NCBI GenBank assembly: GCA_017504245.1
Contig: JAFVRQ010000051.1
Coordinates: 23,456 to 87,455, forward strand
Direction of reading: 5' to 3'
Length of the DNA: 64,000 nucleotides
Source of the DNA: Clostridia bacterium
GTDB taxonomy: Bacteria; Bacillota; Clostridia; Oscillospirales; CAG-272
Below the pieces are notes generated by a model. It was not told the origin of the DNA. It ran no database searches and was given only the letters and a program-made list of their open reading frames with translations. Numbering within the stretch: the first letter of the stretch is position 1; every line of letters starts with the position of its first letter. Of this stretch, positions 1-64,000 are shown one piece after another. The translations under genes and the position numbers were made by a program.

Positions 1-61
1 TGCAGTTGATTTTATGATAGCTAAAGAGCAAAAAGATGACGATCAGATTGAAATTCTTTAA
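1..61 (+). CDS. 3' end of an unidentified CDS (starts before the window)
   Basis: Frame 2 is open from the window edge to TAA at 59-61 (AVDFMIAKEQKDDDQIEIL*) and is followed by a hairpin. Too short to name. Confidence 0.3.
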   Translation, partial: AVDFMIAKEQKDDDQIEIL

Positions 62-71
62 TTAACAAAAC

Positions 72-103
72 TGAGCCCTCAAAATGAGGGCTCTATTTTT
101 ATT
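72..103. terminator. Bidirectional rho-independent terminator
   Basis: Stem TGAGCCCTC / GAGGGCTC with loop AAAAT. A-run before and T-run after. Lies between convergent gene ends. Confidence 0.6.
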
Positions 104-830
104 GGTTTTTCATTTGGCGAAGGAATAGATATATCGCTATTACAATTATGATTATTGCATAGGCGAGCACCCAAATAAGATGAGGTAAAACATTAGAATA
201 GTTACCCGAAATAACCGCTCTTTGCATCTCTACCGAGTGAACGAATGGCAGGGCGTATGATATTTTCTTGAATGCGCCTCCGACAAGCTCAAGATCAAAC
301 CAAATCCCCGAAAACCAAGCCGAAAGATTAGTTAATAACGCGCCGCATATTCCACCGACCTGCTTATCGTTAAGCACGCTTCCGCAAAGAAGTCCTATAC
401 CAATATACAAAAGTGCGATGGGGATCAGGAGTAACAAGGATAGTATTATATTTATGCTAATCTCAAGACCGAGTATTATTGCAAAAATATAGGTGGCTAT
501 TCCCTCTGCTATTGCAATGGGTATTAACGGAATTGTGTATCCGAAAATGAAATCCTTCGGCTTCATTGGAGTTGTGTACAGACGGTGCATAAAGCTGCTT
601 TGTCTGTCTTTTGAAATTAAGGTTGCTGAAAACAAGCTCATAAATGCAAGTCCAAATACTGCAATTCCCGGTGATAGATGTTCTATTTCAAACATACTGA
701 CGGGGATATTGGCTTGGATTGCGCTTAACAAAAGCAATAGCACCACGGGAAATCCGAATAGAAAGCAAAGATTTAATGGATCGCGTATGATTTCCTTGAA
801 ATTTCTTTTTGCAAAGGTTAACATTCTCAT
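99..830 (-). CDS. ABC-2 type exporter permease
   Basis: About six hydrophobic helices. Start moved to MRMLTFAKRNFKEIIRDPLNL, which gives an ATGA overlap with the upstream ATPase stop. ABC-2 permease-like N-terminus. Confidence 0.8.
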   Translation of the reverse strand: MRMLTFAKRNFKEIIRDPLNLCFLFGFPVVLLLLLSAIQANIPVSMFEIEHLSPGIAVFGLAFMSLFSATLISKDRQSSFMHRLYTTPMKPKDFIFGYTIPLIPIAIAEGIATYIFAIILGLEISINIILSLLLLIPIALLYIGIGLLCGSVLNDKQVGGICGALLTNLSAWFSGIWFDLELVGGAFKKISYALPFVHSVEMQRAVISGNYSNVLPHLIWVLAYAIIIIVIAIYLFLRQMKNQ

Positions 831-1555
831 TTTTCTGCCTCCTTTACAACTTTGATAAATGCTTTTTCTATGGTTTCTTCGTTTGTTTGCGATTTTATGG
901 CTTTTGGAGTGTCGCAAATAAGAAGCTTTCCGTTTTTCATAATTCCGATTCGGTCTGAAAGCTCCTCAGCTTCTTCCATATAGTGCGTCGTTAATATGAT
1001 TGTAATCTTGCCTTTTAAAGCATTTATTATATCCCAAAGATCGCTTCGGGCGATAACATCGAGTCCCAAGGTGGGCTCATCAAGGAATAGAATTCTGGGT
1101 TCGCTGATTAGTGCCATAGCTATACTGAGACGGCGCGCATATCCGCCCGAAAGCTTGCTTGCTTTTTTCTTTTTAACACTATCTAACGATAATAAGCTGA
1201 TTAATTCGTTTATTTTAGAATTGGATTTTTCTTTAGAAAAACCGTAAATTCCGCAAATCAGTTCAAGATTTTCATAAACCGTTAATGCAGGTGCTACCGC
1301 TGTTTCTTGGGGTGATACCGCTATTATCGATTTTACTTCACTTGCATCTGATTTAATGCTTTTGCCGAGCAAAAAAGCATCTCCGCTTGTTGCTTGTGTT
1401 AAGCAAGAGAGCATTTTTATGGTTGTTGTTTTTCCTGCTCCGTTTACACCGAGCAAGGAAAACAGTTCGCCCTCGTTAATTGTGAGATTTAAATTATCTA
1501 CTGCAACGAGGTCTTTATATTTTTTAGTCAACCCTTCAATTTTGATTGCTATCAT
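827..1555 (-). CDS. ABC transporter ATP-binding protein (ABC-2/DrrA-like)
   Basis: Walker A GVNGAGKTT, signature LSGGYARRL, Walker B ILFLDEPT. GGAGG RBS. Confidence 0.9.
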   Translation of the reverse strand: MIAIKIEGLTKKYKDLVAVDNLNLTINEGELFSLLGVNGAGKTTTIKMLSCLTQATSGDAFLLGKSIKSDASEVKSIIAVSPQETAVAPALTVYENLELICGIYGFSKEKSNSKINELISLLSLDSVKKKKASKLSGGYARRLSIAMALISEPRILFLDEPTLGLDVIARSDLWDIINALKGKITIILTTHYMEEAEELSDRIGIMKNGKLLICDTPKAIKSQTNEETIEKAFIKVVKEAEK

Positions 1556-2117
1556 TTAAATCCTCCTTTTTGTATTTAGAAATAATTCCTAGATATACAT
1601 CGCTTGTGATTTGGCTGATAACCTCCCAATCAAGCGGCATAAATGAGGTTGCGAGCATTGTTCCTATACCGTGTACGCAGGTCCACATTTCAAGGTGGAT
1701 TAACTCTGCAGTTTCATATGTTACATTGTTTGCTTTCATAATAAGCTGAACGGATTCCTCGAAGTCAGGTGATATTGAAATATCCTCCTCGGTTCTGTCG
1801 CGCATAAATAGGAGCTTAAAAAGCTCTTTTTCTTCCTTTGCAAAGCGGATATACGCCATACCGAATGATTTATACATTGGATATTTGCCGTTTTCTATCT
1901 CATTTTTGATGAAGGATAGGTATAATTTATAGGCGGTTTTTATAGTTGCCTCCTCAAGGTCCTCCATACTTGAGAAGTTGGAAAAGATTGGCTGAGTTGA
2001 GCAGCTTAACGATGAAGCGATTGCCCTTGCGTTAATTGACGCAGCGCCGCTCGTTCTTACTAAATTTATCGTTGTTTTAATGATTTCTTCTTTTGTTATT
2101 CTTGCTTTGGGTGGCAT
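1536..2117 (-). CDS. TetR/AcrR family transcriptional regulator
   Basis: N-terminal HTH region (ITKEEIIKTTINLVRTSGAASINARAIASSLSCSTQPIFSNF). Start set at MPPKAR, which follows AAGGAGA. Overlaps the ABC ATPase start by 20 nt. Confidence 0.8.
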   Translation of the reverse strand: MPPKARITKEEIIKTTINLVRTSGAASINARAIASSLSCSTQPIFSNFSSMEDLEEATIKTAYKLYLSFIKNEIENGKYPMYKSFGMAYIRFAKEEKELFKLLFMRDRTEEDISISPDFEESVQLIMKANNVTYETAELIHLEMWTCVHGIGTMLATSFMPLDWEVISQITSDVYLGIISKYKKEDLNDSNQN

Positions 2118-2234
2118 AGCTTTCTCCTTAAATAACATTTGTTATATAACTGTTGTTATTTTAACACAATTATTCTCTTTTGTCAAGCACTTAAATAAAA
2201 AAATACGAGAACTTTTCAGTCCTCGTATCATTTT

Positions 2235-3737
2235 TTAATGGTTATAAATTTTTAAGTATTTTTCTTCAAGGTAATTTGTGAAGTAATTGGGATCAAAATC
2301 CTCTCCGAGAGCATTTTTGAGAAGCTCATCGGGGTTTTTGAGGCAACCGTATTTCCAGATGTGTTCTCTGTTCCATTCGTTGATGGGAGCAAAATTGCCC
2401 TCTGCAAGACATTTTTCAACGTCAACCTCTTCTCTCATTTTGTGAAGAAGGTGCGCTCCGTAAGCAGAGCCGAGTGCGTAGGATGGGAAATATCCAACAC
2501 TACCGCCCGACCAGTGACTATCCTGAAGGACGCCTTCTCTATCGTTTGGAACGTCAACACCGAGATATTCTTTATAAAGCTTTTTCCATTCGGTTGCGAG
2601 GTCCTTTACCTCAAGCATTCCGCTCATAACTCTCTTTTCAAGCTCATAACGTACCATTACGTGCAAGGCGTAGGTTACCTCGTCAGCCTCGGTGCGAATG
2701 AGCGAGGGGGTTACAAGGTTGATTGCGCGGTAGAGGTCTTGCGCGGTATATCCCTTCATCTGCTCGGGAAAACACTCGCATACCTTTGGGAATACATAAT
2801 TAACAAATGCATCACTTCTGCCAAGTAAATTTTCGTAAAAACGGCTTTGGCTTTCGTGTATGCCCATTGATACGCCGCCGTCAAGATAAGTATAGGCAAA
2901 ATCATCGGCAACGTTCATTTCATAGAGCGCGTGACCGCCCTCGTGGATAACGCTGAACATTGAGGAAGAAAAGTTTGCTTTATCATAATTTGTTGTAATT
3001 CTTACGTCATAGTGTGATCCGATGCTTGTGGTGAATGGATGCTCGGTTGTTCCAAGTCCGCAAATGCCGAGGTCAATTCCCATAATTTTCATAAGCTCAA
3101 GGGAGAATTTTTCCTGCGCAAGCTCGTCGAAATCACCGTGGATGCAGGAATCGTCAACCTGCTTGGCTTCTCCGATTTTTTTGATAAGGGGTACTATCTT
3201 TTTCTTTAACGTTGCAAAAAATTCATCGCATTTTTCCATCGTTAAGCCCTTTTCGTATTGATCAAGCCAATAATCGTATGGGTGCATTTCGGGAGCGCAA
3301 TAGTACGCGAACTTCTTGTTGCATTCAAAGATCTGCTCAAGATATGGGAGGAAAAGGTTGAAATCGTCGGTTTCCTTTGCGGTGTGCCAAACATCACCTG
3401 CGTTGACGAGTAATTCTTGGTATGCTATATACTCTTCAATAGGTATTTTTTTCATTTCCTTCATTCCCTTGCAGGCAAGGTAAACTATTCTCTGCTCTTT
3501 TTCCTCAAGCTCTTCCTTATGCGCGTCGAGAAATTCAAGCATTTCAACAGTTTCCTCGTTTGTTGTGAGATTATACATCTCCTCACTCAAAATTCCGAGA
3601 GTATGCGCTCGATTACCGGCAGTTTTCTTAGGTGCGACGGTTGAGCCGTCATAATAAATAATGGACATTGCGTGATTATATGCGCTGAGCTTATTTTGCC
3701 AAGCGTATAATTTTGTAATAGCTTCTTTTAAATTCAT
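2235..3737 (-). CDS. Carboxypeptidase Taq-type metallopeptidase (M32)
   Basis: HEGGHALYE zinc motif, IHESQSRFYEN, and GVLQDSHWSGGSVGYFPSYALG, all typical of the M32 family. Confidence 0.9.
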   Translation of the reverse strand: MNLKEAITKLYAWQNKLSAYNHAMSIIYYDGSTVAPKKTAGNRAHTLGILSEEMYNLTTNEETVEMLEFLDAHKEELEEKEQRIVYLACKGMKEMKKIPIEEYIAYQELLVNAGDVWHTAKETDDFNLFLPYLEQIFECNKKFAYYCAPEMHPYDYWLDQYEKGLTMEKCDEFFATLKKKIVPLIKKIGEAKQVDDSCIHGDFDELAQEKFSLELMKIMGIDLGICGLGTTEHPFTTSIGSHYDVRITTNYDKANFSSSMFSVIHEGGHALYEMNVADDFAYTYLDGGVSMGIHESQSRFYENLLGRSDAFVNYVFPKVCECFPEQMKGYTAQDLYRAINLVTPSLIRTEADEVTYALHVMVRYELEKRVMSGMLEVKDLATEWKKLYKEYLGVDVPNDREGVLQDSHWSGGSVGYFPSYALGSAYGAHLLHKMREEVDVEKCLAEGNFAPINEWNREHIWKYGCLKNPDELLKNALGEDFDPNYFTNYLEEKYLKIYNH

Positions 3738-3746
3738 AGTATCTCC

Positions 3747-4826
3747 TTATGCACAATAAGTGCTGTCAATATAGTATTTTTTATCAAAATAGATGAATGC
3801 AACCTCAACGTATTCGATGCTGATGCTTTCTGCTTTAGCCGTGTAGAGATTCTTTCTTATTACTTCAACGTATGGAGTGGGATTATAATCGTATTTGCTC
3901 GAAATCGTGCCTCCGCCCGTTATATTACCAAACATTTCTCCCCAACCGCCTTCATAGTTGAGGTATTCTTGGAAATCGTTATAGTGGTTATATGTATAGA
4001 AAAGGTATTTTTCGTTTATGTCTATGATTTTATCGCCGTTTTTATCGTATCGGGTGTAAACGATGCGCGCAGCACCGCGGGTAATTTTCGTGCCGTTGTT
4101 GTAAATTGTTGGAGTATAATCCGGATCACAATCCGTGCCCGTTGTTCCGATGTCGATTTCATAATAGTCAAGCTCTCCGCCGCATCCCGAAATATCGGGA
4201 AGCTCGGGCTCATAGGGATATTTTGAAGTGTTGCCTGAAAAATAAGTATTATTTACTCTTAAGTATTTTCCCCACGGGCTACTTGTGGGCTCGGCTTTTT
4301 TATTTGAATCGTAATTAGCAGGAATTTCGCCAAATGCGAACACATAAGCAGCTACCTCTTCGAGGGTGACGTATGCTGCTCCCTTATAGATTTTATTAAC
4401 GATGTTTCCTTCTGCATCAATTACGTAATAGATATTTCCATCTGATGAATAAAGATCGCTTGTGTTACGAATGAATAGCCCGTTTTCCATCGGTTGTTTT
4501 TCTGCAAGCGTTGGTTCTTGTTCTTGAGCTTCGATCAAGCCCGACATAAAGTAGTGTTGTGTTCTATAGTATGCGTCCCAATAGCTCGTGGCGGGAGTAT
4601 AGTTAGCATAAAACTCCGCTTCTGTTATGTTTGCGTATGGATCGGTTTCCGGCTTTTCGGTAACGTCAGCATCCGGGTCGAAGTTAATTACTTCATTTGA
4701 GGTCGTTGTGGTTGATTGGGTTGGAATTGACGTTGAATTTGACGTGCTCTCGCCCGCAAAAGAATAGCAGGAAACGAGCAAGCTCATTATCACAAGCAAC
4801 GGCAGAATTGATCTTAAAAGCTTCAT
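3747..4826 (-). CDS. Secreted lipoprotein with C-terminal barnase/N1-T1-type ribonuclease domain
   Basis: Signal peptide with lipobox (LLVSC). The C-terminal half aligns with barnase blocks: VAAYVFAFGEIPANY (cf. VADYLQTYHKLPDNY), YYEIDIG (WREADI), RGAARIVYT (RNSDRILYS), YTYNHYNDF (TTDHYQTF). Confidence 0.6.
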   Translation of the reverse strand: MKLLRSILPLLVIMSLLVSCYSFAGESTSNSTSIPTQSTTTTSNEVINFDPDADVTEKPETDPYANITEAEFYANYTPATSYWDAYYRTQHYFMSGLIEAQEQEPTLAEKQPMENGLFIRNTSDLYSSDGNIYYVIDAEGNIVNKIYKGAAYVTLEEVAAYVFAFGEIPANYDSNKKAEPTSSPWGKYLRVNNTYFSGNTSKYPYEPELPDISGCGGELDYYEIDIGTTGTDCDPDYTPTIYNNGTKITRGAARIVYTRYDKNGDKIIDINEKYLFYTYNHYNDFQEYLNYEGGWGEMFGNITGGGTISSKYDYNPTPYVEVIRKNLYTAKAESISIEYVEVAFIYFDKKYYIDSTYCA

Positions 4827-4949
4827 ATTTTCTCCTAAAAATTGTTTTCGTTTTATTATATCATATTTTTTTTCATTTGAAAAGAGATTTTAGTTGAAAA
4901 ATTTTTATTTTTATGATATTATATAGTTAGTAAAGCAAAGGAGATTTTT

Positions 4950-5702
4950 ATGAAGTTTATTTCTTGGAACGTTAACGGCTTCAGAGCTTGTTTAAATAAG
5001 GGATTTGGTGATTTTTTTAAAAAAGAGGATGCGGATTTCTTCTCTATTCAGGAATCAAAAATGCAGCCCGGACAGGTGGAATTTGAAACGCCCAATCATT
5101 ATCAATATTGGTATAGCGCGGAGAAAAAGGGCTATAGCGGAACGGCAGTTTTTGCAAAGCGTGAGCCGATTTCGGTAAAATATGGGCTCGGAATTGATGA
5201 GCACGATCACGAGGGGCGAGCAATTACGCTTGAATATGAGAATTTTTATCTTTTGAACGTATATACTCCTAACTCACAAAGAGAGTTGACACGACTTGAT
5301 TACAGAATGTCCTGGGAGGATGCGCTCAGAAATTATATGATCGAGCTTGACAAGGTTAAACCCGTGATTTATTGCGGAGATTTGAACGTGGCGCACGAGG
5401 AGATTGACCTTAAAAATCCCAAAACCAATCACTTCTCTGCCGGATTTACCGATGAGGAGAGAGGTAAGTTTAGTGAGCTTTTAGCAAGCGGATTTTCGGA
5501 CTCGTTCCGTTCGCTTTATCCCGACAAGGTAGATTATTCTTGGTGGAGCTATATGTTCCAGGCAAGACAGAAGAACGTTGGTTGGAGAATTGACTATTTT
5601 GTGGTTTCAAATCGTATTTTAGACAAGGTAAAGGAATCAAAAATACACACAGAGATTATGGGTAGTGATCATTGCCCCGTGTCTATTGAGATTGATATTT
5701 AA
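4950..5702 (+). CDS. xth: Exodeoxyribonuclease III
   Basis: MKFISWNVNGFRA..., QESK, GDLNVAHEEIDL and SDHCPV are hallmark ExoIII/AP-endonuclease motifs. AAAGGAGA RBS. Confidence 0.95.
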   Translation: MKFISWNVNGFRACLNKGFGDFFKKEDADFFSIQESKMQPGQVEFETPNHYQYWYSAEKKGYSGTAVFAKREPISVKYGLGIDEHDHEGRAITLEYENFYLLNVYTPNSQRELTRLDYRMSWEDALRNYMIELDKVKPVIYCGDLNVAHEEIDLKNPKTNHFSAGFTDEERGKFSELLASGFSDSFRSLYPDKVDYSWWSYMFQARQKNVGWRIDYFVVSNRILDKVKESKIHTEIMGSDHCPVSIEIDI

Positions 5703-5800
5703 AAGATAAAGGTCTGTCTCATTTAGCGCAGAACAAAAGCCACTGAAATAAAAATATGAAAAATTCACGATTTTTAGTGTGTAAATTTCTCATAAAGTTG

Positions 5801-5829
5801 AAAACCGCCGATTTTTTGTCGGCGGTTTT
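5801..5829. terminator. Bidirectional rho-independent terminator (xth / tdk)
   Basis: AAAACCGCCGA-TTTTTTG-TCGGCGGTTTT, with A/T runs on both sides, between convergent genes. Confidence 0.7.
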
Positions 5830-5898
5830 CTCCATTTTTATGTGGCTTTTTAGCCGCGAATTCGTCCTCTGCATCTAACTGAGACAGCCCCTTTAATT

Positions 5899-6468
5899 CT
5901 ATTCTTGGGTTGCCTTTTTCCAGCAGGCGTGGCACATTGCAACGTAGGAGTCGTTGCCACCAATGAGGATTTGTCCTCCCTTGGTTACTACCTTACCGTT
6001 GCCGTCAATTCTTGCGTTTACAACGGCTTTTTTACCGCAGGTGCAGATGGTTTTTATCTCGGAAATTGAATCTGCAACCTCGAAAAGGCGGTGGCTTCCT
6101 TCAAAGGTATGTGTCAAGAAATCGGTGCGTAGTCCAAAGCAAAGCACGGGAATTTCAAGCTCGTCAACTATTCTGCGAAGCTGGTCGATTTGTGCGCGCG
6201 TGAAGAACTGACATTCGTCAGCAATAATTGCGTGGGTGCTTACGTGACTTTTGAATTCCTCAAAAATATCCATATCGGGAGTAATTATCTGCGCTCTTTG
6301 TTCAAGTCCTATTCTTGAACGGATTATATCCGCTCCGTCGCGGTCATCGATTGAGGGTTTAATAAGCCAAACTCTCATTCCTCTTTCTTCGTAATTGAAT
6401 TTAGTGATGAGTGCGTTTGCGGTTTTTGATGAGCCCATTGCTCCGTATTTGAAATATAATTTAGCCAT
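5899..6468 (-). CDS. tdk: Thymidine kinase
   Basis: P-loop GAMGSSKT and C-terminal zinc-ribbon cysteines (CTCGKKA...CHAC). Typical length for the family. Confidence 0.95.
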   Translation of the reverse strand: MAKLYFKYGAMGSSKTANALITKFNYEERGMRVWLIKPSIDDRDGADIIRSRIGLEQRAQIITPDMDIFEEFKSHVSTHAIIADECQFFTRAQIDQLRRIVDELEIPVLCFGLRTDFLTHTFEGSHRLFEVADSISEIKTICTCGKKAVVNARIDGNGKVVTKGGQILIGGNDSYVAMCHACWKKATQE

Positions 6469-6470
6469 TT

Positions 6471-7697
6471 TCAGTTCCTTTCAGCATAGGTTGCGTTAAT
6501 TATTATTCTTTCAACGATTTCAACCACCTTATGAAGTGATTGAACGGAGAGATATTCAAATCTTGAGTGGAAATTTTCACCGCCCGTGCAGATATTGGGG
6601 CAAGGCAATCCCATAAACGAAAGGCGCGCGCCGTCAGTACCGCCGCGAATGGGCATAATTATCGGTTTAACTCCAACCTGCTCCATTGCTTCAACTGCTC
6701 TGTCAATCGTGTACATATGTTGGTCGATTATTTCCTTCATATTGAAGTAGGAATCCTTGACGGTTGCTACGCAAGAGCCCTCACCGTATTTTTCATTGAG
6801 CTTTTGTACACATTCAAGCAAAAGCGCTTTTTTATCGTTGAATTTATTAATATCGTGGTCGCGGATTATATAAACGATGGTTGCGCTCTCACATTCACCG
6901 CTCATCTCTATAAGGTGGAAAAAGCCCTCATATCCTTCGGTTTTAGCAGGAATTTCATCCGCAGGCAAAAGCGCATTGAAATCCATTGCCATAAGGGATG
7001 CGTTCTTCATTTTGTCCTTTGCGGAGCCGGGGTGAATGGAAACTCCGTTGAATTTAACTACAGCGGATGCAGCATTGAAGTTTTCGTATTCTATTTCACC
7101 TAAAGAGCCGCCGTCAACCGTATAAGCATAGTCACAACCGAATTTTTCAACGTCGAAGTGGTCTGCTCCGCGTCCGATTTCTTCGTCGGGAGTAAAGCAA
7201 ATTCTTATTTTACCGTGAGGAACACCGCTATTTATAATATTCTCAACCGCAGAAACAATAGCACATACGCCTGCTTTATCGTCTGCGCCGAGAAGCGTTG
7301 TACCGTCGGTTACAATAAGGTCATCACCAACATATTTATTGAGTGATGGATATTCCTCATTAGTGAGGTAAATTCCCTTTTCTTCGTTTAAGCAAATATC
7401 GTTTCCGTCATATTTAACTATTTTTGTTTTGATCGGATAATCGGGACACGCATCACTTGTGTCAACGTGTGCTACAAGTCCGAGAGTGACAGTTGAATTT
7501 TCAACGTTTGCAGGTAAAGTAGCGTATAGGTATCCCTTTTCATCAAGCTCTACGTCCCTAAGTCCGAGAGCTATAAGCTCCTCTGCAATAGCGCGACTTA
7601 ATACAAGCTGTTTTTCTGTGCTTGGCACAGTCTCACTCGTTTCATCACTCATTGTTGGGTATGAAACATATTTCAAAAATCTATCTGTAGCTTTCAT
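6471..7697 (-). CDS. pepT: Peptidase T (tripeptide aminopeptidase, M20B)
   Basis: RFLKYVSYPTMSDE start, HVDT, GADDKAG, and TPDEEIG...GGTDGA blocks. Start set at MKATDRF, which follows GGAGG. Confidence 0.9.
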   Translation of the reverse strand: MKATDRFLKYVSYPTMSDETSETVPSTEKQLVLSRAIAEELIALGLRDVELDEKGYLYATLPANVENSTVTLGLVAHVDTSDACPDYPIKTKIVKYDGNDICLNEEKGIYLTNEEYPSLNKYVGDDLIVTDGTTLLGADDKAGVCAIVSAVENIINSGVPHGKIRICFTPDEEIGRGADHFDVEKFGCDYAYTVDGGSLGEIEYENFNAASAVVKFNGVSIHPGSAKDKMKNASLMAMDFNALLPADEIPAKTEGYEGFFHLIEMSGECESATIVYIIRDHDINKFNDKKALLLECVQKLNEKYGEGSCVATVKDSYFNMKEIIDQHMYTIDRAVEAMEQVGVKPIIMPIRGGTDGARLSFMGLPCPNICTGGENFHSRFEYLSVQSLHKVVEIVERIIINATYAERN

Positions 7698-7852
7698 AAA
7701 TACCTCCATATAGTTATCTTTATTCAATTATAACACATTTTTATTTTTCGGGCAATAGCAAATTTAAACAAAATAAAAATTATTTCTTTACAAATACTAA
7801 AGTATGTGATATAATTATTATGTATTTTTATGTAAATTTTATGGAGGCGGAT

Positions 7853-8389
7853 ATGAGCTATATTTTAACCTATCAAAAAAAGGAGTTTTATCCCCTTGAT
7901 CCGAGGTCAAAGGATATTGATATTATTGATATAGCGCATGCGCTTTCTTTGCTTTGCAGGGCTAACGGTCATTTTAAGCACTTTTATTCGGTGGGGCTTC
8001 ACTCGCTTAACTGCGCTTATGAAGCTCTAGCTCGCGGATATTCTGAAAACGTTGTGTTGGGTTGTCTTCTTCACGACGGAAGCGAGGCATATCTTGCCGA
8101 TATTACCCGCCCTGTTAAAAAGCATTTGCAGAAATATCTTGAGATTGAGAAGGTTCTTCAAGCCAAGATTTTTGAAAAATGGGTTCCCTCTCTTTCAGAC
8201 GAGGAAAAGAAGCTCGTTTTCGAGATCGACGATGCTATTCTTTATTATGAGTTCATTGAGTTGTTTGGCGAGAAGATATTTGATTACGTTCCCACTCTCA
8301 ACTCAAAGCCGAGATTTGAATATATTGAATTTTCAGAGGTGGAAAATGAATTTTTATCTTTATTCAATCAACTAATTGCTGAAAGCTAA
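7853..8389 (+). CDS. HD-domain phosphohydrolase
   Basis: HSLN...LLHDGSEAYLADITRPVK (H...HD...D pattern). Start at MSYILTY, which follows GGAGG. Confidence 0.6.
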   Translation: MSYILTYQKKEFYPLDPRSKDIDIIDIAHALSLLCRANGHFKHFYSVGLHSLNCAYEALARGYSENVVLGCLLHDGSEAYLADITRPVKKHLQKYLEIEKVLQAKIFEKWVPSLSDEEKKLVFEIDDAILYYEFIELFGEKIFDYVPTLNSKPRFEYIEFSEVENEFLSLFNQLIAES

Positions 8390-8400
8390 AGGATTAATAA

Positions 8401-9684
8401 ATGAAGGATATAAAAAGATTTAAATGGTTTAAGCTTGACAACGCAGCAAAGATCTACCCTGCCTCGCATAGCAGATCGTGGAGCAATTTGTTCCGTCTTT
8501 CCGCAACGCTTTACGAGGACGTAGATCTTAAGGTGCTTGAGCAAGCTGTTAAAAATACTATACCTCGCTTTCCAAGTATGGCTGCTAAGCTAAAGCAAGG
8601 ATTGTTTTGGTATTATCTTCAGCCGGTGGATGAGCCGCCTGCAATTTTGGCGGAATACAGCTATCCACTCGCGCATATGACGAAAAAGGAAATGAGAGAA
8701 TGCGCTTTTCGTGTTATTGTTTACAGAAAACGCATTGCCGTTGAATTTTTTCACGCATTGACCGACGGTACGGGCGGATTGATTTTTCTTAAAACTCTTG
8801 TAGCTGAATATCTTGAATTGAAGCACGAAATTGAAATTCCCTGCGAGTTCGGTATTCTATCGCGCAAGGAACGCCCGAAGCACTATGAGACCGAGGATAG
8901 CTTTCTTAAAAATGCGGCTTCCGTTAAGGAAACTCGCAAGGATACGAATGCTTGGCATATTGACGGTACTCCCGAGCCCGATGCTTTTTTGAATATTACA
9001 AATTTTCAGATGTCCTCTGATAAAATATGGCATCTTGCTCACGAAAAGAACGTTTCAGTTAACACTTACTTAACCGCTGTAATGATGAAGGCAATTTTAA
9101 ATCTTCAGTTGGAATTAATTAAAAATCCTAAAAAATACAAGCCCGTTAAGGTGCTTGTGCCGATTAATTTAAGACCTATTTTTAACAGTAAAACATTAAG
9201 AAATTTTGCGCTTTATACTATTCCTGAGTTGGATCCGAGACTTGGCTACTATACCCTTGATGAAATTATTAATATAGTTCATCACAAGGTTGGTACTTAT
9301 GCAACGCAGAAGAATATGTCGAAAATGATTCAAACCAACGTTGCCGATGAAAAGCTTTTAATATTGAGGATAGTTCCCCTCTTTGTTAAAAATTTCGTTA
9401 TGAAAATGGTATTTAATTCGGTTGGAGAGAAAAAATCCTGCCTGAGCTTTTCAAATCTTGGACAGGTGAGATTGCCCGAAATAATGAGAAAATACATTGA
9501 AAGGGTTGATTTTATTCTCGGTCCGCAGGCGCAAGCCCCCTACAACTGCAGTTCATATACCTACAGAGATATTCTTAACGTTACTTTCTCGCGCGATATT
9601 AAGGAAGCGCGCCTTGAAACCTACTTCTTCCGTGAGCTTCAGGCACTTGGAATTGAAGTAACGGTTCAATCAAATCAAAGATAG
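8401..9684 (+). CDS. Condensation/alcohol-acetyltransferase-like acyltransferase
   Basis: Active-site-like FHALTDGTGG (HxxxDG motif of the CAT/condensation/WS-DGAT superfamily). About 430 aa, no signal peptide. Confidence 0.6.
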   Translation: MKDIKRFKWFKLDNAAKIYPASHSRSWSNLFRLSATLYEDVDLKVLEQAVKNTIPRFPSMAAKLKQGLFWYYLQPVDEPPAILAEYSYPLAHMTKKEMRECAFRVIVYRKRIAVEFFHALTDGTGGLIFLKTLVAEYLELKHEIEIPCEFGILSRKERPKHYETEDSFLKNAASVKETRKDTNAWHIDGTPEPDAFLNITNFQMSSDKIWHLAHEKNVSVNTYLTAVMMKAILNLQLELIKNPKKYKPVKVLVPINLRPIFNSKTLRNFALYTIPELDPRLGYYTLDEIINIVHHKVGTYATQKNMSKMIQTNVADEKLLILRIVPLFVKNFVMKMVFNSVGEKKSCLSFSNLGQVRLPEIMRKYIERVDFILGPQAQAPYNCSSYTYRDILNVTFSRDIKEARLETYFFRELQALGIEVTVQSNQR

Positions 9685-9696
9685 GAGGTAAAAAAT

Positions 9697-10389
9697 ATGT
9701 ATTGTGCTAATTGCGGCGTTAAGCTTGCCGATACCGAGCAAAGATGTCCTCTTTGCGGAACGGAGGCGTATCACCCCGATATTGAACGCCCAGAGGTTGA
9801 TCCTCTTTATCCAAAGGACTTCGTTCCAAAGAGCGTGCTTAGCAAAACTACTATTCATATCATTATTTTTACTTTATTTTTAATACCTATATTCGTTTGC
9901 CTTTATGCCGATTTATATATAAACAGATGTATAACCTGGTCTGCATACGTATCATTGTCGGTTTCAATCAGCTACATAATAATTGTTCTGCCGTCCTGGT
10001 TCAGACGTCCTACTCCTGCGGTGTTTGTGCCCTTGGATTTTTTCCTTATTGCATTGCTATTGCAGTATATTAACTACGCAACGGGCGGAGATTGGTTTTT
10101 AACCCTTGCCTTTCCTCTTATTACGTATCTTGGCATTATGGTTACGGCGGCTTCGGTTTTGCTATATTATCTTAAAAAGGGCCATCTTTACGTTATAGGC
10201 GCATTCTTTATTGCGATGGGCTTTTATATGGATATTATTGAGCTGTTTTTGATGGTTACATTCAAGGTAAGCTTTGACGGTTGGTCGCTTTATCCGATGA
10301 TTCCACTCGTAATAATCGGTCTTGGTATGATAGCAATAGCAATCAGCAGAAATGCTAAGGCAATTCTTGCAAGAAAGCTCCACTTTTAA
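9697..10389 (+). CDS. Zinc-ribbon domain membrane protein
   Basis: N-terminal CANCG...CPLCG ribbon followed by about five hydrophobic helices. Strong GGAGG RBS. Lies 12 nt after the acyltransferase. Confidence 0.6.
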   Translation: MYCANCGVKLADTEQRCPLCGTEAYHPDIERPEVDPLYPKDFVPKSVLSKTTIHIIIFTLFLIPIFVCLYADLYINRCITWSAYVSLSVSISYIIIVLPSWFRRPTPAVFVPLDFFLIALLLQYINYATGGDWFLTLAFPLITYLGIMVTAASVLLYYLKKGHLYVIGAFFIAMGFYMDIIELFLMVTFKVSFDGWSLYPMIPLVIIGLGMIAIAISRNAKAILARKLHF

Positions 10390-10404
10390 TTAAGGAGATT
10401 TATT

Positions 10405-12723
10405 ATGATAACCTTTGATAATAATTATTTTAAGCTTGATACGCGAGATTCAAGCTATATATTCAGAATTACCGAATACGGAAAGCTTGAAAACGTTCAT
10501 TACGGTGCAAAAATCAGAAAGCAATCCTATGATGCTCTTCTTTTGAAGAATTCCATTAATCTCGGTAGCTGCGTTGATTATGATACTTCATCCCCCCTTT
10601 CGCTTGACAACGTTTTGCTTGAATACAGTGAAAACGGCAAGGGAGACTACAGGCATTCACCAATTGAGGTGATTATGCCCGACGGAACTTACGTTTCGGA
10701 TTTCATATATTCTTCTCACGAAATTACTGACAAGCCATACAAGTCAAAATCTCTCCCCACGGCTTACGGAAAGGCACAATGCCTTACTGTGACACTTACA
10801 GATAAAAAATACAAGAACGTGCATTTGAAGCTTTCATACACAGTTTTTGAGGACTGTGATGCTATCGTTAGAAACACCGTACTCGTTAATAACGGTGTTA
10901 AGGATGTTAAGATTAATAAGCTGATGAGCTTTTCGCTTGACCTTCCCTCAAGCTATTTTGATATTGTTACGTTGAGCGGCTCTTGGAATAAAGAAGCACA
11001 CGTTCATTCAACGCCTGTGTCTGAATGCATTTTCGTTAATTCCTCAACTGTTGGTGCGTCCTCAAACAGACACAATCCCGCTTTTATGCTGAAGGCAAAG
11101 GGCGCGGACTATTCGCACGGGAACGTTTATGGATTTAATCTTATCTATTCCGGCAATCACTATTCTGCTATTGAGGGCTCACCCTTCGGCACGACGAGAG
11201 TTATGAGCGGTATTAATCCGCATTGCTTTAATTGGGTTTTAAAAACTCGCGAGAGCTTTGAAGCTCCGCAAGCGGTGCTTACTTATTCCTCTGAGGGTGT
11301 TAATAAGATGGCTCAAAATATGCATTCATTCGTCAACGAGCATATAGTTCGCGGTGTGCATAAAAATGCTGAACGTCCGGTTGTTATCAACAACTGGGAA
11401 GCAATGATGTTCAAATTTAATAAGCAAAAAATAATTGCCCTTGCAGACAAAGCGAAAAAGCTCGGCGTTGAGATGCTCGTTCTTGACGACGGTTGGTTTG
11501 GCGCAAGAAACAGTGATAGAGCCGGCCTTGGCGACTGGGTAGTCAATACGAAGAAGCTTCCGGGTGGCTTGAAATCTCTCGCTAACGCAATAAATAATCG
11601 CGGTATGAAATTCGGACTTTGGTTTGAGCCCGAATGTGTTAATCCCGATTCCGACCTCTATAGGGCGCATCCGGAATGGGCTATATCTGTTCCCTCTCGC
11701 GATGCGTCCTTAGGCAGAAATCAGCTCGTTCTTGATCTTACTCGAAAAGAAGTTAGAGATTATATTGTAAACTCGGTTCACAAAATCCTTTCAAGTGCGA
11801 ATATTAAATACGTTAAGTGGGATTATAACCGTCACATAAGTGATATGTATTCCGCGACCCTTCAAAATCAAGGAGAGTTTTATCACAAATATATTCTCGG
11901 ACTTTATGAGGTACTTAGCAAGATTTTCTATGAGCTTCATCCGAATATTTTGTTTGAAAGCTGCTCGTCGGGAGGAAATAGATTTGACCTCGGTATGCTT
12001 TGCTTCTCCCCTCAAATCTGGACGAGTGACGATACCGATCCCATTGAGCGACTTGATATTCAGGGCGGTATGTATAATTTCTATCCTCCCTCAACCATTT
12101 CTGCGCACGTTTCGATGTCGCCCCACTCTCAAACGCTTAGAAATACTCCTATTTCAACGAGGTTTAATGTTGCATCCTTTGGTGTGCTTGGGTACGAGCT
12201 TGATTTTGCCGAGCTTACGCCCGACGAATTAAAGCAGGTTAAAAAGCAAATTGAATTCTATAAGGCGCACAGAAAAACCCTACAATACGGTAAATTTGAA
12301 TTCGTAAGCGTTGACAATCCCAATCAACTTTCTTGGCAAATTGCGGGTAACGATGAAATAATAGCAGGGCTTTTTCAAAAGCATCAGGTTTCGGGACCTT
12401 ACCGTGACAGACTCGTTATTCCGAGCGCACGCCCCGAAAAGCAATACTCTGTTCAATGCTATAAGCAAAAGCTCAGAATTAAGATGTTTGGACCTCTTAT
12501 TAACCACATAACCCCCATTAAAATCAAGGCGGACGGCTTGCTTTTGAGGACGATTGACAAGTACTTTTCTATGCCCGACGGTCACGAAGCTTACGTTTGC
12601 TACGGTGATATTCTTAATTTTGGTATCAATCTTGAAATGCAATTCGAGGGTACGGGATATAATGAAAAAATCAGAGTGCTTGGTGACTTTGGAAGCAATC
12701 TGTATTTAATAAAGGAGATTTAA
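10405..12723 (+). CDS. Alpha-galactosidase (GH36)
   Basis: LVLDDGWFGARNSDRAGLGDW, KWDYNR and CSSGGNRFD are canonical GH36 blocks. Confidence 0.9.
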   Translation: MITFDNNYFKLDTRDSSYIFRITEYGKLENVHYGAKIRKQSYDALLLKNSINLGSCVDYDTSSPLSLDNVLLEYSENGKGDYRHSPIEVIMPDGTYVSDFIYSSHEITDKPYKSKSLPTAYGKAQCLTVTLTDKKYKNVHLKLSYTVFEDCDAIVRNTVLVNNGVKDVKINKLMSFSLDLPSSYFDIVTLSGSWNKEAHVHSTPVSECIFVNSSTVGASSNRHNPAFMLKAKGADYSHGNVYGFNLIYSGNHYSAIEGSPFGTTRVMSGINPHCFNWVLKTRESFEAPQAVLTYSSEGVNKMAQNMHSFVNEHIVRGVHKNAERPVVINNWEAMMFKFNKQKIIALADKAKKLGVEMLVLDDGWFGARNSDRAGLGDWVVNTKKLPGGLKSLANAINNRGMKFGLWFEPECVNPDSDLYRAHPEWAISVPSRDASLGRNQLVLDLTRKEVRDYIVNSVHKILSSANIKYVKWDYNRHISDMYSATLQNQGEFYHKYILGLYEVLSKIFYELHPNILFESCSSGGNRFDLGMLCFSPQIWTSDDTDPIERLDIQGGMYNFYPPSTISAHVSMSPHSQTLRNTPISTRFNVASFGVLGYELDFAELTPDELKQVKKQIEFYKAHRKTLQYGKFEFVSVDNPNQLSWQIAGNDEIIAGLFQKHQVSGPYRDRLVIPSARPEKQYSVQCYKQKLRIKMFGPLINHITPIKIKADGLLLRTIDKYFSMPDGHEAYVCYGDILNFGINLEMQFEGTGYNEKIRVLGDFGSNLYLIKEI

Positions 12724-12724
12724 T

Positions 12725-14128
12725 ATGAATAGACAACAAAAAATGAATAAGTACTGCTTCGGTCTTGGCACTGTGGGCAGAGATGCTCTTTATTCACTCG
12801 TTAGTATGTATTTGCTTGTGCATCTTACCGACGTTGTTAAGTTTTCGGATAAGGGGCTTGGAGTTATCGGCATTATGCTCACTCTTTTCGGTATTTTTGA
12901 TGCGGTAATCGACCCATTTGTTGGCGCTATTGTCGACAATACCAAAACAAGATGGGGTAAATTCAAGCCGTGGATATTGATAGGTATGATTGGTACTGCG
13001 GTGCTTACAGTTTTGATGTTCCACAATTTTGAAATGAGCGAAACAGCACACATAGCTCTTTTGGCTGTCACTTATCTTCTTTTCAGTATTTTCTTCTCGC
13101 TTAACGATATCTCTTATTGGTCGCTTATGCCTGCGATTTCAAAGGAACAGAGTGTTCGTGAGAGTGTTGGTGCTTTTGCGAGAATTTGCGCAAACGTTGG
13201 TATGTTTGCAATGGTTCTTATTTATCTCAATGTTCCGAGCTTCTTTACAGGTCTCGGTCTTAACGCGCGCGACAGTTATTTCATTTTTGCAATCATCGTT
13301 GCGATTATTATGATGGCCTTCCAAAGCATCACCTTGTTTGGCGTTAAGGAGGATCGTTCTCAGCTTGAAAAGACGGAGAGAACCTCTTTAAAGGATCTTT
13401 TCCGCGCACTCTTTAAGAACGATCAGCTTCTCGTTACCGCGGTTTCTATGGCTCTCTTTATGATCGGATATTGCACGACCACGGGATTTGGTACATATTA
13501 CTTTAAGTATGCCGTTAAGAACGAGGATTTATATATGGTATTTGCTGCAGTTCTTGCAGTTGCTCAGCTTACTGCTCTTTCCGTGTTCCCTCTTTTCAGA
13601 AAAAAATTCACAAGAAAGCAGCTTTACACAGGGTCAATGATTGCGGTAACTATTTCCTATATTATATTCTTCCTTTCATTCGAGTGGTTGCCTCTTATCG
13701 TTCTTGCAGGTCTTGGACTTTTCTTTGCACAGGCATTCATTCAGTTGCTTATGCTTCTCTTCCTTGCGGACGCAGTTGAATACGGCGAATGGAAGCTCGG
13801 CAAAAGAAACGAAGCGGCAAGCTTTGCAGTTCAGCCCTTTATCAATCAATTTGGAGGTGCTGTAAGCAAGGGTATCGTTTCATTTACCCTTATTATTTCC
13901 GGTATCAATATGATTGCGCAGTCCCTTACGGGTGACAAGCTCGTTGATGCAGAATATATCTTAAACAACACAAGCGATTCTTCTGTTTGGATTATGAAGC
14001 TCTCAATGATGATTCTGCCTCTTATTTGCATTCTTATCGGCTTCTTCCTCTATCAAAAGAAATTTAAGATTGACGAAGAAATGTATGAAAGAATATGCAA
14101 GGATCTTGAAGAAAGAAATAAGAAATAA
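12725..14128 (+). CDS. Glycoside-pentoside-hexuronide (GPH):cation symporter (MelB-like)
   Basis: About 12 TM helices. N-terminal YCFGLGTVGRDALYSLVSMYLL...DAVIDPFVGAIVDNTKTRWGKFKPW is typical of GPH/MelB. Starts 1 nt after GH36. Confidence 0.85.
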   Translation: MNRQQKMNKYCFGLGTVGRDALYSLVSMYLLVHLTDVVKFSDKGLGVIGIMLTLFGIFDAVIDPFVGAIVDNTKTRWGKFKPWILIGMIGTAVLTVLMFHNFEMSETAHIALLAVTYLLFSIFFSLNDISYWSLMPAISKEQSVRESVGAFARICANVGMFAMVLIYLNVPSFFTGLGLNARDSYFIFAIIVAIIMMAFQSITLFGVKEDRSQLEKTERTSLKDLFRALFKNDQLLVTAVSMALFMIGYCTTTGFGTYYFKYAVKNEDLYMVFAAVLAVAQLTALSVFPLFRKKFTRKQLYTGSMIAVTISYIIFFLSFEWLPLIVLAGLGLFFAQAFIQLLMLLFLADAVEYGEWKLGKRNEAASFAVQPFINQFGGAVSKGIVSFTLIISGINMIAQSLTGDKLVDAEYILNNTSDSSVWIMKLSMMILPLICILIGFFLYQKKFKIDEEMYERICKDLEERNKK

Positions 14129-14133
14129 GATTA

Positions 14134-14167
14134 AAGAAGTCCTAAATTTTTAGGACTTCTTTTTTTC
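14134..14167 (+). terminator. Rho-independent terminator
   Basis: AAGAAGTCCTAAA / TTTAGGACTTCTT stem followed by a T-run. Confidence 0.7.
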
Positions 14168-14320
14168 GCTATTTTTCGCATTGTTTTTGTTATATAATTG
14201 CTATATTATTGAAATTTTGCCATATATTACCAATTTTGGCGTATATTTTGATAAAAAAACAAATAAGTTTTTATGTGAAAAAATGATACAATTATATTAA
14301 CAAAAACAAGGAGAAAACAT

Positions 14321-14578
14321 ATGGATTTTACACTAATTCAAAAAATTGAGGTTCACGGAATGCGTTACAAGCTTATGCGCTCTAATTTTTGCCGCGGATA
14401 TTACGTTATCATCATTCAAAGCAAAAATGATTTTTCGTGCGAAAGCTTTGCTAGTAATGATAAAGAGAGCGCCCTTGATTTATTTTATGAAATTGCCGCA
14501 AGTGCCACTGAGCCCTGCTCATTGCGTGGAATAATAATGGATAATGAGAAGCTTTTGCTTTTGGCAAATAAGAGTTAA
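14321..14578 (+). CDS. Small hypothetical protein (85 aa)
   Basis: AAGGAGA RBS 7 nt upstream. No recognisable motif. Isolated between two operons. Confidence 0.4.
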   Translation: MDFTLIQKIEVHGMRYKLMRSNFCRGYYVIIIQSKNDFSCESFASNDKESALDLFYEIAASATEPCSLRGIIMDNEKLLLLANKS

Positions 14579-14594
14579 AATATATATTTTCCTA

Positions 14595-14623
14595 TTGATT
14601 TTAAGAATTTTTGGTGATATAAT
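14595..14623 (+). promoter_or_regulatory. Sigma-A type promoter for the GH2 gene
   Basis: TTGATT, 17 nt spacer, TATAAT with an upstream TGA (extended -10). Lies 35 nt before the start codon. Confidence 0.5.
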
Positions 14624-14657
14624 TCTATTATAGATTGCTCTAATTTAGGAGGACCTT

Positions 14658-17030
14658 ATGAATAGAATTTATATCAATGATGATTGGCTTTTTGCTAAAG
14701 ATTTTAAAGAAGAATATAAAACCGGAATGATTGACTCGGATATGAAGGAAATTCGTATTCCTCACACTACTCGCGAGTTACCCTTCAATTATTTTTCCGA
14801 GGAAGAATATCAATTGCTCTCTGCTTATCGCAAGGTGATTTTTGCACCTGCGGAGTGGAGGGATAAGCGAGTTCTTATCACCTTTGAGGGTGCTTCGCAT
14901 TATGCGGTTATTTATTTGAACGGTGAAAGGATAGGAGAGCACTATTCCGGTTATACCGCTTTTACCATTGAATTGACAGGTAAATTAAACCTTGATGAGG
15001 ATAATATTTTAGTTGTTAAGCTTGATTCAAGAGAAAGCTTGAATATTCCTCCGTTTGGCAACGTTATTGACTATATGACATACGGTGGAATATATCGCGA
15101 TGTTTATCTTGATATTAAAGATGCTTGTTTTATTGCGGACGTTTTCGCAAAGCCCGAATTTACAGGAAAAATCGTTTGCGATATAACTCTTGACGGTGAT
15201 TTGCCTGCTAACTCTTACATTAAACAAACTGCTGTTCTTTTGGGCACGCAAGAGGTTGTTTCTTTGGGAGAGCGCGAGATCAATACAAATGAATTCTCCG
15301 TTCACGGATTTATCAAGGATATTAAGCCTTGGGATATTAATCATCCAAACAGATACCTTGTGAAAACGGAGCTTATGGCAAACGGCATGGTTATTGACAC
15401 GCACGAGGTGAAGGTTGGTTTCAGAAGTGCGAAATTCAAAAACGAGGGATTTTTCCTCAACGGCAGGCGCGTGCAGATACGCGGTTTGAATAGGCATCAA
15501 AGCTATGCTTACGTTGGCTACGCTATGCCCGAGTCGATGCAGAGGGATGATGCGAGGGTTTTGCAGGGGCTTGGTGTTAATGCGGTCAGAACATCGCACT
15601 ATCCTCAGTCGCATTATTTTATTGACGAGTGCGACAAGCTCGGTATTCTTGTGTTTACGGAAATTCCCGGTTGGCAGCATATTGGGGATAACAATTGGAA
15701 AAATCAAGCCGTCCAAAACGTTAAAGAGATGATTGTTCAATATAGAAATCATCCGTCTATTGTGATTTGGGGTGTTAGAATCAACGAATCGCGCGACGAT
15801 CACGATTTTTATACTAAAACCAACGAATTGGCACATCAGCTCGATCCATCAAGGCAGACGGGCGGTGTTCGTAATTTCGCAAAGAGTGAGCTTTTAGAGG
15901 ACGTTTACACCTATAATGACTTTTTACACGATGGTAGAAAGGCGGGTTGTTCGCCGAAGAAGAAAATCACGTCGGATAAGAAAAAGCCCTATTTGATTAC
16001 CGAAAATAATGGGCATATGTTCCCCACCAAGTCTTTTGATAATGAGGAGCATCGCTTGGAGCACGCGCTCCGTCACGCGCGAGTGCTTAACGACGTGGCA
16101 GCTTACCCCGATATTTGCGGAAGCTTTTCGTGGTGTATGGCGGATTACAACACGCACAAGGATTTCGGCAGCGGAGATAGGATTTGCTATCACGGTGTTA
16201 CGGATATGTTCCGCAATCACAAGCTGGCTGCGGCGGTTTACAAGTCACAAGGTGATTTTGGCGACGTGCTTGAGGTTAGCTCCTCGATGGACATTGGCGA
16301 GCATCCCGCATCAATCAAGGGCAACGTTTGGATTTTTACCAATGCGGACAGTGTGAGAATGTATAAAAACGGTAAGTTAATCAAGGAATACGTTCCACAC
16401 AACAAGCATTTTGAAGCTATGGTAAAGAGCCCTATTTTGATTGACGATTATATCGGAAATCTTCTTGAAAGTGAAGAAAAAATGAAGCCGAGAAAGGCAA
16501 AATACGTTGCTTCTGCGCTTAATTATATTGGACTTAACGGATACACTAAAATTACGCCCAAGCTTGCAAGAATAGCGCTCAAATGTATGGTTATTTACGG
16601 AATGAGCATCAACCAAATCGTTGCCCTTTATACAAAATACGTTGGCGATTGGGGTGGCAAGAGCACGGTTTATCGATTTGAAGCGATAAAGGGCGGTAAG
16701 GTTGTTAAAACAGTGACCAAAACTCCGATGACAAAAATGCACATTGAAATTGATGCACCGAATACAGTTTTGAGCGAAAAGACGTCCTATGACGTTGGAG
16801 TTGTGAGAATTCGCGCTACTGACGAAAACGGTAATCTTCTTCCCTACTCCAACGAGGCAATTAAGCTGACAGTTGATGGTCCGCTTGAACTGATTGGGCC
16901 CGATATGATTTCGTTGAGGGGCGGAATGAGTGCGTTTTACGTTAAAACAATAGGTCAAAAAGGTAGGGCGAGAGTTACGGTTTCGTGTTCTCATCTTGAG
17001 GACAAGACGGTTGAATTTGATATTATTTAG
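14658..17030 (+). CDS. Glycoside hydrolase family 2 (beta-galactosidase-like)
   Basis: NAVRTSHYPQS, WGVRINES (acid/base region) and PYLITEN (nucleophile region). GH2 N-terminal sugar-binding pattern. Confidence 0.85.
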   Translation: MNRIYINDDWLFAKDFKEEYKTGMIDSDMKEIRIPHTTRELPFNYFSEEEYQLLSAYRKVIFAPAEWRDKRVLITFEGASHYAVIYLNGERIGEHYSGYTAFTIELTGKLNLDEDNILVVKLDSRESLNIPPFGNVIDYMTYGGIYRDVYLDIKDACFIADVFAKPEFTGKIVCDITLDGDLPANSYIKQTAVLLGTQEVVSLGEREINTNEFSVHGFIKDIKPWDINHPNRYLVKTELMANGMVIDTHEVKVGFRSAKFKNEGFFLNGRRVQIRGLNRHQSYAYVGYAMPESMQRDDARVLQGLGVNAVRTSHYPQSHYFIDECDKLGILVFTEIPGWQHIGDNNWKNQAVQNVKEMIVQYRNHPSIVIWGVRINESRDDHDFYTKTNELAHQLDPSRQTGGVRNFAKSELLEDVYTYNDFLHDGRKAGCSPKKKITSDKKKPYLITENNGHMFPTKSFDNEEHRLEHALRHARVLNDVAAYPDICGSFSWCMADYNTHKDFGSGDRICYHGVTDMFRNHKLAAAVYKSQGDFGDVLEVSSSMDIGEHPASIKGNVWIFTNADSVRMYKNGKLIKEYVPHNKHFEAMVKSPILIDDYIGNLLESEEKMKPRKAKYVASALNYIGLNGYTKITPKLARIALKCMVIYGMSINQIVALYTKYVGDWGGKSTVYRFEAIKGGKVVKTVTKTPMTKMHIEIDAPNTVLSEKTSYDVGVVRIRATDENGNLLPYSNEAIKLTVDGPLELIGPDMISLRGGMSAFYVKTIGQKGRARVTVSCSHLEDKTVEFDII

Positions 17031-17036
17031 CATAAG

Positions 17037-17067
17037 AAAATGCTCCCGTTTGGGAGCATTTTTTATT
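17037..17067. terminator. Bidirectional rho-independent terminator
   Basis: ATGCTCCC-GTTT-GGGAGCAT flanked by AAAA and TTTTT, between convergent genes. Confidence 0.7.
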
Positions 17068-18412
17068 CTAGTTCAAGTGATTTTTTAAGAAATTCGATAA
17101 CGCGGGCGCGGTATTGACCGATCATTATATCCTCGCGGACGGGATCGTATTTATTATTGCCGCCGTCAACGAAGTAGTCGAGTGTGTTGCGATTTATTGA
17201 AAGAGAGTTCAAGGGCCAGCCCGCCTGCCGTTTTGGTGATGGAGTATCGACCATATAAAACGCGCTTGCGCGGTTTGTTTCGCCCGTTTCCATAAAGGTG
17301 TGTACCTTGCCTTGATTGTACACGGCAATTCCGTCAACGTAATAAGCAAGTACCTTGCCGCCAAGCGAGTGAACGAGTGAGGAATAATATTCGATAGCTT
17401 CCTCGTCACTCATTCTCTCTCCGCCCTGCGGTGTTCGGATGTTGAGTCCCGGTTGACGAGGATCGTCAAGGGGTAAGCAATCGAAATAAAGCCCCGAATC
17501 GTTGCAGATTACTCTATCAAAAAACTGACCGTAATAACGCGCCTTTATCTCTGCATTTTCTATTGGTGTTTTCCCTGCTTCCTCGGGCTCAGTTTCAATA
17601 TGAAGGTCGCACAGAGTGTAAAACTCAACGTCGCAACCCGTTAAAAAGCCCTCAAAACGCGGGATTTTCGATGGATTTGTTGTGCCTATAAGAATTATCA
17701 TCTTATCATTATTAAACAAGAATGGATTTGCAATATTGTTCTTGCCAAATACTTTTACTGCCATTCTATACATCGCTTTAGCGTGAATACGGTCGTGCCA
17801 AATGAAGCGACGAAGGACCTTGCGGAGTGACCAATCCTCTCCGTAGCTACCTTCAATAACAGCATTTTGAAGAAAATCGGGCTTTGCTTCAAGTGCTCCA
17901 AATCCACGCTTACGGCACTCATATATATTTCCGTCATTATTTGCTTCAACATCTATCTCCGCAAAATAATACTCGTTTACGTTCTTCGTATGCTCATACA
18001 TTTCGTCGGCAGTACGAGGAATTTGACCGTAAAAGGTTTTTCGCTCTGCTATGACAGTAGCACTCTTATCGGGGATAGACTCATACAATGCAAGAAAATC
18101 TTTTGCCGACTTTAATGCGAGAGCTTTCAGTTTTTCATATTCATCTGCCGTCAACGGTGCTTTTTCGCTCTCAAAAAGTACGTCTGAATCTGCATCTTTA
18201 ATTGCAAGGTTAGAGTCTTTCTTCCCAGTGATCACTACTTCTATGTTATCGACGGTATGCTCGCCTAACCATTTAAGATAGGACGCGATCTCGTCAGGCA
18301 TCTTTGCCTTTGCTATTTCAAGACTTTCTCCACGGGTATATGCGCCGATATAATCTACTGCATATAGCAAAGTATCATTGCAGTTATGCTCCCATACACA
18401 GTTTACTTTCAT
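17063..18412 (-). CDS. Fusion protein: N-terminal DinB-like/unknown region plus C-terminal Ham1/RdgB-like non-canonical NTP pyrophosphatase domain
   Basis: The C-terminal ~190 aa reads MIILIGTTNPSKIPRF...EEAGKTPIENAEIKA...NDSGLYF (cf. RdgB TGNxGK / ENA..KA / DDSGL). The N-terminal ~250 aa contains a WHDRIHAKAM helix-bundle-like region. Start at MKVNCVWEH (TAATG overlap with the upstream stop). Confidence 0.6.
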   Translation of the reverse strand: MKVNCVWEHNCNDTLLYAVDYIGAYTRGESLEIAKAKMPDEIASYLKWLGEHTVDNIEVVITGKKDSNLAIKDADSDVLFESEKAPLTADEYEKLKALALKSAKDFLALYESIPDKSATVIAERKTFYGQIPRTADEMYEHTKNVNEYYFAEIDVEANNDGNIYECRKRGFGALEAKPDFLQNAVIEGSYGEDWSLRKVLRRFIWHDRIHAKAMYRMAVKVFGKNNIANPFLFNNDKMIILIGTTNPSKIPRFEGFLTGCDVEFYTLCDLHIETEPEEAGKTPIENAEIKARYYGQFFDRVICNDSGLYFDCLPLDDPRQPGLNIRTPQGGERMSDEEAIEYYSSLVHSLGGKVLAYYVDGIAVYNQGKVHTFMETGETNRASAFYMVDTPSPKRQAGWPLNSLSINRNTLDYFVDGGNNKYDPVREDIMIGQYRARVIEFLKKSLELE

Positions 18413-18969
18413 TATTTGATCTTCTTTCCGTCTGAAAATGCGTGTCCTGCAACTTTGCCCAAGGTCCAATAAACGTGGGTGGAGCTATCATAGCAGATAG
18501 GGTTAAGCTTTTTTGCATCAATTTGACCATTTTCGTTGAGGATTTCTTCCTTTGCAGACACATTTACTATCTCACCGATGCAGATGCCGTCCTCGTTGAA
18601 TTTGATGAGGTTACATTCAACGGTCATTGGAAGCTCCGCGATAATGGGAGCATTGACGAAGTTGCTTTTTGTTGCGTGGAAGCCCGCGCGTGCGAATTTA
18701 TCGGGTACGTCATTTGCGGAAACGATGCCAACGTAGTCACATTCCGCAACTGTTTCGGCAGTTGCAAAGCTCAATGTAAACGCGCCTGTTTTCTTTATGT
18801 TTTCTGTGGTTTTATGCTCGTGCGCAAGGCAGACCATTACCTGATTTGTATCGTAAATTCCACCCCAAGCGGCATTCATTGCGTTTGGTTTTCCCGTTTC
18901 ATCATAAGTGCCTACGATAAGCACGGGCATTGGATATAGCCAAGTTTTTTTGCCAAAGTTTTTCCTCAT
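18412..18969 (-). CDS. Flavin reductase-like (FMN-binding split-barrel) protein
   Basis: PMPVLIVGTYDETGKPNAMNAAWGG matches the flavin reductase domain signature. GGAGGA RBS. Confidence 0.8.
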   Translation of the reverse strand: MRKNFGKKTWLYPMPVLIVGTYDETGKPNAMNAAWGGIYDTNQVMVCLAHEHKTTENIKKTGAFTLSFATAETVAECDYVGIVSANDVPDKFARAGFHATKSNFVNAPIIAELPMTVECNLIKFNEDGICIGEIVNVSAKEEILNENGQIDAKKLNPICYDSSTHVYWTLGKVAGHAFSDGKKIK

Positions 18970-19033
18970 TTTTCAGTCCTCCAAGATTTATTGAAATAAT
19001 TATAGCACTATGAAAATAAAATTGCAACAATAA

Positions 19034-19062
19034 TTGCAAAATTTTGTTTTTTGTAGTATAAT
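19034..19062 (+). promoter_or_regulatory. Sigma-A type promoter reading into the repeat element and the yjbR-like gene
   Basis: TTGCAA, 17 nt spacer, TATAAT. No other consensus-like promoter seen between here and 19500. Confidence 0.45.
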
Positions 19063-19100
19063 TGGAGAGAATAATTAGTATTTATCGTGGAGATGAAAAA

Positions 19101-19450
19101 GTTAGTTAACGTTAAGATCGCCTACGCGGCGGGCGCCCACTTTTGTAAAAGTGGGTCAAAACAATCGCTTGGTGGGTGCAGATTTGACGTAAATTTTCGA
19201 TAATACGAAAACCACTATTTGCATAGTGGATTTTCTAAAATTTGCTTTGCTAAACTATAGCCGTTTGATAGCAAAATGGCTACAATAACAGTAGCAAATC
19301 ACAGATTTTGCGAATATATGAGCAAAATCGTTATGTGTTATTTTGTGAAGCAAAACAACACGATTTGCGCGGATTTAATTAATACCAAATGTTTAAAAAG
19401 TTTTTGGTTCTTTTTTCAAAAAGAACGAAAAAAACCCAATTTAAACTAAC
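19101..19450. repeat. Intergenic repeat element, long copy (350 bp), inverted relative to the copy at 56946-57098
   Basis: 19167-19204 matches the reverse complement of 57007-57044 at 36/38. 19405-19450 matches the reverse complement of 56946-56991 at 44/46. Ends are GTTAGTT...AACTAAC. Carries 200 extra internal nt (19205-19404). Confidence 0.7.
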
Positions 19451-19499
19451 TTCTTCTCCCCGACAAATCAAAATTTGAAACAAAAAAGAAGGCAAAAAA

Positions 19500-19874
19500 A
19501 TGACAAGAGAAGAATTTGCATCGTACATTGAGGATTTTTATAATATAAAATACGATTGTCCTTTTGAGGACGAGCTTGATGCTTGGGTGTTTCGTCATCC
19601 CGACAACAAGAAGTGGTTTGCGCTCGTTATGAGGATCAAAAAGCGTAAATTGGGGATCGAGAGCGACGAATACATTGACGTTGTAAATCTTAAATGTGCG
19701 CCCGAAATTATGGACGATCTATATTTTGAAGGCGGTGTTTTCCCTGCCTATCATATGAGCAAAAAGCATTGGTTGACATTAACCCTTGACGGAACGTGTA
19801 GTGATGAAACTATCAAATGGGTTACAAAAATCAGTTATGATTTGACCAAAAAGATAATACGCAAAAAGAGTTGA
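19500..19874 (+). CDS. MmcQ/YjbR family DNA-binding protein
   Basis: YDCPFEDELDAWVFRHPDNKKWFALVM...VNLKC...FPAYHMSKKHWLTLTLDG matches the YjbR family pattern. Confidence 0.8.
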   Translation: MTREEFASYIEDFYNIKYDCPFEDELDAWVFRHPDNKKWFALVMRIKKRKLGIESDEYIDVVNLKCAPEIMDDLYFEGGVFPAYHMSKKHWLTLTLDGTCSDETIKWVTKISYDLTKKIIRKKS

Positions 19875-19895
19875 CGGTTGAATCAACTCTTTTTT
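19867..19895 (+). terminator. Rho-independent terminator
   Basis: AGAGTTGA-CGGTTGAA-TCAACTCT followed by TTTTT. Overlaps the stop codon. Confidence 0.6.
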
Positions 19896-20011
19896 CATAA
19901 ATTATTAACAAATTGGTAATTATTTTCAACTCTTGTTGATAGTGCTTGATAATTGTCGAAAAATATTGTAATATGCCATCATAATAATTTGTTAATGAAG
20001 GGAAAGCTAAT

Positions 20012-20857
20012 ATGACGTACATACTTTACAATCCACAATCAGGCAATAAAAAAAGCAAAGATGAGGTCGAAAAGCTACTAAAACTAAATGGTAATCTTGG
20101 AGTTGTTGCAGATATTACGAGCTTTGATGATAAAACTGATTTTTTCAGTTCATTGAATGAAAATGAATGTATAATTGTTTGCGGCGGTGACGGCACGCTA
20201 AATCATTTTATAAATACTCATTATTCAGAGAGCATAAAAGCCGATATATTTTATTTTCCAAGCGGAAGCGGAAACGATTTTGCAAAGGATATTAATCAAT
20301 CCGATTGTTCTGCACCTATACCGATAAAAAAATATCTGAAAAATCTACCTACCGTTACAGTTAAGGGAAAAACGTACTCTTTTTTAAATAACGTAGGATT
20401 TGGAATAGACGGTTATTGCTGTGAAATGGGTGACATTCAAAAGCATAAGAACACAAGAGCTATAAATTATACTACTATTGCAATACGCGGATTGCTTTTT
20501 GATTTTAAACCGAGAAATGCAACCGTTACGGTGGATGGAATAACGAAAAATTATAAAAAAGTTTGGCTTGTTCCTACGTTCAACGGCAGGTATTTTGGCG
20601 GCGGTATGATGGCGACTCCTAACCAAAAGCGTATTGATACTGACAAAAATTTAAGCATACTAATTTTTCACAGCTCGGGTAAGCTGATAACGCTTTTATT
20701 GTTTCCGAAGATATTTAAAGGAACTCACATAAAACACAAAAAGAGAGTTGAGATAATCAAAGGAAAAGAAATTACTGTTACCTTTGACCGACCAACAACT
20801 CTTCAAATAGACGGAGAAACAATAACCGGCGTTACAGCTTATACAGCAAGAATATAA
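20012..20857 (+). CDS. Diacylglycerol kinase family lipid kinase (YegS/BmrU-like)
   Basis: CGGDGTLN catalytic-domain motif. Length and layout fit DAGK_cat family proteins. Confidence 0.85.
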   Translation: MTYILYNPQSGNKKSKDEVEKLLKLNGNLGVVADITSFDDKTDFFSSLNENECIIVCGGDGTLNHFINTHYSESIKADIFYFPSGSGNDFAKDINQSDCSAPIPIKKYLKNLPTVTVKGKTYSFLNNVGFGIDGYCCEMGDIQKHKNTRAINYTTIAIRGLLFDFKPRNATVTVDGITKNYKKVWLVPTFNGRYFGGGMMATPNQKRIDTDKNLSILIFHSSGKLITLLLFPKIFKGTHIKHKKRVEIIKGKEITVTFDRPTTLQIDGETITGVTAYTARI

Positions 20858-20885
20858 AAAAAACCGAGAATCTCTCGGTTTTTTT
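20856..20885. terminator. Bidirectional rho-independent terminator
   Basis: AAAAAAACCGAGA-ATC-TCTCGGTTTTTTT. Confidence 0.75.
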
Positions 20886-20893
20886 ATGCTTTT

Positions 20894-21436
20894 TTATTTT
20901 ACCATTCCATAGCCGCCTGCGTATTTGCTGACCTCACTTACGGCAACGAATACCTTATTATCGCAGCAAGCTCTGATTTCTTTTAATGCTTTCGGAGTTT
21001 CCTTACGGGGCAAAACGATAAATATCATATTCATTTTATCAACAGAACCGCGTCCCCCAAATACAGTATATCCTCGATTGTGCTCCTTAAGATATGTGGT
21101 AATCTTTTCGGTGCTCTCATCATTTGCTATAAGCTCAAGGTTTGATGTGCCGATTGCAATCTTGCTTTCAAGCGTTGAGCCGAGGAAGAGTCCCGTTGCA
21201 TAGCCAAAGCAATAGAAAACGAGCAAAACGTAATTATCGCCAAGCGTTCCTATTATCGTTGAAACTACAAGTCCCCAAATCATACATTCAGTAAATCCGA
21301 GCAATGCCGCCTTTCCTCTTTGCCCCTTAACCATCATACAGGTTTTGAGGGATTGAATTGTGATTTCAACAATTTTTGCAGCGCAAACCAAAAAGCACAC
21401 GGCAATTGGCGGTAATGAAGCTAATAAATAAGACAT
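20894..21436 (-). CDS. UPF0316 family membrane protein (DUF2179-containing)
   Basis: Three N-terminal TM helices with the KIVEITIQSLKT...VKGQRGKAALLGF pattern, plus a C-terminal soluble DUF2179-like domain (YTVFGGRGS...). Confidence 0.7.
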   Translation of the reverse strand: MSYLLASLPPIAVCFLVCAAKIVEITIQSLKTCMMVKGQRGKAALLGFTECMIWGLVVSTIIGTLGDNYVLLVFYCFGYATGLFLGSTLESKIAIGTSNLELIANDESTEKITTYLKEHNRGYTVFGGRGSVDKMNMIFIVLPRKETPKALKEIRACCDNKVFVAVSEVSKYAGGYGMVK

Positions 21437-21587
21437 TTTTTTATTCTCCTATGATTTTTTTCGATTAATTATATCACATTAATAATAAATATTCAAGTTT
21501 TTTTTAGTTTTTTTATAAAAGGTCTTTTATTTATAGAAATTTTGTGATATAATTAATTTATAAAAATTTGTCTTAACGGAGGTTATT

Positions 21588-23330
21588 ATGAACAGATTTC
21601 TCAAATTACTGACGTTGTTCCTTGTTCTTATTATGCTTGTACAGTCAACTGTCGTTAGCGTATTTGCTTTTACGCCACTCGACGTTGAGACTAATATATA
21701 TCAAGCAGCGGGACAACCCTCAAAGTATTCAAGCCAATATAACTCAGGTCAGCGCGACGTTATCGCCACGACTCTTAACGGTACGAGCGCGGATGCTTAC
21801 TATAGCGGAAGCTATGAATACGACGTACTTTCCGAAAAGAGCGCTAATGAAATTAAAAATGCGCTTGCTACTCTTATGAAGAGCACGCACACCTACATAT
21901 CCTCTTATGATGATTGTCACTCCAAGGCAAATCGCACCGACTGTGAAAACGAAGAGGGTTCATCAAACAAGCTTTCTCTTATTTATACGAGCTACACGGC
22001 TACTATGAGCCAATGGAACGGTTGGAACCGTGAGCACGTTTGGCCTAAATCTCTTGGCGGTAACAACACTACCGGCGGCGGCGCGGACTTGCATCATATT
22101 CGTCCTTCGGACGCAAGCGTTAATAGCAGCCGCGGAAATAAGAAATACGGTGATAGCAACAACGGAACCGCAAAATACGGTTCAAATCCCGCATCGGGTT
22201 ACCTTGGCGGTTACTATAATTCTACATACTTTGAGCCACTTGACAACGTTAAGGGTGACGTTGCAAGAATTTGCCTCTACGTTTGGATTAGATGGGGCTC
22301 ATCTTGGGGTGCTGATTCCGTTACGGAGGTATTCCAAAGCGTTGACGTTCTTCTTGAATGGATGCTTCTTGACCCCGTTGACACCTGGGAGCTTGGCAGA
22401 AACGAAGTAATTGAAGATATTCAGGGCAACAGAAATGTGTTCATTGACTACCCCGAATATGCTTGGCTCGTTTTCGGACGCGAGATTCCCGATGAGCTTG
22501 TTTCCCCTTCTGGTGAAGCGAGTGGAGGCGGATGTGATCACGTAGGCGGTAGTTCTGCTACTTGTACAACTGCACAGGTTTGCACAAAATGTGGTAAAAC
22601 AATGGTTGAAGCATTGGGTCACAATTGGAATAACGGTGAGGTGACAACACCTGCAGGTTGTACAACAAACGGTGTTAAGACAATTACCTGCACACGTTGT
22701 TCAGCAACTAAAACTACTATTATAGCTGCTACCGGTCACTCTTTCGGTTCGTGGATCACGGATAAGGATGCCACCCCAACCGAGGACGGATCAAAACACC
22801 GAGATTGTTCTCTCTGCGGTTACACGGAAACTGTTATTATCTACTACGATCATACTCATTCTTATACGTCCGTTGTTACAAAACCTACCTGTAGCTCTCA
22901 GGGCTATACAACTCACACCTGTGATTGCGGCGATTCTTACATTGATTCCTACACCAACTCTGTAGATCACACCTATGCAAATGGACTTTGTACTGTTTGT
23001 GGTGCGAAAGAACCTACGACGCCACTTGGAACAAAGGATGACTTTTCGAATATCGTTATAGAATTAGATCAAGGTATTGTTTTAGGCGAAACGAGATATC
23101 AAAAGATTTGCGAAGCAATCAATATCTATAACAGTCTTTCTCAAGCAGATAAAGACTCTCTTAACGAGCAATATGCAAAGTTAAAGAGCTATGCTTCTGA
23201 ATATAACGAAGAAGCTATTAATGCAAACGAAGAATCCGTTGCCATAAATAATATTTTAATTTCTATTTCTGTTAGCGCAGCGGTTGTATCCTTTGTGGCA
23301 TTAACACTTTTGAAAAAGAAGGTTTTTTAA
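21588..23330 (+). CDS. Surface-anchored extracellular nuclease (Endonuclease I family) with Cys-rich modules and C-terminal TM anchor
   Basis: Signal peptide. WNREHVWPKSLGG and DLHHIRPSDASVNSSRGNKKYG are Endonuclease-I motifs. Five CxxC-containing modules, a helical region and a terminal hydrophobic helix ending in KKKVF. Confidence 0.8.
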   Translation: MNRFLKLLTLFLVLIMLVQSTVVSVFAFTPLDVETNIYQAAGQPSKYSSQYNSGQRDVIATTLNGTSADAYYSGSYEYDVLSEKSANEIKNALATLMKSTHTYISSYDDCHSKANRTDCENEEGSSNKLSLIYTSYTATMSQWNGWNREHVWPKSLGGNNTTGGGADLHHIRPSDASVNSSRGNKKYGDSNNGTAKYGSNPASGYLGGYYNSTYFEPLDNVKGDVARICLYVWIRWGSSWGADSVTEVFQSVDVLLEWMLLDPVDTWELGRNEVIEDIQGNRNVFIDYPEYAWLVFGREIPDELVSPSGEASGGGCDHVGGSSATCTTAQVCTKCGKTMVEALGHNWNNGEVTTPAGCTTNGVKTITCTRCSATKTTIIAATGHSFGSWITDKDATPTEDGSKHRDCSLCGYTETVIIYYDHTHSYTSVVTKPTCSSQGYTTHTCDCGDSYIDSYTNSVDHTYANGLCTVCGAKEPTTPLGTKDDFSNIVIELDQGIVLGETRYQKICEAINIYNSLSQADKDSLNEQYAKLKSYASEYNEEAINANEESVAINNILISISVSAAVVSFVALTLLKKKVF

Positions 23331-23342
23331 TAGGAGGTCAAA

Positions 23343-23960
23343 ATGAAAAGAATTTTATTTAGTTTATTGTTAATATTCTCAATGGTTATTTGCCTCCCCT
23401 CTTGTAAGGATAATAAGGTAGAGGAAAATCCTGAATTCGCTAAATTCAACACATTGTTTGAAGCATCTTTCGAAAATTATACGATTACAGTTGAAACAAC
23501 CTCTAAAAACGGACAAGTAATTAATGATGAATACGTAGTTACAACCGTTGACGGTGTGAAAACTGTGACGTATAGAGTTGAGGTTTTAAACACCTTTGCC
23601 TTTGATGGAGAAACTATTACGGCTCCCGACAATTACAAAACCGTATACGAGGGCACATGTGAAGCTGATAAATTTATCCCCACAACCGCTATTATTCCCT
23701 CAACATCAGCTTCTTCTTCGTTTATGAATTTTGACGTTCCAAAATTTAAATTTTCTTATAATTATATTGACAACGATATGATTGTTCCCGGAATATTTAT
23801 GGGAAAAATTACTTCTCTTAACGGATTTATGGGCTTGAACGTTGAATCAAGCGAAGCTAACTTTGCTCTTGAATATGGCGCGAATGCACCTGTATCAATG
23901 CAAGTTACATACGTTACCGAAAAAGGAAACACAGTAGTTATTACATATGCATTTAACTAA
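23343..23960 (+). CDS. Lipoprotein of unknown function
   Basis: Signal peptide with lipobox (CLPSC). GGAGG RBS. Lies 12 nt after the nuclease gene. Confidence 0.5.
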   Translation: MKRILFSLLLIFSMVICLPSCKDNKVEENPEFAKFNTLFEASFENYTITVETTSKNGQVINDEYVVTTVDGVKTVTYRVEVLNTFAFDGETITAPDNYKTVYEGTCEADKFIPTTAIIPSTSASSSFMNFDVPKFKFSYNYIDNDMIVPGIFMGKITSLNGFMGLNVESSEANFALEYGANAPVSMQVTYVTEKGNTVVITYAFN

Positions 23961-23962
23961 AA

Positions 23963-23990
23963 ATTAGGGGCTCGAATTGAGCCCCTTAAT
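23963..23990. terminator. Bidirectional rho-independent terminator
   Basis: TTAGGGGCTC-GAAT-TGAGCCCCTTAA flanked by A and T runs, between convergent genes. Confidence 0.7.
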
Positions 23991-23992
23991 TT

Positions 23993-24544
23993 TTATACTA
24001 ACATCATATATTTAGTTCCGTTTTCCTTTAGCCATTTGCGTTTAGTTTTATAGCTTGGTATTACCTTCTCAACCTCTGCCCAAAAGCGTTTCGAATGGTT
24101 TATTTCAATAAGGTGAGAAAGCTCGTGAACTATCACGTAATCAAGGATTTCGCTTGGCATAAGTGCTACAAGAGCGTTAAAGTTCAGATTTTTCTTCGTT
24201 GAGCAGCTTCCAAAACGAGTTTTTTGGAATTTGATGGATATTCGGTTATACTCAACACCCATTATTTTAGAGAAATACTCAACTCGCTTCGTTATCACTA
24301 TTCGTGCGTTTTTTCTTAGTTCATTTTTCTCTGCTTCTGTTAATTTTCGAGGCATTGAGGCGAGCTTTTTCTTCATATCTGAAAGATGCTTATCTATCCA
24401 TTCTCTTTTTGAATTTAAAAATGCATCAATGTCCTTTATGCTCATTTTTATTGGAGAGCGGACTATGATTTTTGCTTCTCTGCTTATTTCAACGGAGATG
24501 CTTTTTCGTTTGCTTCTTTTGAGTATGTATTCGTATTTATTCAT
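23993..24544 (-). CDS. YgjP-like M48-family metal-dependent hydrolase (DUF45)
   Basis: YVIVHELSHLIEINHS (HExxH plus downstream H), the RFGSCS block, and the N-terminal RSKRKSISVEI pattern typical of DUF45/YgjP. Confidence 0.8.
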   Translation of the reverse strand: MNKYEYILKRSKRKSISVEISREAKIIVRSPIKMSIKDIDAFLNSKREWIDKHLSDMKKKLASMPRKLTEAEKNELRKNARIVITKRVEYFSKIMGVEYNRISIKFQKTRFGSCSTKKNLNFNALVALMPSEILDYVIVHELSHLIEINHSKRFWAEVEKVIPSYKTKRKWLKENGTKYMMLV

Positions 24545-25286
24545 TAGGAAAATTTATATTTATAGCACCGACTCCGCCGTCGATTTCAAGCTTATTCTGA
24601 CCGTTTCCGATTTTCGTATTGCCCTTTATATCGGTACCGTTTAACGTTACTGAGCCAATTCCCGTATCAATATCGAGGGTATAATCCTCGCTTTTGCCGA
24701 GAAGGTTGATATTCGTTTCGCCAACTCCGCAGTCTATAGTTGATTTGCCCTTGATTGCAGAGGTTATATTGGCTTCACCGACACCGAGATCAAGATCAAG
24801 GTGTTGAATTTCTCCTCCGTTAATATTGATAGAACCTGCACCCGTATCGATTTCTACGTTCTGAGCATTCAGACATTCAATATCAACCGATCCCGCGCCT
24901 GCGTCAAGCTCAAATGATTTAAGCATTGCATCGGTGGGTACGGTGAGAATAATCTCACCGGCTTTGCCGTAATTGATAGATAAAAATTGATGGTTCTTTT
25001 GCTTGATTTTTAGCGTTGAATCGCTTGTTACGCTTAATTTTCCAATGTTCGTTGACAATGCAAATTTATCACCAAGCACGATCCTCAAGCTTGCCGCGGA
25101 AAGATCAATATCAATGCTTTCAATGTTTTGTGAAAGCTCAATTGAATACATCTCGTCAAGTACACTATTATTACTAATTCCAAAAACTGTTGCCATAAGA
25201 CTGATACCTCCAAGAATTATTGCAGCTGCCAAGGATAATGCCAAAAACAACGCAAGATATTTTATAGCTCTTTGAAAATGCGTCAT
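24537..25286 (-). CDS. DUF4097-like beta-repeat protein with N-terminal TM anchor (LiaG-like)
   Basis: One N-terminal TM helix, then repeats of the GAGS(V/I)DI / GVGE(A/T)NI / GIGSVTL type. ATGA overlap with the upstream gene. Confidence 0.65.
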   Translation of the reverse strand: MTHFQRAIKYLALFLALSLAAAIILGGISLMATVFGISNNSVLDEMYSIELSQNIESIDIDLSAASLRIVLGDKFALSTNIGKLSVTSDSTLKIKQKNHQFLSINYGKAGEIILTVPTDAMLKSFELDAGAGSVDIECLNAQNVEIDTGAGSININGGEIQHLDLDLGVGEANITSAIKGKSTIDCGVGETNINLLGKSEDYTLDIDTGIGSVTLNGTDIKGNTKIGNGQNKLEIDGGVGAININFPNE

Positions 25287-25963
25287 TTAATATCAACTCC
25301 TCCAAAGGTGCATAAGCCCTCAATATAAATCGTGTGCGTTGCAGAACTATTGTTATTCTTTATAACCTCAACTCCACCGAAAACAGATGTTGTGTTGGTT
25401 ACAATTTTAACGTTATCGGGAACGAGAATATCTATTCCGCCAAATGCACAGCAAACCTTTATTACGCAATCTCGGTCAATGATTGCGTTTCTGAGGTCAC
25501 AGTCAATTCCACCGAAAACCGCAGTTAAATCTGCGCCTTCAAATACTACGTTATCAAAATCCATTTCTGTTCCGCAGAATACCGCTGTGCCCTGCTGAAG
25601 ATTTTTTCCTTCCTTTTTAATTTCCTTAATTATTCTGTCAGTTTTATCCTTCTTAAAGGAGGAAAAAATCATCTTCAATCCAACAATAGCAATTACTAAG
25701 GGGAATGCAATCTTCCAGATCATATCCCAGCTAATGATTTCCTGCGCGGAAAGAAGCAATAGAATTCCTATGCAAAGTCCAAATACGGATCCACTCTTGT
25801 TTCTATCCTGAATTAAGCCAACAAATGACGGAATGATGATAAAAAGAGTCCACCAACCGTCAAAAAAGAGGTCAAAATTGATAAGACCAAATGAATTAAG
25901 GGCGAGAATTACTGCCGCTATTACGAGGACTATGCCCCATATTGTTCGTTTTAAGTTTTTCAT
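25283..25963 (-). CDS. LiaF-like cell-wall-stress membrane protein (DUF2154-like C-terminus)
   Basis: Four N-terminal TM helices, then a C-terminal FGG(I/V)D(I/C) repeat domain as in LiaF family proteins. Confidence 0.6.
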   Translation of the reverse strand: MKNLKRTIWGIVLVIAAVILALNSFGLINFDLFFDGWWTLFIIIPSFVGLIQDRNKSGSVFGLCIGILLLLSAQEIISWDMIWKIAFPLVIAIVGLKMIFSSFKKDKTDRIIKEIKKEGKNLQQGTAVFCGTEMDFDNVVFEGADLTAVFGGIDCDLRNAIIDRDCVIKVCCAFGGIDILVPDNVKIVTNTTSVFGGVEVIKNNNSSATHTIYIEGLCTFGGVDIK

Positions 25964-26071
25964 AAAAATTCTCCTTTCTATTTATGCTTTAATTATATCA
26001 TAAATACAGAAAAATGCAACACTTTTTGGTTGCTTTTTTGCTACTTTAGGTTGCATTTTGCTTTTTTCTGC

Positions 26072-26100
26072 TTGAATTTGAGGAGGTTTTATGGTATAAT
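26072..26100 (+). promoter_or_regulatory. Strong sigma-A promoter for the GTPase-NYN gene
   Basis: TTGAAT, 17 nt spacer, TATAAT with an upstream TGG (extended -10). Lies 30 nt before the start codon. Confidence 0.55.
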
Positions 26101-26129
26101 TAAGAAAATATATATGAAGGGAGAAGAAA

Positions 26130-28718
26130 ATGAAAAAGAAGCTTACTATTGGAATTCTTGCTCACGTTGATGCTGGAAAAACCACACTTTCCGAGGCATT
26201 GCTCTATATTTCGGGCAAGATAAGAACGCTTGGGCGCGTTGACCACAAGAACACCTTTCTTGATACGAATGCCATTGAGCGCGAGCGCGGTATTACTATT
26301 TTTTCAAAGCAAGCGCGTTTTTCAACTAAAAACTGCGATTTTATTCTCCTTGATACACCGGGGCACGTTGATTTTTCGGCGGAAACTGAAAGAGTACTTT
26401 CACTTCTTGATTATGCAATTTTGGTTATCAGCGCTGCGGATGGAGTGCAAAATCACACGCGCACGCTCTGGAATTTACTTGAATACTATAATGTTCCTAC
26501 CTTTATTTTCGTTAACAAAAGTGATATTGCTATAAAAACTAAGGACGAGCAAGAGGCGGAGATTGCTTCAATTCTATCTCATAATTGTGTTGCGTTTTTC
26601 GATACTCAATCAAAGCGCGAGCTTGATGAAAAATTGGCGCTTGTTAATGAGGCCTTTTTAGAGGATTTTCTCTCGGAAACGCCTATTGAAGATGCCGAAA
26701 TTGCAGAACTGATTTCCGAGAGAGCTTTGTTTCCAATCGTTTTTGGATCTGCGCTCAGAATGTCCGGAATTGATTTTTTGCTTGAAGTTATAGATAAATA
26801 TTCCCTTTCTCCGGTTTATGAAAATGATAAATTTGGCGCAAAGGTTTATAAAATCTCGCGCGCGGGCAACACTCGTCTATCTTATATGAAGATTACGGGC
26901 GGTACTCTTTCTGCGCGTGATGAGATTTCGTATCTTACGTCGGACGGAAAAAGAGTTGTTGAAAAGATAAGTCAGATACGTCTTTATTCGGGTGATAAAT
27001 TTGAGCAGGTCGAAAGTGCCATTGCAGGTGAGATTTGCGCGGTAATCGGGCTTTCATCCACCTATGCAGGTCAGGGTCTTGGTTTGGAGTGTGACTCCTG
27101 CAAGCCCGTTCTTGAGCCCGTATTATCATATAGAATAATTCTGCCCGAGGGGTGCGATCCTAATTTGTATTTTCCAAAATTTAAGGAGCTTGAGGAGGAG
27201 GAGCCGTCTCTCCACCTTTATTGGAGCTCTGAGCTTTCGCAGATTGAAGCGCGTCTTATGGGTGAGATACAAATCGACCTTTTGAAACGATTGATTTTTG
27301 ACAGATTTAATATTGAATGTCAGTTTGGCGCAGGTAATATTTTATACAAGGAAAAAATCAAATCAAAAGCCATTGGTATAGGTCATTTTGAGCCGCTTCG
27401 CCATTACGCAGAGGTGCAGCTTTTACTTGAACCGCAGCCAAAGGGTACGGGGTTAATTTTTGACACTAAAATACCTGAAAATATGCTTGCAATAAATTGG
27501 CAACGTCTTATTTTGTCACATTTATACGAGAAAAACCACCGCGGTGTGCTTACGGGCGCATTGCTCACCGATACTAAGATTACTCTTGTGGCAGGAAAAT
27601 CACACCTGAAGCATACTGAGGGCGGAGATTTCCGCGAGGCGACCTTGCGTGCGGTACGTCACGGGCTTATGGTTGGCGGTTGTACTCTACTTGAGCCGTA
27701 TTATAAATTCAGATTGGAAATTCCCTCTTCGCTTGTTGGCAGAGCGATGAACGATCTGCAACTGAGGATCGCGGAATTTGAAATTGAAAGCACCACCGAG
27801 GATTTTGCGAACATCACAGGTCGAGCCCCCGTTTCAACGCTTCACGATTACGTGGGTGAGGTGATTTCATATACGCGCGGAATTGGTCGATTGACTTGCG
27901 TGAGTGACGGATATGACGAGTGCCACAATCAAGAGGAAATTGTTGCAAAAACGGGATATGACCCCGAGGGTGATATGGAAAATTCGCCACACTCGGTTTT
28001 CTGCTCACACGGAGCAGGTATTGTGATAAATTGGCGCGAGGTGGAACAGCACAAGCATCTTGATGCAGGTATTTCACTTACTCAAAACGATGTTGCGGTT
28101 ATTCCGAGGGTATCTTCCCTTGCTAAAAAATTTTCCTTGACGGACGAAGAAGTCGAGGCGATTATGACGCGCGCATTCGGTCCGATAAGACGCAAGAAAT
28201 ACAGTGAGCCGAAGGTGATTTCGGCAGGCAAATCAAAGCCGAATAAAAAGGCGTTAATAAAGCAAGAAAGTATGATTATAATTGACGGATATAATCTTAT
28301 CTATGCTTGGGACACTTTAATTGAAATTGCCGATTATTCGCTTGAAAAGGCTCGTGAAACGTTGATGGATATTTTGTCAAATTACGTTGCATTTACAAAG
28401 GAAAGCTTAGTGCTCGTTTTTGATGCTTATCTTGTTAACGAGGGAGTGGGCTCGGAATTTCAGCGCGATGGCTACAAGGTAGTTTTCACAAAGGAAAATC
28501 AAACGGCAGACGCCTATATTGAACGAATGATGCACGAGCTTGGTCCTAACTACAAAATCAGAGTTGTTACGGGTGATAGGCTCGTTCAGTTCGCGGCAGT
28601 TCATTCGGGCATATCTCGAATGACCGTTAAGGAGTTCGTTGACGAGCTTATCACGGTTGGGAATGAGATTAATGATTTTGTGAAGAAGTTAACGGAAAAA
28701 CAAGAATTTATAAAATAA
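26130..28718 (+). CDS. Tet(M)/EF-G-type translational GTPase fused to a C-terminal YacP/Rae1-like NYN ribonuclease domain
   Basis: G1 AHVDAGKTT, G3 DTPGH, G4 NKSD, and TetM-like colinearity to about aa 640. Residues ~715-862 read IIIDGYNLIYAW / VLVFDAYLV / VVFTKENQTADAYIER / IRVVTGD, matching B. subtilis YacP blocks. Confidence 0.85.
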   Translation: MKKKLTIGILAHVDAGKTTLSEALLYISGKIRTLGRVDHKNTFLDTNAIERERGITIFSKQARFSTKNCDFILLDTPGHVDFSAETERVLSLLDYAILVISAADGVQNHTRTLWNLLEYYNVPTFIFVNKSDIAIKTKDEQEAEIASILSHNCVAFFDTQSKRELDEKLALVNEAFLEDFLSETPIEDAEIAELISERALFPIVFGSALRMSGIDFLLEVIDKYSLSPVYENDKFGAKVYKISRAGNTRLSYMKITGGTLSARDEISYLTSDGKRVVEKISQIRLYSGDKFEQVESAIAGEICAVIGLSSTYAGQGLGLECDSCKPVLEPVLSYRIILPEGCDPNLYFPKFKELEEEEPSLHLYWSSELSQIEARLMGEIQIDLLKRLIFDRFNIECQFGAGNILYKEKIKSKAIGIGHFEPLRHYAEVQLLLEPQPKGTGLIFDTKIPENMLAINWQRLILSHLYEKNHRGVLTGALLTDTKITLVAGKSHLKHTEGGDFREATLRAVRHGLMVGGCTLLEPYYKFRLEIPSSLVGRAMNDLQLRIAEFEIESTTEDFANITGRAPVSTLHDYVGEVISYTRGIGRLTCVSDGYDECHNQEEIVAKTGYDPEGDMENSPHSVFCSHGAGIVINWREVEQHKHLDAGISLTQNDVAVIPRVSSLAKKFSLTDEEVEAIMTRAFGPIRRKKYSEPKVISAGKSKPNKKALIKQESMIIIDGYNLIYAWDTLIEIADYSLEKARETLMDILSNYVAFTKESLVLVFDAYLVNEGVGSEFQRDGYKVVFTKENQTADAYIERMMHELGPNYKIRVVTGDRLVQFAAVHSGISRMTVKEFVDELITVGNEINDFVKKLTEKQEFIK

Positions 28719-28747
28719 CCTGCGGATTTTCTTCCGCAGGTCTTTTT
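28718..28747. terminator. Bidirectional rho-independent terminator
   Basis: ACCTGCGGA-TTTTCTT-CCGCAGGT followed by CTTTTT. Confidence 0.7.
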
Positions 28748-29423
28748 ATTGCTTTAAGGTTTTAAGATATGCCTTTTTATCCTCACTTACACGATAGCTT
28801 TCGAGCGCTTTTTGGATAGCTTTATTATGAGTCCATTTGTCTTTGATGTGTCGATTTTCGATATACGGGAGGGTTGCCTTGTATTGCTTTGCAAGAGCAG
28901 TTGCAAAATACCAAGCGACCATCATTTTTAAGTAGTAATCGCCGCCATTAACGTTAGCTACGAGGTCAAGGTATTCTGCTTTAAAATCATCATTTAGATA
29001 ATGCACCATCAACATTTCAATGGCGAAGCGTTGCGTATAAATATGCTCGCCTTTAAGCCACTTTTTTATGTAAATGAGCACTTTTTCCTTATTCTTAACA
29101 AAGCATTTTGGGCGGAGCGAATCACAAACCGACCAGTTATCAATATGGGGTAAGAGCTTATCTAATTCATTGATGAATACTTCAAAATCTTTAATTTCTG
29201 AAATTATATAACAATGGAGATGATATTCCTCAAAATATGTGTGAGGTAATGTGGAAATAAAGCTTACATATTCCCCATTTTTGTAAAGCTCCTTAGCAAG
29301 CTTTTTGACTTGTGGCAATCTCACGCCAATCATACTATCGGGTGAGATATTAGGTATTAACCTTGATGTAAAATCGCGGTATTTTATATCCTGCATTTCA
29401 TAGAGCTTACCTATAATATCCAT
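28746..29423 (-). CDS. DNA alkylation repair protein (AlkD-like HEAT-repeat)
   Basis: KYRDFTSRLIPNISPDSMIGVRLPQVKKLAKEL and the W..NKAIQKALES pattern are typical of the DNA_alkylation family. Confidence 0.8.
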   Translation of the reverse strand: MDIIGKLYEMQDIKYRDFTSRLIPNISPDSMIGVRLPQVKKLAKELYKNGEYVSFISTLPHTYFEEYHLHCYIISEIKDFEVFINELDKLLPHIDNWSVCDSLRPKCFVKNKEKVLIYIKKWLKGEHIYTQRFAIEMLMVHYLNDDFKAEYLDLVANVNGGDYYLKMMVAWYFATALAKQYKATLPYIENRHIKDKWTHNKAIQKALESYRVSEDKKAYLKTLKQ

Positions 29424-29432
29424 AATCTCTCC

Positions 29433-29960
29433 TTAAATGTCCTTAACAAGCTTTTTTAACGTAACGCTTACGGGATAAATTAAAAGTCCGACGGCAAAAT
29501 TACCAACCATATGAATTATATCAAACGTCAGTCCTGCGGCAATCCAAGCGAGTGTTTGCTCAAAGGTAAAATGAAACATCAATGCCTGAACGGGTGCGTA
29601 GAGTGCACCAAAGAAAAGTCCGTGCAGAGCGCACACTATCGGGTAAACTACAACTGCTACCGCCTTTGGCATATTTTTTGGCAGGAGCATCGTTACTCCC
29701 CATAAAATTGTCCAAATATAGAGATACGGCAACCACCACGCATTAAAGCCCGCGTAAAGTCCGTTAAGCAAAACGTAAACGTATATCGGTATCAATGCTT
29801 TTTTGCGAAATACTATCGTATAGGTCACGGTCAACATTCCGAGCAGGTGAATGTTTGGGAGCGCTTCCATTACGATTTTTGATATGAACATCAAAGCGCC
29901 AAGTATTGCAAAAAGACATATTTCTTTTATTGAAAGCTTCGTTCTGTTTTGCCTAATCAT
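29433..29960 (-). CDS. ECF-type transporter substrate-specific (S) component, putatively cobalamin-related
   Basis: 175 aa, about 5-6 TM helices, S-component-like N-terminus (LSIKEICLFAILGALMFISK). Lies 2 nt after the DUF4430 gene and is co-transcribed behind a B12-riboswitch-like leader. Confidence 0.55.
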   Translation of the reverse strand: MIRQNRTKLSIKEICLFAILGALMFISKIVMEALPNIHLLGMLTVTYTIVFRKKALIPIYVYVLLNGLYAGFNAWWLPYLYIWTILWGVTMLLPKNMPKAVAVVVYPIVCALHGLFFGALYAPVQALMFHFTFEQTLAWIAAGLTFDIIHMVGNFAVGLLIYPVSVTLKKLVKDI

Positions 29961-29962
29961 AA

Positions 29963-30430
29963 TTATTTAGCGCGAACGAATGAATAATTCTGACCCTCTG
30001 TGATGGCAGTAGTATCAACTCCGCTCATCGCATACTCGCCATTTTCGTAGAATGCCCAATAGGTTCCGTCAACGTCGTAATCAGCTAAAATACCGTTTAC
30101 CGTCTTAACGTAAAGACCGTATTGGCTATCCTCGCCTGCGATAAGCTCAAGAGCGAGAAGCGCCGCGCCAACTGTTTCTGCATCGGTGTGAATAGTAAAG
30201 GTTATAGCATATCCCTCTGCATCTACCTTGAATAAAAAGGTTTTACTTCCCTCGCCAAGCTCAGTATCCTTTGTGTAGGTAGCATTTTCCCAGATTTCAG
30301 GTACTTGACCTTCTTCTTCGGCAACAAAGCTTGTGGTTGTTGTTTGCTTAAAGAGGTCGCAGGAGCAAAGTGTTATCATCATTACGATGACGAGAATTAA
30401 AGCTAATTTGGTTGTAATAGTGTTTTTCAT
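29963..30430 (-). CDS. DUF4430 (transcobalamin beta-domain-like) lipoprotein
   Basis: Lipobox ITLCSC. The C-terminal TVGAALLALE...YGLYVKTVNGILADYDVDGTYWAFYENGEYAMSGVD...EGQNYSF matches the DUF4430 pattern. Confidence 0.75.
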   Translation of the reverse strand: MKNTITTKLALILVIVMMITLCSCDLFKQTTTTSFVAEEEGQVPEIWENATYTKDTELGEGSKTFLFKVDAEGYAITFTIHTDAETVGAALLALELIAGEDSQYGLYVKTVNGILADYDVDGTYWAFYENGEYAMSGVDTTAITEGQNYSFVRAK

Positions 30431-30459
30431 TTTGTTTTTCTTCCTTTCTTTTTCAAAAG

Positions 30460-30715
30460 GATAAAATAAAAGCGCCCTTTCCTAAGAAAAACGCGCGAAA
30501 ACAAGAGCACCCTGCTCTGTGCTTGATTTTACACCGTCTTCCCTATTTGCCCGAAAGTCCTTTTACGTGTCACAGAACGATAAGCATTCCGACTTGTTAT
30601 CAAACGATAAGATACGGTAATGGCTGTTGCTACGGATTCTCACCGCGATTTCCTTATCCCCGAATAACTCCGTCCAGCAGAGCATCCGACTAAATGAACT
30701 GTGTTTATTCTTTTG
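30460..30715 (-). promoter_or_regulatory. Cobalamin riboswitch-like leader with terminator-type expression platform
   Basis: Minus-strand RNA contains GGAAAUCGCGGUGAGAAUCC (30634-30644 core) ...ACAGCC...AAGUCGGAAUGC (B12-box-like), with GAUAAG/CUUAUC pairing. A second AAUAGGGAAGACGGUGUAAAAUC lies at 30525-30546, followed by the AGAGCA-GGG-UGCUCU hairpin plus UGUUUU before the RBS. Confidence 0.6.
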
Positions 30716-30722
30716 TTGACAT

Positions 30723-30751
30723 ATTATAACATACTTTTCTTCAAATTTCAA
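30723..30751 (-). promoter_or_regulatory. Sigma-A promoter of the riboswitch-controlled operon
   Basis: Minus strand reads TTGAAA, 17 nt spacer, TATAAT. Confidence 0.55.
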
Positions 30752-30781
30752 TAGAAAATCCCTGCTTTTGCAGGGATTTTT
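30751..30781 (-). terminator. Rho-independent terminator of the GH3 gene
   Basis: AAAATCCCTGC-AAAA-GCAGGGATTTT followed by a T-rich tract on the minus strand. Confidence 0.75.
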
Positions 30782-30784
30782 CTG

Positions 30785-33214
30785 TTATTTGGGTAATTTT
30801 ACGCATCTTTCGCCCTTAACCATTCTTCCGATTGCACGGAATGGCTTATTGTTTGCTATGTCGAGAAGTGCGCAAGCCATATTGTGCGAGAGCATTCCTT
30901 CACTTGCATAGGACATTGAACGCAAGCTCATAGTTTTCATTATTTCACGTCCGAAATACGCGTTCTTAACGCGTGTTTCCTTATCGGGAGTTTCCTTGCT
31001 CTTTAGCTCGTGATTATAGATAACCTTGAATGCGAACATAATCGTATTATAAATGAATTTGCCGCCGCGAGTTTTGTATTCTCTTATGGGAGTGTTGAGG
31101 TCATAAGGTCTTTTTACAAGAGGCAACGGAATTTTTCTGCCTATAAGTCGGTCAAAATACATATCGGTCATCATAAGGAATTTTTCCTTGTCAACGGCAT
31201 AGAGCTTTGCGTATTTGGGATTTTCGGAAAGCTCTTCACCATCATTAATATCAAGAGCGCAGGAAAGCAATTCTGTGTTTACGTCGGAGCAAACCTTGAA
31301 ATTATATGTGCCGTTTTCAAGCGACCATTTTCCGTTAATGAAATATCTGAGGTTTTCTACGGGAATTGTTACGCAAGTCGTTTTCTCTTCGCCTGCTTCA
31401 AGGTGAACCTTTTCAAATCCGCGAAGCTCAAGCGCGGGCTTCACAACCTCCGTTTTCGGTCCTTCAACGAAGATTTCTACTACAGTTGAGCCATATACCT
31501 TACCAGCGTTCTTAATATCAACGTAAACGCTTACGATATCTCCGTCCTTTTCTATACGCATATTCTTATATTCAAAATCGGTATAAGAAAGTCCGTAGCC
31601 GAAGGGGTATTTTACGGGAACGTTGAAGCTCGAATAGTATCTATAACCAACGAAAATACTCTCTTTATATCTATCGTTTGTTGTGTAAGTAAACTCATCG
31701 TAGAAAGGTACATCAGTATATTTAAGAGGCCAAGTTTCGCATAATTTTCCCGATGGATTTGCTTTGCCGAAAAGAAGCTCGTAGGTCGCTTCTCCGCCCT
31801 CTTCACCCGGAAGATACATATTGAGAAACGCCATAACGTCACCGTCAAAGGAAACCTCAACAGGACTTCCGCCGTACATTACGAAAACAATTCTCTTGTT
31901 TATTTTTGCAAGACGTTTTAAGAGATTCAACTGATTCTGCGGAAGTGACAAGGTTGTTCTGTCAAAGCCCTCACTCTCGGCATATTCTGAAAGTCCGCCA
32001 AAGAATAAAATCGTATCCGCGTGCTCCGCTTTCAGTGCAGACTGTTCGATAAGCGCCAAATCGTCATCATATGAATTGAGATTATATCCCTTTTCATAGG
32101 TATATTTAATTCCGTGATTTTCGAAGGCATCCTTAGGAGTTGTGAGCTTATAGGGATGAAGGAGCGACGAGCCCGCGCCCTGATATCTCATTTTTTCAAA
32201 CATTTCACCGATTACAAGATAATGAATATCGTCTTGCAAAGGCAAAATTCCGGCGTCATTTTTTAGAAGCACCGCGCTATCAATACTCAGATATTTTGCA
32301 AGAATTGCGTGCTCCTCAAATTTTTGAGGCACGTCCCCCTCCGCCATAGTGGTGTTATTAATCATATTGAGAACTCTGCGAACCGCAGTATTAAGCTCGT
32401 CCTCTGTAAGCTTTTTATTCTTTATGGCATTGAGAAGCATCTGACGGTTGTGCCCGATGTCACCCGGCATTTCAAGGTCAAGCCCTGCCTTAAGTCCCTT
32501 AACTCTGTCATTCACCGCGCCCCAGTCCGACATAACGAGCCCATCAAAGCCCCATTCATCGCGGAGTATCTTGTTTAAAAGCTCATCATTTTCACTTGCA
32601 TATTCGCCGTTAATCTTATTATAGGCGCACATAACGGTTTGCGGCTTGCCCTCTTTAATTATCGGCTCAAACGCTTTGAGATAGATTTCTCTAAAGGCGC
32701 GCTCGTCAACTATTGAATCTCCGAAATAACGGTTTTTCTCGTTGTTGTTACAAGCGAAGTGCTTAACGCTCGTTCCAACTCCCATATCCTCAATTCCGCG
32801 CGTCAACTTTGTGCCAAGAGTACCTGCAATAAGAGGATCCTCACTGAAATATTCAAAGTTTCTTCCGCAAAGTGGATTTCTTTTGATATTAACAGCAGGT
32901 CCTAAAATGAGATTTACGCTATAATGGCGGCATTCTTCACCCATTGCCACTCCCATTTTATAAAGAAGCTCCTTATTCCAAGAGCTGCCAGTGGTGCAAG
33001 CGGTGGGAAAGCAGGTAGAAAGCTCGGTTTGACCGAGTCCTGCGGTTTTGTCGCACTCCTTTTTCTTGCGCAAGCCGTGTGGACCGTCCGTTAAGAAAAT
33101 AGAAGGTAGTCCGACTCTCGTGACCATATTGGTGTGCCAGGATTTATGACCTGATAAAAGACAAACCTTTTCCTCAAGCGTTAAGTTTTGCATAATTTCT
33201 TCAACGTTAATCAT
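30785..33214 (-). CDS. Glycoside hydrolase family 3 (beta-glucosidase, BglX-like)
   Basis: DGPHGLRK, KHFACNN, and GLVMSDWGAV (nucleophile Asp motif). Start set at MINVEEIMQNLTLEEK, which follows GGAGG. Confidence 0.9.
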   Translation of the reverse strand: MINVEEIMQNLTLEEKVCLLSGHKSWHTNMVTRVGLPSIFLTDGPHGLRKKKECDKTAGLGQTELSTCFPTACTTGSSWNKELLYKMGVAMGEECRHYSVNLILGPAVNIKRNPLCGRNFEYFSEDPLIAGTLGTKLTRGIEDMGVGTSVKHFACNNNEKNRYFGDSIVDERAFREIYLKAFEPIIKEGKPQTVMCAYNKINGEYASENDELLNKILRDEWGFDGLVMSDWGAVNDRVKGLKAGLDLEMPGDIGHNRQMLLNAIKNKKLTEDELNTAVRRVLNMINNTTMAEGDVPQKFEEHAILAKYLSIDSAVLLKNDAGILPLQDDIHYLVIGEMFEKMRYQGAGSSLLHPYKLTTPKDAFENHGIKYTYEKGYNLNSYDDDLALIEQSALKAEHADTILFFGGLSEYAESEGFDRTTLSLPQNQLNLLKRLAKINKRIVFVMYGGSPVEVSFDGDVMAFLNMYLPGEEGGEATYELLFGKANPSGKLCETWPLKYTDVPFYDEFTYTTNDRYKESIFVGYRYYSSFNVPVKYPFGYGLSYTDFEYKNMRIEKDGDIVSVYVDIKNAGKVYGSTVVEIFVEGPKTEVVKPALELRGFEKVHLEAGEEKTTCVTIPVENLRYFINGKWSLENGTYNFKVCSDVNTELLSCALDINDGEELSENPKYAKLYAVDKEKFLMMTDMYFDRLIGRKIPLPLVKRPYDLNTPIREYKTRGGKFIYNTIMFAFKVIYNHELKSKETPDKETRVKNAYFGREIMKTMSLRSMSYASEGMLSHNMACALLDIANNKPFRAIGRMVKGERCVKLPK

Positions 33215-33642
33215 AAACAAGACCTCCGGATTGAAATTTATATACTCAATTATAACATCATAATGCGCTTTTGTCAATCAATGTGAATTAATTTATATTT
33301 CTTTGCTTTTTTGATATATTCAATCAAAAATTGTATCAATTTTCCATAAAAAATGCAGTAATTTGTGATATATGGCAATTGAAATTTCTCAAATAGATTT
33401 ATAGATTATTTAAGAAAACTGTAATTTTTGTGCATTGTGCATAAAATTTATGCTTATTTTTTTACATCGATAAGCACTTTTTTTAATCTATGTCAAAAAA
33501 ACCAAGATTAGTGTGACAACCTATCAAAAAAATCAAGGACAGTAACAGGGGTTTGTACTAAAATTATTACAAAGTGGATTAGTGTTGGAATTTTTTATTT
33601 TCATCCTTTTTTCACTAAAATGAAAAACACGGAAATTACCTA

Positions 33643-34239
33643 ATGAAACAGTTAACATTTAAACAGTACCGTCAAATTGATTTGACAATTCTTTGCTTAC
33701 TGACCGCGGTTTTTGAAGCAATCGCAACATATTCTTCAAATTATTGGTTGGTATTTCAGGCAATGACGATTTCAGTAACGTTAACGGTTACCTGCATCAC
33801 TATGGTGCGCTGGAACGGCTATGCTATAGCACCCGCACTCGTGGGTTCGTTCGTTTACTGCTTGGTTTCGGGGGCATCACCAAAGCAATTCTTTATTTAT
33901 TGCTTCGGAAGTGCTTTCTGCTTGTTTTCACTGCTTCTTTTCAAAAAGTTCAGAAAAGAAAATATTAATTCAAGCTTTGCAATAAGACTTGCCTTCGTTT
34001 TATCCACCTATTTGTTCATTGCCCTTGGCAGATGGATATGCTCTCTGCCCTTTGAGTTTAGCCTTGGTTCTATTCTCGCATTTATCTTCACCGACGTTCT
34101 TTCGCTCATCTTTGCAATTTTCGTTCTTACTCTTGCAAAAAATGCTGACGGGCTTATTGAAGACCAAAAATCATATTTGCTCCGACTGGAAAAGAAACGC
34201 CTTGAAGAGCAGGAAGCTAATTTAAACCACCGTTATTAA
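33643..34239 (+). CDS. Polytopic membrane protein of unknown function (first gene of the pectin locus)
   Basis: About 5-6 hydrophobic helices and a charged C-terminal tail (LRLEKKRLEEQEANL). Weak RBS. No recognised motif. Confidence 0.45.
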   Translation: MKQLTFKQYRQIDLTILCLLTAVFEAIATYSSNYWLVFQAMTISVTLTVTCITMVRWNGYAIAPALVGSFVYCLVSGASPKQFFIYCFGSAFCLFSLLLFKKFRKENINSSFAIRLAFVLSTYLFIALGRWICSLPFEFSLGSILAFIFTDVLSLIFAIFVLTLAKNADGLIEDQKSYLLRLEKKRLEEQEANLNHRY

Positions 34240-34279
34240 TCGCAAATCGACATTATTTTATACCGAATGGAGATTCATT

Positions 34280-35344
34280 ATGAAATTAAAAGCAGTTGAT
34301 TACCTCGTGTTAGACGAGAAAACAGGAAAATACAGAGAGGACCCCGAGCAGCTTGTTCGAGATGAAGTTGAGAAGCACCGTTGGAAGCACGTCGGCTTAA
34401 CAATCCTCAAGGATTGGCGTCTTTATCTAATGCTCGTTCCTATGCTCCTCGTATTCTTCTTTTGGAGATATATGCCAATGTATGAGCTACTTTCCTGCTT
34501 CAAGGTTTACGATGCAAACCTGCCCGTTGCGGATCAGCTCTATTCCGGCTTTAGTTATTTTAAGGAGCTTTTTGCGGGCGAAACACCTCTTTCGCAGGAG
34601 TTTTGGCGCGCCTTCCGTAACACGTTCGTAATTTCCTTCTACGGCTTGTGCTTCGGCTTCCCTATGCCCATCATCATCGCTCTTTTCTTTAATGAGATTA
34701 AATCAAATATTGCGCGAAGCGTTTATCAGGTGCTTACATACCTACCGAAATTCATTTCAACGGTTGTTATGACAACCCTTGTTTCACTTTTGGTTCGTCA
34801 GTCATCAAGCGCGGGCGCGGGAATACAAATGGGTATTATATCTCAATTGCTTTACAATCTCGGTATCATTACAGAGGAGGTTGGTAATGCGGGCTTGCTC
34901 AATAACCCCGATTTCTTCCGTCCCATCTATCAGATAACGGGTATTTGGGAAACTGCCGGCTATGACAGTATCGTATTCTTCGCGGCAATTATCGCCATCT
35001 CTCCCACAAGCTACGAGGCGGCGCAGATCGACGGCGCAAATAAATGGGCGCAGATGAGATATGTGGTTCTTCCGAGTATTCTCTCAACTATCGTTATTAT
35101 GCTTATCACAAGAATTGGTTCTCTTCTTAACGTTGGTTATGAAAAGGTTCTTCTTCTTTATAACGATAAAACATACGTTACTGCCGACGTTGTTTCAACG
35201 TTTGCTCAGCGTAACGGTCTTTCAAGCTCGTTCCTTATCGGTATTTCGAGTGCTGCTGAGATGTTAAACAACGTTGTTGGTATGCTCCTTGTAATCGGTG
35301 CTAACACCATTGCAAGAAAGGCATCGGACGTTTCACTCTATTAA
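34280..35344 (+). CDS. Carbohydrate ABC transporter permease (LplB/YtcP-type)
   Basis: Six TM helices with an EAA-loop region (YEAAQIDGANKWAQMRYVVLPS). Long N-terminal cytoplasmic extension. Confidence 0.85.
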   Translation: MKLKAVDYLVLDEKTGKYREDPEQLVRDEVEKHRWKHVGLTILKDWRLYLMLVPMLLVFFFWRYMPMYELLSCFKVYDANLPVADQLYSGFSYFKELFAGETPLSQEFWRAFRNTFVISFYGLCFGFPMPIIIALFFNEIKSNIARSVYQVLTYLPKFISTVVMTTLVSLLVRQSSSAGAGIQMGIISQLLYNLGIITEEVGNAGLLNNPDFFRPIYQITGIWETAGYDSIVFFAAIIAISPTSYEAAQIDGANKWAQMRYVVLPSILSTIVIMLITRIGSLLNVGYEKVLLLYNDKTYVTADVVSTFAQRNGLSSSFLIGISSAAEMLNNVVGMLLVIGANTIARKASDVSLY

Positions 35345-35364
35345 AGAAAGGTTGGTTTTGAAAA

Positions 35365-36249
35365 ATGAAAAGAAAGCTTGAAATATCAGAACTGATCTTT
35401 AAAATTATCAGTTACGTTTTACTTACTGTTTTTGCTCTTTGCTGTCTTTATCCTTTCGTTTTCGCTATTTCATCGGCTATAAGCGGTCGAAGTGTTGTTG
35501 AGCAGGGCGGAATAATCCTTTTCCCGAAACAGATTCAGTTTGAGGCGTTCAAGGTAATGTTTGAGGACAATATGTTCTGGAACGCTTATGCGAATACCCT
35601 TTTCCTTACCTTCTACGGTACACTTTGGGCAATGGGTGTTGCTATACTTGGCGCTTACGCGCTCTCAAAGAAAAGATTGCTCTTCAGAAAGGGCTTCAAT
35701 TTCTTCCTCGTATTCACGATGTGGTTCTCTGCAGGTATTTTGCCTCAGTACAGAAATTATATCAACACGCGAAACGTTTTCCAATCCGTTGGTATTATGG
35801 ACGACAAATGGCTCGTAGTTATTGCAATGGGTATGGCGGCGATGAATATCATCCTTCTTCGTAACGCGTTTGAGGGTGTTCCCTCTGAAATTGAGGAAGC
35901 GGCTATCGTTGACGGAGCTACCGAAATGCAGGTGCTTACAAACGTTTATTTGCCAATGAGCAAATCCACGATTGCAACAGTTGCTTTGTTCTTCGCAATC
36001 TCCCGATGGAATGGTTACTTCTGGGCAAAGCAGATGATTTCGAAGTATCAGGAGCATCCCTTACAGGTATTCATTCGTTTGAAGCTTGAGGAAATTCAGA
36101 ACCCAGAATTGATTTGGGCAGAGCCCTATGCTGCGGACTCAGCAATTTATGCGCTCGTTATTTGCGCTATCATTCCCATCCTTATTATTTATCCCTTCAT
36201 TCAAAAGTATTTTGCAAAGGGCGTAAATATGGGTGGCGTTAAGGAATAA
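35365..36249 (+). CDS. Carbohydrate ABC transporter permease (LplC-type)
   Basis: EAA loop EEAAIVDGATEMQVLTNVYLPMS. Six TM helices. Confidence 0.85.
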   Translation: MKRKLEISELIFKIISYVLLTVFALCCLYPFVFAISSAISGRSVVEQGGIILFPKQIQFEAFKVMFEDNMFWNAYANTLFLTFYGTLWAMGVAILGAYALSKKRLLFRKGFNFFLVFTMWFSAGILPQYRNYINTRNVFQSVGIMDDKWLVVIAMGMAAMNIILLRNAFEGVPSEIEEAAIVDGATEMQVLTNVYLPMSKSTIATVALFFAISRWNGYFWAKQMISKYQEHPLQVFIRLKLEEIQNPELIWAEPYAADSAIYALVICAIIPILIIYPFIQKYFAKGVNMGGVKE

Positions 36250-36333
36250 TTGCTCCTTAACCTATTTAACTTTGATTATTTTTGTGACTTACACACAAAG
36301 TAATAATAAAAATTTTATACGGAGGAAAACACC

Positions 36334-38490
36334 ATGAAAAAAGTAAGAATTTTATCGTTGGTACTCGCACTCGTAATGATGGCAGCTTGTCTCACAGCTT
36401 GCCCACCAAAGACACCAACAACAACAAAAACTCCCGAAGTAGTTGACCCTAACAAGGCAAACTATGAAGCGGCAGTTGATCTCGCTCAGGAATGGGGCAC
36501 AGAAACATATCTCTATTATAAGCAGATGGCTTATGATAGACTTATGAACTACTTCAAGAATCCCACTAACCAGACAATCGACGGCTATACTCTTTCCTAT
36601 GCTCCCGGCACAGTATTGAGAATGGCAACAGGTTACAACAACAAGGACACAGGCCTTTTCTTCTCTGATAAGGTTGGCGAAGGTGTTAAACTTGCAGATG
36701 GTAAAACTTACCACACAGGCGAGCTTAAGCCCACTTGGGTTGAGGTTGAAAACAAGCTCGGTGTTAAATTTGAAAACAAATATCAAGGTAACAGTGCTAA
36801 TAATGAATTCAAATATTGGCAGGAACAGCTTGACCAGGTTGATATGGTTTCCGGTACTGCAACTCAGCTTTCTGAAGCAGGTGTAGCAGGTAAGCTCGTT
36901 AACCTTGCCCAGTATCTTGACGCAATGCCCAACTTCAAGGCTTATCTTGAAGCTAACCCCATCGTTCTTCTCTCTATTACAGGTAACGTTGAAAACGGCG
37001 CTATATATTACTCACCCTACTTTGACGGTGTTGATGATATCGAACGTATGCCTCTTATGAGAACTGACTGGGTTGAAAAGCTCCTCAACGGTGAGGGCGC
37101 ATTCACAGCTTCTGCTTCTCTTAACCTCAAGGCAGCTGCTTACACACCTTATATGCCCACAAGCGGTAAAGTAACAGTTGATGCAGCTAACAAGGCAGGT
37201 ACGGCAGTTATCCAGCTCACAAAGGACTATGATGCAGCAGGCAATATCGTTAAAACTATGAACGATGCACTTGCAGCAGGCACAGTAACGGGTGTTCAGG
37301 CAGTTAATATGCTTCGTGACTATATCGATAAAGCATACGGCGGTTACTATGGCACAAACAGAGCTGACCTCTTCATCGGTCAGGATGCTGCTTGGGACGC
37401 AGACGAGCTTGTTGCTCTTCTTCGTTGCGTAGTTGCTAACCCCCAGACACTCAATGGTACAGAAATCGTTCACGGTCTCTTCTCTCGTGAAGACCACAAC
37501 AACCAAAGACGTATTGATATGTTCCGTTTTGCAGGAACACTCTTCGGTGTAAGAGGTCTTGAATCCCGTCAGGATTACCTTTACGTTGGTACGGACGGTC
37601 TCCTTCACGATGCTCGTCAGGAAGAGGACACATACGTTGCTCTTGCAAGAATGAATGCAATGGTTCAGGAAGGTCTTATCTCCTCTACATTTGCAGCTCA
37701 GGAAAAGAACGACACAGCTACAATGCTTGAATACGACCAGGGCTTTATGCACTACGACTACAACCAGACTCAGACTGTTTATAATGAAACAAAGCTTCAG
37801 GAAGGCGAAGCTTATATGGCAGTTATGGTTCCCGTTGCTCGTTGGTATGACGGTTCTAACGAAAATGGCGTTTATATGAGATTTACAGAATCATGGAGAT
37901 CCGTTAAGACAGACGGTTGGGCTATCTCTCTTGCAGGCGTTGGCAACGACAAGAATAAGCTCGATGCAGCTCTTAAGCTTATCGACTTTGCATACAGCCC
38001 CGAAGGTCAGATCCTTATGTCTTACGGTCCCGATGCATTCATTAAGATGGAAAACGGCGAATACGTAACATTTAACTTCAACGGTAAGGAAATGCCCGTT
38101 ATTGCTGATGCTACATTTGCAGAACTTTGGTCTTTGGCAGCAGGTAACTATACTAACTATGCTCGTATTTATCTTGGTTCTACTCTTTCCTTCGTAAAGA
38201 GCCAAGCGTTCGAATATCAGTGCACAGCTATTGCCGGTAAGGTAGGCGCAGGTAAGATTTCTACAGCTATCGGTCTTGGACTTATTAAGCATCCATTGCT
38301 TGCAGTTGTTGAAGATAATCCTTGGTACAGCATCGTGCCCACTTCTCTTCCCACAACATCTGAAGAAAATGACGAAATCGCTAAGCTCACCAACTTGTCG
38401 TCCAACGGTAAGTATTCTCAATCCAAGGACCAATACAGTCTCCTTGTTGACATCATCGCAAACGGTTTTGAAGTTCTTGATGAACAGTAA
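36334..38490 (+). CDS. Extracellular solute-binding lipoprotein (large LplA-type, 718 aa)
   Basis: Lipobox LTAC. Positioned after two CUT1-like permeases. Considerably longer than usual family members. Confidence 0.8.
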   Translation: MKKVRILSLVLALVMMAACLTACPPKTPTTTKTPEVVDPNKANYEAAVDLAQEWGTETYLYYKQMAYDRLMNYFKNPTNQTIDGYTLSYAPGTVLRMATGYNNKDTGLFFSDKVGEGVKLADGKTYHTGELKPTWVEVENKLGVKFENKYQGNSANNEFKYWQEQLDQVDMVSGTATQLSEAGVAGKLVNLAQYLDAMPNFKAYLEANPIVLLSITGNVENGAIYYSPYFDGVDDIERMPLMRTDWVEKLLNGEGAFTASASLNLKAAAYTPYMPTSGKVTVDAANKAGTAVIQLTKDYDAAGNIVKTMNDALAAGTVTGVQAVNMLRDYIDKAYGGYYGTNRADLFIGQDAAWDADELVALLRCVVANPQTLNGTEIVHGLFSREDHNNQRRIDMFRFAGTLFGVRGLESRQDYLYVGTDGLLHDARQEEDTYVALARMNAMVQEGLISSTFAAQEKNDTATMLEYDQGFMHYDYNQTQTVYNETKLQEGEAYMAVMVPVARWYDGSNENGVYMRFTESWRSVKTDGWAISLAGVGNDKNKLDAALKLIDFAYSPEGQILMSYGPDAFIKMENGEYVTFNFNGKEMPVIADATFAELWSLAAGNYTNYARIYLGSTLSFVKSQAFEYQCTAIAGKVGAGKISTAIGLGLIKHPLLAVVEDNPWYSIVPTSLPTTSEENDEIAKLTNLSSNGKYSQSKDQYSLLVDIIANGFEVLDEQ

Positions 38491-38527
38491 TTATTAACTG
38501 TCAGTTAATTAAATAAAGGCGGGGGGC

Positions 38528-38549
38528 TTTCCCCCCGCCACAAAAAACA
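38528..38549 (+). other. GC-only 9-bp stem-loop after the SBP gene (no U-tract)
   Basis: GGCGGGGGG-CTTT-CCCCCCGCC. Followed by ACAAAAAAC, so it is not a canonical intrinsic terminator on the + strand. Confidence 0.35.
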
Positions 38550-38623
38550 CTCAACACTATTTATTTTTTCTTGCTTATAAAAAATATATGCCGTCGTTTT
38601 TTGACGGCGGATTGGAAATTACT

Positions 38624-39217
38624 ATGTATAAATTACAAATGAAATTGCAGAAATTGATTACACTTTTCTGCCTCGCGGCTGCCGCGCTTACCTTTATATA
38701 TTCTCTTGGTGTTTCCACCGACGCATATTTTCTCCGCTCGGTAAAAAGTCTTGGTAAGGAAGTGCCCGGTTCTGAAATGTACGTTGAAATGCAGCCATTT
38801 AATAAGCTTTTCACAACACTCAGCATCGTTCTTATTCTTTTAGCTGTTTCTTGCTTGGTTTTCAACAATCACAAAAACAGAAAATATTACTTTGCAAACT
38901 ATTGTACCACTATATTAAGCTCCGTTGCAAGCATCGGTGTTGCAATTTGGGCTTTTATAAACGTATTTCATTATAAAGCTAAATTCCTTGCAGTTGATTA
39001 TTCAAACCTTACTTCAGTTCCAGATAAGGTGTTGCAAAACGCGGGCATTGACCCCGAAAACGTTATGGGTCCTTATTCTACCTTCTGGTTTGATATTTCA
39101 ATTTTGGTTCTTTCTATTCTCATAATCGCTTCGTTATTGAATATAGCCAATATGATTTTCAAAATGATGCTTATGAAGGAAGAAAAAAGAGTTTTGAAGA
39201 ACGGAGGAATGCTATAA
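38624..39217 (+). CDS. Small polytopic membrane protein, unknown function (P1)
   Basis: About four hydrophobic helices. Alternative start at 38588. Its stop overlaps the next start (ATAATG). Confidence 0.45.
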   Translation: MYKLQMKLQKLITLFCLAAAALTFIYSLGVSTDAYFLRSVKSLGKEVPGSEMYVEMQPFNKLFTTLSIVLILLAVSCLVFNNHKNRKYYFANYCTTILSSVASIGVAIWAFINVFHYKAKFLAVDYSNLTSVPDKVLQNAGIDPENVMGPYSTFWFDISILVLSILIIASLLNIANMIFKMMLMKEEKRVLKNGGML

Positions 39218-39699
39218 TGAATAAAATTACCGATATTAAAAGCGATAGAATGAGATATACGAAGAATTCGACCTCTGCTACTCTATCCTATATCGCTATT
39301 CTCTTTAACGCATTATATTTCTTAAGTATTTATCACTCTGACGTTGGTACGTTCTATTACAAAATGCAGATTGGATTTTCGGTTATCTATAACCTCCTCT
39401 TTATGCTCTTCGTGTTCCTTTCCTCCGAAGGCGTGAAAAAATACAGTATGAAATATTCGGTTGTTTTGATTGTAATTGGCGCTATGCAGATAGTTAGAAT
39501 TTTCGGAATTCCCCTTGACGCTCTCAATTCAACCGCTATCATTAAGCGAGTTGAGGTTCCCGTTATGGAAACGAGACAATTTATTATGTGCGTGATTTAC
39601 CTCATTACCTCCGCATCCCTTACTATTGCGGGCGGTGTTATTGGCGTTATCAAAACTAAAAAACTCAGAGAGTACGAGAAAACCTTGATCTCTCAATAA
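39217..39699 (+). CDS. Small polytopic membrane protein, unknown function (P2)
   Basis: GGAGGA RBS inside the end of P1. About four hydrophobic helices. No known motif. Confidence 0.5.
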   Translation: MNKITDIKSDRMRYTKNSTSATLSYIAILFNALYFLSIYHSDVGTFYYKMQIGFSVIYNLLFMLFVFLSSEGVKKYSMKYSVVLIVIGAMQIVRIFGIPLDALNSTAIIKRVEVPVMETRQFIMCVIYLITSASLTIAGGVIGVIKTKKLREYEKTLISQ

Positions 39700-39724
39700 T
39701 TTCAAGAAAGGTCTTGAGTATTTT

Positions 39725-40789
39725 ATGGCTTCTTTAACATTAAATAATATTAACAAGATATACGACAACAAAGTTCAAGCTGTTTTTGATTTTAATATTG
39801 ATATTGATGACGGCGAGTTTATCGTGCTTGTCGGTCCTTCCGGCTGCGGAAAGTCAACTACCCTTCGTATGATTGCGGGACTTGAGGATATTACCTCGGG
39901 TCAGCTACTTATCGACGGTAAGGACGTTACTCAGATGCCTGCCAAGGATAGGGATATTGCTATGGTTTTCCAAAACTATGCTCTTTACGGACATATGACA
40001 GTTTACGAAAATATGGCTTTCTCACTCACTCTCCGCAAGGAAGATCCAAACGTTATTCACGAGAAGGTTCTTGCGGCGGCTGAAATACTCGGTCTTACCG
40101 ACCAGCTTAACAAAAAACCAAGACAGCTCTCGGGCGGTCAGCGTCAACGTGTTGCTATGGGACGTGCCATCGTTCGTACTCCCAAGGTGTTCCTATTTGA
40201 CGAGCCGCTTTCTAACCTTGATGCAAAGCTCAGAGGTGCGACAAGACGAGAAATTTTGCTTTTGCATAAGCGTCTTGGCACTACGATGATATACGTTACT
40301 CACGACCAAACCGAAGCTCTTACGCTCGCAGACAGAATTGTTTGTATGTCTATGGGCTACGTTCAGCAAATTGGTACTCCGCTTGAGCTTTATGACACCC
40401 CCGCCAATACTTTCGTTGCGAGCTTTATCGGTCTTCCACCTATGAATTTCTTTGACGGCAAAATTGAAAACGGATGCTTCGTTTGTCCTTCCTTCACTGC
40501 TCCGCTCAGTGCTGCTCAAAAGGAGCTGCTTGCTTCATATGAGGGCAAAGAAATCATTCTTGGCGCACGACCCGAAAATATCGTTCAGGATGATAGCGGC
40601 TACATTGATCTTAAGGTTACTCTTAATGAGAATCTTGGTCAAACCACCCTTGTTCACGGCACTGTCGCCGGTCATAAGGTTACTGCCAAATTCCGTGAGT
40701 GGTGCAATTACAAGCCCGAGGATCATGTGTTGACATCCATCAACAATATGCATTTCTTTGATAAAGAAACGACTAATGCCATCAGATAA
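39725..40789 (+). CDS. MalK/MsmK/UgpC-type sugar ABC transporter ATP-binding protein (copy 1)
   Basis: Walker A GPSGCGKST, LSGGQRQRVAMGRA, Walker B LFDEPLSNLD, and a C-terminal TOBE-like regulatory domain. Confidence 0.9.
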   Translation: MASLTLNNINKIYDNKVQAVFDFNIDIDDGEFIVLVGPSGCGKSTTLRMIAGLEDITSGQLLIDGKDVTQMPAKDRDIAMVFQNYALYGHMTVYENMAFSLTLRKEDPNVIHEKVLAAAEILGLTDQLNKKPRQLSGGQRQRVAMGRAIVRTPKVFLFDEPLSNLDAKLRGATRREILLLHKRLGTTMIYVTHDQTEALTLADRIVCMSMGYVQQIGTPLELYDTPANTFVASFIGLPPMNFFDGKIENGCFVCPSFTAPLSAAQKELLASYEGKEIILGARPENIVQDDSGYIDLKVTLNENLGQTTLVHGTVAGHKVTAKFREWCNYKPEDHVLTSINNMHFFDKETTNAIR

Positions 40790-40800
40790 GGAATTTTATT

Positions 40801-41328
40801 ATGAAAATTAAAGAAATTTACCGTAAATTTATCGTATCGCTAAAGCGCAATCCTCAGTCTATTCCACTCGTGGCTTTGGCACTTTCGTTTGTGTATTATT
40901 CTTTTAATCTTACAAACATTTCTCAAACAACCGCTTTGATAAATGCAAAGCATATGGGGCTTTCTTGCTTTATTACTATGCTTTTCTCGATTTTATCGTT
41001 TGTTTGCTTGCTCAATGCGTTTCCAAAGCGTAAAAAGCCAAATATATTTATGATCATTCTCTTTGCCGTTATGACAATAATTATCGTTTATTGCGATAGC
41101 TATTATTTCGGCTTGATAGAAAAATCTACTATTTTGATTAACGATATGAGATTGTTCGTGCCTAAAGCCAAAATGGTTGTTGGAACACATGTTTTGCTTA
41201 TGTCTATCACGCTCTCTCTTACCTATTTAGAGCCCGTTATTGCTAAGCTTTTGAAAAAAATCAACACCTCTATTGAGGTCGAGGATAACGGAACAATTGA
41301 TGCTATTGATATTACCGACGAAGAATAA
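40801..41328 (+). CDS. Small polytopic membrane protein, unknown function (P3)
   Basis: About four hydrophobic helices and an acidic C-terminal tail. AAGGA RBS. Confidence 0.5.
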   Translation: MKIKEIYRKFIVSLKRNPQSIPLVALALSFVYYSFNLTNISQTTALINAKHMGLSCFITMLFSILSFVCLLNAFPKRKKPNIFMIILFAVMTIIIVYCDSYYFGLIEKSTILINDMRLFVPKAKMVVGTHVLLMSITLSLTYLEPVIAKLLKKINTSIEVEDNGTIDAIDITDEE

Positions 41329-41334
41329 TTTATA

Positions 41335-41925
41335 ATGGCAAATAAAAAGCACAACAACTATTCCACCCATTCCGACGCGGTTGACCGCCTTGTAAACGCC
41401 GATAAAAAGGACTATGGCAAGGAGGGAAAGCTCAATGACCCGGGAAAAAAATACAGAAGTGGTTTTTTCGACAGAATTCCAGCACCCGTTAAAGCTTTAT
41501 TTATAAAATTTTGGTTTTACGGTGCAGTTTGCTTCTTTATATTCTGGGGATTAAGCATTGTTGATTCCTTGGATGCTTTGGTTATTATGTCCGTTGTTAT
41601 TGGCTTTGTTAACGACATTCTCGTTAACAATATTCTTAGATTTATTGAAATCATCCCGGGTGAAAACGCAAAATGGATGATGTTTACAAAGAAAAAATAC
41701 TGGACTCTTCCCGCCAACGTTCTTTACGCATTCGTTGTTTTCTATTGCGTTAGAACACTATACGTGATAATCAACCTTTTGGGTGCGCCTATCGGTTTTT
41801 ATATCGGCGTGGAGCCCATCCTGTTTGGTGTTTTCTTTACGTTAATCGATATTTTATTCATCAGAATGAAAATGCTTATGAATACCATCATTAAAGATGC
41901 TCAAGATAAGGTAAACAAACAATAA
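41335..41925 (+). CDS. Small polytopic membrane protein, unknown function (P4)
   Basis: Hydrophilic ~50-aa N-terminus followed by about four hydrophobic helices. Lies 6 nt after P3 and 1 nt before GH28. Confidence 0.5.
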   Translation: MANKKHNNYSTHSDAVDRLVNADKKDYGKEGKLNDPGKKYRSGFFDRIPAPVKALFIKFWFYGAVCFFIFWGLSIVDSLDALVIMSVVIGFVNDILVNNILRFIEIIPGENAKWMMFTKKKYWTLPANVLYAFVVFYCVRTLYVIINLLGAPIGFYIGVEPILFGVFFTLIDILFIRMKMLMNTIIKDAQDKVNKQ

Positions 41926-41926
41926 T

Positions 41927-43468
41927 ATGCTTAAAACTTTATTCGTTTCATCAAGCTCTGCGTGCTTTGAGTGGGAGAATGAGCTTCCCTATTACGCAGA
42001 GCGTCAATACACGGTGTATCTCAACGGAGAACAAGTCTTGACCGCTGACACAAACGTATTCTCTTTGTTTGGACTTGCTCCCGATACAGAATACCGTCTT
42101 ACAACCTCTATAAATAATGAGGATACGGTAACTTTTAAAACAAAAAAGGATACCTGCGTTATCAACGTTTTGGATTTCGGCGCCAATGCTGACGGATTAA
42201 ATGATGATACTCTCGCTATTCAAACGGCTATTAACTGTTTGCCGCGCGGCGCAAAGCTTATCTTTCCCTCGGGTCAGTATTTGACTTCTCCTATCTGCCT
42301 TAAAAGTCATATAACAATTGAATTGGCTGAGGGCGCAAGCATTCTCGGTCATACAGACACGGCGCGCTATCCTGTTATACCCGGTCATCTTTACGATATG
42401 GTTTCGGGAGATTTGGTTGAGTTCGGCTCTTGGGAGGGCAATTCCGTTCCTATGCACCAATCGTTGATTTTTGCCGAATATGCCGAGGATATTACCATTA
42501 TTGGTCCCGGTACGGTTGACGGAAATGCTCAGAATTCTATTTGGTGGCAAAATCCCAAGGCACCGATTGCTCGTCCGCGTCTTCTCTTCTTTAACAGATG
42601 TAAGAATGTTCGCGTTCACGGTATCGTTGCGCAGAATTCTGCCTCCTGGCAGCTTCATCCCTATTATTCGCAAAATATTGATTTCCTTGATATTTCCATT
42701 TTCGCTCCTAAGAATAGTCCCAACACGGATGCTATCGATCCTGAGGCGTGCGACCTCGTTAAAATTATCGGCTGTAAGTTCTCAGTTGGTGACGATTGCA
42801 TAGCAATTAAATCCTCGAAAATCGATATGGCAAGTATTTATAAAACCCCCGCAAACCGCCACACTATCCGCAACTGCTTGATGCAATTCGGTCACGGCGC
42901 GGTTACTCTCGGTAGTGAGATGAGCGGCGGTGTTACTAATCTTACCGTTAACCGTTGCGTATTCAGAAAGACAGACCGCGGCTTGAGGATCAAAACCCGT
43001 CGCGGACGCGGTAAATACGCTATAATTGACGGTGTATTATTTGAAAACATAAAAATGGAAGGCGTTATTACCCCTATTGCTATCAATATGTGGTATAACT
43101 GCTGTGATCCCGACAGATTTTCTGAGTACGTTTGGTCTCGTGAGAGGCTCCCCGTTGACGATAGGACCCCATATCTTGGCGATTTTACATTCAAAAATAT
43201 GGTTTGTACCGATTGTGAGGCGGCAGCTTGCTACTGTGACGGACTCCCCGAACGCCCCATAAAATCAATTACCCTTGATAACATTCACTTCACCTTTTCA
43301 AACGATGCAAAGCCCTTCGTTCCGATTATGCAGAACTTTGCAGAGCCTGTTTGCAAAATGGGAATGTATATTGACAACGTTGAAACCCTTACGGTCACCA
43401 ATATTACAATTGAAGGGCACGAGGGCGATGATTTAATCGCTAAAAACGTTGGAAAAATTATAAAATAA
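41927..43468 (+). CDS. Glycoside hydrolase family 28 (exo-polygalacturonase-like), no signal peptide
   Basis: NTDAIDP, GDDCIAIKS, FGHGAVTLGSE and RGLRIKTRRGRG are the four GH28 signature blocks. Has an N-terminal FN3-like extension. Confidence 0.85.
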   Translation: MLKTLFVSSSSACFEWENELPYYAERQYTVYLNGEQVLTADTNVFSLFGLAPDTEYRLTTSINNEDTVTFKTKKDTCVINVLDFGANADGLNDDTLAIQTAINCLPRGAKLIFPSGQYLTSPICLKSHITIELAEGASILGHTDTARYPVIPGHLYDMVSGDLVEFGSWEGNSVPMHQSLIFAEYAEDITIIGPGTVDGNAQNSIWWQNPKAPIARPRLLFFNRCKNVRVHGIVAQNSASWQLHPYYSQNIDFLDISIFAPKNSPNTDAIDPEACDLVKIIGCKFSVGDDCIAIKSSKIDMASIYKTPANRHTIRNCLMQFGHGAVTLGSEMSGGVTNLTVNRCVFRKTDRGLRIKTRRGRGKYAIIDGVLFENIKMEGVITPIAINMWYNCCDPDRFSEYVWSRERLPVDDRTPYLGDFTFKNMVCTDCEAAACYCDGLPERPIKSITLDNIHFTFSNDAKPFVPIMQNFAEPVCKMGMYIDNVETLTVTNITIEGHEGDDLIAKNVGKIIK

Positions 43469-43486
43469 CCTTGAAAGGATGCTCAT

Positions 43487-44614
43487 ATGTACGCAAAAAT
43501 TGATGCTTATATCGAAAAATTGCTTAATTGCTCTACACCCGACGCGCCAATTTGGAATATTGAAAGCATCCGGCAAGGCAAAAAACCGCATTGGAACTAC
43601 ATTGACGGTTGTATGATTACTTCCCTTCTTGAAATAGGAAGAATAAGCGGAAATCCAAAATATTTTGATTTTGCTGAGAGGTTTATAGATTACTACGTTT
43701 TTGATGACGGTACAATTCGCGGCTACGATATTGAAAAATATAATCTTGATGATCTTAATGAAGGCAGGGTGCTTTTTGAGCTTTATGAGAAGACGGGAAA
43801 GGAAAAATACCGTCTTGCTATAGAGCATCAGGCACTTCAGCTTAAATGTCAGCCGAGAACCTCGACGAATAATTTTTGGCACAAGCTGATTTATCCCAAT
43901 CAGATTTGGCTTGACGGTCTTTATATGGCGCAGGTATTCAGCACGAAATATCAAAAATATAAGGGCGATAAGGATTATTCTGATATTTTGATGCAAATAA
44001 AGAACGTTAGAAAATATATGTTTGACGAGCAAATCGGGCTTTATTATCACGGACTTGATTGCTCAAAATCAATCTTTTGGGCGGACAAGGCAACGGGGCT
44101 TTCAAAGAATTTCTGGCTCCGCGCTATAGGTTGGTACACCGTTGCTATGATTGATATTATTGAAATCTGCGACGATGAAACTGTGCGCTCAGAAATTTCG
44201 GCAATTTTCTCGGAGCTTATGCATTCCGTGATTCAATATCGCGATGATGAAAGCAAAATGTATTATCAGGTTGTTAATCTTTCGGAGCGCGAGGGCAACT
44301 ACCTTGAAACGAGCGGCTCGTCAATGCTTGCTTACGCAATGCTTAAGGGTGCAAGACTTAACGTTCTTCCCTCTGAATTTGCTATTTACGGCAAGGAAAC
44401 CTTTGACGGAATTTGTAGGAAATATTTGAAGATTTCAAAAGATGGTGATTTGAACCTTTCCGGCATTTGCTTGGTCGCAGGTCTTGGCCCTGAAAATAAT
44501 ACAAGACGTGACGGAAGCTTTGAATATTATATATCCGAGCCCGTTGTTGAGAATGACGCAAAGGGTGTTGCTCCCTTCATTCTCTGCTATACTGAAATTT
44601 TAAGGAACATATAA
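43487..44614 (+). CDS. Unsaturated rhamnogalacturonyl/glucuronyl hydrolase (GH105/GH88, YteR-like)
   Basis: WNYIDGCMITSLLE, NFWHKLIYPNQIWLDGLYMAQVF and FWLRAIGWY blocks are typical of GH105. Confidence 0.8.
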   Translation: MYAKIDAYIEKLLNCSTPDAPIWNIESIRQGKKPHWNYIDGCMITSLLEIGRISGNPKYFDFAERFIDYYVFDDGTIRGYDIEKYNLDDLNEGRVLFELYEKTGKEKYRLAIEHQALQLKCQPRTSTNNFWHKLIYPNQIWLDGLYMAQVFSTKYQKYKGDKDYSDILMQIKNVRKYMFDEQIGLYYHGLDCSKSIFWADKATGLSKNFWLRAIGWYTVAMIDIIEICDDETVRSEISAIFSELMHSVIQYRDDESKMYYQVVNLSEREGNYLETSGSSMLAYAMLKGARLNVLPSEFAIYGKETFDGICRKYLKISKDGDLNLSGICLVAGLGPENNTRRDGSFEYYISEPVVENDAKGVAPFILCYTEILRNI

Positions 44615-44626
44615 TTAGGTAAAAGT

Positions 44627-45490
44627 ATGAAATTAATGGTTCGCGCCCACGATCTCGGTGTAAAAGGCGCAGATAATATAAACAACCGCTTACTTGAGCT
44701 CGGGCTTGACGGAGTTCAATTCGTGGCATACAAGTCTATCGAAGGTGTTTCGTATGCTCCAAATCAAATGACACGTGAGATGGCAGCTGATATTTCAAAC
44801 AAAATCAAAGCGAACGGCAAGGATATTGCGCTGATTGGCGCGTATTTCAATCCCGTTCATCCCAATACTGCAAAGATTGACAACGGAATTGCGGTTTTTC
44901 GAGATTATATTTCGTTGGCAAGGACGATTGGTTGCGATTACGTTGGAAGTGAGACGGGTTCTTATAACGGCGACCCTTGGATTTATCATCCGATGAATCA
45001 CTCCGATGAGGCGCTTTACAGAGTTGTTGATACCTTCTCTTCTCTTGCTGACTTTGCCGCAGAAAATGGAGTCAATATCGCAATTGAAGGCGCATTCGGT
45101 CACGTTTGTCACACCCCCGAACGCTTAAAGCTCGCGTTTGATAGAATGGGTAAGGATAACGTCAAGTTTATATTTGACTTATATAATTATCTTGATATTT
45201 CAAACGTTGACTCAGCTTACGATATTTTAGAGCGCGGCTTAAATTTGCTAGGTGACAGAATTCTTTTATTCCACATTAAAGATTTTGTTATTGAGAATAA
45301 CAAGTTAAAGCAATGCGGAGTTGGCAGGGGTATTCTTGATTACGATAGAATTCTTAGTGCAATTTTTGGCCACAACCCCAACGCAATCTTGGTATTGGAA
45401 GGAACTGTTTTAGATGATCTTCCCTTTGCAATTTCCTATTTAAAGGATAAAATAAACAAATTTGAAACTGACCGCAGGGTCGTTAAATAA
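44627..45490 (+). CDS. Sugar phosphate isomerase/epimerase (xylose isomerase-like TIM barrel)
   Basis: AP_endonuc_2-type pattern: IAIEGAFGHVCHTPERL and LFHIKD. 287 aa. Confidence 0.75.
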   Translation: MKLMVRAHDLGVKGADNINNRLLELGLDGVQFVAYKSIEGVSYAPNQMTREMAADISNKIKANGKDIALIGAYFNPVHPNTAKIDNGIAVFRDYISLARTIGCDYVGSETGSYNGDPWIYHPMNHSDEALYRVVDTFSSLADFAAENGVNIAIEGAFGHVCHTPERLKLAFDRMGKDNVKFIFDLYNYLDISNVDSAYDILERGLNLLGDRILLFHIKDFVIENNKLKQCGVGRGILDYDRILSAIFGHNPNAILVLEGTVLDDLPFAISYLKDKINKFETDRRVVK

Positions 45491-45498
45491 GGAGTCTT

Positions 45499-46587
45499 AT
45501 GGCATATTTATCTTTAAAAGACATCAACAAAATTTATCCCAACGGCTTTCACGCCGTTCACAACTTCAATCTTGAAATTGAGCAGGGCGAATTTATAGTT
45601 TTCGTTGGTCCTTCCGGCTGCGGAAAGTCCACCACCCTTCGTATGATTGCAGGTCTTGAGAATATAAGTAAGGGAGAATTTTATATAGACGGCAAGTATG
45701 CCAACGAGATGCGCCCACGTGAGCGCGGTGTTGCTATGGTTTTTCAAAGCTATGCTCTTTATCCTCACCTTTCGGTTTACGATAATCTTGCATTCGGTCT
45801 TTCACTTCAGGGTATTGACGAGGACGTTATTGAGGAAAGAGTTCTTGCAACCGCTAAAATTCTCGGTCTTTCCGATTATCTTGACAGAAAGCCCCGTGCT
45901 CTTTCGGGCGGTCAGCGTCAGAGAGTTGCAGTTGGTCGCGCTATTATTCGTAAGGTTGGTATCTTCCTTATGGACGAGCCCCTTTCTAACCTTGACGCAA
46001 AGCAGCGTGTTACGATGCGTTCTGAGATCACGGATATACATAGAAAGGTCGGTTCAACAACCATTTACGTTACTCACGACCAAACCGAAGCTATGACGAT
46101 GGCGGACAGAATCGTCGTTATGAAGGACGGCTACATTCAACAGGTTGGTAATCCTTATGAATTATATTTCAAGCCCGTTAACCTTTTCGTTGCAGGATTT
46201 ATCGGTGAGCCGCCTATGAACTTCGTTCGCGCAACGGTTAATGACGGCTGCGTTGAAATTGCAGGCGAAAAGCACGATCTTTCACTCGTTGTTGGTGAAA
46301 GAATCAATGAATACAATGGCAAGGACATTATGTTTGGCTTCCGCCCCGAAGCAATTTCGCTTGCGGAGGTTGAAAATTCATTCAAGCTCTCTGCTGACGT
46401 TGAGCTGACAGAGCTCCTTGGCGATAACACGAACGTTTACGTTGATATGATGGGTGACAAGGTTATTTTGAAGGTTGACCCACACGATACTCCTAAAATG
46501 GATACGAGGATTTCTTACTGTGTTCCACACAAGAACGTTTACCTCTTTGACGCGGAAACTGAGACTGTTATTAACAAGTATGAATAA
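45499..46587 (+). CDS. MalK/MsmK/UgpC-type sugar ABC transporter ATP-binding protein (copy 2)
   Basis: GPSGCGKST, LSGGQRQRVAVGRA and LMDEPLSNLD. Clearly a paralogue of 39725-40789, colinear over the full length. Confidence 0.9.
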   Translation: MAYLSLKDINKIYPNGFHAVHNFNLEIEQGEFIVFVGPSGCGKSTTLRMIAGLENISKGEFYIDGKYANEMRPRERGVAMVFQSYALYPHLSVYDNLAFGLSLQGIDEDVIEERVLATAKILGLSDYLDRKPRALSGGQRQRVAVGRAIIRKVGIFLMDEPLSNLDAKQRVTMRSEITDIHRKVGSTTIYVTHDQTEAMTMADRIVVMKDGYIQQVGNPYELYFKPVNLFVAGFIGEPPMNFVRATVNDGCVEIAGEKHDLSLVVGERINEYNGKDIMFGFRPEAISLAEVENSFKLSADVELTELLGDNTNVYVDMMGDKVILKVDPHDTPKMDTRISYCVPHKNVYLFDAETETVINKYE

Positions 46588-46589
46588 TA

Positions 46590-46627
46590 AAAAAAGAACA
46601 GGTAGCCGATTGGCTACCTGCTTTTTG
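46590..46627. terminator. Bidirectional rho-independent terminator
   Basis: CAGGTAGCC-GAT-TGGCTACCTG flanked by an A-run and CTTTTTG. Confidence 0.75.
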
Positions 46628-46632
46628 TTAAT

Positions 46633-47991
46633 TTAAAAATTAAAATATCTTATTGCATTATAATAGCAAATACCCGAGACAATTTCGGTAAGTCTTTCCA
46701 TATCAGCAGGATATTCGCCCTCGTCAACCCATTTACCGATGAGGTTACAAAGTATTCTTCTGAAATACTCGTGGCGAGGATAAGAAACAAAGGAACGGCT
46801 ATCGGTAAGCATACCTACGAAGCGTGCAAGCATACCGAGGTTTGCAAGCGCCTGCATCTGCGCTTCCATTCCGTCGCGCTGATCGTTAAACCACCAGCCG
46901 GATCCGAACTGAATCTTACCCGCTACAGGCGCTTTTTGGAAGTTACCGAGCATAGTGCCAAGAACATAGTTATCCTTAGGATTAAGTGTATATAGTATTG
47001 TTTTTGGAAGAATATCACGGTATTCAAGAGAATCCATAAATTTTGAAAGGTTCTCTGCTATGCAAAGGTCATTGATTGAGTCAAATCCAACGTCCGCGCC
47101 AAGCTTTTCATACATTCTTCTGTTATTGTTACGAAGCGCGCCAATATGAAGCTGCATTGCCCAGCCAAGACGAGTATATTCCTCGGCGCAAACCGTTAGC
47201 ATTGCGGTTTTGAACGCGTCAATTTCCTCATTTGTTAGTTCTGTGCCCGCCATTCTCTTATTAAAAGCTGCTTCAGGATCACCAATACCGAACGGAACGT
47301 ATTCAAGCGCGTGGTCGGAAAGACGGCAGCCGTGTTCGTGGAAATACTGAATTCTTGCTCTCATCCAAAGTACAAGCTCTGAATATGTTTTGACACCTGT
47401 TTGTTCGATATATGGAACGAAGGTTTCCTTGCCGATTTCAACCGCCTTATCGGGACGGAAGGTGGGCAAAATCTTCGTTTCAAAATTCTTTAACTGCTCG
47501 TGATATTCAAGAGTATCAAGGGGATCGTCAGTTGTGCAGATAATTGCAACATTGGAACGCTTAATAAGATTCTGAGCGCTGAATTCATCCTTAGCAAGAC
47601 ACTCATTTACTCTATTCCAAATTCTTTCGCAGCTTTCCTCGTTGAGAGTTTCGTCAATATCGAAATATCTCTTAAGCTCAAGGTGTGTCCAATGGTAAAG
47701 AGGATTGCCAATAAGATAAGGAATCGTTCTTGCAAACGCCTTGAATTTTTCATATTCGTCAGCGCTTCCCGTGATATACTCCTCGTCAACGCCGTTGGTT
47801 CTCATCTGACGCCATTTATAATGGTCGCCGCCGAGGAAAAGGTCAAATGCATTTCTAAATTTATAGTTCTCTGCTATCATCTTAGGAGAAAGATGGCAAT
47901 GGTAGTCAACAATGGGAAGGTCCTTAACTGCTTCGTAAAGCTTTCTTGCAGTTTCACCCTTAAGCATAAAATTATCGTTAATAAAGCTCAT
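46633..47991 (-). CDS. uxaC: Glucuronate isomerase
   Basis: FMLKGETARKLYEAVKDLPIVDYHCHLSPK is the canonical UxaC N-terminus. ATGA overlap with uxaA. Confidence 0.95.
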   Translation of the reverse strand: MSFINDNFMLKGETARKLYEAVKDLPIVDYHCHLSPKMIAENYKFRNAFDLFLGGDHYKWRQMRTNGVDEEYITGSADEYEKFKAFARTIPYLIGNPLYHWTHLELKRYFDIDETLNEESCERIWNRVNECLAKDEFSAQNLIKRSNVAIICTTDDPLDTLEYHEQLKNFETKILPTFRPDKAVEIGKETFVPYIEQTGVKTYSELVLWMRARIQYFHEHGCRLSDHALEYVPFGIGDPEAAFNKRMAGTELTNEEIDAFKTAMLTVCAEEYTRLGWAMQLHIGALRNNNRRMYEKLGADVGFDSINDLCIAENLSKFMDSLEYRDILPKTILYTLNPKDNYVLGTMLGNFQKAPVAGKIQFGSGWWFNDQRDGMEAQMQALANLGMLARFVGMLTDSRSFVSYPRHEYFRRILCNLIGKWVDEGEYPADMERLTEIVSGICYYNAIRYFNF

Positions 47992-49358
47992 AACGTTACA
48001 CCGTCCTTAAATATTGAAATTTCGCGATAGGAGTGCAATTCGTTCTTAGTTTGCTCTCCTTCTGCAACTTTTAGTATGTATTCGAACAATTCGTTTGTTA
48101 ACGGATCTCCATCAAGAGTTGGAGAAGCATCGAAGTCTATCCAATTCTTCTTGCGCTCCGCAAGTGAACGATTAGTTGCGATCTTAACCGTGGGCACGGG
48201 TCCGCCAACGGGTGTTCCGCGTCCGGTTGTGAAAAGAATGATATGGACGCCTGCAGCTGTAAGATTTGTAATCGCTACAATGTCATTTCCGGGACCGTTA
48301 AGAAGAGAAAGACCGTTCTTCGTAATGACGTCACCGTAATCAAGCACATCAACTATATTTGAAAGACCGCCCTTTTGAATGCAACCGAGTGATTTTTCTT
48401 CAAGGGTACTGATTCCTCCCTTTTTATTTCCAGGAGATGGATTTTCATATATAACTTGATTATGTCTTGTGTAATAATCCTTGAAATCGTTGATAAGCTT
48501 AACGCATTTATCAAAAATTTCCTCGTTTTCTGCTCTTGCCATCAAAAGATGCTCTGCACCAAACATTTCGGGAACCTCGGTAAGAACACAGCTGCCTCCG
48601 CTTGCAATTACCTTATCGGAAAGACGACCTACAAGTGGATTTGCAGTAATTCCGCTATAGCCGTCACTTCCACCGCATTTGAGTCCGATTTTGAGCTTAC
48701 TTACGGGCACGGGCTGACGTTCAAAGGTGCTCGCATAATCCTGAAGCTCACGCACGAGTCGAACGCCTTCGGCAACGTCATCGTCAAAGTCCTGCGCATT
48801 GAGGAATCTAACACGCTTTTCGTTCGTTTCACCGAGAACCTTTTTAAAAACGTCGATATTATTGTTCTCACAACCGAGTCCGAGAACAAGCACGCCGCCT
48901 GCGTTGGGGTGATTTACAAGTCCGCGAAGGATTAATTGAGTGGTTGTTTGGTCATCACCAAGCTGCGAGCAACCGAAGGGATGCGGAAAATGAAGCGCGC
49001 CCGTTTCCTTTGCAATCTGCTCTGCAACCTTATTCACGCAACCAACAGTTACAACGATCCAAACATCGTTTCTGATGCCAACGTCACCGTTTTCTCTGAC
49101 GTAGCCCATAAAGGTGCGGCTCTTGTCCTCTTCGTCGATATTGTAAAACGTCGGCTCGTATGTATATTCAAGATTGCCCGAGAGGTTAGTCTTGATATTA
49201 TGATTATGAACGTGCTCACCCTTTGCTATATCAACGATAGCGTGTCCTATCGGATTACCGTATTTAATAATATTTTCACCTGCCTTGATGTCACGGAGTG
49301 CATATTTATGCCCATTTTCAAGGTTGATGTCAACGTTGTCCAATTTGTTAATTAGCAT
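47988..49358 (-). CDS. uxaA: Altronate dehydratase
   Basis: N-terminal SAF domain (ALRDIKAGENIIKYGNPIGHA) plus a UxaA C-terminal domain with CSQLG/GCEN cysteine motifs. Confidence 0.9.
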   Translation of the reverse strand: MLINKLDNVDINLENGHKYALRDIKAGENIIKYGNPIGHAIVDIAKGEHVHNHNIKTNLSGNLEYTYEPTFYNIDEEDKSRTFMGYVRENGDVGIRNDVWIVVTVGCVNKVAEQIAKETGALHFPHPFGCSQLGDDQTTTQLILRGLVNHPNAGGVLVLGLGCENNNIDVFKKVLGETNEKRVRFLNAQDFDDDVAEGVRLVRELQDYASTFERQPVPVSKLKIGLKCGGSDGYSGITANPLVGRLSDKVIASGGSCVLTEVPEMFGAEHLLMARAENEEIFDKCVKLINDFKDYYTRHNQVIYENPSPGNKKGGISTLEEKSLGCIQKGGLSNIVDVLDYGDVITKNGLSLLNGPGNDIVAITNLTAAGVHIILFTTGRGTPVGGPVPTVKIATNRSLAERKKNWIDFDASPTLDGDPLTNELFEYILKVAEGEQTKNELHSYREISIFKDGVTL

Positions 49359-50632
49359 TTTTCAATCTCCTCTGTCAGATAGGACAAATCCTCTCCCCAA
49401 AAATCAACGTTAGCAAGAATTTCGCGTGTGTTATGCGTTTTCATAAACTCAATAACCTCGGGAGCATCCTGAGGCATATCGGTTTTATAAAACTCAAGCA
49501 GCTTTGCAAACGCAAAAATGAGAGTTTCGGGAAATTTTCCGTATCTCTTTTTGTATTCGAGAATCGAAGGAAGAACTCTTACTTTGAATTTGCTTACAGA
49601 GTTTAGGGAGATGGCGGAAAGATAGTGCTTGATATAGGGATTGCCAAATCTTTCAACAACGCTGTTTGCATAAGCCAAAAGCTCGTCTTTAGGAAGGTCG
49701 AGCGTGGGGCAAATTTCATCAAACACGCAGCTTCTGAGGTGGGCGCACATTCTTTCATCGTCGATGCAGCTCTTAACCGTATCAAAGCCCTCAAGCATTG
49801 CGTAAGGAACGAGGGACGTGTGCGCACCGTTAAGAATACGAACCTTTCTCGTTCTATACATTTCGAGTTTATCTTTTGTAACGATGACGTTAAGCCCTGC
49901 AGAAGCGAAAGGAAGCTCACTTTCAAGGTCGTGCTCCGTTTCAATTACCCAAAGGTGGAAGAATTCACTTGTGTTAAGAAGGTTATCCTCATAACCAAGT
50001 CCGAGATCCTCGCCTCTTGGGAAGCCCGTATTAATTCTGTCAACGAGGGTGTTGGTAAACACGTTTTCGTTCTCTACCCAAGCGCAGAAATCGTCACCTA
50101 AATTCCAAAGCTCTGCATATTTGAGAATGCATTTTTTAAGGTTATCACCGTTTCTGTCAATAAGCTCGCAAGGAAGGAAGATAAAGCCACCAAGTCCAAG
50201 CTCAAATCTTCTCTTTAAAAGAAGCGTTACCTTTGCAGGAAAGGTTTTAGGAGGTGCATCCGTAATTTTATCATCATTGGAGAAAACGATACCGGACTCT
50301 GTAGTATTTGAAACAACGAAGCGGAAATCGGGATTTTCTGCAAGTGCAAGATATGAAGCAAAGTCCTCATAGGGCTTTACGCAACGGGAGATAACGTCAA
50401 CAACGGTTGTGTCAACTCCCTCAACACCGCGAATAACGTGTGTATACACGCAATTCTGCGCGGTAAGAAGGTCGCACATACCCATTTCAATGGGCTGAAC
50501 AACAACTACGCTACCGTTAAAGTCGGAGCTTTCATTTACCTTTTGAAGCATCCAGTCCACAAATCCGCGAAGGAAGCCCCCTTCACCAAACTGAATTACT
50601 CTTTCGGGTCTTATTGTTTTTTCAAAATTCAT
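49352..50632 (-). CDS. uxaB: Tagaturonate reductase (altronate oxidoreductase)
   Basis: PERVIQFGEGGFLRGFVDWM matches E. coli UxaB PERIIQFGEGNFLRAFVDW. Start set at MNFEKT, which follows GGGAGGA. Confidence 0.85.
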   Translation of the reverse strand: MNFEKTIRPERVIQFGEGGFLRGFVDWMLQKVNESSDFNGSVVVVQPIEMGMCDLLTAQNCVYTHVIRGVEGVDTTVVDVISRCVKPYEDFASYLALAENPDFRFVVSNTTESGIVFSNDDKITDAPPKTFPAKVTLLLKRRFELGLGGFIFLPCELIDRNGDNLKKCILKYAELWNLGDDFCAWVENENVFTNTLVDRINTGFPRGEDLGLGYEDNLLNTSEFFHLWVIETEHDLESELPFASAGLNVIVTKDKLEMYRTRKVRILNGAHTSLVPYAMLEGFDTVKSCIDDERMCAHLRSCVFDEICPTLDLPKDELLAYANSVVERFGNPYIKHYLSAISLNSVSKFKVRVLPSILEYKKRYGKFPETLIFAFAKLLEFYKTDMPQDAPEVIEFMKTHNTREILANVDFWGEDLSYLTEEIEKC

Positions 50633-50822
50633 AATAACATCCTCCCAAAATAAAAATATCAAAAAAATCTTGTCTTTGTGAATTGAGGACAAATCCCCAT
50701 ATATTATTTTATACCCATATTGGATAATATTCCTTAAAAAAATTGCATTTTTACATAAACTATCTTGATTTTTTTGATATTATGTGTTAGAATGATTATC
50801 AAGTTAAGCAGGAGGAAAATAT

Positions 50823-51638
50823 ATGACTTCTAATATTGCCAAAAATTTTGAGAGCTTTTACTTCCATCACACAAAAAACAAAACCTGCTCAAATTCAACC
50901 GAGCATAATCATTTGGGAATAGAAATTTATTATATGCGCGAGGGTAAGTGCCATTATTTTATCAATGATAAATCCTATGATATTATTTCCGGTGACATTA
51001 TACTTGTTCCAAAGGGAGCACTCCACGGAACCAGCTACGGCTCAAAGCCCTGCACACGGTTGCTCATAAATTTTGATGATAGTATCATTTCAAAAGAGGT
51101 CTTAGAGGGTATCAGGAATATTGAATATCTTTATAGAAATCCTCAAACAATCAGTAATATTGATAGGATTTTTGATGCAATTGAATCTGAATATTTGCGA
51201 GCAGATTCGCTTTCAGGTGCTGCTCTCACAAGCATTACCGAAGCTTTGCTCATTTTTATCATCCGAAATCAGCAGCACAAGTCAGTACACGAGAATAACA
51301 CCATAGTTCAATCAGCCGTTAAGTACATTCAGGATAACTATATGTCCACTATCCGACTTGCCGAGGTTGCTAAAATGCTTTCCGTTAGCGAGGAGCATCT
51401 ATCAAGAACCTTTAAAAAGGAGATTACCTTTGGCTTTAGCGAATACGTTACGCTTATCCGACTTCAAAAGGCGGAGCATATGCTTAAAAACGAACCGAGC
51501 CGCGCAATTACAGAGGTTGCTTATGCCTGCGGCTTTAACGATAGCAATTATTTTTCATACAAATTCAAAAAGGCATACGGAGTTACCCCCACCGAGGTGC
51601 GTGACGGCGCGTTGAATTCTAAGCATATCCCGGATTAA
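50823..51638 (+). CDS. AraC family transcriptional regulator (cupin + HTH)
   Basis: N-terminal cupin (GDIILVPKGALHG) and C-terminal double HTH (ACGFNDSNYFSYKFKKAYGVTP). Divergent from uxaBAC. Confidence 0.85.
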   Translation: MTSNIAKNFESFYFHHTKNKTCSNSTEHNHLGIEIYYMREGKCHYFINDKSYDIISGDIILVPKGALHGTSYGSKPCTRLLINFDDSIISKEVLEGIRNIEYLYRNPQTISNIDRIFDAIESEYLRADSLSGAALTSITEALLIFIIRNQQHKSVHENNTIVQSAVKYIQDNYMSTIRLAEVAKMLSVSEEHLSRTFKKEITFGFSEYVTLIRLQKAEHMLKNEPSRAITEVAYACGFNDSNYFSYKFKKAYGVTPTEVRDGALNSKHIPD

Positions 51639-51649
51639 GTGAGGTTTCT

Positions 51650-52630
51650 ATGGAAGATTTATTATTTGCCTTAAACGTCGTTTTACCCATCATTTTGATG
51701 ATTGTTGTCGGCTATATTTTGAAAAAAGCAAAGCTACTTACGGAGGATACAGCAAAAAAGCTTAATACTCTCGTTTTCAGACTTTTTCTTCCGATAATGC
51801 TTTTCTTGAACGTTTATAAAATACAGAATTTTAGTGAAATTGACTTTACGTTCGTTTTCTATGCCATAGGAATTACCGTGCTTCTCTTCCTTATCGGCAT
51901 TCCCGTTATGCACGTTTTGTTCAAGGATAACAGGCAGCGAAGCGTTATGCTTCAAGGAATTTTCAGAGCGAACTATGCGCTCGTGGGTATTCCGCTTGCG
52001 GAGTCGCTTTTCGGTGCTGAGGGTAGTATTATGGCCTCTCTGCTCTCGGCATTTATCGTACCCGTTTTCAATATTTTGGCGGTGATTTGCCTAACGATTT
52101 ATTCCGCGGGTGACAAAAAACCGAGCTTTAGCGGAGTTATCAAGGGTATAGCGAATAATCCGCTTATTCAGGGTATTACTTGTGGATTATTAGCACTCGG
52201 CGTGCGCGCGATATTCGTTAAATTTGGAATTGAATTCCGCATCTCGAATATTACTCCGATTTACAAAACCTTGCAAAATCTTTCAAGCGTTGCAACTCCC
52301 CTCTCTCTTTTGGTGCTTGGCGCGAGATTTGAGTTGTCTGCTATTCCACATTTGAAGAAGCATATAATTATCGGCACTGTTAACAGAGTCGTTATCGTGC
52401 CTATAGTTGGCATTACTATTGCGGTTTTGCTTAATCGTTTTAGTGGCGCACAGTTTGCAAGCTTTGTTGCTTGCTTCTGCACACCAATCGCCGTTTCAAG
52501 TGTACCGATGTCGCAGGAAATGGGCGCGGATGCCGATCTTATGGGGCAGCTTGTGGTTTGGTCAACCGTGTTCTCTGCCTTCAGTATTTTCATTGCTTCG
52601 TTCATTTTGAAGGCACTTGGAATATTCTAA
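51650..52630 (+). CDS. AEC (auxin efflux carrier) family transporter
   Basis: About 10 TM helices. N-terminus LNVVLPIILMIVVGYILKK...LVFRLFLPIMLF is typical of the AEC family. Confidence 0.8.
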   Translation: MEDLLFALNVVLPIILMIVVGYILKKAKLLTEDTAKKLNTLVFRLFLPIMLFLNVYKIQNFSEIDFTFVFYAIGITVLLFLIGIPVMHVLFKDNRQRSVMLQGIFRANYALVGIPLAESLFGAEGSIMASLLSAFIVPVFNILAVICLTIYSAGDKKPSFSGVIKGIANNPLIQGITCGLLALGVRAIFVKFGIEFRISNITPIYKTLQNLSSVATPLSLLVLGARFELSAIPHLKKHIIIGTVNRVVIVPIVGITIAVLLNRFSGAQFASFVACFCTPIAVSSVPMSQEMGADADLMGQLVVWSTVFSAFSIFIASFILKALGIF

Positions 52631-52643
52631 AGCTTAATAGATT

Positions 52644-52683
52644 ACACACGAAGGCTTTTTTTAGGGCTTTCGTGTGTTTTTTT
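52644..52683 (+). terminator. Rho-independent terminator
   Basis: ACACACGAAGGC...GGCTTTCGTGTGT stem followed by a T7 run. Confidence 0.7.
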
Positions 52684-52880
52684 ATGAACACGCATTGTCA
52701 ACTTAACCAAAAACGAGTTACTCTTTTTGTTTAAATGTTAGAAAATGCTTGATTTTAGGGTGTTTATTATTAATTTGATACAAATTCGGTTGATTTTTTT
52801 GTTTAAATATGATAAAATATACACAATGGCATAATGTTTCAAAAATTACACTTATTGTGCTAAAGATTGGAGGATTTTTT

Positions 52881-55800
52881 ATGAAAATTAAGTTCACGAA
52901 AAGGGCTCTTTCATTACTACTCGCAGCATTTATGGTGCTCCCGTTAATGATGCCCCTTATGGTTGCCTTCGCCGAGGATGAAGAGACAACTTACGTGTTA
53001 AACGCAAGTATGCTTCCCGACGTTGCTGCAGGCTCAAAGAAGGACGGTGATACCGACACGGGTGGTACGGACAACTTCTTTACCATTCACTACGGCGCTA
53101 AAACGCGTGTTGAGTCGAACAGCAAAACCTTCCACGACGGTGTTAGTGCTACAAAACGTATTAATATGCAGCAAAAAACCGCTTTGAGCGCAACACCAAG
53201 CGCTGCTATATCCTTCAAAACCGAAGCGTCTGCTACGGTTAAGGTTTGGTGGGTTTGCGGCGACGCAGGCCGTAATATGACGATCTTTGACGGCGAGTTT
53301 AATCCTATCTATGCTTCTGAGGTCATAAGCTATGCTTCCGATGATAAGCAATTTACAACCCCTCTCGCTTCTCCAAACAAGAATGCCTTGTGCGTTTCAA
53401 CCTTTATGGTAACCGAAGCGGGCAAGTTTTATCTCGGATGCCTTGAGGGAAGCAACTATATCTATAGAGTTGACGTTATAACGAAGCCCCTTGACAAGGG
53501 TCCAAGAGCAGATTGGTCAACTGTTGCCAACCCCGTTATCACGTCAGTAACAACAAACGACATCGGAAATCTCTCCGTTAATGTTTCCGGCTACGTTGAT
53601 CACAACGGCGCGGACTATCTTACCGTTAATCTTATGAAGGACGGAAAGGTTATTTCCACATCCAAAACAACCTCCGTTAACACCGAGCATTCAGTTCTCT
53701 TCTCTCCCGTTACCTCCGGCGAATATACCGTTGAGGCAATTTTGACCCGTAAAAATGAAGAGGACAAGAAATCAGAGGTTTACACCTGCAATTACAAGAT
53801 ACCTCTAGTTGCTCCTTACATAACAAACGTTACTAACCTTGGTGGCGGCAATACTCTCGTTGTTTGGAATGCAGTCAGAGAAGCTGAAAGCTATCTCATC
53901 TCCGTAAACGGCGGTGAGGCAATCAGCCAGACCGCGCGCGAGATTACTCTTGAAAATCTTACTATTGGTGAAAATACAATTCAGATCACCGCAGTTTCTG
54001 GTGACAGACAGATCTCAGCAGATCCCGTTACCTTTGAGGTTAAGGCGGATGCTGAAATCGGTTGGAACTACGTTGTTTACGGTCCTTCCACAAGCGAAAC
54101 GCTTAACACCTACGTTGAAAACGAGGATGGCTCTGTAACTATTTCTGCAGGTGACTACTCCGATTTGGATAGCGTTAGCCCCGGCGGTAAGCTTCAGCCC
54201 ACGGGTGTTGACGGCCTTGGATTCTATTACACAGCAGTTCCCACGGATAAGAACTTCACCTTCCGTGTTAACATTCACGTAAACTCCTGGGTTCTTACGA
54301 ACGGTCAGGAGGGCTTCGGTATTATGGTTACCGACCACGTGCCCTCTGCTGATTATTACTCAGGCGACTTCTGGACAAACCAATATCAAGCGGTTTCCAC
54401 GAAAATTGAATATCGCTATGAGGTTGACGATGAAGGAAATTACAGCATCAATACAAATGCATCGGGTATTGGAACGAAATATACGATGAAGCTCGGTATC
54501 GGTACGATTTCCAAAATCGGCATCGACCAATCTATTATCGATAGAACAGCACTCGGCGAAACCGGTCTTATCGTTGGTCCTAACGGTCAGCTCAAGAGCG
54601 TTGTTCAATCCCTTGAAAGAAGCGCGGGCTTTGCAAATAAAGAACCCGGTCAGTATAACGTTATCGGCAACTACGTTGGTAACGAGCCCGAGGGCACGCT
54701 TGAGGACAGATTTGTCGTAACGGATCTTATCCTTGAAATTCAGAAGAACAACACAGGTTACTTTATTACCTATTACGATCAGAACGGTAACGTTGTCAGA
54801 CAGATTAAAAACTATGAGCACGATGCTCTTGAAAAGTTCGATAGCGAATACGTTTACGTTGGTATGTTTGCGGCTCGTTCCACTAACGTTACCTTCTCCG
54901 ACTACTCGCTCACCGTTATTGACGAAGAGGACGATAAGCCCGCTGAGGAAAGACCTACTGAATATATCAATCCTATTCTTACAGTAACCTCTACGAATGC
55001 TATCTCCTCAACAACCTATGAATTCGTTGCCGACACTAACCTTGACGGTTGGATCCAAATCAAGATTGGCAACAAGGTTCTCGTTGACGAGCTTCCTATC
55101 AAGAAGTACGAACGTCTTACAAAGGTTTATGACCTTACCGAATACGTTAAGCTCGGAGAAAATAACCTTCAGGTTAAGTTTACTCCCGATAGAGATCAGG
55201 AGCTTGAGCCCTATACCGAAATCAAGCCCGGCGTGAATGCGGTATATCACGAGGATATTCTTACATTCTTCAAGGGCTCTTACCACACAAAGACAATTTA
55301 CGTTTCTCCAACCGGTGTTTATAACGGCAACGGAACAAGAGAAAATCCATACGATATTTATACCGCGGTTAACCGCGTAATCCCCGGTCAGACCATCGTT
55401 CTTATGGAGGGTACTTACACTCTTAAAACAGGTCTCAGAATTCAGAGAGGTATGAACGGTACCGAAGAAGCTCCCATTCGTATGATCGCTGACCCCGAGG
55501 CAACAACCAGACCCGTTCTTGACTTCGTTCACGAGGGTACCGGTATTACCCACGGCGGTAACTGGTGGCATTTCTACGGCTTTGACGTTACCAACACACT
55601 CGACTCCTATAAGGGCTTCCAGGTTTCCGGCAGCAACAATATCGTTGAAAACGTTCACACATATCGCAACGGTAATACAGGTCTTCAGATTAGCCGTTAT
55701 CACACCGCAGACCTTTATAAAGAGCAATGGCCTGCTAACAACCTTATCTTGAACTGCGTATCCTACGGTAACGCGGACAAGGGCTATGAGGACGCAGACG

Positions 55801-56870
55801 GCTTTGCTGCTAAGCTCACAATCGGTGAGGGCAACGTATTCGACGGTTGTATCGCATATAACAACGCCGATGACGGTTGGGACCTTTATGCTAAGGTTGC
55901 AACGGGCTCTATCGGAAAGGTTGTTATCAAGAACTCCATCGCATACGGAAACGGTTATCTTGAGGACGGCACTATCGCCGGTAACGGTAACGGCTTTAAG
56001 CTTGGCGGCGAATCAATCACTGGTCACCACGAGCTTATCAACTGTATTGCTTTCAACAACAAGCAAAAGGGTATCGACTCTAACTCCTGCCCCGATATTT
56101 ACGTTGAAAACTGCATAGCATTTAATAATGGCTCTTACAATGTGGCATTCTATACGAATACCGCTCCAGCAACTGATTTCACCGGTATTGGTATTATCTC
56201 CTTCAAGGACGGTAATGTATCCGCTACTCACCCCACACTTGAGGATCCCAACGTTGGCGATAACTTAAAGGGTATTGGTAATCAGGATTATTCCAAGTAT
56301 ATCAACAACACCTCTTATTATTGGAACACGGTAAGCTCCTCTAATGACGTTAACAAGCAGTTCACCGCTGATATGTTCGTTTCTCTTGAGTTCACGGGTT
56401 GGACAAGAAATGAGGACGGCTCAATCGACCTTCACGGCTTCCTTGAGCTTAAAGATAATGCTCCCGCAGGCGTTGGTACAACGGGTGAATTTACTAACTT
56501 CAACGTGCTCACACTTGAAGCAGATATAGAGCATACTCTTGAAAAGTGGACGAGTGATGACTATCAGGTTCACTGGCACGAATGTGATTGCGGATTCAGA
56601 GGCGAGGTTGCTCCTCATACCTTTGAAACGGTTATCGACGTTGTTCCCACTCAGACCACACCCGGTCAGAAGCACGAAGAATGCTCAATTTGTGGCTTCA
56701 AGATGCCCAAGCAGGAAATCCCCGCTCTTGGCGGAGGTAACGCAGGCAATAACGGAAACACGAACGTTGGAACTAACGAGCCCGTTCAGCAAGGCGGAAT
56801 TCTCGGCTTCTTCCAGATGATTATTAACGCTATAATCAACTTCTTTAAATCAATTTTTGGTTTAAGATAA
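52881..56870 (+). CDS. Giant secreted multidomain protein with PL9-like right-handed beta-helix pectate lyase domain, Cys-rich module and C-terminal TM anchor
   Basis: Start at MKIKFTKRAL, which follows GGAGGA. Signal peptide. FN3/Ig-like repeats. Beta-helix region ENPYDIYTAVNRVIPGQTIVLMEGTY...YEDADGFAAKL...ADDGWDLY...GNGNGFKLGG. Terminal hydrophobic helix. Confidence 0.75.
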   Translation: MKIKFTKRALSLLLAAFMVLPLMMPLMVAFAEDEETTYVLNASMLPDVAAGSKKDGDTDTGGTDNFFTIHYGAKTRVESNSKTFHDGVSATKRINMQQKTALSATPSAAISFKTEASATVKVWWVCGDAGRNMTIFDGEFNPIYASEVISYASDDKQFTTPLASPNKNALCVSTFMVTEAGKFYLGCLEGSNYIYRVDVITKPLDKGPRADWSTVANPVITSVTTNDIGNLSVNVSGYVDHNGADYLTVNLMKDGKVISTSKTTSVNTEHSVLFSPVTSGEYTVEAILTRKNEEDKKSEVYTCNYKIPLVAPYITNVTNLGGGNTLVVWNAVREAESYLISVNGGEAISQTAREITLENLTIGENTIQITAVSGDRQISADPVTFEVKADAEIGWNYVVYGPSTSETLNTYVENEDGSVTISAGDYSDLDSVSPGGKLQPTGVDGLGFYYTAVPTDKNFTFRVNIHVNSWVLTNGQEGFGIMVTDHVPSADYYSGDFWTNQYQAVSTKIEYRYEVDDEGNYSINTNASGIGTKYTMKLGIGTISKIGIDQSIIDRTALGETGLIVGPNGQLKSVVQSLERSAGFANKEPGQYNVIGNYVGNEPEGTLEDRFVVTDLILEIQKNNTGYFITYYDQNGNVVRQIKNYEHDALEKFDSEYVYVGMFAARSTNVTFSDYSLTVIDEEDDKPAEERPTEYINPILTVTSTNAISSTTYEFVADTNLDGWIQIKIGNKVLVDELPIKKYERLTKVYDLTEYVKLGENNLQVKFTPDRDQELEPYTEIKPGVNAVYHEDILTFFKGSYHTKTIYVSPTGVYNGNGTRENPYDIYTAVNRVIPGQTIVLMEGTYTLKTGLRIQRGMNGTEEAPIRMIADPEATTRPVLDFVHEGTGITHGGNWWHFYGFDVTNTLDSYKGFQVSGSNNIVENVHTYRNGNTGLQISRYHTADLYKEQWPANNLILNCVSYGNADKGYEDADGFAAKLTIGEGNVFDGCIAYNNADDGWDLYAKVATGSIGKVVIKNSIAYGNGYLEDGTIAGNGNGFKLGGESITGHHELINCIAFNNKQKGIDSNSCPDIYVENCIAFNNGSYNVAFYTNTAPATDFTGIGIISFKDGNVSATHPTLEDPNVGDNLKGIGNQDYSKYINNTSYYWNTVSSSNDVNKQFTADMFVSLEFTGWTRNEDGSIDLHGFLELKDNAPAGVGTTGEFTNFNVLTLEADIEHTLEKWTSDDYQVHWHECDCGFRGEVAPHTFETVIDVVPTQTTPGQKHEECSICGFKMPKQEIPALGGGNAGNNGNTNVGTNEPVQQGGILGFFQMIINAIINFFKSIFGLR

Positions 56871-56882
56871 TTTACAACATTT

Positions 56883-56912
56883 CATCCCCCGATTTTTTCG
56901 GGGGATGTTTTT
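56883..56912 (+). terminator. Rho-independent terminator
   Basis: CATCCCCCGA-TTTTT-TCGGGGGATG followed by TTTTTG. Confidence 0.8.
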
Positions 56913-56945
56913 GTGATTACGTTCTAAATTAATTAGTGGATAAAT

Positions 56946-57098
56946 GTTAGTTTAAATTAGGATTTTTTCGTTCTTTTTGAAAAAAGAACCAATAATTCGT
57001 TTGCGAATTATCGAAAATTTACGTCAAATCTGAACACACCAAGCAATTAAAAGCTTTGCGGAGCTTTTTTAAAAGCGACCCTTTTTTACTCAACTAAC
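56946..57098. repeat. Intergenic repeat element, short copy (153 bp), inverted relative to 19101-19450
   Basis: Shares the 38-nt and 46-nt blocks (36/38 and 44/46) and the GTTAGTT/AACTAAC ends with the long copy. Only 15 nt lie between the blocks. Confidence 0.7.
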
Positions 57099-57102
57099 CA
57101 CT

Positions 57103-57134
57103 TAAAAAAAGGACACCCAGAAGACGAGGTGTCC
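57103..57134 (-). terminator. Rho-independent terminator of kduD
   Basis: Minus strand reads GGACACC-TCGTCTTCTG-GGTGTCC followed by TTTTTTT. Confidence 0.75.
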
Positions 57135-57151
57135 ATAATTTTTATGATTTA

Positions 57152-57955
57152 TCAAGAGGGTTGCTTACCGAAGTATGCCTGAATACCGCCGTCAACGTAG
57201 AGGATTTGTCCGTTTACGAAGTCGGAGGCGCTTGAAGCGAGGAAAACTGCAGGGCCTGCGAGGTCCTCGGGGTCGCCCCAACGACCTGCGGGAGTTTTTG
57301 TATCGGTAATAAAGCTATCGAATGGGTGCTTACTGCCGTCTGCCTGTGGCTCACGGAGGGGCGCAGTTTGAGGAGTTGCGATATAGCCGGGGCCGATACC
57401 GTTGCACTGAATATTATACTGACCGTATTCGGAAGCAATATTTCTTGTGAGCATTTTAAGACCGCCCTTTGCGGATGCGTAAGCGGAAACCGTTTCACGT
57501 CCGAATTCACTCATCATTGAGCAGATGTTAATAATCTTACCACTTCTCTGCTTAATCATTGAAGGAAGAACTGCCTTTGAAACGATAAAGGGTGCGTTAA
57601 GGTCAACGTCAATTACCTGACGGAACTCACTTGCCTTCATTTCGATCATAGGAATTCTCTTAATAATGCCTGCATTGTTAACGAGAATATCGATAACGCC
57701 TACCTCTTTTTCAATCTGCGCTACCATAGCATTAACCGCATCTTCATCGGTAACGTCGCAAACGTAGCCCTCTGCCTCAATGCCGTCTGCAGCATAGGAA
57801 GCAAGACCACGATCAACAAATTCCTGCTTAATATCGTTGAAAACAATCTTTGCGCCTGCCGCGTGGAGTCCCTTTGCAATAGCATATCCGATACCGTAGG
57901 ATGCGCCCGTTATGAGAGCAACCTTGCCTTCAAGTGAAAAATTCTGAATACTCAT
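57152..57955 (-). CDS. kduD: 2-dehydro-3-deoxy-D-gluconate 5-dehydrogenase / gluconate 5-dehydrogenase-type SDR
   Basis: TGASYGIG cofactor motif and YxxxK (YASAKGG). Lies immediately downstream of kduI. Confidence 0.8.
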   Translation of the reverse strand: MSIQNFSLEGKVALITGASYGIGYAIAKGLHAAGAKIVFNDIKQEFVDRGLASYAADGIEAEGYVCDVTDEDAVNAMVAQIEKEVGVIDILVNNAGIIKRIPMIEMKASEFRQVIDVDLNAPFIVSKAVLPSMIKQRSGKIINICSMMSEFGRETVSAYASAKGGLKMLTRNIASEYGQYNIQCNGIGPGYIATPQTAPLREPQADGSKHPFDSFITDTKTPAGRWGDPEDLAGPAVFLASSASDFVNGQILYVDGGIQAYFGKQPS

Positions 57956-57970
57956 TTTCTTTTCTCCTTT

Positions 57971-58801
57971 TTATCTAAGATCCTTTGTCAAAATGTGGTC
58001 CATATCTGTAAATTCCTGATTTTCACCGCACATAGCCCAAATGAACGAATAGTTCTTCGTTCCAACACCGCTATGAATTGACCAAGAGGGTGAAATAACT
58101 GCCTCTTCGTTGTGCATAATGATATGTCTCGTTTCATTTGGCTCGCCCATCATATGAAATACCGCATCGTTTTCATCCATATCAAGATAGAAGTAAACCT
58201 CCATTCTTCTGGCATGGGTATGTGAGGGCATCGTGTTCCAGTTTGAGCCGACCTCAAGCTGCGTAAGTCCCATTGAAAGTTGGCAGGACTGCATTACCTC
58301 GGGGTGAATATACTGATTGATTACACGCTTATTGCAATCCTCAAGTGAGCCGCAGGGTACTTTTCTTGCCTTTGTGATGTCAATTTTTCTGATAGGATAC
58401 TCCGTGTGCGCGGGGCAGCTCGTTGCATAGAATTTTGCAGGACAAGAGGGGTCAACAGAGCGGAAAACGATGTCCTTATGACCTCGTCCTACGTAAATAC
58501 CGTCGCGAGGATTCATTTCGTAAACCTCACCGTCGATAACGATTTCGCCCTTGCCGCCGATATTGATACAGCCAAGCTCTCTGCGTTGAAGGAAATAGTC
58601 AGCCGCAAGCTCCTTGCCTGCTTCAAGTGACAATTCATTGTCAACGGGGTAAATGCCGAGGACGATAATTCTATCGATATGGCTATAAACCATCTTCACG
58701 TTATCCTTTATGAAGAGGCCTGAAATGTGGAATTCCTCTCTAAGTCTGTCGGTAGTATAATATTTCACGTCCTTTGCATTAGCAGCATCTCTGACTTCCA
58801 T
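57971..58801 (-). CDS. kduI: 5-dehydro-4-deoxy-D-glucuronate isomerase
   Basis: Bicupin with HTHARRMEVYFY metal-site block. KduI-like N-terminus (YYTTDRLREEF) and length. Confidence 0.9.
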   Translation of the reverse strand: MEVRDAANAKDVKYYTTDRLREEFHISGLFIKDNVKMVYSHIDRIIVLGIYPVDNELSLEAGKELAADYFLQRRELGCINIGGKGEIVIDGEVYEMNPRDGIYVGRGHKDIVFRSVDPSCPAKFYATSCPAHTEYPIRKIDITKARKVPCGSLEDCNKRVINQYIHPEVMQSCQLSMGLTQLEVGSNWNTMPSHTHARRMEVYFYLDMDENDAVFHMMGEPNETRHIIMHNEEAVISPSWSIHSGVGTKNYSFIWAMCGENQEFTDMDHILTKDLR

Positions 58802-59034
58802 AATAAATCTCCTTTTAATTACAAAAATTTCTTCATACTAAAGATACCATATTTTATAGAATAAATCAAGAGGTTTTGCGAATTTATTACTATTTTGTGT
58901 ATATTATACAAATACACTTCATCAAGGAAAATTGATAAAATATTTTCAAAAAACTATGGAATTTTTCTGCGTTTTGTGATATAATGACTATAATTAGGTT
59001 AATTATGCCCATTTAATAAAAATAGGAGGGCTTT

Positions 59035-61443
59035 ATGGCTCATTATATAGAAAAAATAGAAAAATCAACGCTTCCGTTAATCGTGCTGAACGGCACTGTG
59101 GCATTCCCTGCCATAACCGTTAATTTCGAGCTTTCGGACAAGGCGAATATTGCAGCTATTGACGCAGCAAACAACGTTAATTCATTTATCTTTATCGTTT
59201 CAAAAAAGCAAATTTCAAACGATCCTATCGACTATTCAAACGTTTTCAATATTGGTACGGTTGCTAAAATCAAGCAATCTATTAAAACACCTGAGGGTAA
59301 GCTCCGCGTTATAGCTGAGGGTATTGCGCGCGGTGTGGTTGAGGAATTCAGAGATTTTGCTAACTACAGAATTGCAAGTGTTATTTGCAAAACACTCACC
59401 TTAGAGGATATTGACACAATTAGAGTTGAGGCACTCTCACGCGAGGTGCTTACCGCTGTTGAAAAAATGGCAGGATTTTTGCCCGCTTCCTCAAAAGAGG
59501 TAATTTCAACTATCAAAACCATCAAAAGCCCCGGTGCTCTTGCGGATTTTATCGCTTCAAATATTCTTGTTAGACATACCGACAAGCAGGATATACTTGC
59601 CTGCTTTGACCCGATTGCAAGACTTCAAAAATTGATTTTTCTCCTTGAAGAAGAAACAACGCTTCTTGAATGCGAAAGCGCAATTCACAAGGAAGTTCGT
59701 GCGCGCTTGAATAGAAATCAAAAGGAATTCTATCTTCGCGAGCAGCTTCGCGTTATCAAGGAGGAGCTTGGCGACGTGGGTGAAAGCGACGAGTTTTTTG
59801 AGCGCATATTCGATATGCACTTCCCAAAAGAAATTGAAGAAAAGCTCTTAAAGGATTGCGAAAGAATGTCTCGTCTTCCCTTTGGCTCTGCCGAGCTTTC
59901 AGTTATGAGAACCTATTTCGACACCGTGCTTGACATTCCGTGGAATAAATCAACGAAGGATACCTCGGATATTGCCGCCGCTTCAAAAATTCTTGAGCGC
60001 GACCACGATGGGCTTGAGGAGGTTAAGAAAAGAATTCTTGAATTCCTTGCGGTTAAAGAGTTAAATCCCAACCTCAAAAATCAGATTATTTGTCTTGTTG
60101 GCCCTCCCGGTGTTGGTAAGACCTCTATCGCTACGTCTATTGCAACTGCTATGAAGCGCAAATACGTTCGCGTTTCCCTTGGCGGCGTTAGAGATGAAGC
60201 AGACATCCGCGGTCACAGAAAAACTTACGTTGGTGCAATGCCCGGTAGAGTAATTAATGCGCTTATTCAGGCAAAGGTGAACAATCCTCTCGTGCTTCTT
60301 GACGAGATTGATAAATTGACAAGTGATGCCCACGGTGACCCAACGTCCGCACTTCTTGAGGTGCTTGACAGTGAGCAGAACAAGGCATTCCGCGACCACT
60401 TCGTTGAACTTCCCTTCGACCTTTCAAATTGCTTCTTTATTGCAACTGCCAATACTCTTGACACAATTCCCCGTCCGCTTATCGACAGAATGGAAATCAT
60501 TGAAATAAAGACCTATACTAAGCGCGAGAAGATGAGCATTGCGAAAAATCATCTTATCACAAAACAGCTTAAACGCCACGGACTCAACAAGAGAACGCTC
60601 AAAATTTCGGACTCCGCTATTGAGGAGATTATCGATTTCTATACTCGCGAGGCGGGTGTTCGTAATCTTGAAAGAACGTTGGCTTCTCTTTGCAGAAAGG
60701 CGGCTCACGAAATCGTGTCGAGCGGCGCAAAATCCGTGAAGATTGATGCTTCTAACATTTCTAAATATCTCGGCGAGAGAAAGCTTCTTCCCGAAAGAAT
60801 TGAGGAATTTGACGAAATAGGCACGGTGAACGGTCTTGCCTACACTGAGCTTGGCGGCGATATGCTCAAAATTGAAGTGGCTTCTCTTGAGGGTACGGGC
60901 AAGGTTGAGCTTACGGGCTCGCTTGGTGAGGTTATGAAGGAGAGCGCGCAAATTGCCATCAGCTATGTGCGTTCGATTGCGAGAGAATACGGAATTCCCG
61001 TGGATTTCTATAAAACACGCGATATACATATCCACGCGCCCGAGGGTGCAGTTCCAAAAGATGGACCAAGTGCAGGCGTTACTATGGTAACGGCGCTTGT
61101 GAGCGAGCTTGCGAAAATTCCCGTTCGTCGCGACGTTGCTATGACGGGTGAGATTACACTTCGAGGCAAGGTTCTCGCCATTGGCGGACTTAAAGAAAAG
61201 ACGATGGCGGCATATAATGCGGGGGTTAAAACCGTGCTTATTCCACACGATAATCTCAAGGATCTTACCGATATTGACCCATTGGCACGTGATAATCTTG
61301 AGTTCATTCCTTGCAAAACACTCCGCGACGTGCTTGATAATGCGCTCGTTTCACATAATACCTTATCGGCTTTTGACGAGGCGCTCCCCCACTTTGCAAA
61401 CGCAGAGCAAAATATAAATAGCACCTCTATTTACAGAAAGTAG
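59035..61443 (+). CDS. lon: ATP-dependent Lon protease (LonA)
   Basis: LON N-domain, Walker A GPPGVGKTS, and protease motif DGPSAGVTM with a downstream catalytic Lys region. Confidence 0.95.
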   Translation: MAHYIEKIEKSTLPLIVLNGTVAFPAITVNFELSDKANIAAIDAANNVNSFIFIVSKKQISNDPIDYSNVFNIGTVAKIKQSIKTPEGKLRVIAEGIARGVVEEFRDFANYRIASVICKTLTLEDIDTIRVEALSREVLTAVEKMAGFLPASSKEVISTIKTIKSPGALADFIASNILVRHTDKQDILACFDPIARLQKLIFLLEEETTLLECESAIHKEVRARLNRNQKEFYLREQLRVIKEELGDVGESDEFFERIFDMHFPKEIEEKLLKDCERMSRLPFGSAELSVMRTYFDTVLDIPWNKSTKDTSDIAAASKILERDHDGLEEVKKRILEFLAVKELNPNLKNQIICLVGPPGVGKTSIATSIATAMKRKYVRVSLGGVRDEADIRGHRKTYVGAMPGRVINALIQAKVNNPLVLLDEIDKLTSDAHGDPTSALLEVLDSEQNKAFRDHFVELPFDLSNCFFIATANTLDTIPRPLIDRMEIIEIKTYTKREKMSIAKNHLITKQLKRHGLNKRTLKISDSAIEEIIDFYTREAGVRNLERTLASLCRKAAHEIVSSGAKSVKIDASNISKYLGERKLLPERIEEFDEIGTVNGLAYTELGGDMLKIEVASLEGTGKVELTGSLGEVMKESAQIAISYVRSIAREYGIPVDFYKTRDIHIHAPEGAVPKDGPSAGVTMVTALVSELAKIPVRRDVAMTGEITLRGKVLAIGGLKEKTMAAYNAGVKTVLIPHDNLKDLTDIDPLARDNLEFIPCKTLRDVLDNALVSHNTLSAFDEALPHFANAEQNINSTSIYRK

Positions 61444-61449
61444 GATTTT

Positions 61450-62052
61450 ATGGCAGTTAATATTCAAAATACCACTCTCCACATAAGTGCCGGACTTGCA
61501 AAGCAATTTCCAACCGACCCTATAAAGCAGGTTGCCTTTTCGGGTCGCTCAAACGTTGGAAAAAGCTCTCTTATAAACACTATCCTCGGCAGAAAATCCC
61601 TTGCGCGAGTTTCGTCAATGCCGGGTAAAACGATAACCATCAACTTCTATGACGTTGACAAAAAGCTATTTTTGGTTGACCTTCCCGGCTACGGATACGC
61701 GAAGCGCAATCTTGAAAGCAAGCAGGTTTGGTCGGGGCTTACCGACGGTTATTTCACACAAAATAAAAATATCGACCTTCTCTCCCTTGTCGTTCAGCTT
61801 GTTGACTGCAAGGTCGGAATTACAGATGATGACGCAATGATGATTGATTTTCTGAATCAAATGGAAATCCCCTATATCATCGTTGCAACAAAGGTTGATA
61901 AGCTCAATAAAACTGACAGAATGGCTCAGCTTGAAAAAATCTCTAATGACGAGGTATTGGCTGAGGGCACTCTCGTTATTCCCTTTTCTTCTCACACTAA
62001 GGAAGGAAAAAATGAACTTTTAAAGGAAATATTTAAATACACGAATTTATAA
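61450..62052 (+). CDS. engB: Ribosome biogenesis GTP-binding protein YsxC/EngB
   Basis: GRSNVGKSSLIN (G1), DLPGYGYA (G3), TKVDK (G4). Classic position downstream of lon. Confidence 0.9.
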   Translation: MAVNIQNTTLHISAGLAKQFPTDPIKQVAFSGRSNVGKSSLINTILGRKSLARVSSMPGKTITINFYDVDKKLFLVDLPGYGYAKRNLESKQVWSGLTDGYFTQNKNIDLLSLVVQLVDCKVGITDDDAMMIDFLNQMEIPYIIVATKVDKLNKTDRMAQLEKISNDEVLAEGTLVIPFSSHTKEGKNELLKEIFKYTNL

Positions 62053-62062
62053 GGAGGTTACT

Positions 62063-62830
62063 ATGTCGGACTTCTTAAACAATTTACCGATAATGCTTCT
62101 TTTGCTTCCCTCGGTTTTATTTTCGCTCTCGGTTCACGAGGCGTCGCACGGCTTCGTTGCATATAAGCTCGGTGATCCAACAGCAAGAAATCTTGGAAGA
62201 TTAACGCTTAATCCACTAAAGCACATAAATCTTTTCGGATTTATTTCAATGCTTCTATTTAAGGTGGGTTGGGCTAATCCCGTGCCCATCAATACAAGGC
62301 ATTTTAAGAATCCAAGACGCGATATGGCAATAAGCGCTGCGGCGGGTCCTGTTTCAAACCTCTGCCTTGCGGTGATTTTTACCGTTCTTTTGAGGATTAC
62401 GCTCCTTGCCATCAATTCAATTTCCGAGGGCGCGCTGACCATAATCGGCAACTATTATTGGATTGATGAGTCACTCAGTAAAAACGCGCTTTTTATCGTT
62501 CTTTCGCTCATTTCTGTGATGCTCTATCTTGGAATATCACTCAATATCAATCTTATGTTCTTCAATCTCATTCCCCTTCCACCACTCGACGGCTCAAGAA
62601 TCGCATATATCTTCCTGCCCACCGATAAATACTTTAAAATTATGCAGTATGAAAGATATATAATGATTGCGTTTATCGTTATCTTCGCAACGGGAATTCT
62701 TGACAGACCGCTTTTATTCTTGAATGACGGAATGACTGATATTCTTTATTCACTAACGGGAATGCCTGATGATCTTCTTGGTGTTGTTTTAAACGAAATT
62801 CTCAGTAAATTGCCTAAGTTCACTTTATAA
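62063..62830 (+). CDS. Site-2 protease family (M50) membrane metalloprotease
   Basis: HEASHGF zinc motif and FNLIPLPPLDG second motif. Multi-TM. Confidence 0.8.
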   Translation: MSDFLNNLPIMLLLLPSVLFSLSVHEASHGFVAYKLGDPTARNLGRLTLNPLKHINLFGFISMLLFKVGWANPVPINTRHFKNPRRDMAISAAAGPVSNLCLAVIFTVLLRITLLAINSISEGALTIIGNYYWIDESLSKNALFIVLSLISVMLYLGISLNINLMFFNLIPLPPLDGSRIAYIFLPTDKYFKIMQYERYIMIAFIVIFATGILDRPLLFLNDGMTDILYSLTGMPDDLLGVVLNEILSKLPKFTL

Positions 62831-62854
62831 TTCACTATTTGGGGAGTTTTCTTA

Positions 62855-63637
62855 ATGGAAAGCATTACTTACCGTCTTGATCAATTTGAAGGCCCGCTTG
62901 ACCTTCTTTTGACTCTTATTCATAAAAATAAAGTTAATATTGAGGATATTCCTATTGCCCTTATTTGCGACCAATATATGCAATATATTCGAGATGCGCA
63001 AGAGATGGATATGGAAATTGCCTCCGAATTCATCGTTATGGCAAGCGATCTTATGCTCATTAAGAGTAAGCTCCTGCTTCCCCGCGAAAAGGAGGACGAG
63101 GAGGACCCGAGAAAGCAGCTTGCAGACGCCCTTTTGCGTTATCAGCAAGCAAAGGAGGCGGCATCTAAAATGCACCCCCTTTATGCGATTTTTTCGGGAC
63201 GTCAGATTAAGGACACGGACGAAATCTCCGTTGACCGCACCTTCGTTGCTGATCAGGATGCCGAAAAGCTATTTATTGCGATGAAGCGAATTGTCGACTT
63301 CAACGATGCGCTGGAGCACGCGCAGAAAAATGCGTTCACTCCGATGATATCAAAGCCCATAGTTCCCGTTGAGCATAAAATTTTGCAGATTATGACGCGC
63401 CTTACCACGAACCGCTATCAAACGCTTGAGGATTTTGTGAGCGACAGTGTTTCACTACCCGATATGATTGCTATCTTTATCGGTGTGCTTGAGCTTGTTA
63501 AAACGAAAAGGATTCTGCTCGTTGAAAACGACGAGGATATTAGCGATAATTACGGCCTTAATTCCGTATTCACACTCAATGAGAATTACGTTCCCGAGGA
63601 AGAAAACGAAGAGAGCGAGGATAATAACAATGGATGA
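62855..63637 (+). CDS. scpA: Segregation and condensation protein A
   Basis: LDQFEGPLDLLLTLIHKNKVNIEDIPIALICDQY is the canonical ScpA N-terminus. Confidence 0.9.
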   Translation: MESITYRLDQFEGPLDLLLTLIHKNKVNIEDIPIALICDQYMQYIRDAQEMDMEIASEFIVMASDLMLIKSKLLLPREKEDEEDPRKQLADALLRYQQAKEAASKMHPLYAIFSGRQIKDTDEISVDRTFVADQDAEKLFIAMKRIVDFNDALEHAQKNAFTPMISKPIVPVEHKILQIMTRLTTNRYQTLEDFVSDSVSLPDMIAIFIGVLELVKTKRILLVENDEDISDNYGLNSVFTLNENYVPEEENEESEDNNNG

Positions 63638-64000
63638 AATCAAGGATATAGATACTAAAGAAATAAAAAATCCCAAAGCCGTTATCGAGGCGATAATGTT
63701 CGCTGCGGGCTATCCTATGAAATATGAAAAGCTTGCTGAAACGCTCGGATTGACTCCAAGTGAGATTAAGCGTTACGTTAGTGAGCTTTCGGAAAAATAC
63801 AATAGCGACGATTTTGGAATTATGATTTTGATGTTTCCCGAAACCTGTCAATTTTGCACGAAGGAAGCGCATTTGCCCCTTATCAAGGAGGCACTCGGTA
63901 TCAAGCGCGGCGGAAATCTTTCAAATTCCTCTATGGAGGTTCTTGCCATCGTTGCTTATAATCAGCCCGTTACAAGAAGCTTTGTTGACCTTGTTAGAGG
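63630..64000 (+). CDS. scpB: Segregation and condensation protein B (5' part, runs off the window)
   Basis: ATG at 63630 overlaps the scpA stop. Translation reads MDEIKDID...AVIEAIMFAAGYPM...SSMEVLAIVAYNQPVTRSFVDLVRG, the ScpB winged-helix pattern. Not in the ORF track because it is open-ended. Confidence 0.8.
   Translation, partial: MDEIKDIDTKEIKNPKAVIEAIMFAAGYPMKYEKLAETLGLTPSEIKRYVSELSEKYNSDDFGIMILMFPETCQFCTKEAHLPLIKEALGIKRGGNLSNSSMEVLAIVAYNQPVTRSFVDLVR

Follow-up and report, generated by a model that had tools for sequence, protein, structure and literature searches.

A Tet/EF-G-like translational GTPase joined to a Rae1-type NYN_YacP domain in Clostridia: a candidate ribosome-directed endonuclease

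The 64,000-nucleotide stretch of clostridial DNA analysed here (the window) carries a gene for a protein of 862 amino acids in which an EF-G/EF2-type, Tet-like translational GTPase is followed, after a disordered tether, by a Rae1-type NYN_YacP endoribonuclease domain. Clostridial fusions of a Tet-like trGTPase with NYN_YacP were noted in 'ten species' by Atkinson 2015, BMC Genomics (PMC4342817), and the same architecture was noted by Matelska et al. 2017, NAR (PMC5499597). With a TetM-like GTPase placed N-terminal to NYN_YacP in one polypeptide, the present protein shares architecture and taxonomic home with this published group, differs from it in no substantive way, and is one more member. 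What is new relative to the 2015 and 2017 surveys is the scale of the family, its signature motifs and the invariance of both catalytic sets, and also the disordered tether, the failed Tet membership tests and the GTPase-only members. A first-pass annotation of this DNA had stated that no functional description of such a protein was known; this agrees with the searchable literature, where no functional characterisation of any family member was found, but the architecture itself had already been published in 2015 and 2017. We consider the chances about even that the fusion serves as a Rae1-type mRNA endonuclease which its GTPase delivers to stalled ribosomes.

The gene and its protein modules

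The open reading frame (26130..28718, plus strand) starts with ATG and runs unbroken for 862 codons plus stop. Its product is 100% identical to GenBank MBR2381491.1, and the same protein was found, identical, on three independently assembled contigs. A Shine-Dalgarno sequence, GGGAG (26119..26123, plus strand), can be read directly 6 nt 5' of the ATG, and a sigma-70-type promoter-like site, TTGAAT-17 nt-TATAAT (26072..26100, plus strand), was called as a consensus match only, with 10 of 12 hexamer positions and the TG of an extended -10. Counted from this site the predicted 5' UTR is about 25 nt, too short for a leader attenuator of the kind that tet(M) has in Tn916, and an Rfam search of the window gave zero matches. 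At the 3' end the arms ACCTGCGGA...TCCGCAGGT (28718-28741) and a following T-run form a bidirectional intrinsic-terminator-like hairpin (28718..28750, both strands) with a 9-10 bp stem, 6 G-C pairs and T-runs on each strand; since it is terminator-like on the minus strand too, it would serve both convergent genes. The neighbours, a LiaF-like gene upstream (25283-25963) and a DNA_alkylation gene convergent with the fusion gene (28746-29423), are both on the minus strand, and from these signals the gene looks monocistronic. The single frame, the extended -10 promoter, the terminator and the opposite-strand flanks of a monocistronic gene had all been described in the first-pass annotation and were found again.

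The Pfam comparison that had been proposed at first pass matched GTP_EFTU (residues 4-224, 4.6e-50), EF-G_D2 (245-314), EFG_IV (415-514), EFG_C (520-601, 4.8e-16) and NYN_YacP, and an EFG_III match was found in homologues. Together with Foldseek, in which the N-terminal part matched whole EF-G chains (E 1e-43 to 1e-51) and superposed in its entirety on ribosome-bound EF-G, EF-G2 and TetM chains, this gives the EF-G/EF2-type layout of five domains (G, II, III, IV, V). The G domain (aa 1-230, 26130..26819, plus strand like all modules below; pLDDT ~90-98) has a short Tet-like G' insertion and contains G1 AHVDAGKTT at aa 11, the switch I sequence RGITI, G3 DTPGH at aa 75 (with H79) and G4 NKSD at aa 129, so that the G1, G3 and G4 motifs named earlier could each be located. 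From these conserved motifs a ribosome-dependent GTP hydrolysis of the EF-G/EF2 type is predicted. Domains II (aa 236-318) and III (aa 332-404), at 26835..27341, were delimited by Pfam EF-G_D2, AF2 secondary structure and Foldseek.

Domain IV (aa 405-517, 27342..27680) carries two family-specific loops, GHFEPLRHYAEV (418-429) and G-K-S-H-L-KHTEGGDFR (489-502), which are near-invariant across the family and align to PNPFWAS and GLYYSPVSTPADFR of Tet(O) and to SGGRGQYG and DGSYHDVDSSEMAFK of EF-G. Loops so conserved and yet unlike those of EF-G and Tet imply a dedicated, putative ligand at the decoding centre. Domain V (aa 518-597, 27681..27920) is followed by a C-terminal extension (aa 598-645, 27921..28064; pLDDT ~89-96) that is specific to the family and conserved in it, with the motif CHN...YDP..D..N...SVFCSHGAG..V.W..V...H and a helix, beta-hairpin, helix order. 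Neither Tet(O) nor EF-G has a C-terminus alignable to this extension: both alignments break off at about query aa 595-600.

The two modules are joined by a flexible tether (aa 646-714, 28065..28271) of net charge +6, predicted to be disordered, with a basic tail and pLDDT <50 at 652-670 and 688-707; this corresponds to the linker of about 70 residues noticed at first pass. AlphaFold2, the structure prediction that had been suggested, gave two confident modules with about 65 disordered residues between them, interrupted by a short conserved helix, DEEVEAIMTRAFGP (aa 672-686; AF2 helix at 672-683). Across 142 sequences the tether is 58-190 aa long (median 84) and its final 35 residues have a median net charge of +5, while its sequence is poorly conserved apart from an EEL..IF.RTYGP motif.

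The NYN_YacP (Rae1-type) endoribonuclease domain (aa 715-858, 28272..28703) scored 134.4 bits against the Pfam cut-off of 24.6 (PF05991, aa 716-858, E = 4.8e-39). Searched against the PDB, the C-terminal 162 residues matched B. subtilis YacP/Rae1 (5MQ8/5MQ9, E = 2.2e-21; 34.5% identity over 142 aa), and in the alignment D7, D53, D81 and D104 of Rae1 correspond to D719, D765, D794 and D816 of the fusion protein, whose fifth marked residue is N722. The PIN-like NYN fold is seen both in this match and in the AF2 model of aa 712-855 (pLDDT ~91-97, alternating strand-helix). The Rae1/YacP domain with its acidic catalytic positions, as proposed before, is thus borne out by the 5MQ8/5MQ9 match and the four aligned aspartates, and the domain is probably catalytically competent, translation-dependent mRNA cleavage being its proposed activity. 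The C-terminal tail of Rae1 and of the Pfam model is missing in the fusion, the match ending at model position 145 of 166 with the last ~20 positions absent.

Spread and conservation of the family

Clusters built at 90% identity show the same architecture more than 120 times, independently, in proteins of 856-886 aa (73-91% identity), and among the 150 best representatives of 50%-identity clusters (37-54% identity) 141 have an NYN domain. Among 80 loci from different species genomes, five stop before the 3' part of the gene, and in 74 of the 75 informative ones the NYN domain lies in the reading frame of the GTPase. In a metagenomic relative, L091, an in-frame TAG within the linker separates a GTPase ORF from a linker-plus-NYN ORF, which might be read as a sign that sequencing or assembly error has merged two adjacent genes elsewhere. 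Against such an artefact stand the identical protein on three independently assembled contigs and in GenBank, and the one continuous frame in hundreds of independently assembled relatives, and we reject it with near certainty; the clusters, representatives and loci together exclude the frameshift or join that had been raised as a concern. As to how widespread the fusion is, also asked at first pass, at least 593 species genomes carry the family signature, most of them from Clostridia, with Eubacteriales/Clostridia MAGs, Lachnospiraceae and Oscillospiraceae as the nearest genomes.

Both catalytic sets are strongly conserved. In the GTPase, K17, T56, D75, K130 and D132 are kept in 149-150 of the 150 representatives and H79 in 148, and G4 begins with N in 139 of them and with T or S in the remainder; in the nuclease domain D719, N722, D765, D794 and D816 are kept in 140-141 of the 141 NYN-bearing representatives. 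Conservation of this degree, counted here as such, suggests purifying selection on both the GTPase and the NYN activities.

Some genuine members consist of the GTPase alone and show the same signature motifs, so the GTPase should have a function of its own in which the nuclease is not necessarily involved. These relatives define an uncharacterised subfamily, set apart from EF-G and EF-G2 as well as from the Tet proteins. Their existence also counts as a point against explaining the fusion as a GTPase-delivered RNase.

The IMG/VR viral collection contains contigs that carry six relatives in all. Three of the six matches begin at the extreme contig end, and one of these three, together with a fourth match, falls in a stretch starting at the first base of the contig, a pattern consistent with host DNA that flanks predicted prophages. 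NYN is missing from four of the six relatives in the sequence covered, and a fifth locus ends just inside NYN. The fusion gene is apparently chromosomal and vertically inherited in Clostridia.

Relation of the GTPase to Tet proteins and EF-G

Residues 1 to about 640 had been described as colinear with Tet(M), and the N-terminal 657 aa did match both Tet(O) (4V6V, 5.7e-66) and Tet(M) (3J9Y, 7.7e-65) in the PDB as one colinear stretch each, followed by S. aureus EF-G (5.3e-60). Among the NCBIfam models tet_protect scores best (379 bits, 3.4e-113), the G' region is short as in Tet proteins, and GenBank names MBR2381491.1 a TetM/TetW/TetO/TetS family protein. The closest sequence relatives of the module are thus Tet(M) and Tet(O), with which it shares the five domains, the short G', and the length and D-F-R end of loop III. 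Ribosomal protection against tetracycline or another A-site antibiotic, with NYN as an accessory or an extra resistance mechanism, would be in line with these likenesses, and the idea was raised by Atkinson 2015 (PMC4342817).

The curated models, however, place the protein far outside the Tet group. All NCBIfam Tet cut-offs were failed: tet_protect with 379 against 775, tet_protect_M_W with 255 against 1100, Otr(A) with 273 against 900, Tet(Q) with 246 against 1425 and Tet(M) with 217 against 1420. Domains IV-V alone score slightly higher against EF-G than against Tet. Tet ribosomal protection proteins have a total length of about 640 aa, and the fusion protein has about 215 extra residues with the nuclease and a C-terminal extension of its own; the Tet-type extension is absent, the alignment with Tet(O) (639 residues) reaching no further than query aa 595 and Tet(O) residue 610, and is replaced by the unrelated conserved one. 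The tip of Tet domain IV loop III (Y506-Y507-S508-P509-V510 in Tet(M)) is likewise absent: Tet(O) GLYYSPVSTPADFR stands opposite GKSHLKHTEGGDFR, YYSPVS being SHLKHT here, within a family consensus G[RK]AHxKHTEGGDFR whose tip is [AS]-H-x-K-H-T. Pro509 of this loop displaces the drug in Tet proteins (PMC7456112), but a Tet(M) S508A/P509A/V510A triple mutant stays active, so that S-P-V is not strictly required (PMC4750697), and since the loop length is also kept, loss of the tip alone does not exclude drug release. Tet(M) and Tet(O) are further found on mobile elements, whereas no transposon, integrase or resistance-island was found in the window or in the 80 related loci, and the leader leaves no room for attenuation of the tet(M) type. 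Overall, we regard an antibiotic-protection function as improbable, and of the earlier label 'Tet(M)-type' the top PDB matches stand while membership in the Tet group does not. One consequence is that gut metagenome surveys which rely on names or loose homology will over-count tet genes through this family, because a Tet label is attached in GenBank to a protein failing every curated Tet criterion tested.

The protein is no canonical EF-G either, failing the cut-offs of TIGR00484 (240.6 against 659.4) and NF009381 (276 against 583). It shares with EF-G and EF-G2 the fold, the G motifs and a His at the loop-tip position (GSYH in EF-G, GKSH here), and differs from them in a reduced G' region and in loop I, which lacks the SGGRGQ motif and is 4 residues shorter (GHFEPL....RHYAEV against EF-G GKFSRQSGGRGQYGDV).

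Possible function of the fusion

B. subtilis Rae1 is by experiment a translation-dependent mRNA endonuclease that acts at stalled ribosomes (PMC12407103). Its cut site lies 12 nt upstream of the A-site codon (PMC12407103, PMC13622287), and according to a 2026 preprint it works on ribosomes that have collided, where it feeds trans-translation (PMC13622287). The A-site cleavage model, which the first-pass annotation had called established, was withdrawn by the laboratory that originated it and replaced in 2025 by action at the tail of stalled/collided ribosomes, and the logic that both parts of the fusion go to the A site therefore fails as stated. A GTPase-delivered, ribosome-coupled RNase, as then proposed, has lost this premise but keeps its two modules with intact catalytic residues, and remains the most plausible reading. 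Action on RNA in the context of the ribosome is presumed for Rae1 and fusion alike; Rae1, however, is a free-standing protein of ~170 aa that finds stalled/collided ribosomes unaided, whereas the NYN domain of the fusion is tethered to a factor-site GTPase.

We infer ribosome binding, RNA substrate, the sensed ribosome state and the order of events as follows. The GTP-bound GTPase module would dock at the ribosomal factor-binding site, where the family-specific loops of domain IV would probe the decoding centre of a ribosome with accessible factor site and A site, presumably one that is stalled or collided and not normally elongating. Docking would raise the local concentration of the NYN domain on its tether of ~60-190 aa, and this domain may then cut mRNA exposed at the ribosome edge or at the interface with a neighbouring ribosome, like free-standing Rae1. 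GTP hydrolysis would free the factor, and the truncated mRNA would pass to trans-translation or decay. A monocistronic gene without conserved neighbours among the related loci examined, in an ordinary chromosomal context, is what is expected of a self-contained factor.

The older literature tied YacP to rRNA/tRNA maturation through operon context (PMC4342817, PMC5499597), since in ~300 Firmicutes genomes free-standing yacP shares a conserved operon with the genes for mini-RNase III (mrnC) and for an rRNA/tRNA methyltransferase (PMC5499597), and Atkinson 2015 proposed an 'rRNA RNase ability' (PMC4342817). The GTPase might accordingly dock on 70S ribosomes, or on particles that are immature or damaged, and the NYN domain might cleave rRNA, for example near the decoding or GTPase centre, or ribosome-bound tRNA, with a role in maturation, quality control, or ribosome inactivation or turnover under stress. 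The basic end of the tether is of a type that often contacts RNA. For a factor bound at the GTPase centre, rRNA would be much closer than any exposed mRNA. But Rae1, the sole NYN_YacP member studied experimentally, cleaves mRNAs and only when they are translated, and a conserved, constitutive-looking monocistronic gene without partner or inhibitor argues against suicidal killing of ribosomes, so that we hold this reading to be rather unlikely. A nuclease delivered to the ribosome could in principle also stop translation, and the six IMG/VR relatives might suggest a toxin-like or anti-phage shutoff effector which destroys ribosome-bound mRNA when triggered. This seems very unlikely to us, given that PADLOC models matched the fusion protein in 0 families at E <= 0.01, that no antitoxin, immunity or defence-island neighbour was found in the window or at the 80 loci, that the viral-collection contigs look like host flanks and mostly carry no NYN in the covered sequence, and that the broad, apparently vertical inheritance differs from the patchy spread typical of defence genes.

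To return to the GTPase-delivered mRNA endonuclease, we put forward tentatively, and with somewhat less than even confidence, a self-contained, GTP-gated sensor-plus-nuclease in which the EF-G/Tet-derived GTPase would recognise a stuck ribosome and the tethered NYN domain would cut the mRNA and launch rescue. SmrB of E. coli, Cue2/NONU-1 of eukaryotes and Hbs1-Dom34/Pelota offer a functional analogy, with no homology claimed: SmrB and Cue2 are endonucleases recruited to stalled/collided ribosomes, where they cut mRNA and trigger rescue, and Hbs1 is a translational GTPase which brings an A-site probe to stalled ribosomes. The nuclease fold of SmrB/Cue2 is SMR, unrelated to NYN, and in those systems sensor GTPase and nuclease are separate proteins, whereas in the fusion they would be a single polypeptide. 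If this is correct, the fusion would be the bacterial equivalent, in one protein, of the logic of Hbs1-Dom34 plus Cue2 in eukaryotes; it would also be the first known case of a translational GTPase with a nuclease effector of its own.

Among the dominant gut bacteria, Lachnospiraceae, Oscillospiraceae and Ruminococcaceae commonly carry the family, which physically joins a factor-site GTPase to a nuclease implicated in the rescue of stalled/collided ribosomes in Gram-positives. The family could reveal the way in which Rae1-type enzymes interact with ribosomes, and whether mRNA cleavage can be gated by GTP hydrolysis. A domain IV placed in the A site would bury the A-site codon, which speaks against the mRNA cleavage model. 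When two ribosomes collide, the trailing one turns its factor site and mRNA entrance towards the tail of the stalled one, the place where Rae1 cuts. If the sensor-plus-nuclease reading holds, the fusion would also serve as a 'Rosetta stone' for the working position of free-standing Rae1 relative to the factor-binding site.

The fused gene and its distribution

The gene at 26130-28718 (+) is a single ORF, uninterrupted over 862 codons from its ATG. It is preceded on the same strand by a promoter-like site at 26072-26100 (TTGAAT-17-TATAAT with TG before the -10, a consensus match) and by the Shine-Dalgarno sequence GGGAG 6 nt before the start codon, and directly past the stop codon lies a G+C-rich hairpin followed by a T-run (28718-28741), terminator-like on the opposite strand too. 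The flanking genes, for a LiaF-like membrane protein and a DNA_alkylation-repair protein, are both on the minus strand, and the gene therefore looks monocistronic. Pfam domains in the product are GTP_EFTU (aa 4-224, E = 4.6e-50), EF-G_D2 (aa 245-314, E = 1e-06), EFG_IV (aa 415-514, E = 1.1e-11), EFG_C (aa 520-601, E = 4.8e-16) and NYN_YacP (aa 716-858, E = 4.8e-39, 134 bits against a cut-off of 24.6). Against the PDB, the best matches of the N-terminal 657 residues are Tet(O) (5.7e-66) and Tet(M) (7.7e-65), in a single colinear stretch, followed by S. aureus EF-G (5.3e-60). The C-terminal 162 residues find B. subtilis YacP/Rae1 in its crystal structures (5MQ8/5MQ9, E = 2.2e-21); in this alignment the active-site residues D7, D53, D81 and D104 of the B. 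subtilis enzyme pair with D719, D765, D794 and D816 of the query. The ORF, promoter, terminator, motifs and domains described in the first-pass annotation, including the expected GTPase/EF-G and NYN_YacP assignments, were thus all reproduced, and its interpretation is supported in part.

The fusion is real, and an assembly artefact, through a frameshift or a false join, is refuted. The identical protein is encoded on three independently assembled contigs and is also deposited as GenBank MBR2381491.1. The best 120 matches in a collection of 5.8 billion proteins are all 856-886 aa long, with 73-91% identity and the same Pfam set, and when 1.84 billion representatives clustered at 50% identity were searched exhaustively with HMMER, 141 of the top 150 matches (37-54% identity to the query) had the NYN domain. 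How widespread the family is was addressed with two family-specific domain IV peptide patterns, run on a single genome for each species, which gave at least 593 confirmed family loci; isolates of Clostridium and Dorea are among the carriers. The best 80 of these are from Lachnospiraceae, Oscillospiraceae, Ruminococcaceae, Clostridium and Eubacteriales/Clostridia MAGs, the sample, where named, being largely animal gut; the nearest has 76% identity over a 241-residue segment of the query. Five of the 80 stop short of the 3' part of the gene, and of the 75 scored for NYN, 74 carry GTPase and NYN in the same reading frame, the sole exception being a GTPase-only gene in a Bifidobacterium tibiigranuli MAG. 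A tblastn search of the 64-kb window with the NYN domain and B. subtilis YacP returned the fusion itself only, and with the query NYN domain the 80 related loci gave no further copy.

No operon partner emerged from clustering of 665 flanking ORFs at these 80 loci. The top neighbour family, a generic ABC ATPase, occurs at 11/80 loci, the second is an antisense artefact and the next, a MATE-type transporter, is found at six; a conserved gene neighbourhood was rejected on these grounds. A leader RNA was likewise rejected, since the putative 5' UTR of about 25 nt is too short and an Rfam search of the whole window returned no RNA family; a tet(M)-style leader attenuator is absent.

The GTPase-NYN architecture is not new, the report of Matelska et al. 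being among the earlier ones, and the query is one more member of a fusion family catalogued before but uncharacterised, so that its sequence is not itself novel. In agreement with the earlier statement that no functional description of the architecture was known to its author, no experimental study of the fusion was found in the literature searched. Condon et al. 2018, on Rae1 distribution, may mention the fusion; the recent Rae1 papers searched for it do not. To this record the present analysis adds the scale, taxonomic home and signature motifs of the family.

The GTPase module, its conservation and the tether

The description of the GTPase as Tet(M)-type holds for its colinearity with Tet(M) and Tet(O), and Tet proteins are its nearest named relatives, but it does not hold for family membership: the query reaches 379 bits in the NCBIfam tet_protect model, where the cut-off is 775, and 255 bits against 1100 in the TetM/W/O/S model. 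It is also below the cut-off of the EF-G models, and with domains IV-V alone the EF-G score is marginally above the Tet score. In alignments of domain IV loop III, GLYYSPVSTPADFR of Tet(O) corresponds to GKSHLKHTEGGDFR of the query and DGSYHDVDSSEMAFK of EF-G. The Tet loop III tip, whose Pro509 overlaps tetracycline (PMC7456112), is absent from the query and replaced by a family-conserved His/Lys-rich tip, in which a His still occupies the site of the EF-G loop histidine. In length, loop I resembles that of Tet, and it lacks the EF-G motif SGGRGQ. No part of the query aligns to the Tet C-terminal extension. Since the Tet(M) mutant S508A/P509A/V510A remains active (PMC4750697), the sequence of the loop leaves room for drug displacement by the query. 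Tetracycline protection is, however, judged unlikely from these failed Tet tests, from a context free of mobile-element or resistance genes (the window ORFs examined include none from mobile elements) and from a conservation across Clostridia that looks vertical.

The GenBank product name of MBR2381491.1, TetM/TetW/TetO/TetS family tetracycline resistance ribosomal protection protein, is thus probably an over-annotation, and our data indicate that the query is no bona fide Tet protein despite this public annotation. Relatives carry other names: MBQ8408066.1 (74% identity) is called "NYN domain-containing protein", and one from JGI "small GTP-binding protein". With such inconsistent annotation of the family, resistome surveys risk over-calling tet genes.

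In an alignment of the query with the 150 representatives, the GTPase residues K17, T56, D75, K130 and D132 are kept in 149-150 of the 150 and the G3 histidine H79 in 148; G4 begins with N in 139, and with T or S in the remainder. The NYN residues D719, N722, D765, D794 and D816 are kept in 140-141 of the 141 NYN-bearing representatives. This is evidence that the GTPase and NYN activities are both under selection, a point that the earlier records of the family did not carry. Family-specific motifs beyond the Pfam-domain signatures are GHFEPLRHYAEV (aa 418-429) and G[RK]AHxKHTEGGDFR (aa 489-502), both in domain IV, and a conserved 48-residue C-terminal extension (aa 598-645, window 27921-28064) that reads CHN...YDP..D..N...SVFC.HGAG..V.W..V...H. 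The extension is predicted as a confidently folded mini-domain. Its residues C598, C625, H627 and H643 are 76-91% conserved; a zinc or disulfide site was considered here, and since the two Cys are lost independently an obligate site of either kind is not supported.

The tether past this extension is poorly conserved and 58-190 residues long (median 84; 69 in the query), and holds a short conserved helix motif, EEL..IF.RTYGP (query aa 672-686), and a basic tail. The helix motif gave no match in the PDB even at E <= 10; a resemblance to the C-terminal tail of B. subtilis YacP was considered and dropped. In the AlphaFold2 model of the query (62-sequence alignment; mean pLDDT 90, pTM 0.73) the GTPase and NYN modules are both folded with confidence, and the pLDDT falls below 50 at aa 652-670 and 688-707, which predicts a flexible tether. 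By Foldseek, the N-terminal module matches ribosome-bound and free chains of EF-G, EF-G2, aEF2 and TetM.

Possible delivery of a nuclease to the ribosome

Rae1 was initially modelled in the ribosomal A site, and cleavage there, which the first-pass annotation took as established, has been superseded by later work on the free-standing enzyme. A 2026 preprint reports Rae1-dependent tmRNA tagging after ribosome collisions, and the presence of Rae1 in >87% of Firmicutes genomes (PMC13622287). With this collision-rescue work the function of the fusion family has become timely, and the mechanistic hypothesis can be revised in a testable form.

The most likely function, in an evenly balanced judgement, would be that the GTPase docks on the ribosome and delivers the tethered Rae1-type nuclease to RNA. 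The computed basis is an intact gene, two modules with confidently predicted folds, invariant catalytic residues, a flexible tether, a long-retained fusion and no partner genes. The GTP-bound N-terminal module would bind the ribosomal factor site with domain IV towards the decoding centre, as all EF-G/Tet-type GTPases do, and the distinct, highly conserved domain IV loops may imply a particular ribosome state as target. Docking would concentrate the NYN domain near the ribosome, where it would cut RNA; if it behaves like Rae1, this would be mRNA lying open at the edge of the ribosome. When two ribosomes collide, the mRNA entrance of the trailing one lies against the tail of the stalled one in front, which is the cutting place of Rae1, and by docking on the trailing ribosome the factor would bring its nuclease close to this place. 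GTP hydrolysis would release the factor, and the truncated mRNA would enter trans-translation.

A substrate of rRNA or tRNA, in maturation, quality control or ribosome turnover, is rather unlikely: the old yacP operon context and the presence of rRNA near a bound factor speak for it, and the experimental mRNA specificity of Rae1 speaks against it. Tetracycline-type ribosomal protection with an accessory RNase would fit the colinearity with Tet(M) and is quite improbable on the grounds given above for the GTPase module. Highly improbable is a toxin or an anti-phage shutoff, since there are no defence or immunity neighbours, and the six relatives found on contigs of a viral collection have for the most part the look of host flanks, most of them without NYN; PADLOC returned no match, and a defence system was rejected for that reason.

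Variant relatives and the wider surroundings

Five relatives, L056 (the B. tibiigranuli MAG), L083 and L086 (IMG/VR contigs), L088 and L089, are GTPase-only genes of 640-730 aa which carry the signature motifs GHFEPLRHYAEV, KHTEGGDFR and SVFC.HGAG and lack NYN. Their neighbouring genes are unrelated. By their motifs they define an EF-G/Tet-like GTPase subfamily that occurs outside the fusion too. On the L086 contig a 390-aa HNH_4 endonuclease protein (L086:2403-3575) lies 53 nt downstream on the same strand, a single case that for now looks like coincidence; an alternative nuclease partner was rejected, since two other members have unrelated neighbours. In L091, a relative on an ENA metagenome scaffold (L091:255-2744), the tether is interrupted by an in-frame TAG (…GAT CCG TAG GAT CCG…), which leaves a GTPase ORF of 670 aa and, downstream, a second ORF running from the conserved linker helix motif into the NYN domain. 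A sequencing error, a pseudogene, a natural split and read-through are all conceivable here. The representative protein P0257 (873 aa) has a C-terminal class IV aminotransferase domain in place of NYN, possibly a fusion created in gene calling or assembly.

Upstream of the fusion gene lies a trio at 23993-25963 (-), encoding a YgjP-like metallopeptidase, a DUF4097 "toastrack" protein and the LiaF-like membrane protein. It also flanks the gene on an 8.6-kb Logan contig encoding the identical protein, and is not kept in more distant relatives. An Endonuclease I domain is present in a 580-aa protein at 21588-23330 (+), and a 718-aa ORF at 36334-38490 (+) has no Pfam match at E <= 1e-5. The wider window (GC content 41%) is chromosomal DNA of an ordinary kind, from an anaerobe that degrades polysaccharides, with genes for GH36, GH2, GH3 and GH28 enzymes, uronate catabolism, an M32 carboxypeptidase and Lon. 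A pectin/hexuronate utilisation cluster at 41927-50692 (GH28 polygalacturonase-like protein, UxaC glucuronate isomerase, altronate dehydratase and a mannitol-dehydrogenase-family oxidoreductase), together with the GH36, GH2 and GH3 genes elsewhere in the window, fits a plant-fibre-degrading gut Clostridia host.

Follow-up and report, generated by a model that had tools for sequence, protein, structure and literature searches.

Five small, uncharacterised membrane proteins, TM198 and P1–P4, were found to be inherited with the core of an ABC importer as one rigid nine-gene block. The locus was analysed in a 64,000-nucleotide stretch of DNA from a Clostridia bacterium (hereafter the window). Sequence comparison places the core among the type I importers, as a homologue of AlgM1M2SS-AlgQ, which imports alginate in Sphingomonas. 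The five proteins are best regarded, with a confidence somewhat short of even, as accessory or regulatory membrane subunits of an oligogalacturonide ABC importer encoded by nine genes, or as its obligate partners.

Gene Organization of the Locus

The module and its neighbors are arranged as follows:

33643-34239, + strand: TM198, a 198-aa membrane protein, first gene of the module
34280-35344, + strand: permease 1, an AlgM1/YteP/LplB-like type I ABC membrane subunit with an EAA loop (PF00528)
35365-36249, + strand: permease 2, an AlgM2/YtcP/LplC-like type I ABC membrane subunit with an EAA loop (PF00528)
36334-38490, + strand: solute-binding protein, a 718-aa lipoprotein of the AlgQ type (lipobox LTAC)
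38518-38539, + strand: GC-rich hairpin 3' of the binding-protein gene, without a T-tract on the + strand
38624-39217, + strand: P1, a 197-aa tetraspan protein (GenBank MBR2381500.1)
39217-39699, + strand: P2, a 160-aa tetraspan protein
39725-40789, + strand: ATPase A, a MalK/MsmX/AlgS-type ABC ATPase that retains every catalytic motif, between P2 and P3
40801-41328, + strand: P3, a 175-aa tetraspan protein
41335-41925, + strand: P4, a 196-aa tetraspan protein
41927-43468, + strand: GH28 polygalacturonase, no obvious signal peptide
43487-44614, + strand: GH88-family match (Pfam PF07470), probably an unsaturated uronyl hydrolase
44627-45490, + strand: xylose-isomerase-like TIM-barrel protein (AP_endonuc_2, Pfam)
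45499-46587, + strand: ATPase B, a second MalK/MsmX-type ATPase
46597-46622, both strands: bidirectional intrinsic terminator

The terminator is the likely end of a 13-gene operon, and the hairpin behind the binding-protein gene is probably an intra-operon stabilizer or attenuator, not an operon end. The longest ORF of P1 spans 38588-39217, its true start at 38624 being given by orthologue conservation and the GenBank call. P1 and P2 share a TAATG stop/start overlap, with GGAGGA at 39202-39207, and the gaps from P3 to P4 and from P4 to GH28 (start 41927) are 6 and 1 nt, respectively. Such stop/start overlaps and gaps of 1-11 nt suggest translational coupling. The five tightly packed genes placed between the binding-protein gene and GH28 in a preliminary description of this DNA are as described there, and P1–P4 are under strong purifying selection, with dN/dS values of 0.04-0.10 against the closest orthologue (0.064 for ATPase A).

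Conservation and Pectin Context of the Nine-Gene Block

The block has the fixed order TM198, permease 1, permease 2, binding protein, P1, P2, ATPase, P3, P4, which, within the reach of each contig, was preserved in 159 of 160 P3/P4 loci, the sole exception being a split binding-protein gene. Both the conservation of the P1-P2-ATPase-P3-P4 order in other loci, proposed in the preliminary description as a check, and the tie of the P proteins to a pectin-oligosaccharide ABC importer are borne out. Complete nine-gene modules numbered 85, some reached through P4 relatives only 25-45% identical and one through a distant TM198 relative; TM198 precedes permease 1 in all 85, and its earlier grouping with the P proteins stands. 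The TM198 and P genes flank the core genes, not forming one contiguous unit of their own, and in the loci examined the five proteins occurred only as parts of the nine-gene block. The nine families share one tree (distance-matrix r of 0.85-0.98). Residual covariation with ATPase A, a weak measure used here without a significance test, was 0.30 for TM198, 0.27 for P4 and 0.22 for P2, compared with 0.16 and 0.09 for the permeases.

A pectin or galacturonate context was found in every locus checked, and that of the module described here comprises GH28, GH88, UxaCAB and KduID. GH28 is the commonest gene downstream of P4, distant modules included, and the AP_endonuc_2 TIM-barrel gene recurs beside the module, upstream in its distant versions. 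The neighboring regulators vary by module type, some modules having AraC and others GntR/PucR-HTH. Among uncultured pectin-degrading Clostridia of the rumen and gut, the module is widespread.

The small ORFs carry no known domains and have no database names, as would be expected of annotation noise or of decaying remnants without function. That reading is refuted by the conservation data, namely the dN/dS values, the length, hydropathy and motifs conserved down to 25% identity, and the gene order held in 160 loci as far as contigs reach, and its probability is practically nil.

The Importer Core and Its Two ATPases

Type I ABC importers are four-part systems of two permeases, an ATPase dimer and a binding protein. 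Permease 1 matched AlgM1 (4tqu_M) with an E-value of 4.8e-63, the runner-up being SugA (9e-6), and EAA-type loops were read in the permease translations as YEAAQIDGA and IEEAAIVDGA. The binding protein has no Pfam or NCBIfam match and its single sequence also misses the AlgQ relation, which was recovered with the family profile (E of 7e-27 to 4e-24 against AlgQ1/AlgQ2, and 2e-16 against Smon0123-type binding proteins). ATPase A consists of ABC_tran and OB_MalK domains, scored 458 bits with the UgpC model, and matched MsmX (6yir, E = 2.5e-107) and AlgS (E = 1.4e-102). Its Walker A and B motifs, Q-loop, signature, H-switch and C-terminal OB domain are intact, and the canonical EAA-loop groove residues R47, Q82, A85, L86, Y87 and E94 (MalK numbering) are kept. 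The locus thus holds EAA permeases, one of them AlgM1-like, with an AlgQ-type binding protein and a MalK/MsmX/AlgS-type ATPase, as expected of the AlgM1M2SS-AlgQ kind. It is not confined to these parts, since each of the 85 complete modules carries five more membrane genes, inherited together with the core.

ATPases A and B are 52% identical, with only 23 fixed differences. The embedded ATPase had been taken for the extra one, and this has to be reversed: ATPase A was present in 85/85 complete modules, always between P2 and P3, whereas ATPase B belongs to window-type loci and no second ATPase was found within 10 kb of distant modules.

The Tetraspan Proteins P1–P4

Homologues of P4 numbered 571, in 365 clusters at 50% identity, and the length, hydropathy and motifs of the P proteins are kept down to 25% identity. 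Family-averaged hydropathy gave four membrane helices per protein, in agreement with the preliminary description, and showed basic N-termini, TM2-TM3 loops and C-termini, and therefore an N-in/C-in topology is predicted. P1 has two larger outside loops of about 35 and 49 aa and a conserved cytoplasmic loop, R-x-x-Y-Y-x-x-N; in P2 the conserved cytoplasmic TM2-TM3 loop reads F-L-x-S-E-G-x-K-x-Y, and P3 has a basic N-terminus, a cytoplasmic loop with the motif PKRxKP and a C-terminal tail that is acidic. In P4 the N-terminal region, probably cytoplasmic, is conserved, as is the TM2-TM3 loop (PGENxKWMMF), which contains a short helix; invariant charged or polar residues (D94, N98/N99, E160 and D172) lie within its predicted membrane helices. 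In P1, P2 and P4, conservation is strongest in cytoplasmic motifs. The TM2-TM3 loops of P1–P3, of about 12-15 residues, are too short for conventional coupling helices.

Searches of P1–P4 against Pfam and NCBIfam gave nothing above noise, the PDB sequences gave no match, and none of the P proteins has an EAA loop, so that they remain as unrecognizable as first described. The AlphaFold (AF2) model of P4 consists of four long helices (pLDDT 79, pTM 0.73) and matched no PDB fold (best E = 3.2). The YesL/DUF624 family (PF04854), earlier named as a possible identity, was absent at E up to 1 from TM198, P1–P4, 29 TM198 relatives and 40 P2 relatives, and a DUF624 gene was not found in two related plasmid loci inspected. 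Paralogy of P2 and P3, suspected from their N-termini, was not supported, nor was that of any other P pair: the hhalign probability was 1.1% for P2-P3 and 0.2-5.9% across all pairs among TM198 and P1–P4, compared with 96.8% for the positive control, permease 1 against permease 2.

TM198 and the ECF S-Component Fold

The TM198 model (AF2; pLDDT 85.5, pTM 0.78) was compared with the PDB by Foldseek, and the best seven matches were all ECF S-components (probability 0.69-1.00, TM 0.40-0.62), although with E-values of only 0.03-0.9 and with the precise number of helices in the model, and its topology, uncertain. The S-components resembled are YkoE (5edl), ThiT, RibU, PanT and 4hzu_S, and the predicted structure conforms to their six-helix fold; P4, used as a control, gave no S-component matches. 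The predicted S-component-like bundle is followed by a conserved 30-residue C-terminal helix (DGxIEDQKxYLxRL). Near-invariant residues among 82 sequences are E25, R56, W57, R130, D151 and D174, of which E25 and D151 lie within predicted membrane helices and R56 in helix 45-76, where the topology of the model is ambiguous.

By sequence, TM198 had no match in Pfam, NCBIfam or the PDB; no S-component family (e.g., PF12822) was detected, at E up to 1, for it or for 29 members of its family, and its profile found no S-component among PDB sequences. The AxxxA motif of helix 1, which docks the S-component on EcfT and is required for ECF assembly (PMC11109136), is not conserved (A22 in 32/82 sequences and A26 in 34/82, with I, V, C or T as replacements). 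No EcfT/CbiQ scaffold (PF02361) was matched in P1–P4, and ATPase A is not of the EcfA/EcfA' type, scoring 148 bits with ECF_ATPase_1 (cut-off 315), while its UgpC score is above the cut-off. The ECF-like transporter proposed earlier therefore keeps the S-component-like predicted fold of TM198 but loses the sequence family, the AxxxA motif, the T component and the EcfA-type ATPase.

Comparison with Known Importers

Permease 1, the binding protein and the ATPase are homologous to those of AlgM1M2SS-AlgQ1/Q2 from Sphingomonas sp. A1 (PDB 4tqu), which likewise takes up polyuronate-derived acidic sugars by a type I ABC importer, the substrate here being read from the pectin gene context. In contrast, AlgM1M2SS was solved with four subunit kinds (4tqu and related entries), to which the module adds five strictly co-inherited membrane proteins. 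The binding protein of the module is a lipoprotein that exceeds AlgQ by about 200 aa, and the host is a Gram-positive-type gut anaerobe with a pectin context, unlike the Sphingomonas alginate system. The B. subtilis YtcQP-YteP and YesOPQ systems presumably share the substrate kind and the permease and binding-protein subfamily of the module. These galacturonan-oligomer importers are powered by the shared MsmX, which ATPase A resembles, but have neither an operon-encoded ATPase nor P1–P4-like genes; similarly, related Bacillus/Paenibacillus plasmid loci held only permease, permease, binding protein and GH88. The two ATPases of the window locus may be compared with the B. subtilis pair MsmX and YurJ, which are more than 55% identical (PMC5730181).

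As in ECF (type III) importers, genes for small membrane subunits surround that of an ABC ATPase. S-fold proteins without AxxxA and without a transport role, such as the membrane domains of 5TMR-LYT sensor kinases and MreD (PMC11109136), resemble TM198 in both respects of fold and motif, which makes a ligand-sensing or scaffold role possible; unlike them, TM198 has no fused kinase, lies outside a cell-shape operon and is encoded with an ABC importer. Small 4-TM scaffolds, DctQ in TRAP and TctB in TTT systems, accompany binding-protein-dependent transporters, often for organic acids. Their likeness to P1–P4 as small four-helix membrane proteins is an analogy only, since Pfam gave no sequence match, the transporter accompanied here is of the ABC class, and the module has four distinct tetraspan proteins where those systems have one.

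Proposed Role and Alternatives

As subunits or partners of the importer, TM198 and P1–P4 would surround a permease pair that forms the translocation pathway. The AlgQ-like lipoprotein would hand over the acidic oligosaccharide, and the embedded MsmX/AlgS-type ATPase A would serve as the module's own motor. The four N-in/C-in tetraspan proteins and the S-component-fold TM198 would contact ATPase A through their conserved cytoplasmic loops and terminal helices, and stabilize, gate or regulate the importer. TM198 may report or deliver a small uronate, relayed through its long C-terminal helix, as the fold binds small ligands elsewhere, and ATPase B may be a later add-on or a general-purpose MsmK. 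This proposal, also raised earlier as the alternative to the ECF-like idea, fits the strict co-inheritance better than the latter, and is favored by the single tree, the low dN/dS, the interleaved gene order, the canonical MalK groove of ATPase A and the lack of a second ATPase near distant modules. The short loops of P1–P3 and the cytoplasmic motifs of P1, P2 and P4 speak for partners over a transport domain. Against it stand the four subunit kinds of the solved AlgM1M2SS and the Bacillus/Paenibacillus relatives without such proteins, from which it follows that the basic mechanism does not require the five proteins. Furthermore, the permeases could use another ATPase, a shared MsmX being usual (PMC5730181), and leave ATPase A to the P proteins; the position of ATPase A between P2 and P3 hints at such a pairing, and its covariation, a weak measure, is higher with TM198, P4 and P2 than with the permeases. 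Possible but doubtful is a hybrid importer in which a ligand-binding subunit of S-component fold and four tetraspan subunits are permanent additions to a type I (AlgM1M2-type) core. These additions would provide either a second, ECF-like translocation route driven by a MalK-type ATPase or an integral receptor that gates the ATPase. Such a subunit architecture has not been described for any ABC importer class.

We consider it unlikely that the locus encodes a second ATP-driven transporter, ECF-like or otherwise non-canonical, in which TM198 captures the substrate, P1–P4 form a novel scaffold and ATPase A supplies the dimer; it might carry galacturonate or an unsaturated monomer, with ATPase B or a shared MsmK left to the AlgM-type permeases. 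S-components alone top the TM198 fold search (probability up to 1.00, TM 0.49-0.62), which is not so for P4, the ATPase A gene lies between P2 and P3 in every module with its covariation peaking with TM198, P4 and P2, and window-type loci hold two ATPases, one per putative machine. Likewise, Firmicute CUT1 operons usually borrow a shared MsmX and are commonly without their own ATPase (PMC5730181). The P proteins, however, have no EcfT/CbiQ match, the P4 fold matches nothing in the PDB, AxxxA is not conserved in TM198, and ATPase A is MalK-type with a canonical groove; the P1–P3 loops are too short for coupling helices, the core genes part TM198 from the P genes, and none of the five proteins was seen outside the block. 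We know of no MalK-type ATPase paired with membrane domains lacking an EAA loop.

A similarly low probability is given to an independent membrane complex, not driven by the ATPase, that aids oligogalacturonide use by charge or cation (Ca2+/Mg2+) compensation, by secondary uptake or export of by-products, or by tethering the large binding lipoprotein to the transporter. Charged or polar residues that are invariant in the predicted membrane helices of TM198 and P4, the two sizeable outside loops of P1, the polyanionic uronate substrates and the strict tie to pectin loci are consistent with it, but no likeness to any ion or secondary transporter family was found in Pfam, NCBIfam, PDB sequences or the P4 fold, the genes are interleaved with ATPase A over a very long evolutionary span, and the mostly cytoplasmic conserved motifs suggest a cytoplasmic partner. 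Quite improbable is a signaling device in which TM198 as an S-fold receptor (compare the 5TMR histidine-kinase sensors), with P1–P4, would detect products of pectin and act on transcription or some process other than transport. TM198 shares its fold with ligand-sensing membrane domains that lack AxxxA (PMC11109136), and its modeled cytoplasmic C-terminal helix is long and conserved. Nevertheless, neither a kinase nor an HTH or any other output domain is present as a fusion or conserved in the vicinity, the neighboring regulators differ between module types, and four further membrane proteins are left unexplained.

Significance

The module represents a well-defined importer subfamily, kin to the solved alginate importer, with five extra conserved and uncharacterized membrane-protein families. 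These are new families for database curation, and the binding protein too is invisible to Pfam and NCBIfam. If the five proteins are subunits, they would constitute a new accessory layer for ABC importers, and the S-component-fold TM198 would connect type I with ECF-type systems or bring in a receptor function. Since it is widespread in rumen and gut pectin-degrading Clostridia, the module bears on the use of dietary fiber.

Importer Core and Gene Layout

Permease 1 (34280-35344) matched AlgM1 of the Sphingomonas alginate importer with an E value of 4.8e-63, the next PDB permease following at 9e-6. The 718-aa binding protein (36334-38490), a lipoprotein, gave no match in Pfam, NCBIfam or a single-sequence PDB search; its family profile matched AlgQ1/AlgQ2 (E 7e-27) and Smon0123-type binding proteins, and this visibility by family profile only represents a gap in family databases. 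The same protein is extended by some 200 residues, of which ~100 form an insertion near residues 222-325. The nearest PDB matches of ATPase A, the MalK/MsmX-type ATPase embedded in the locus, were an unnamed ABC ATPase (7x0q), MsmX of B. subtilis and AlgS. On the strength of these sequence matches, the core is an AlgM1M2SS-AlgQ-type polyuronate importer, predicted to have adapted to oligogalacturonides. It resembles the YtcQP-YteP system of B. subtilis, which takes up galacturonic acid oligomers with the shared ATPase MsmX (PMC5730181). It differs from Bacillus and Paenibacillus plasmid loci with related permeases (37-40% identity), which consist plainly of permease, permease, binding protein and GH88, with the extra genes absent; DUF624 genes adjoining these plasmid permeases were not found.

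Five genes lie between the binding-protein gene and GH28, where the preliminary description had placed them, and the stop/start overlap and ribosome-binding site it had reported for P1 and P2 were both present.

Features of the P1-P4 locus
Ends at 38490: binding-protein gene
38518-38539: GC-rich, perfect 9-bp hairpin (GGCGGGGGG/CCCCCCGCC), directly after the binding-protein gene
38588-39217: P1 as an open reading frame, start taken as 38624
39217-39699: P2, overlapping the P1 stop (TAATG), with GGAGGA 10 nt upstream
39725-40789: ATPase A
40801-41328: P3
41335-41925: P4

The start of P1 was set at 38624 because orthologue conservation begins at MYKLQ and the GenBank protein MBR2381500.1 has 197 aa. 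GH28 starts 1 nt past the P4 stop. P3 and P4 (40801-41925) share a reading frame and are separated by TAA and two codons, so that stop-codon readthrough would yield a fusion. On the + (coding) strand the hairpin has no T-tract and its 3' side is A-rich; it has the appearance of a stabiliser or attenuator within the operon, through which the binding protein would be expressed more strongly than P1-P4. In the GenBank annotation (MAG locus tags IKA84_03260 to 03300), the five small proteins are hypothetical and ATPase A is called UgpC. Rfam and tRNA scans of the window gave no matches.

P1-P4 and TM198 as Protein Families

Family-averaged hydropathy assigned four membrane helices to each of P1-P4, in agreement with the earlier estimate, and an N-in/C-in orientation is implied by the basic N-termini, TM2-TM3 loops and C-termini. 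AlphaFold models were obtained for P4 and TM198 (the 198-aa membrane protein at 33643-34239); the P4 model (pLDDT 79, pTM 0.73) shows four long helices, with a further short one in the TM2-TM3 loop. The P proteins had been described as unrecognisable, and so they proved: P1-P4 and TM198 returned only noise from Pfam and NCBIfam, and no PDB sequence relatives were found with family profiles. An exact look-up of P2 gave no match, and a later cluster look-up did match. P4 had 571 homologues in a set of 5.8 billion proteins and 365 clusters at 50% identity in an exhaustive search, the longer relatives differing only by low-complexity charged tails. Paralogy among TM198 and P1-P4 was rejected by profile-profile comparison (hhalign probabilities ≤5.9%), the suggested P2/P3 relationship failing at 1.1%, and descent of the five from a split permease was likewise rejected, as no relation to the permeases was detected (≤5.9%); the control comparison of permease 1 with permease 2 (35365-36249) scored 96.8%. 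With neither family matches nor mutual similarity, the five therefore constitute separate, previously unclassified families, and searches of the accessible literature found no description of them. That they are spurious open reading frames is refuted, with practically no probability left to it; dN/dS values against the closest orthologous locus were 0.10, 0.04, 0.09 and 0.05 for P1-P4, respectively, and 0.07 for TM198, compared with 0.064 for ATPase A.

Conservation and Context of the Module

Two scans were performed, one covering 80 species-representative genomes, all of them MAGs recovered from the rumen or the gut of animals (classified as Lachnospiraceae, Oscillospiraceae, Ruminococcus, Christensenellaceae, Erysipelotrichaceae and one Sphaerochaetaceae), and one covering 75 metagenome loci, for which distant P4 relatives (25-45% identity) served as seeds. 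In both, the order was TM198, permease 1, permease 2, binding protein, P1, P2, ATPase A, P3, P4, so that the P1-P2-ATPase-P3-P4 arrangement, whose conservation had been raised as a check, was kept in both. The complete nine-gene block was present in 85 of 160 P3/P4 loci, the others ending at contig edges and being consistent up to there; the sole deviation was a split binding-protein gene, and no fusions between module families occurred in the 160 loci. A distant TM198 relative (43% identity) was located within a block of the same kind. Distance matrices of all nine families correlated with r of 0.85-0.98, and the block thus evolved as one unit.

Downstream, some loci carry GH28, GH88, a TIM barrel and ATPase B (the second MalK/MsmX-type ATPase, 45499-46587) and others ATPase B and AraC directly; distant modules are followed by GH28, an HTH protein, KDPG aldolase, GntR and KduI, and their TIM-barrel gene precedes the module. 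The context was pectin or galacturonate in all cases checked. The TIM barrel, an uncharacterised xylose-isomerase-like protein (AP_endonuc_2; 44627-45490 in the window, 916-1749 in L093), recurs on either side of the module. Within the window, the pectin locus stretches well past the operon, as indicated by the following genes.

Pectin-related genes beyond the operon
52809-56870: 1353-aa protein with a right-handed beta-helix region, by sequence probably a large pectin-active enzyme
57152-57955: KduD, after the 1353-aa protein
57971-58801: KduI, after KduD

In one locus (L002, 1-3548), ATPase A, P3, P4 and the downstream genes are 99.9% identical to those of L001, the sequence upstream of ~63 nt into the ATPase gene is unrelated, and two secreted/hypothetical proteins replace P1 and P2. 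It was rejected as a module lacking P1 and P2, the junction within the 5' end of the ATPase gene making it uninformative; the likely cause is a chimeric assembly or a recombination at this conserved 5' end. Contigs assigned by binning to Sphaerochaetaceae, Erysipelotrichaceae and even a 'Corallococcus' MAG also carry the module (L075, L082, L063, L067 and other loci of the first scan). Across differently labelled MAGs, neighbouring catabolic proteins such as UxaC are up to 94-95% identical to their window counterparts, an indication that the whole locus was transferred horizontally or that contigs were misbinned.

Elsewhere in the window, an 862-aa reading frame (26130-28718) unusually fuses EF-G-like GTPase domains to a C-terminal YacP-like NYN nuclease domain, and those at 3747-4826 (359 aa) and 8401-9684 (427 aa) had no Pfam match at E up to 1e-5.

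The Two ATPases

ATPases A and B share 52% identity, with catalytic motifs intact in both. The embedded ATPase had been regarded as the extra one; this is reversed, since every module has ATPase A between P2 and P3 and no ATPase B occurs within 10 kb of the distant modules, making the former the constant member and the latter variable. Fixed differences were confined to 23 positions (124 ATPase A versus 84 ATPase B sequences). The MalK residues lining the EAA-binding groove are kept in ATPase A, which favours, short of proof, its docking on the EAA loops of the permeases: the groove is generic, and Firmicute CUT1 operons often depend on a shared ATPase (PMC5730181). ATPase B lies upstream of TM198, not downstream, in L074, L076, L108 and L110; present in window-type loci and absent near distant modules (L088, L093-L105), it may be a general MsmK or a module partner.

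Predicted Fold and Role of the Small Proteins

The top seven PDB matches of the TM198 model (pLDDT 85.5, pTM 0.78) were all ECF S-components, including YkoE (5edl), ThiT (4tkr), the S chain of 4hzu, PanT and RibU, with probabilities of 0.69-1.00, TM-scores of 0.40-0.62 and modest E values of 0.03-0.9; the P4 model, used as a control, had no match (best E 3.2). The predicted fold is S-component-like, with some uncertainty about how many helices the model has and about their topology. Partipilo and Slotboom describe this fold also in membrane domains of ligand-sensing kinases and in MreD, without AxxxA (PMC11109136). Near-invariant residues (E25, R56, W57, R130 and D151), together with a conserved C-terminal helix 30 residues long, would fit TM198 as a ligand-binding or signalling subunit. 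A signalling device as the explanation of the small proteins is given very little probability.

The preliminary description had proposed, as one of two options, a second ATPase-driven transporter of an ECF-like or other non-canonical kind; ATPase A would be its motor. The position of the ATPase A gene, the existence of a second ATPase and the predicted TM198 fold speak for it, and the fold is the part of the ECF idea that stood. The remaining ECF features failed: TM198 matched no S-component sequence family, the two alanines of its helix 1 AxxxA are poorly kept (32/82 and 34/82 sequences), no EcfT-like protein was found among P1-P4, and ATPase A is MalK-type, not EcfA-type. Such a separate transporter is accordingly considered unlikely. 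An independent complex serving charge or cation compensation, by-product handling or tethering of the binding protein is equally doubtful. A hybrid type I/S-component ABC importer, offering either a second path for translocation or an integrated receptor, is given slightly more credence, at about one chance in four.

The reading preferred here, held tentatively and at a little under even confidence, is that the nine-gene importer has the five as accessory or regulatory subunits or as obligate partners. The data directly support the identity of the core, its co-inheritance with the five genes, their purifying selection and the pectin context. The small proteins would be physically associated with the importer and may contact the ATPase through conserved cytoplasmic elements, with a putative ligand-related role for TM198. 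In favour of this reading, the TM198 and P genes border the core genes instead of making up a contiguous unit, and were never found apart from the core in the loci examined; the cytoplasmic loops of P1-P3 are ~12-15 residues long, below conventional coupling-helix length. In an exploratory mirror-tree analysis, residual covariation was 0.55 for permease 1-permease 2 and 0.44 for permease 2-binding protein as controls, and weak trends, carrying no significance test, were obtained for P3-permease 1 (0.39), TM198-ATPase (0.30), P4-ATPase (0.27) and P2-ATPase (0.22), compatible with a mixed contact map.

All carriers found are uncultured, hence the absence of experiments. The importer core is of an already known kind; the addition of five proteins, one with an S-component-like predicted fold, is new. 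That a type I importer should come with five additional, obligate membrane genes, their role being a predicted one, would surprise an ABC-transporter specialist.
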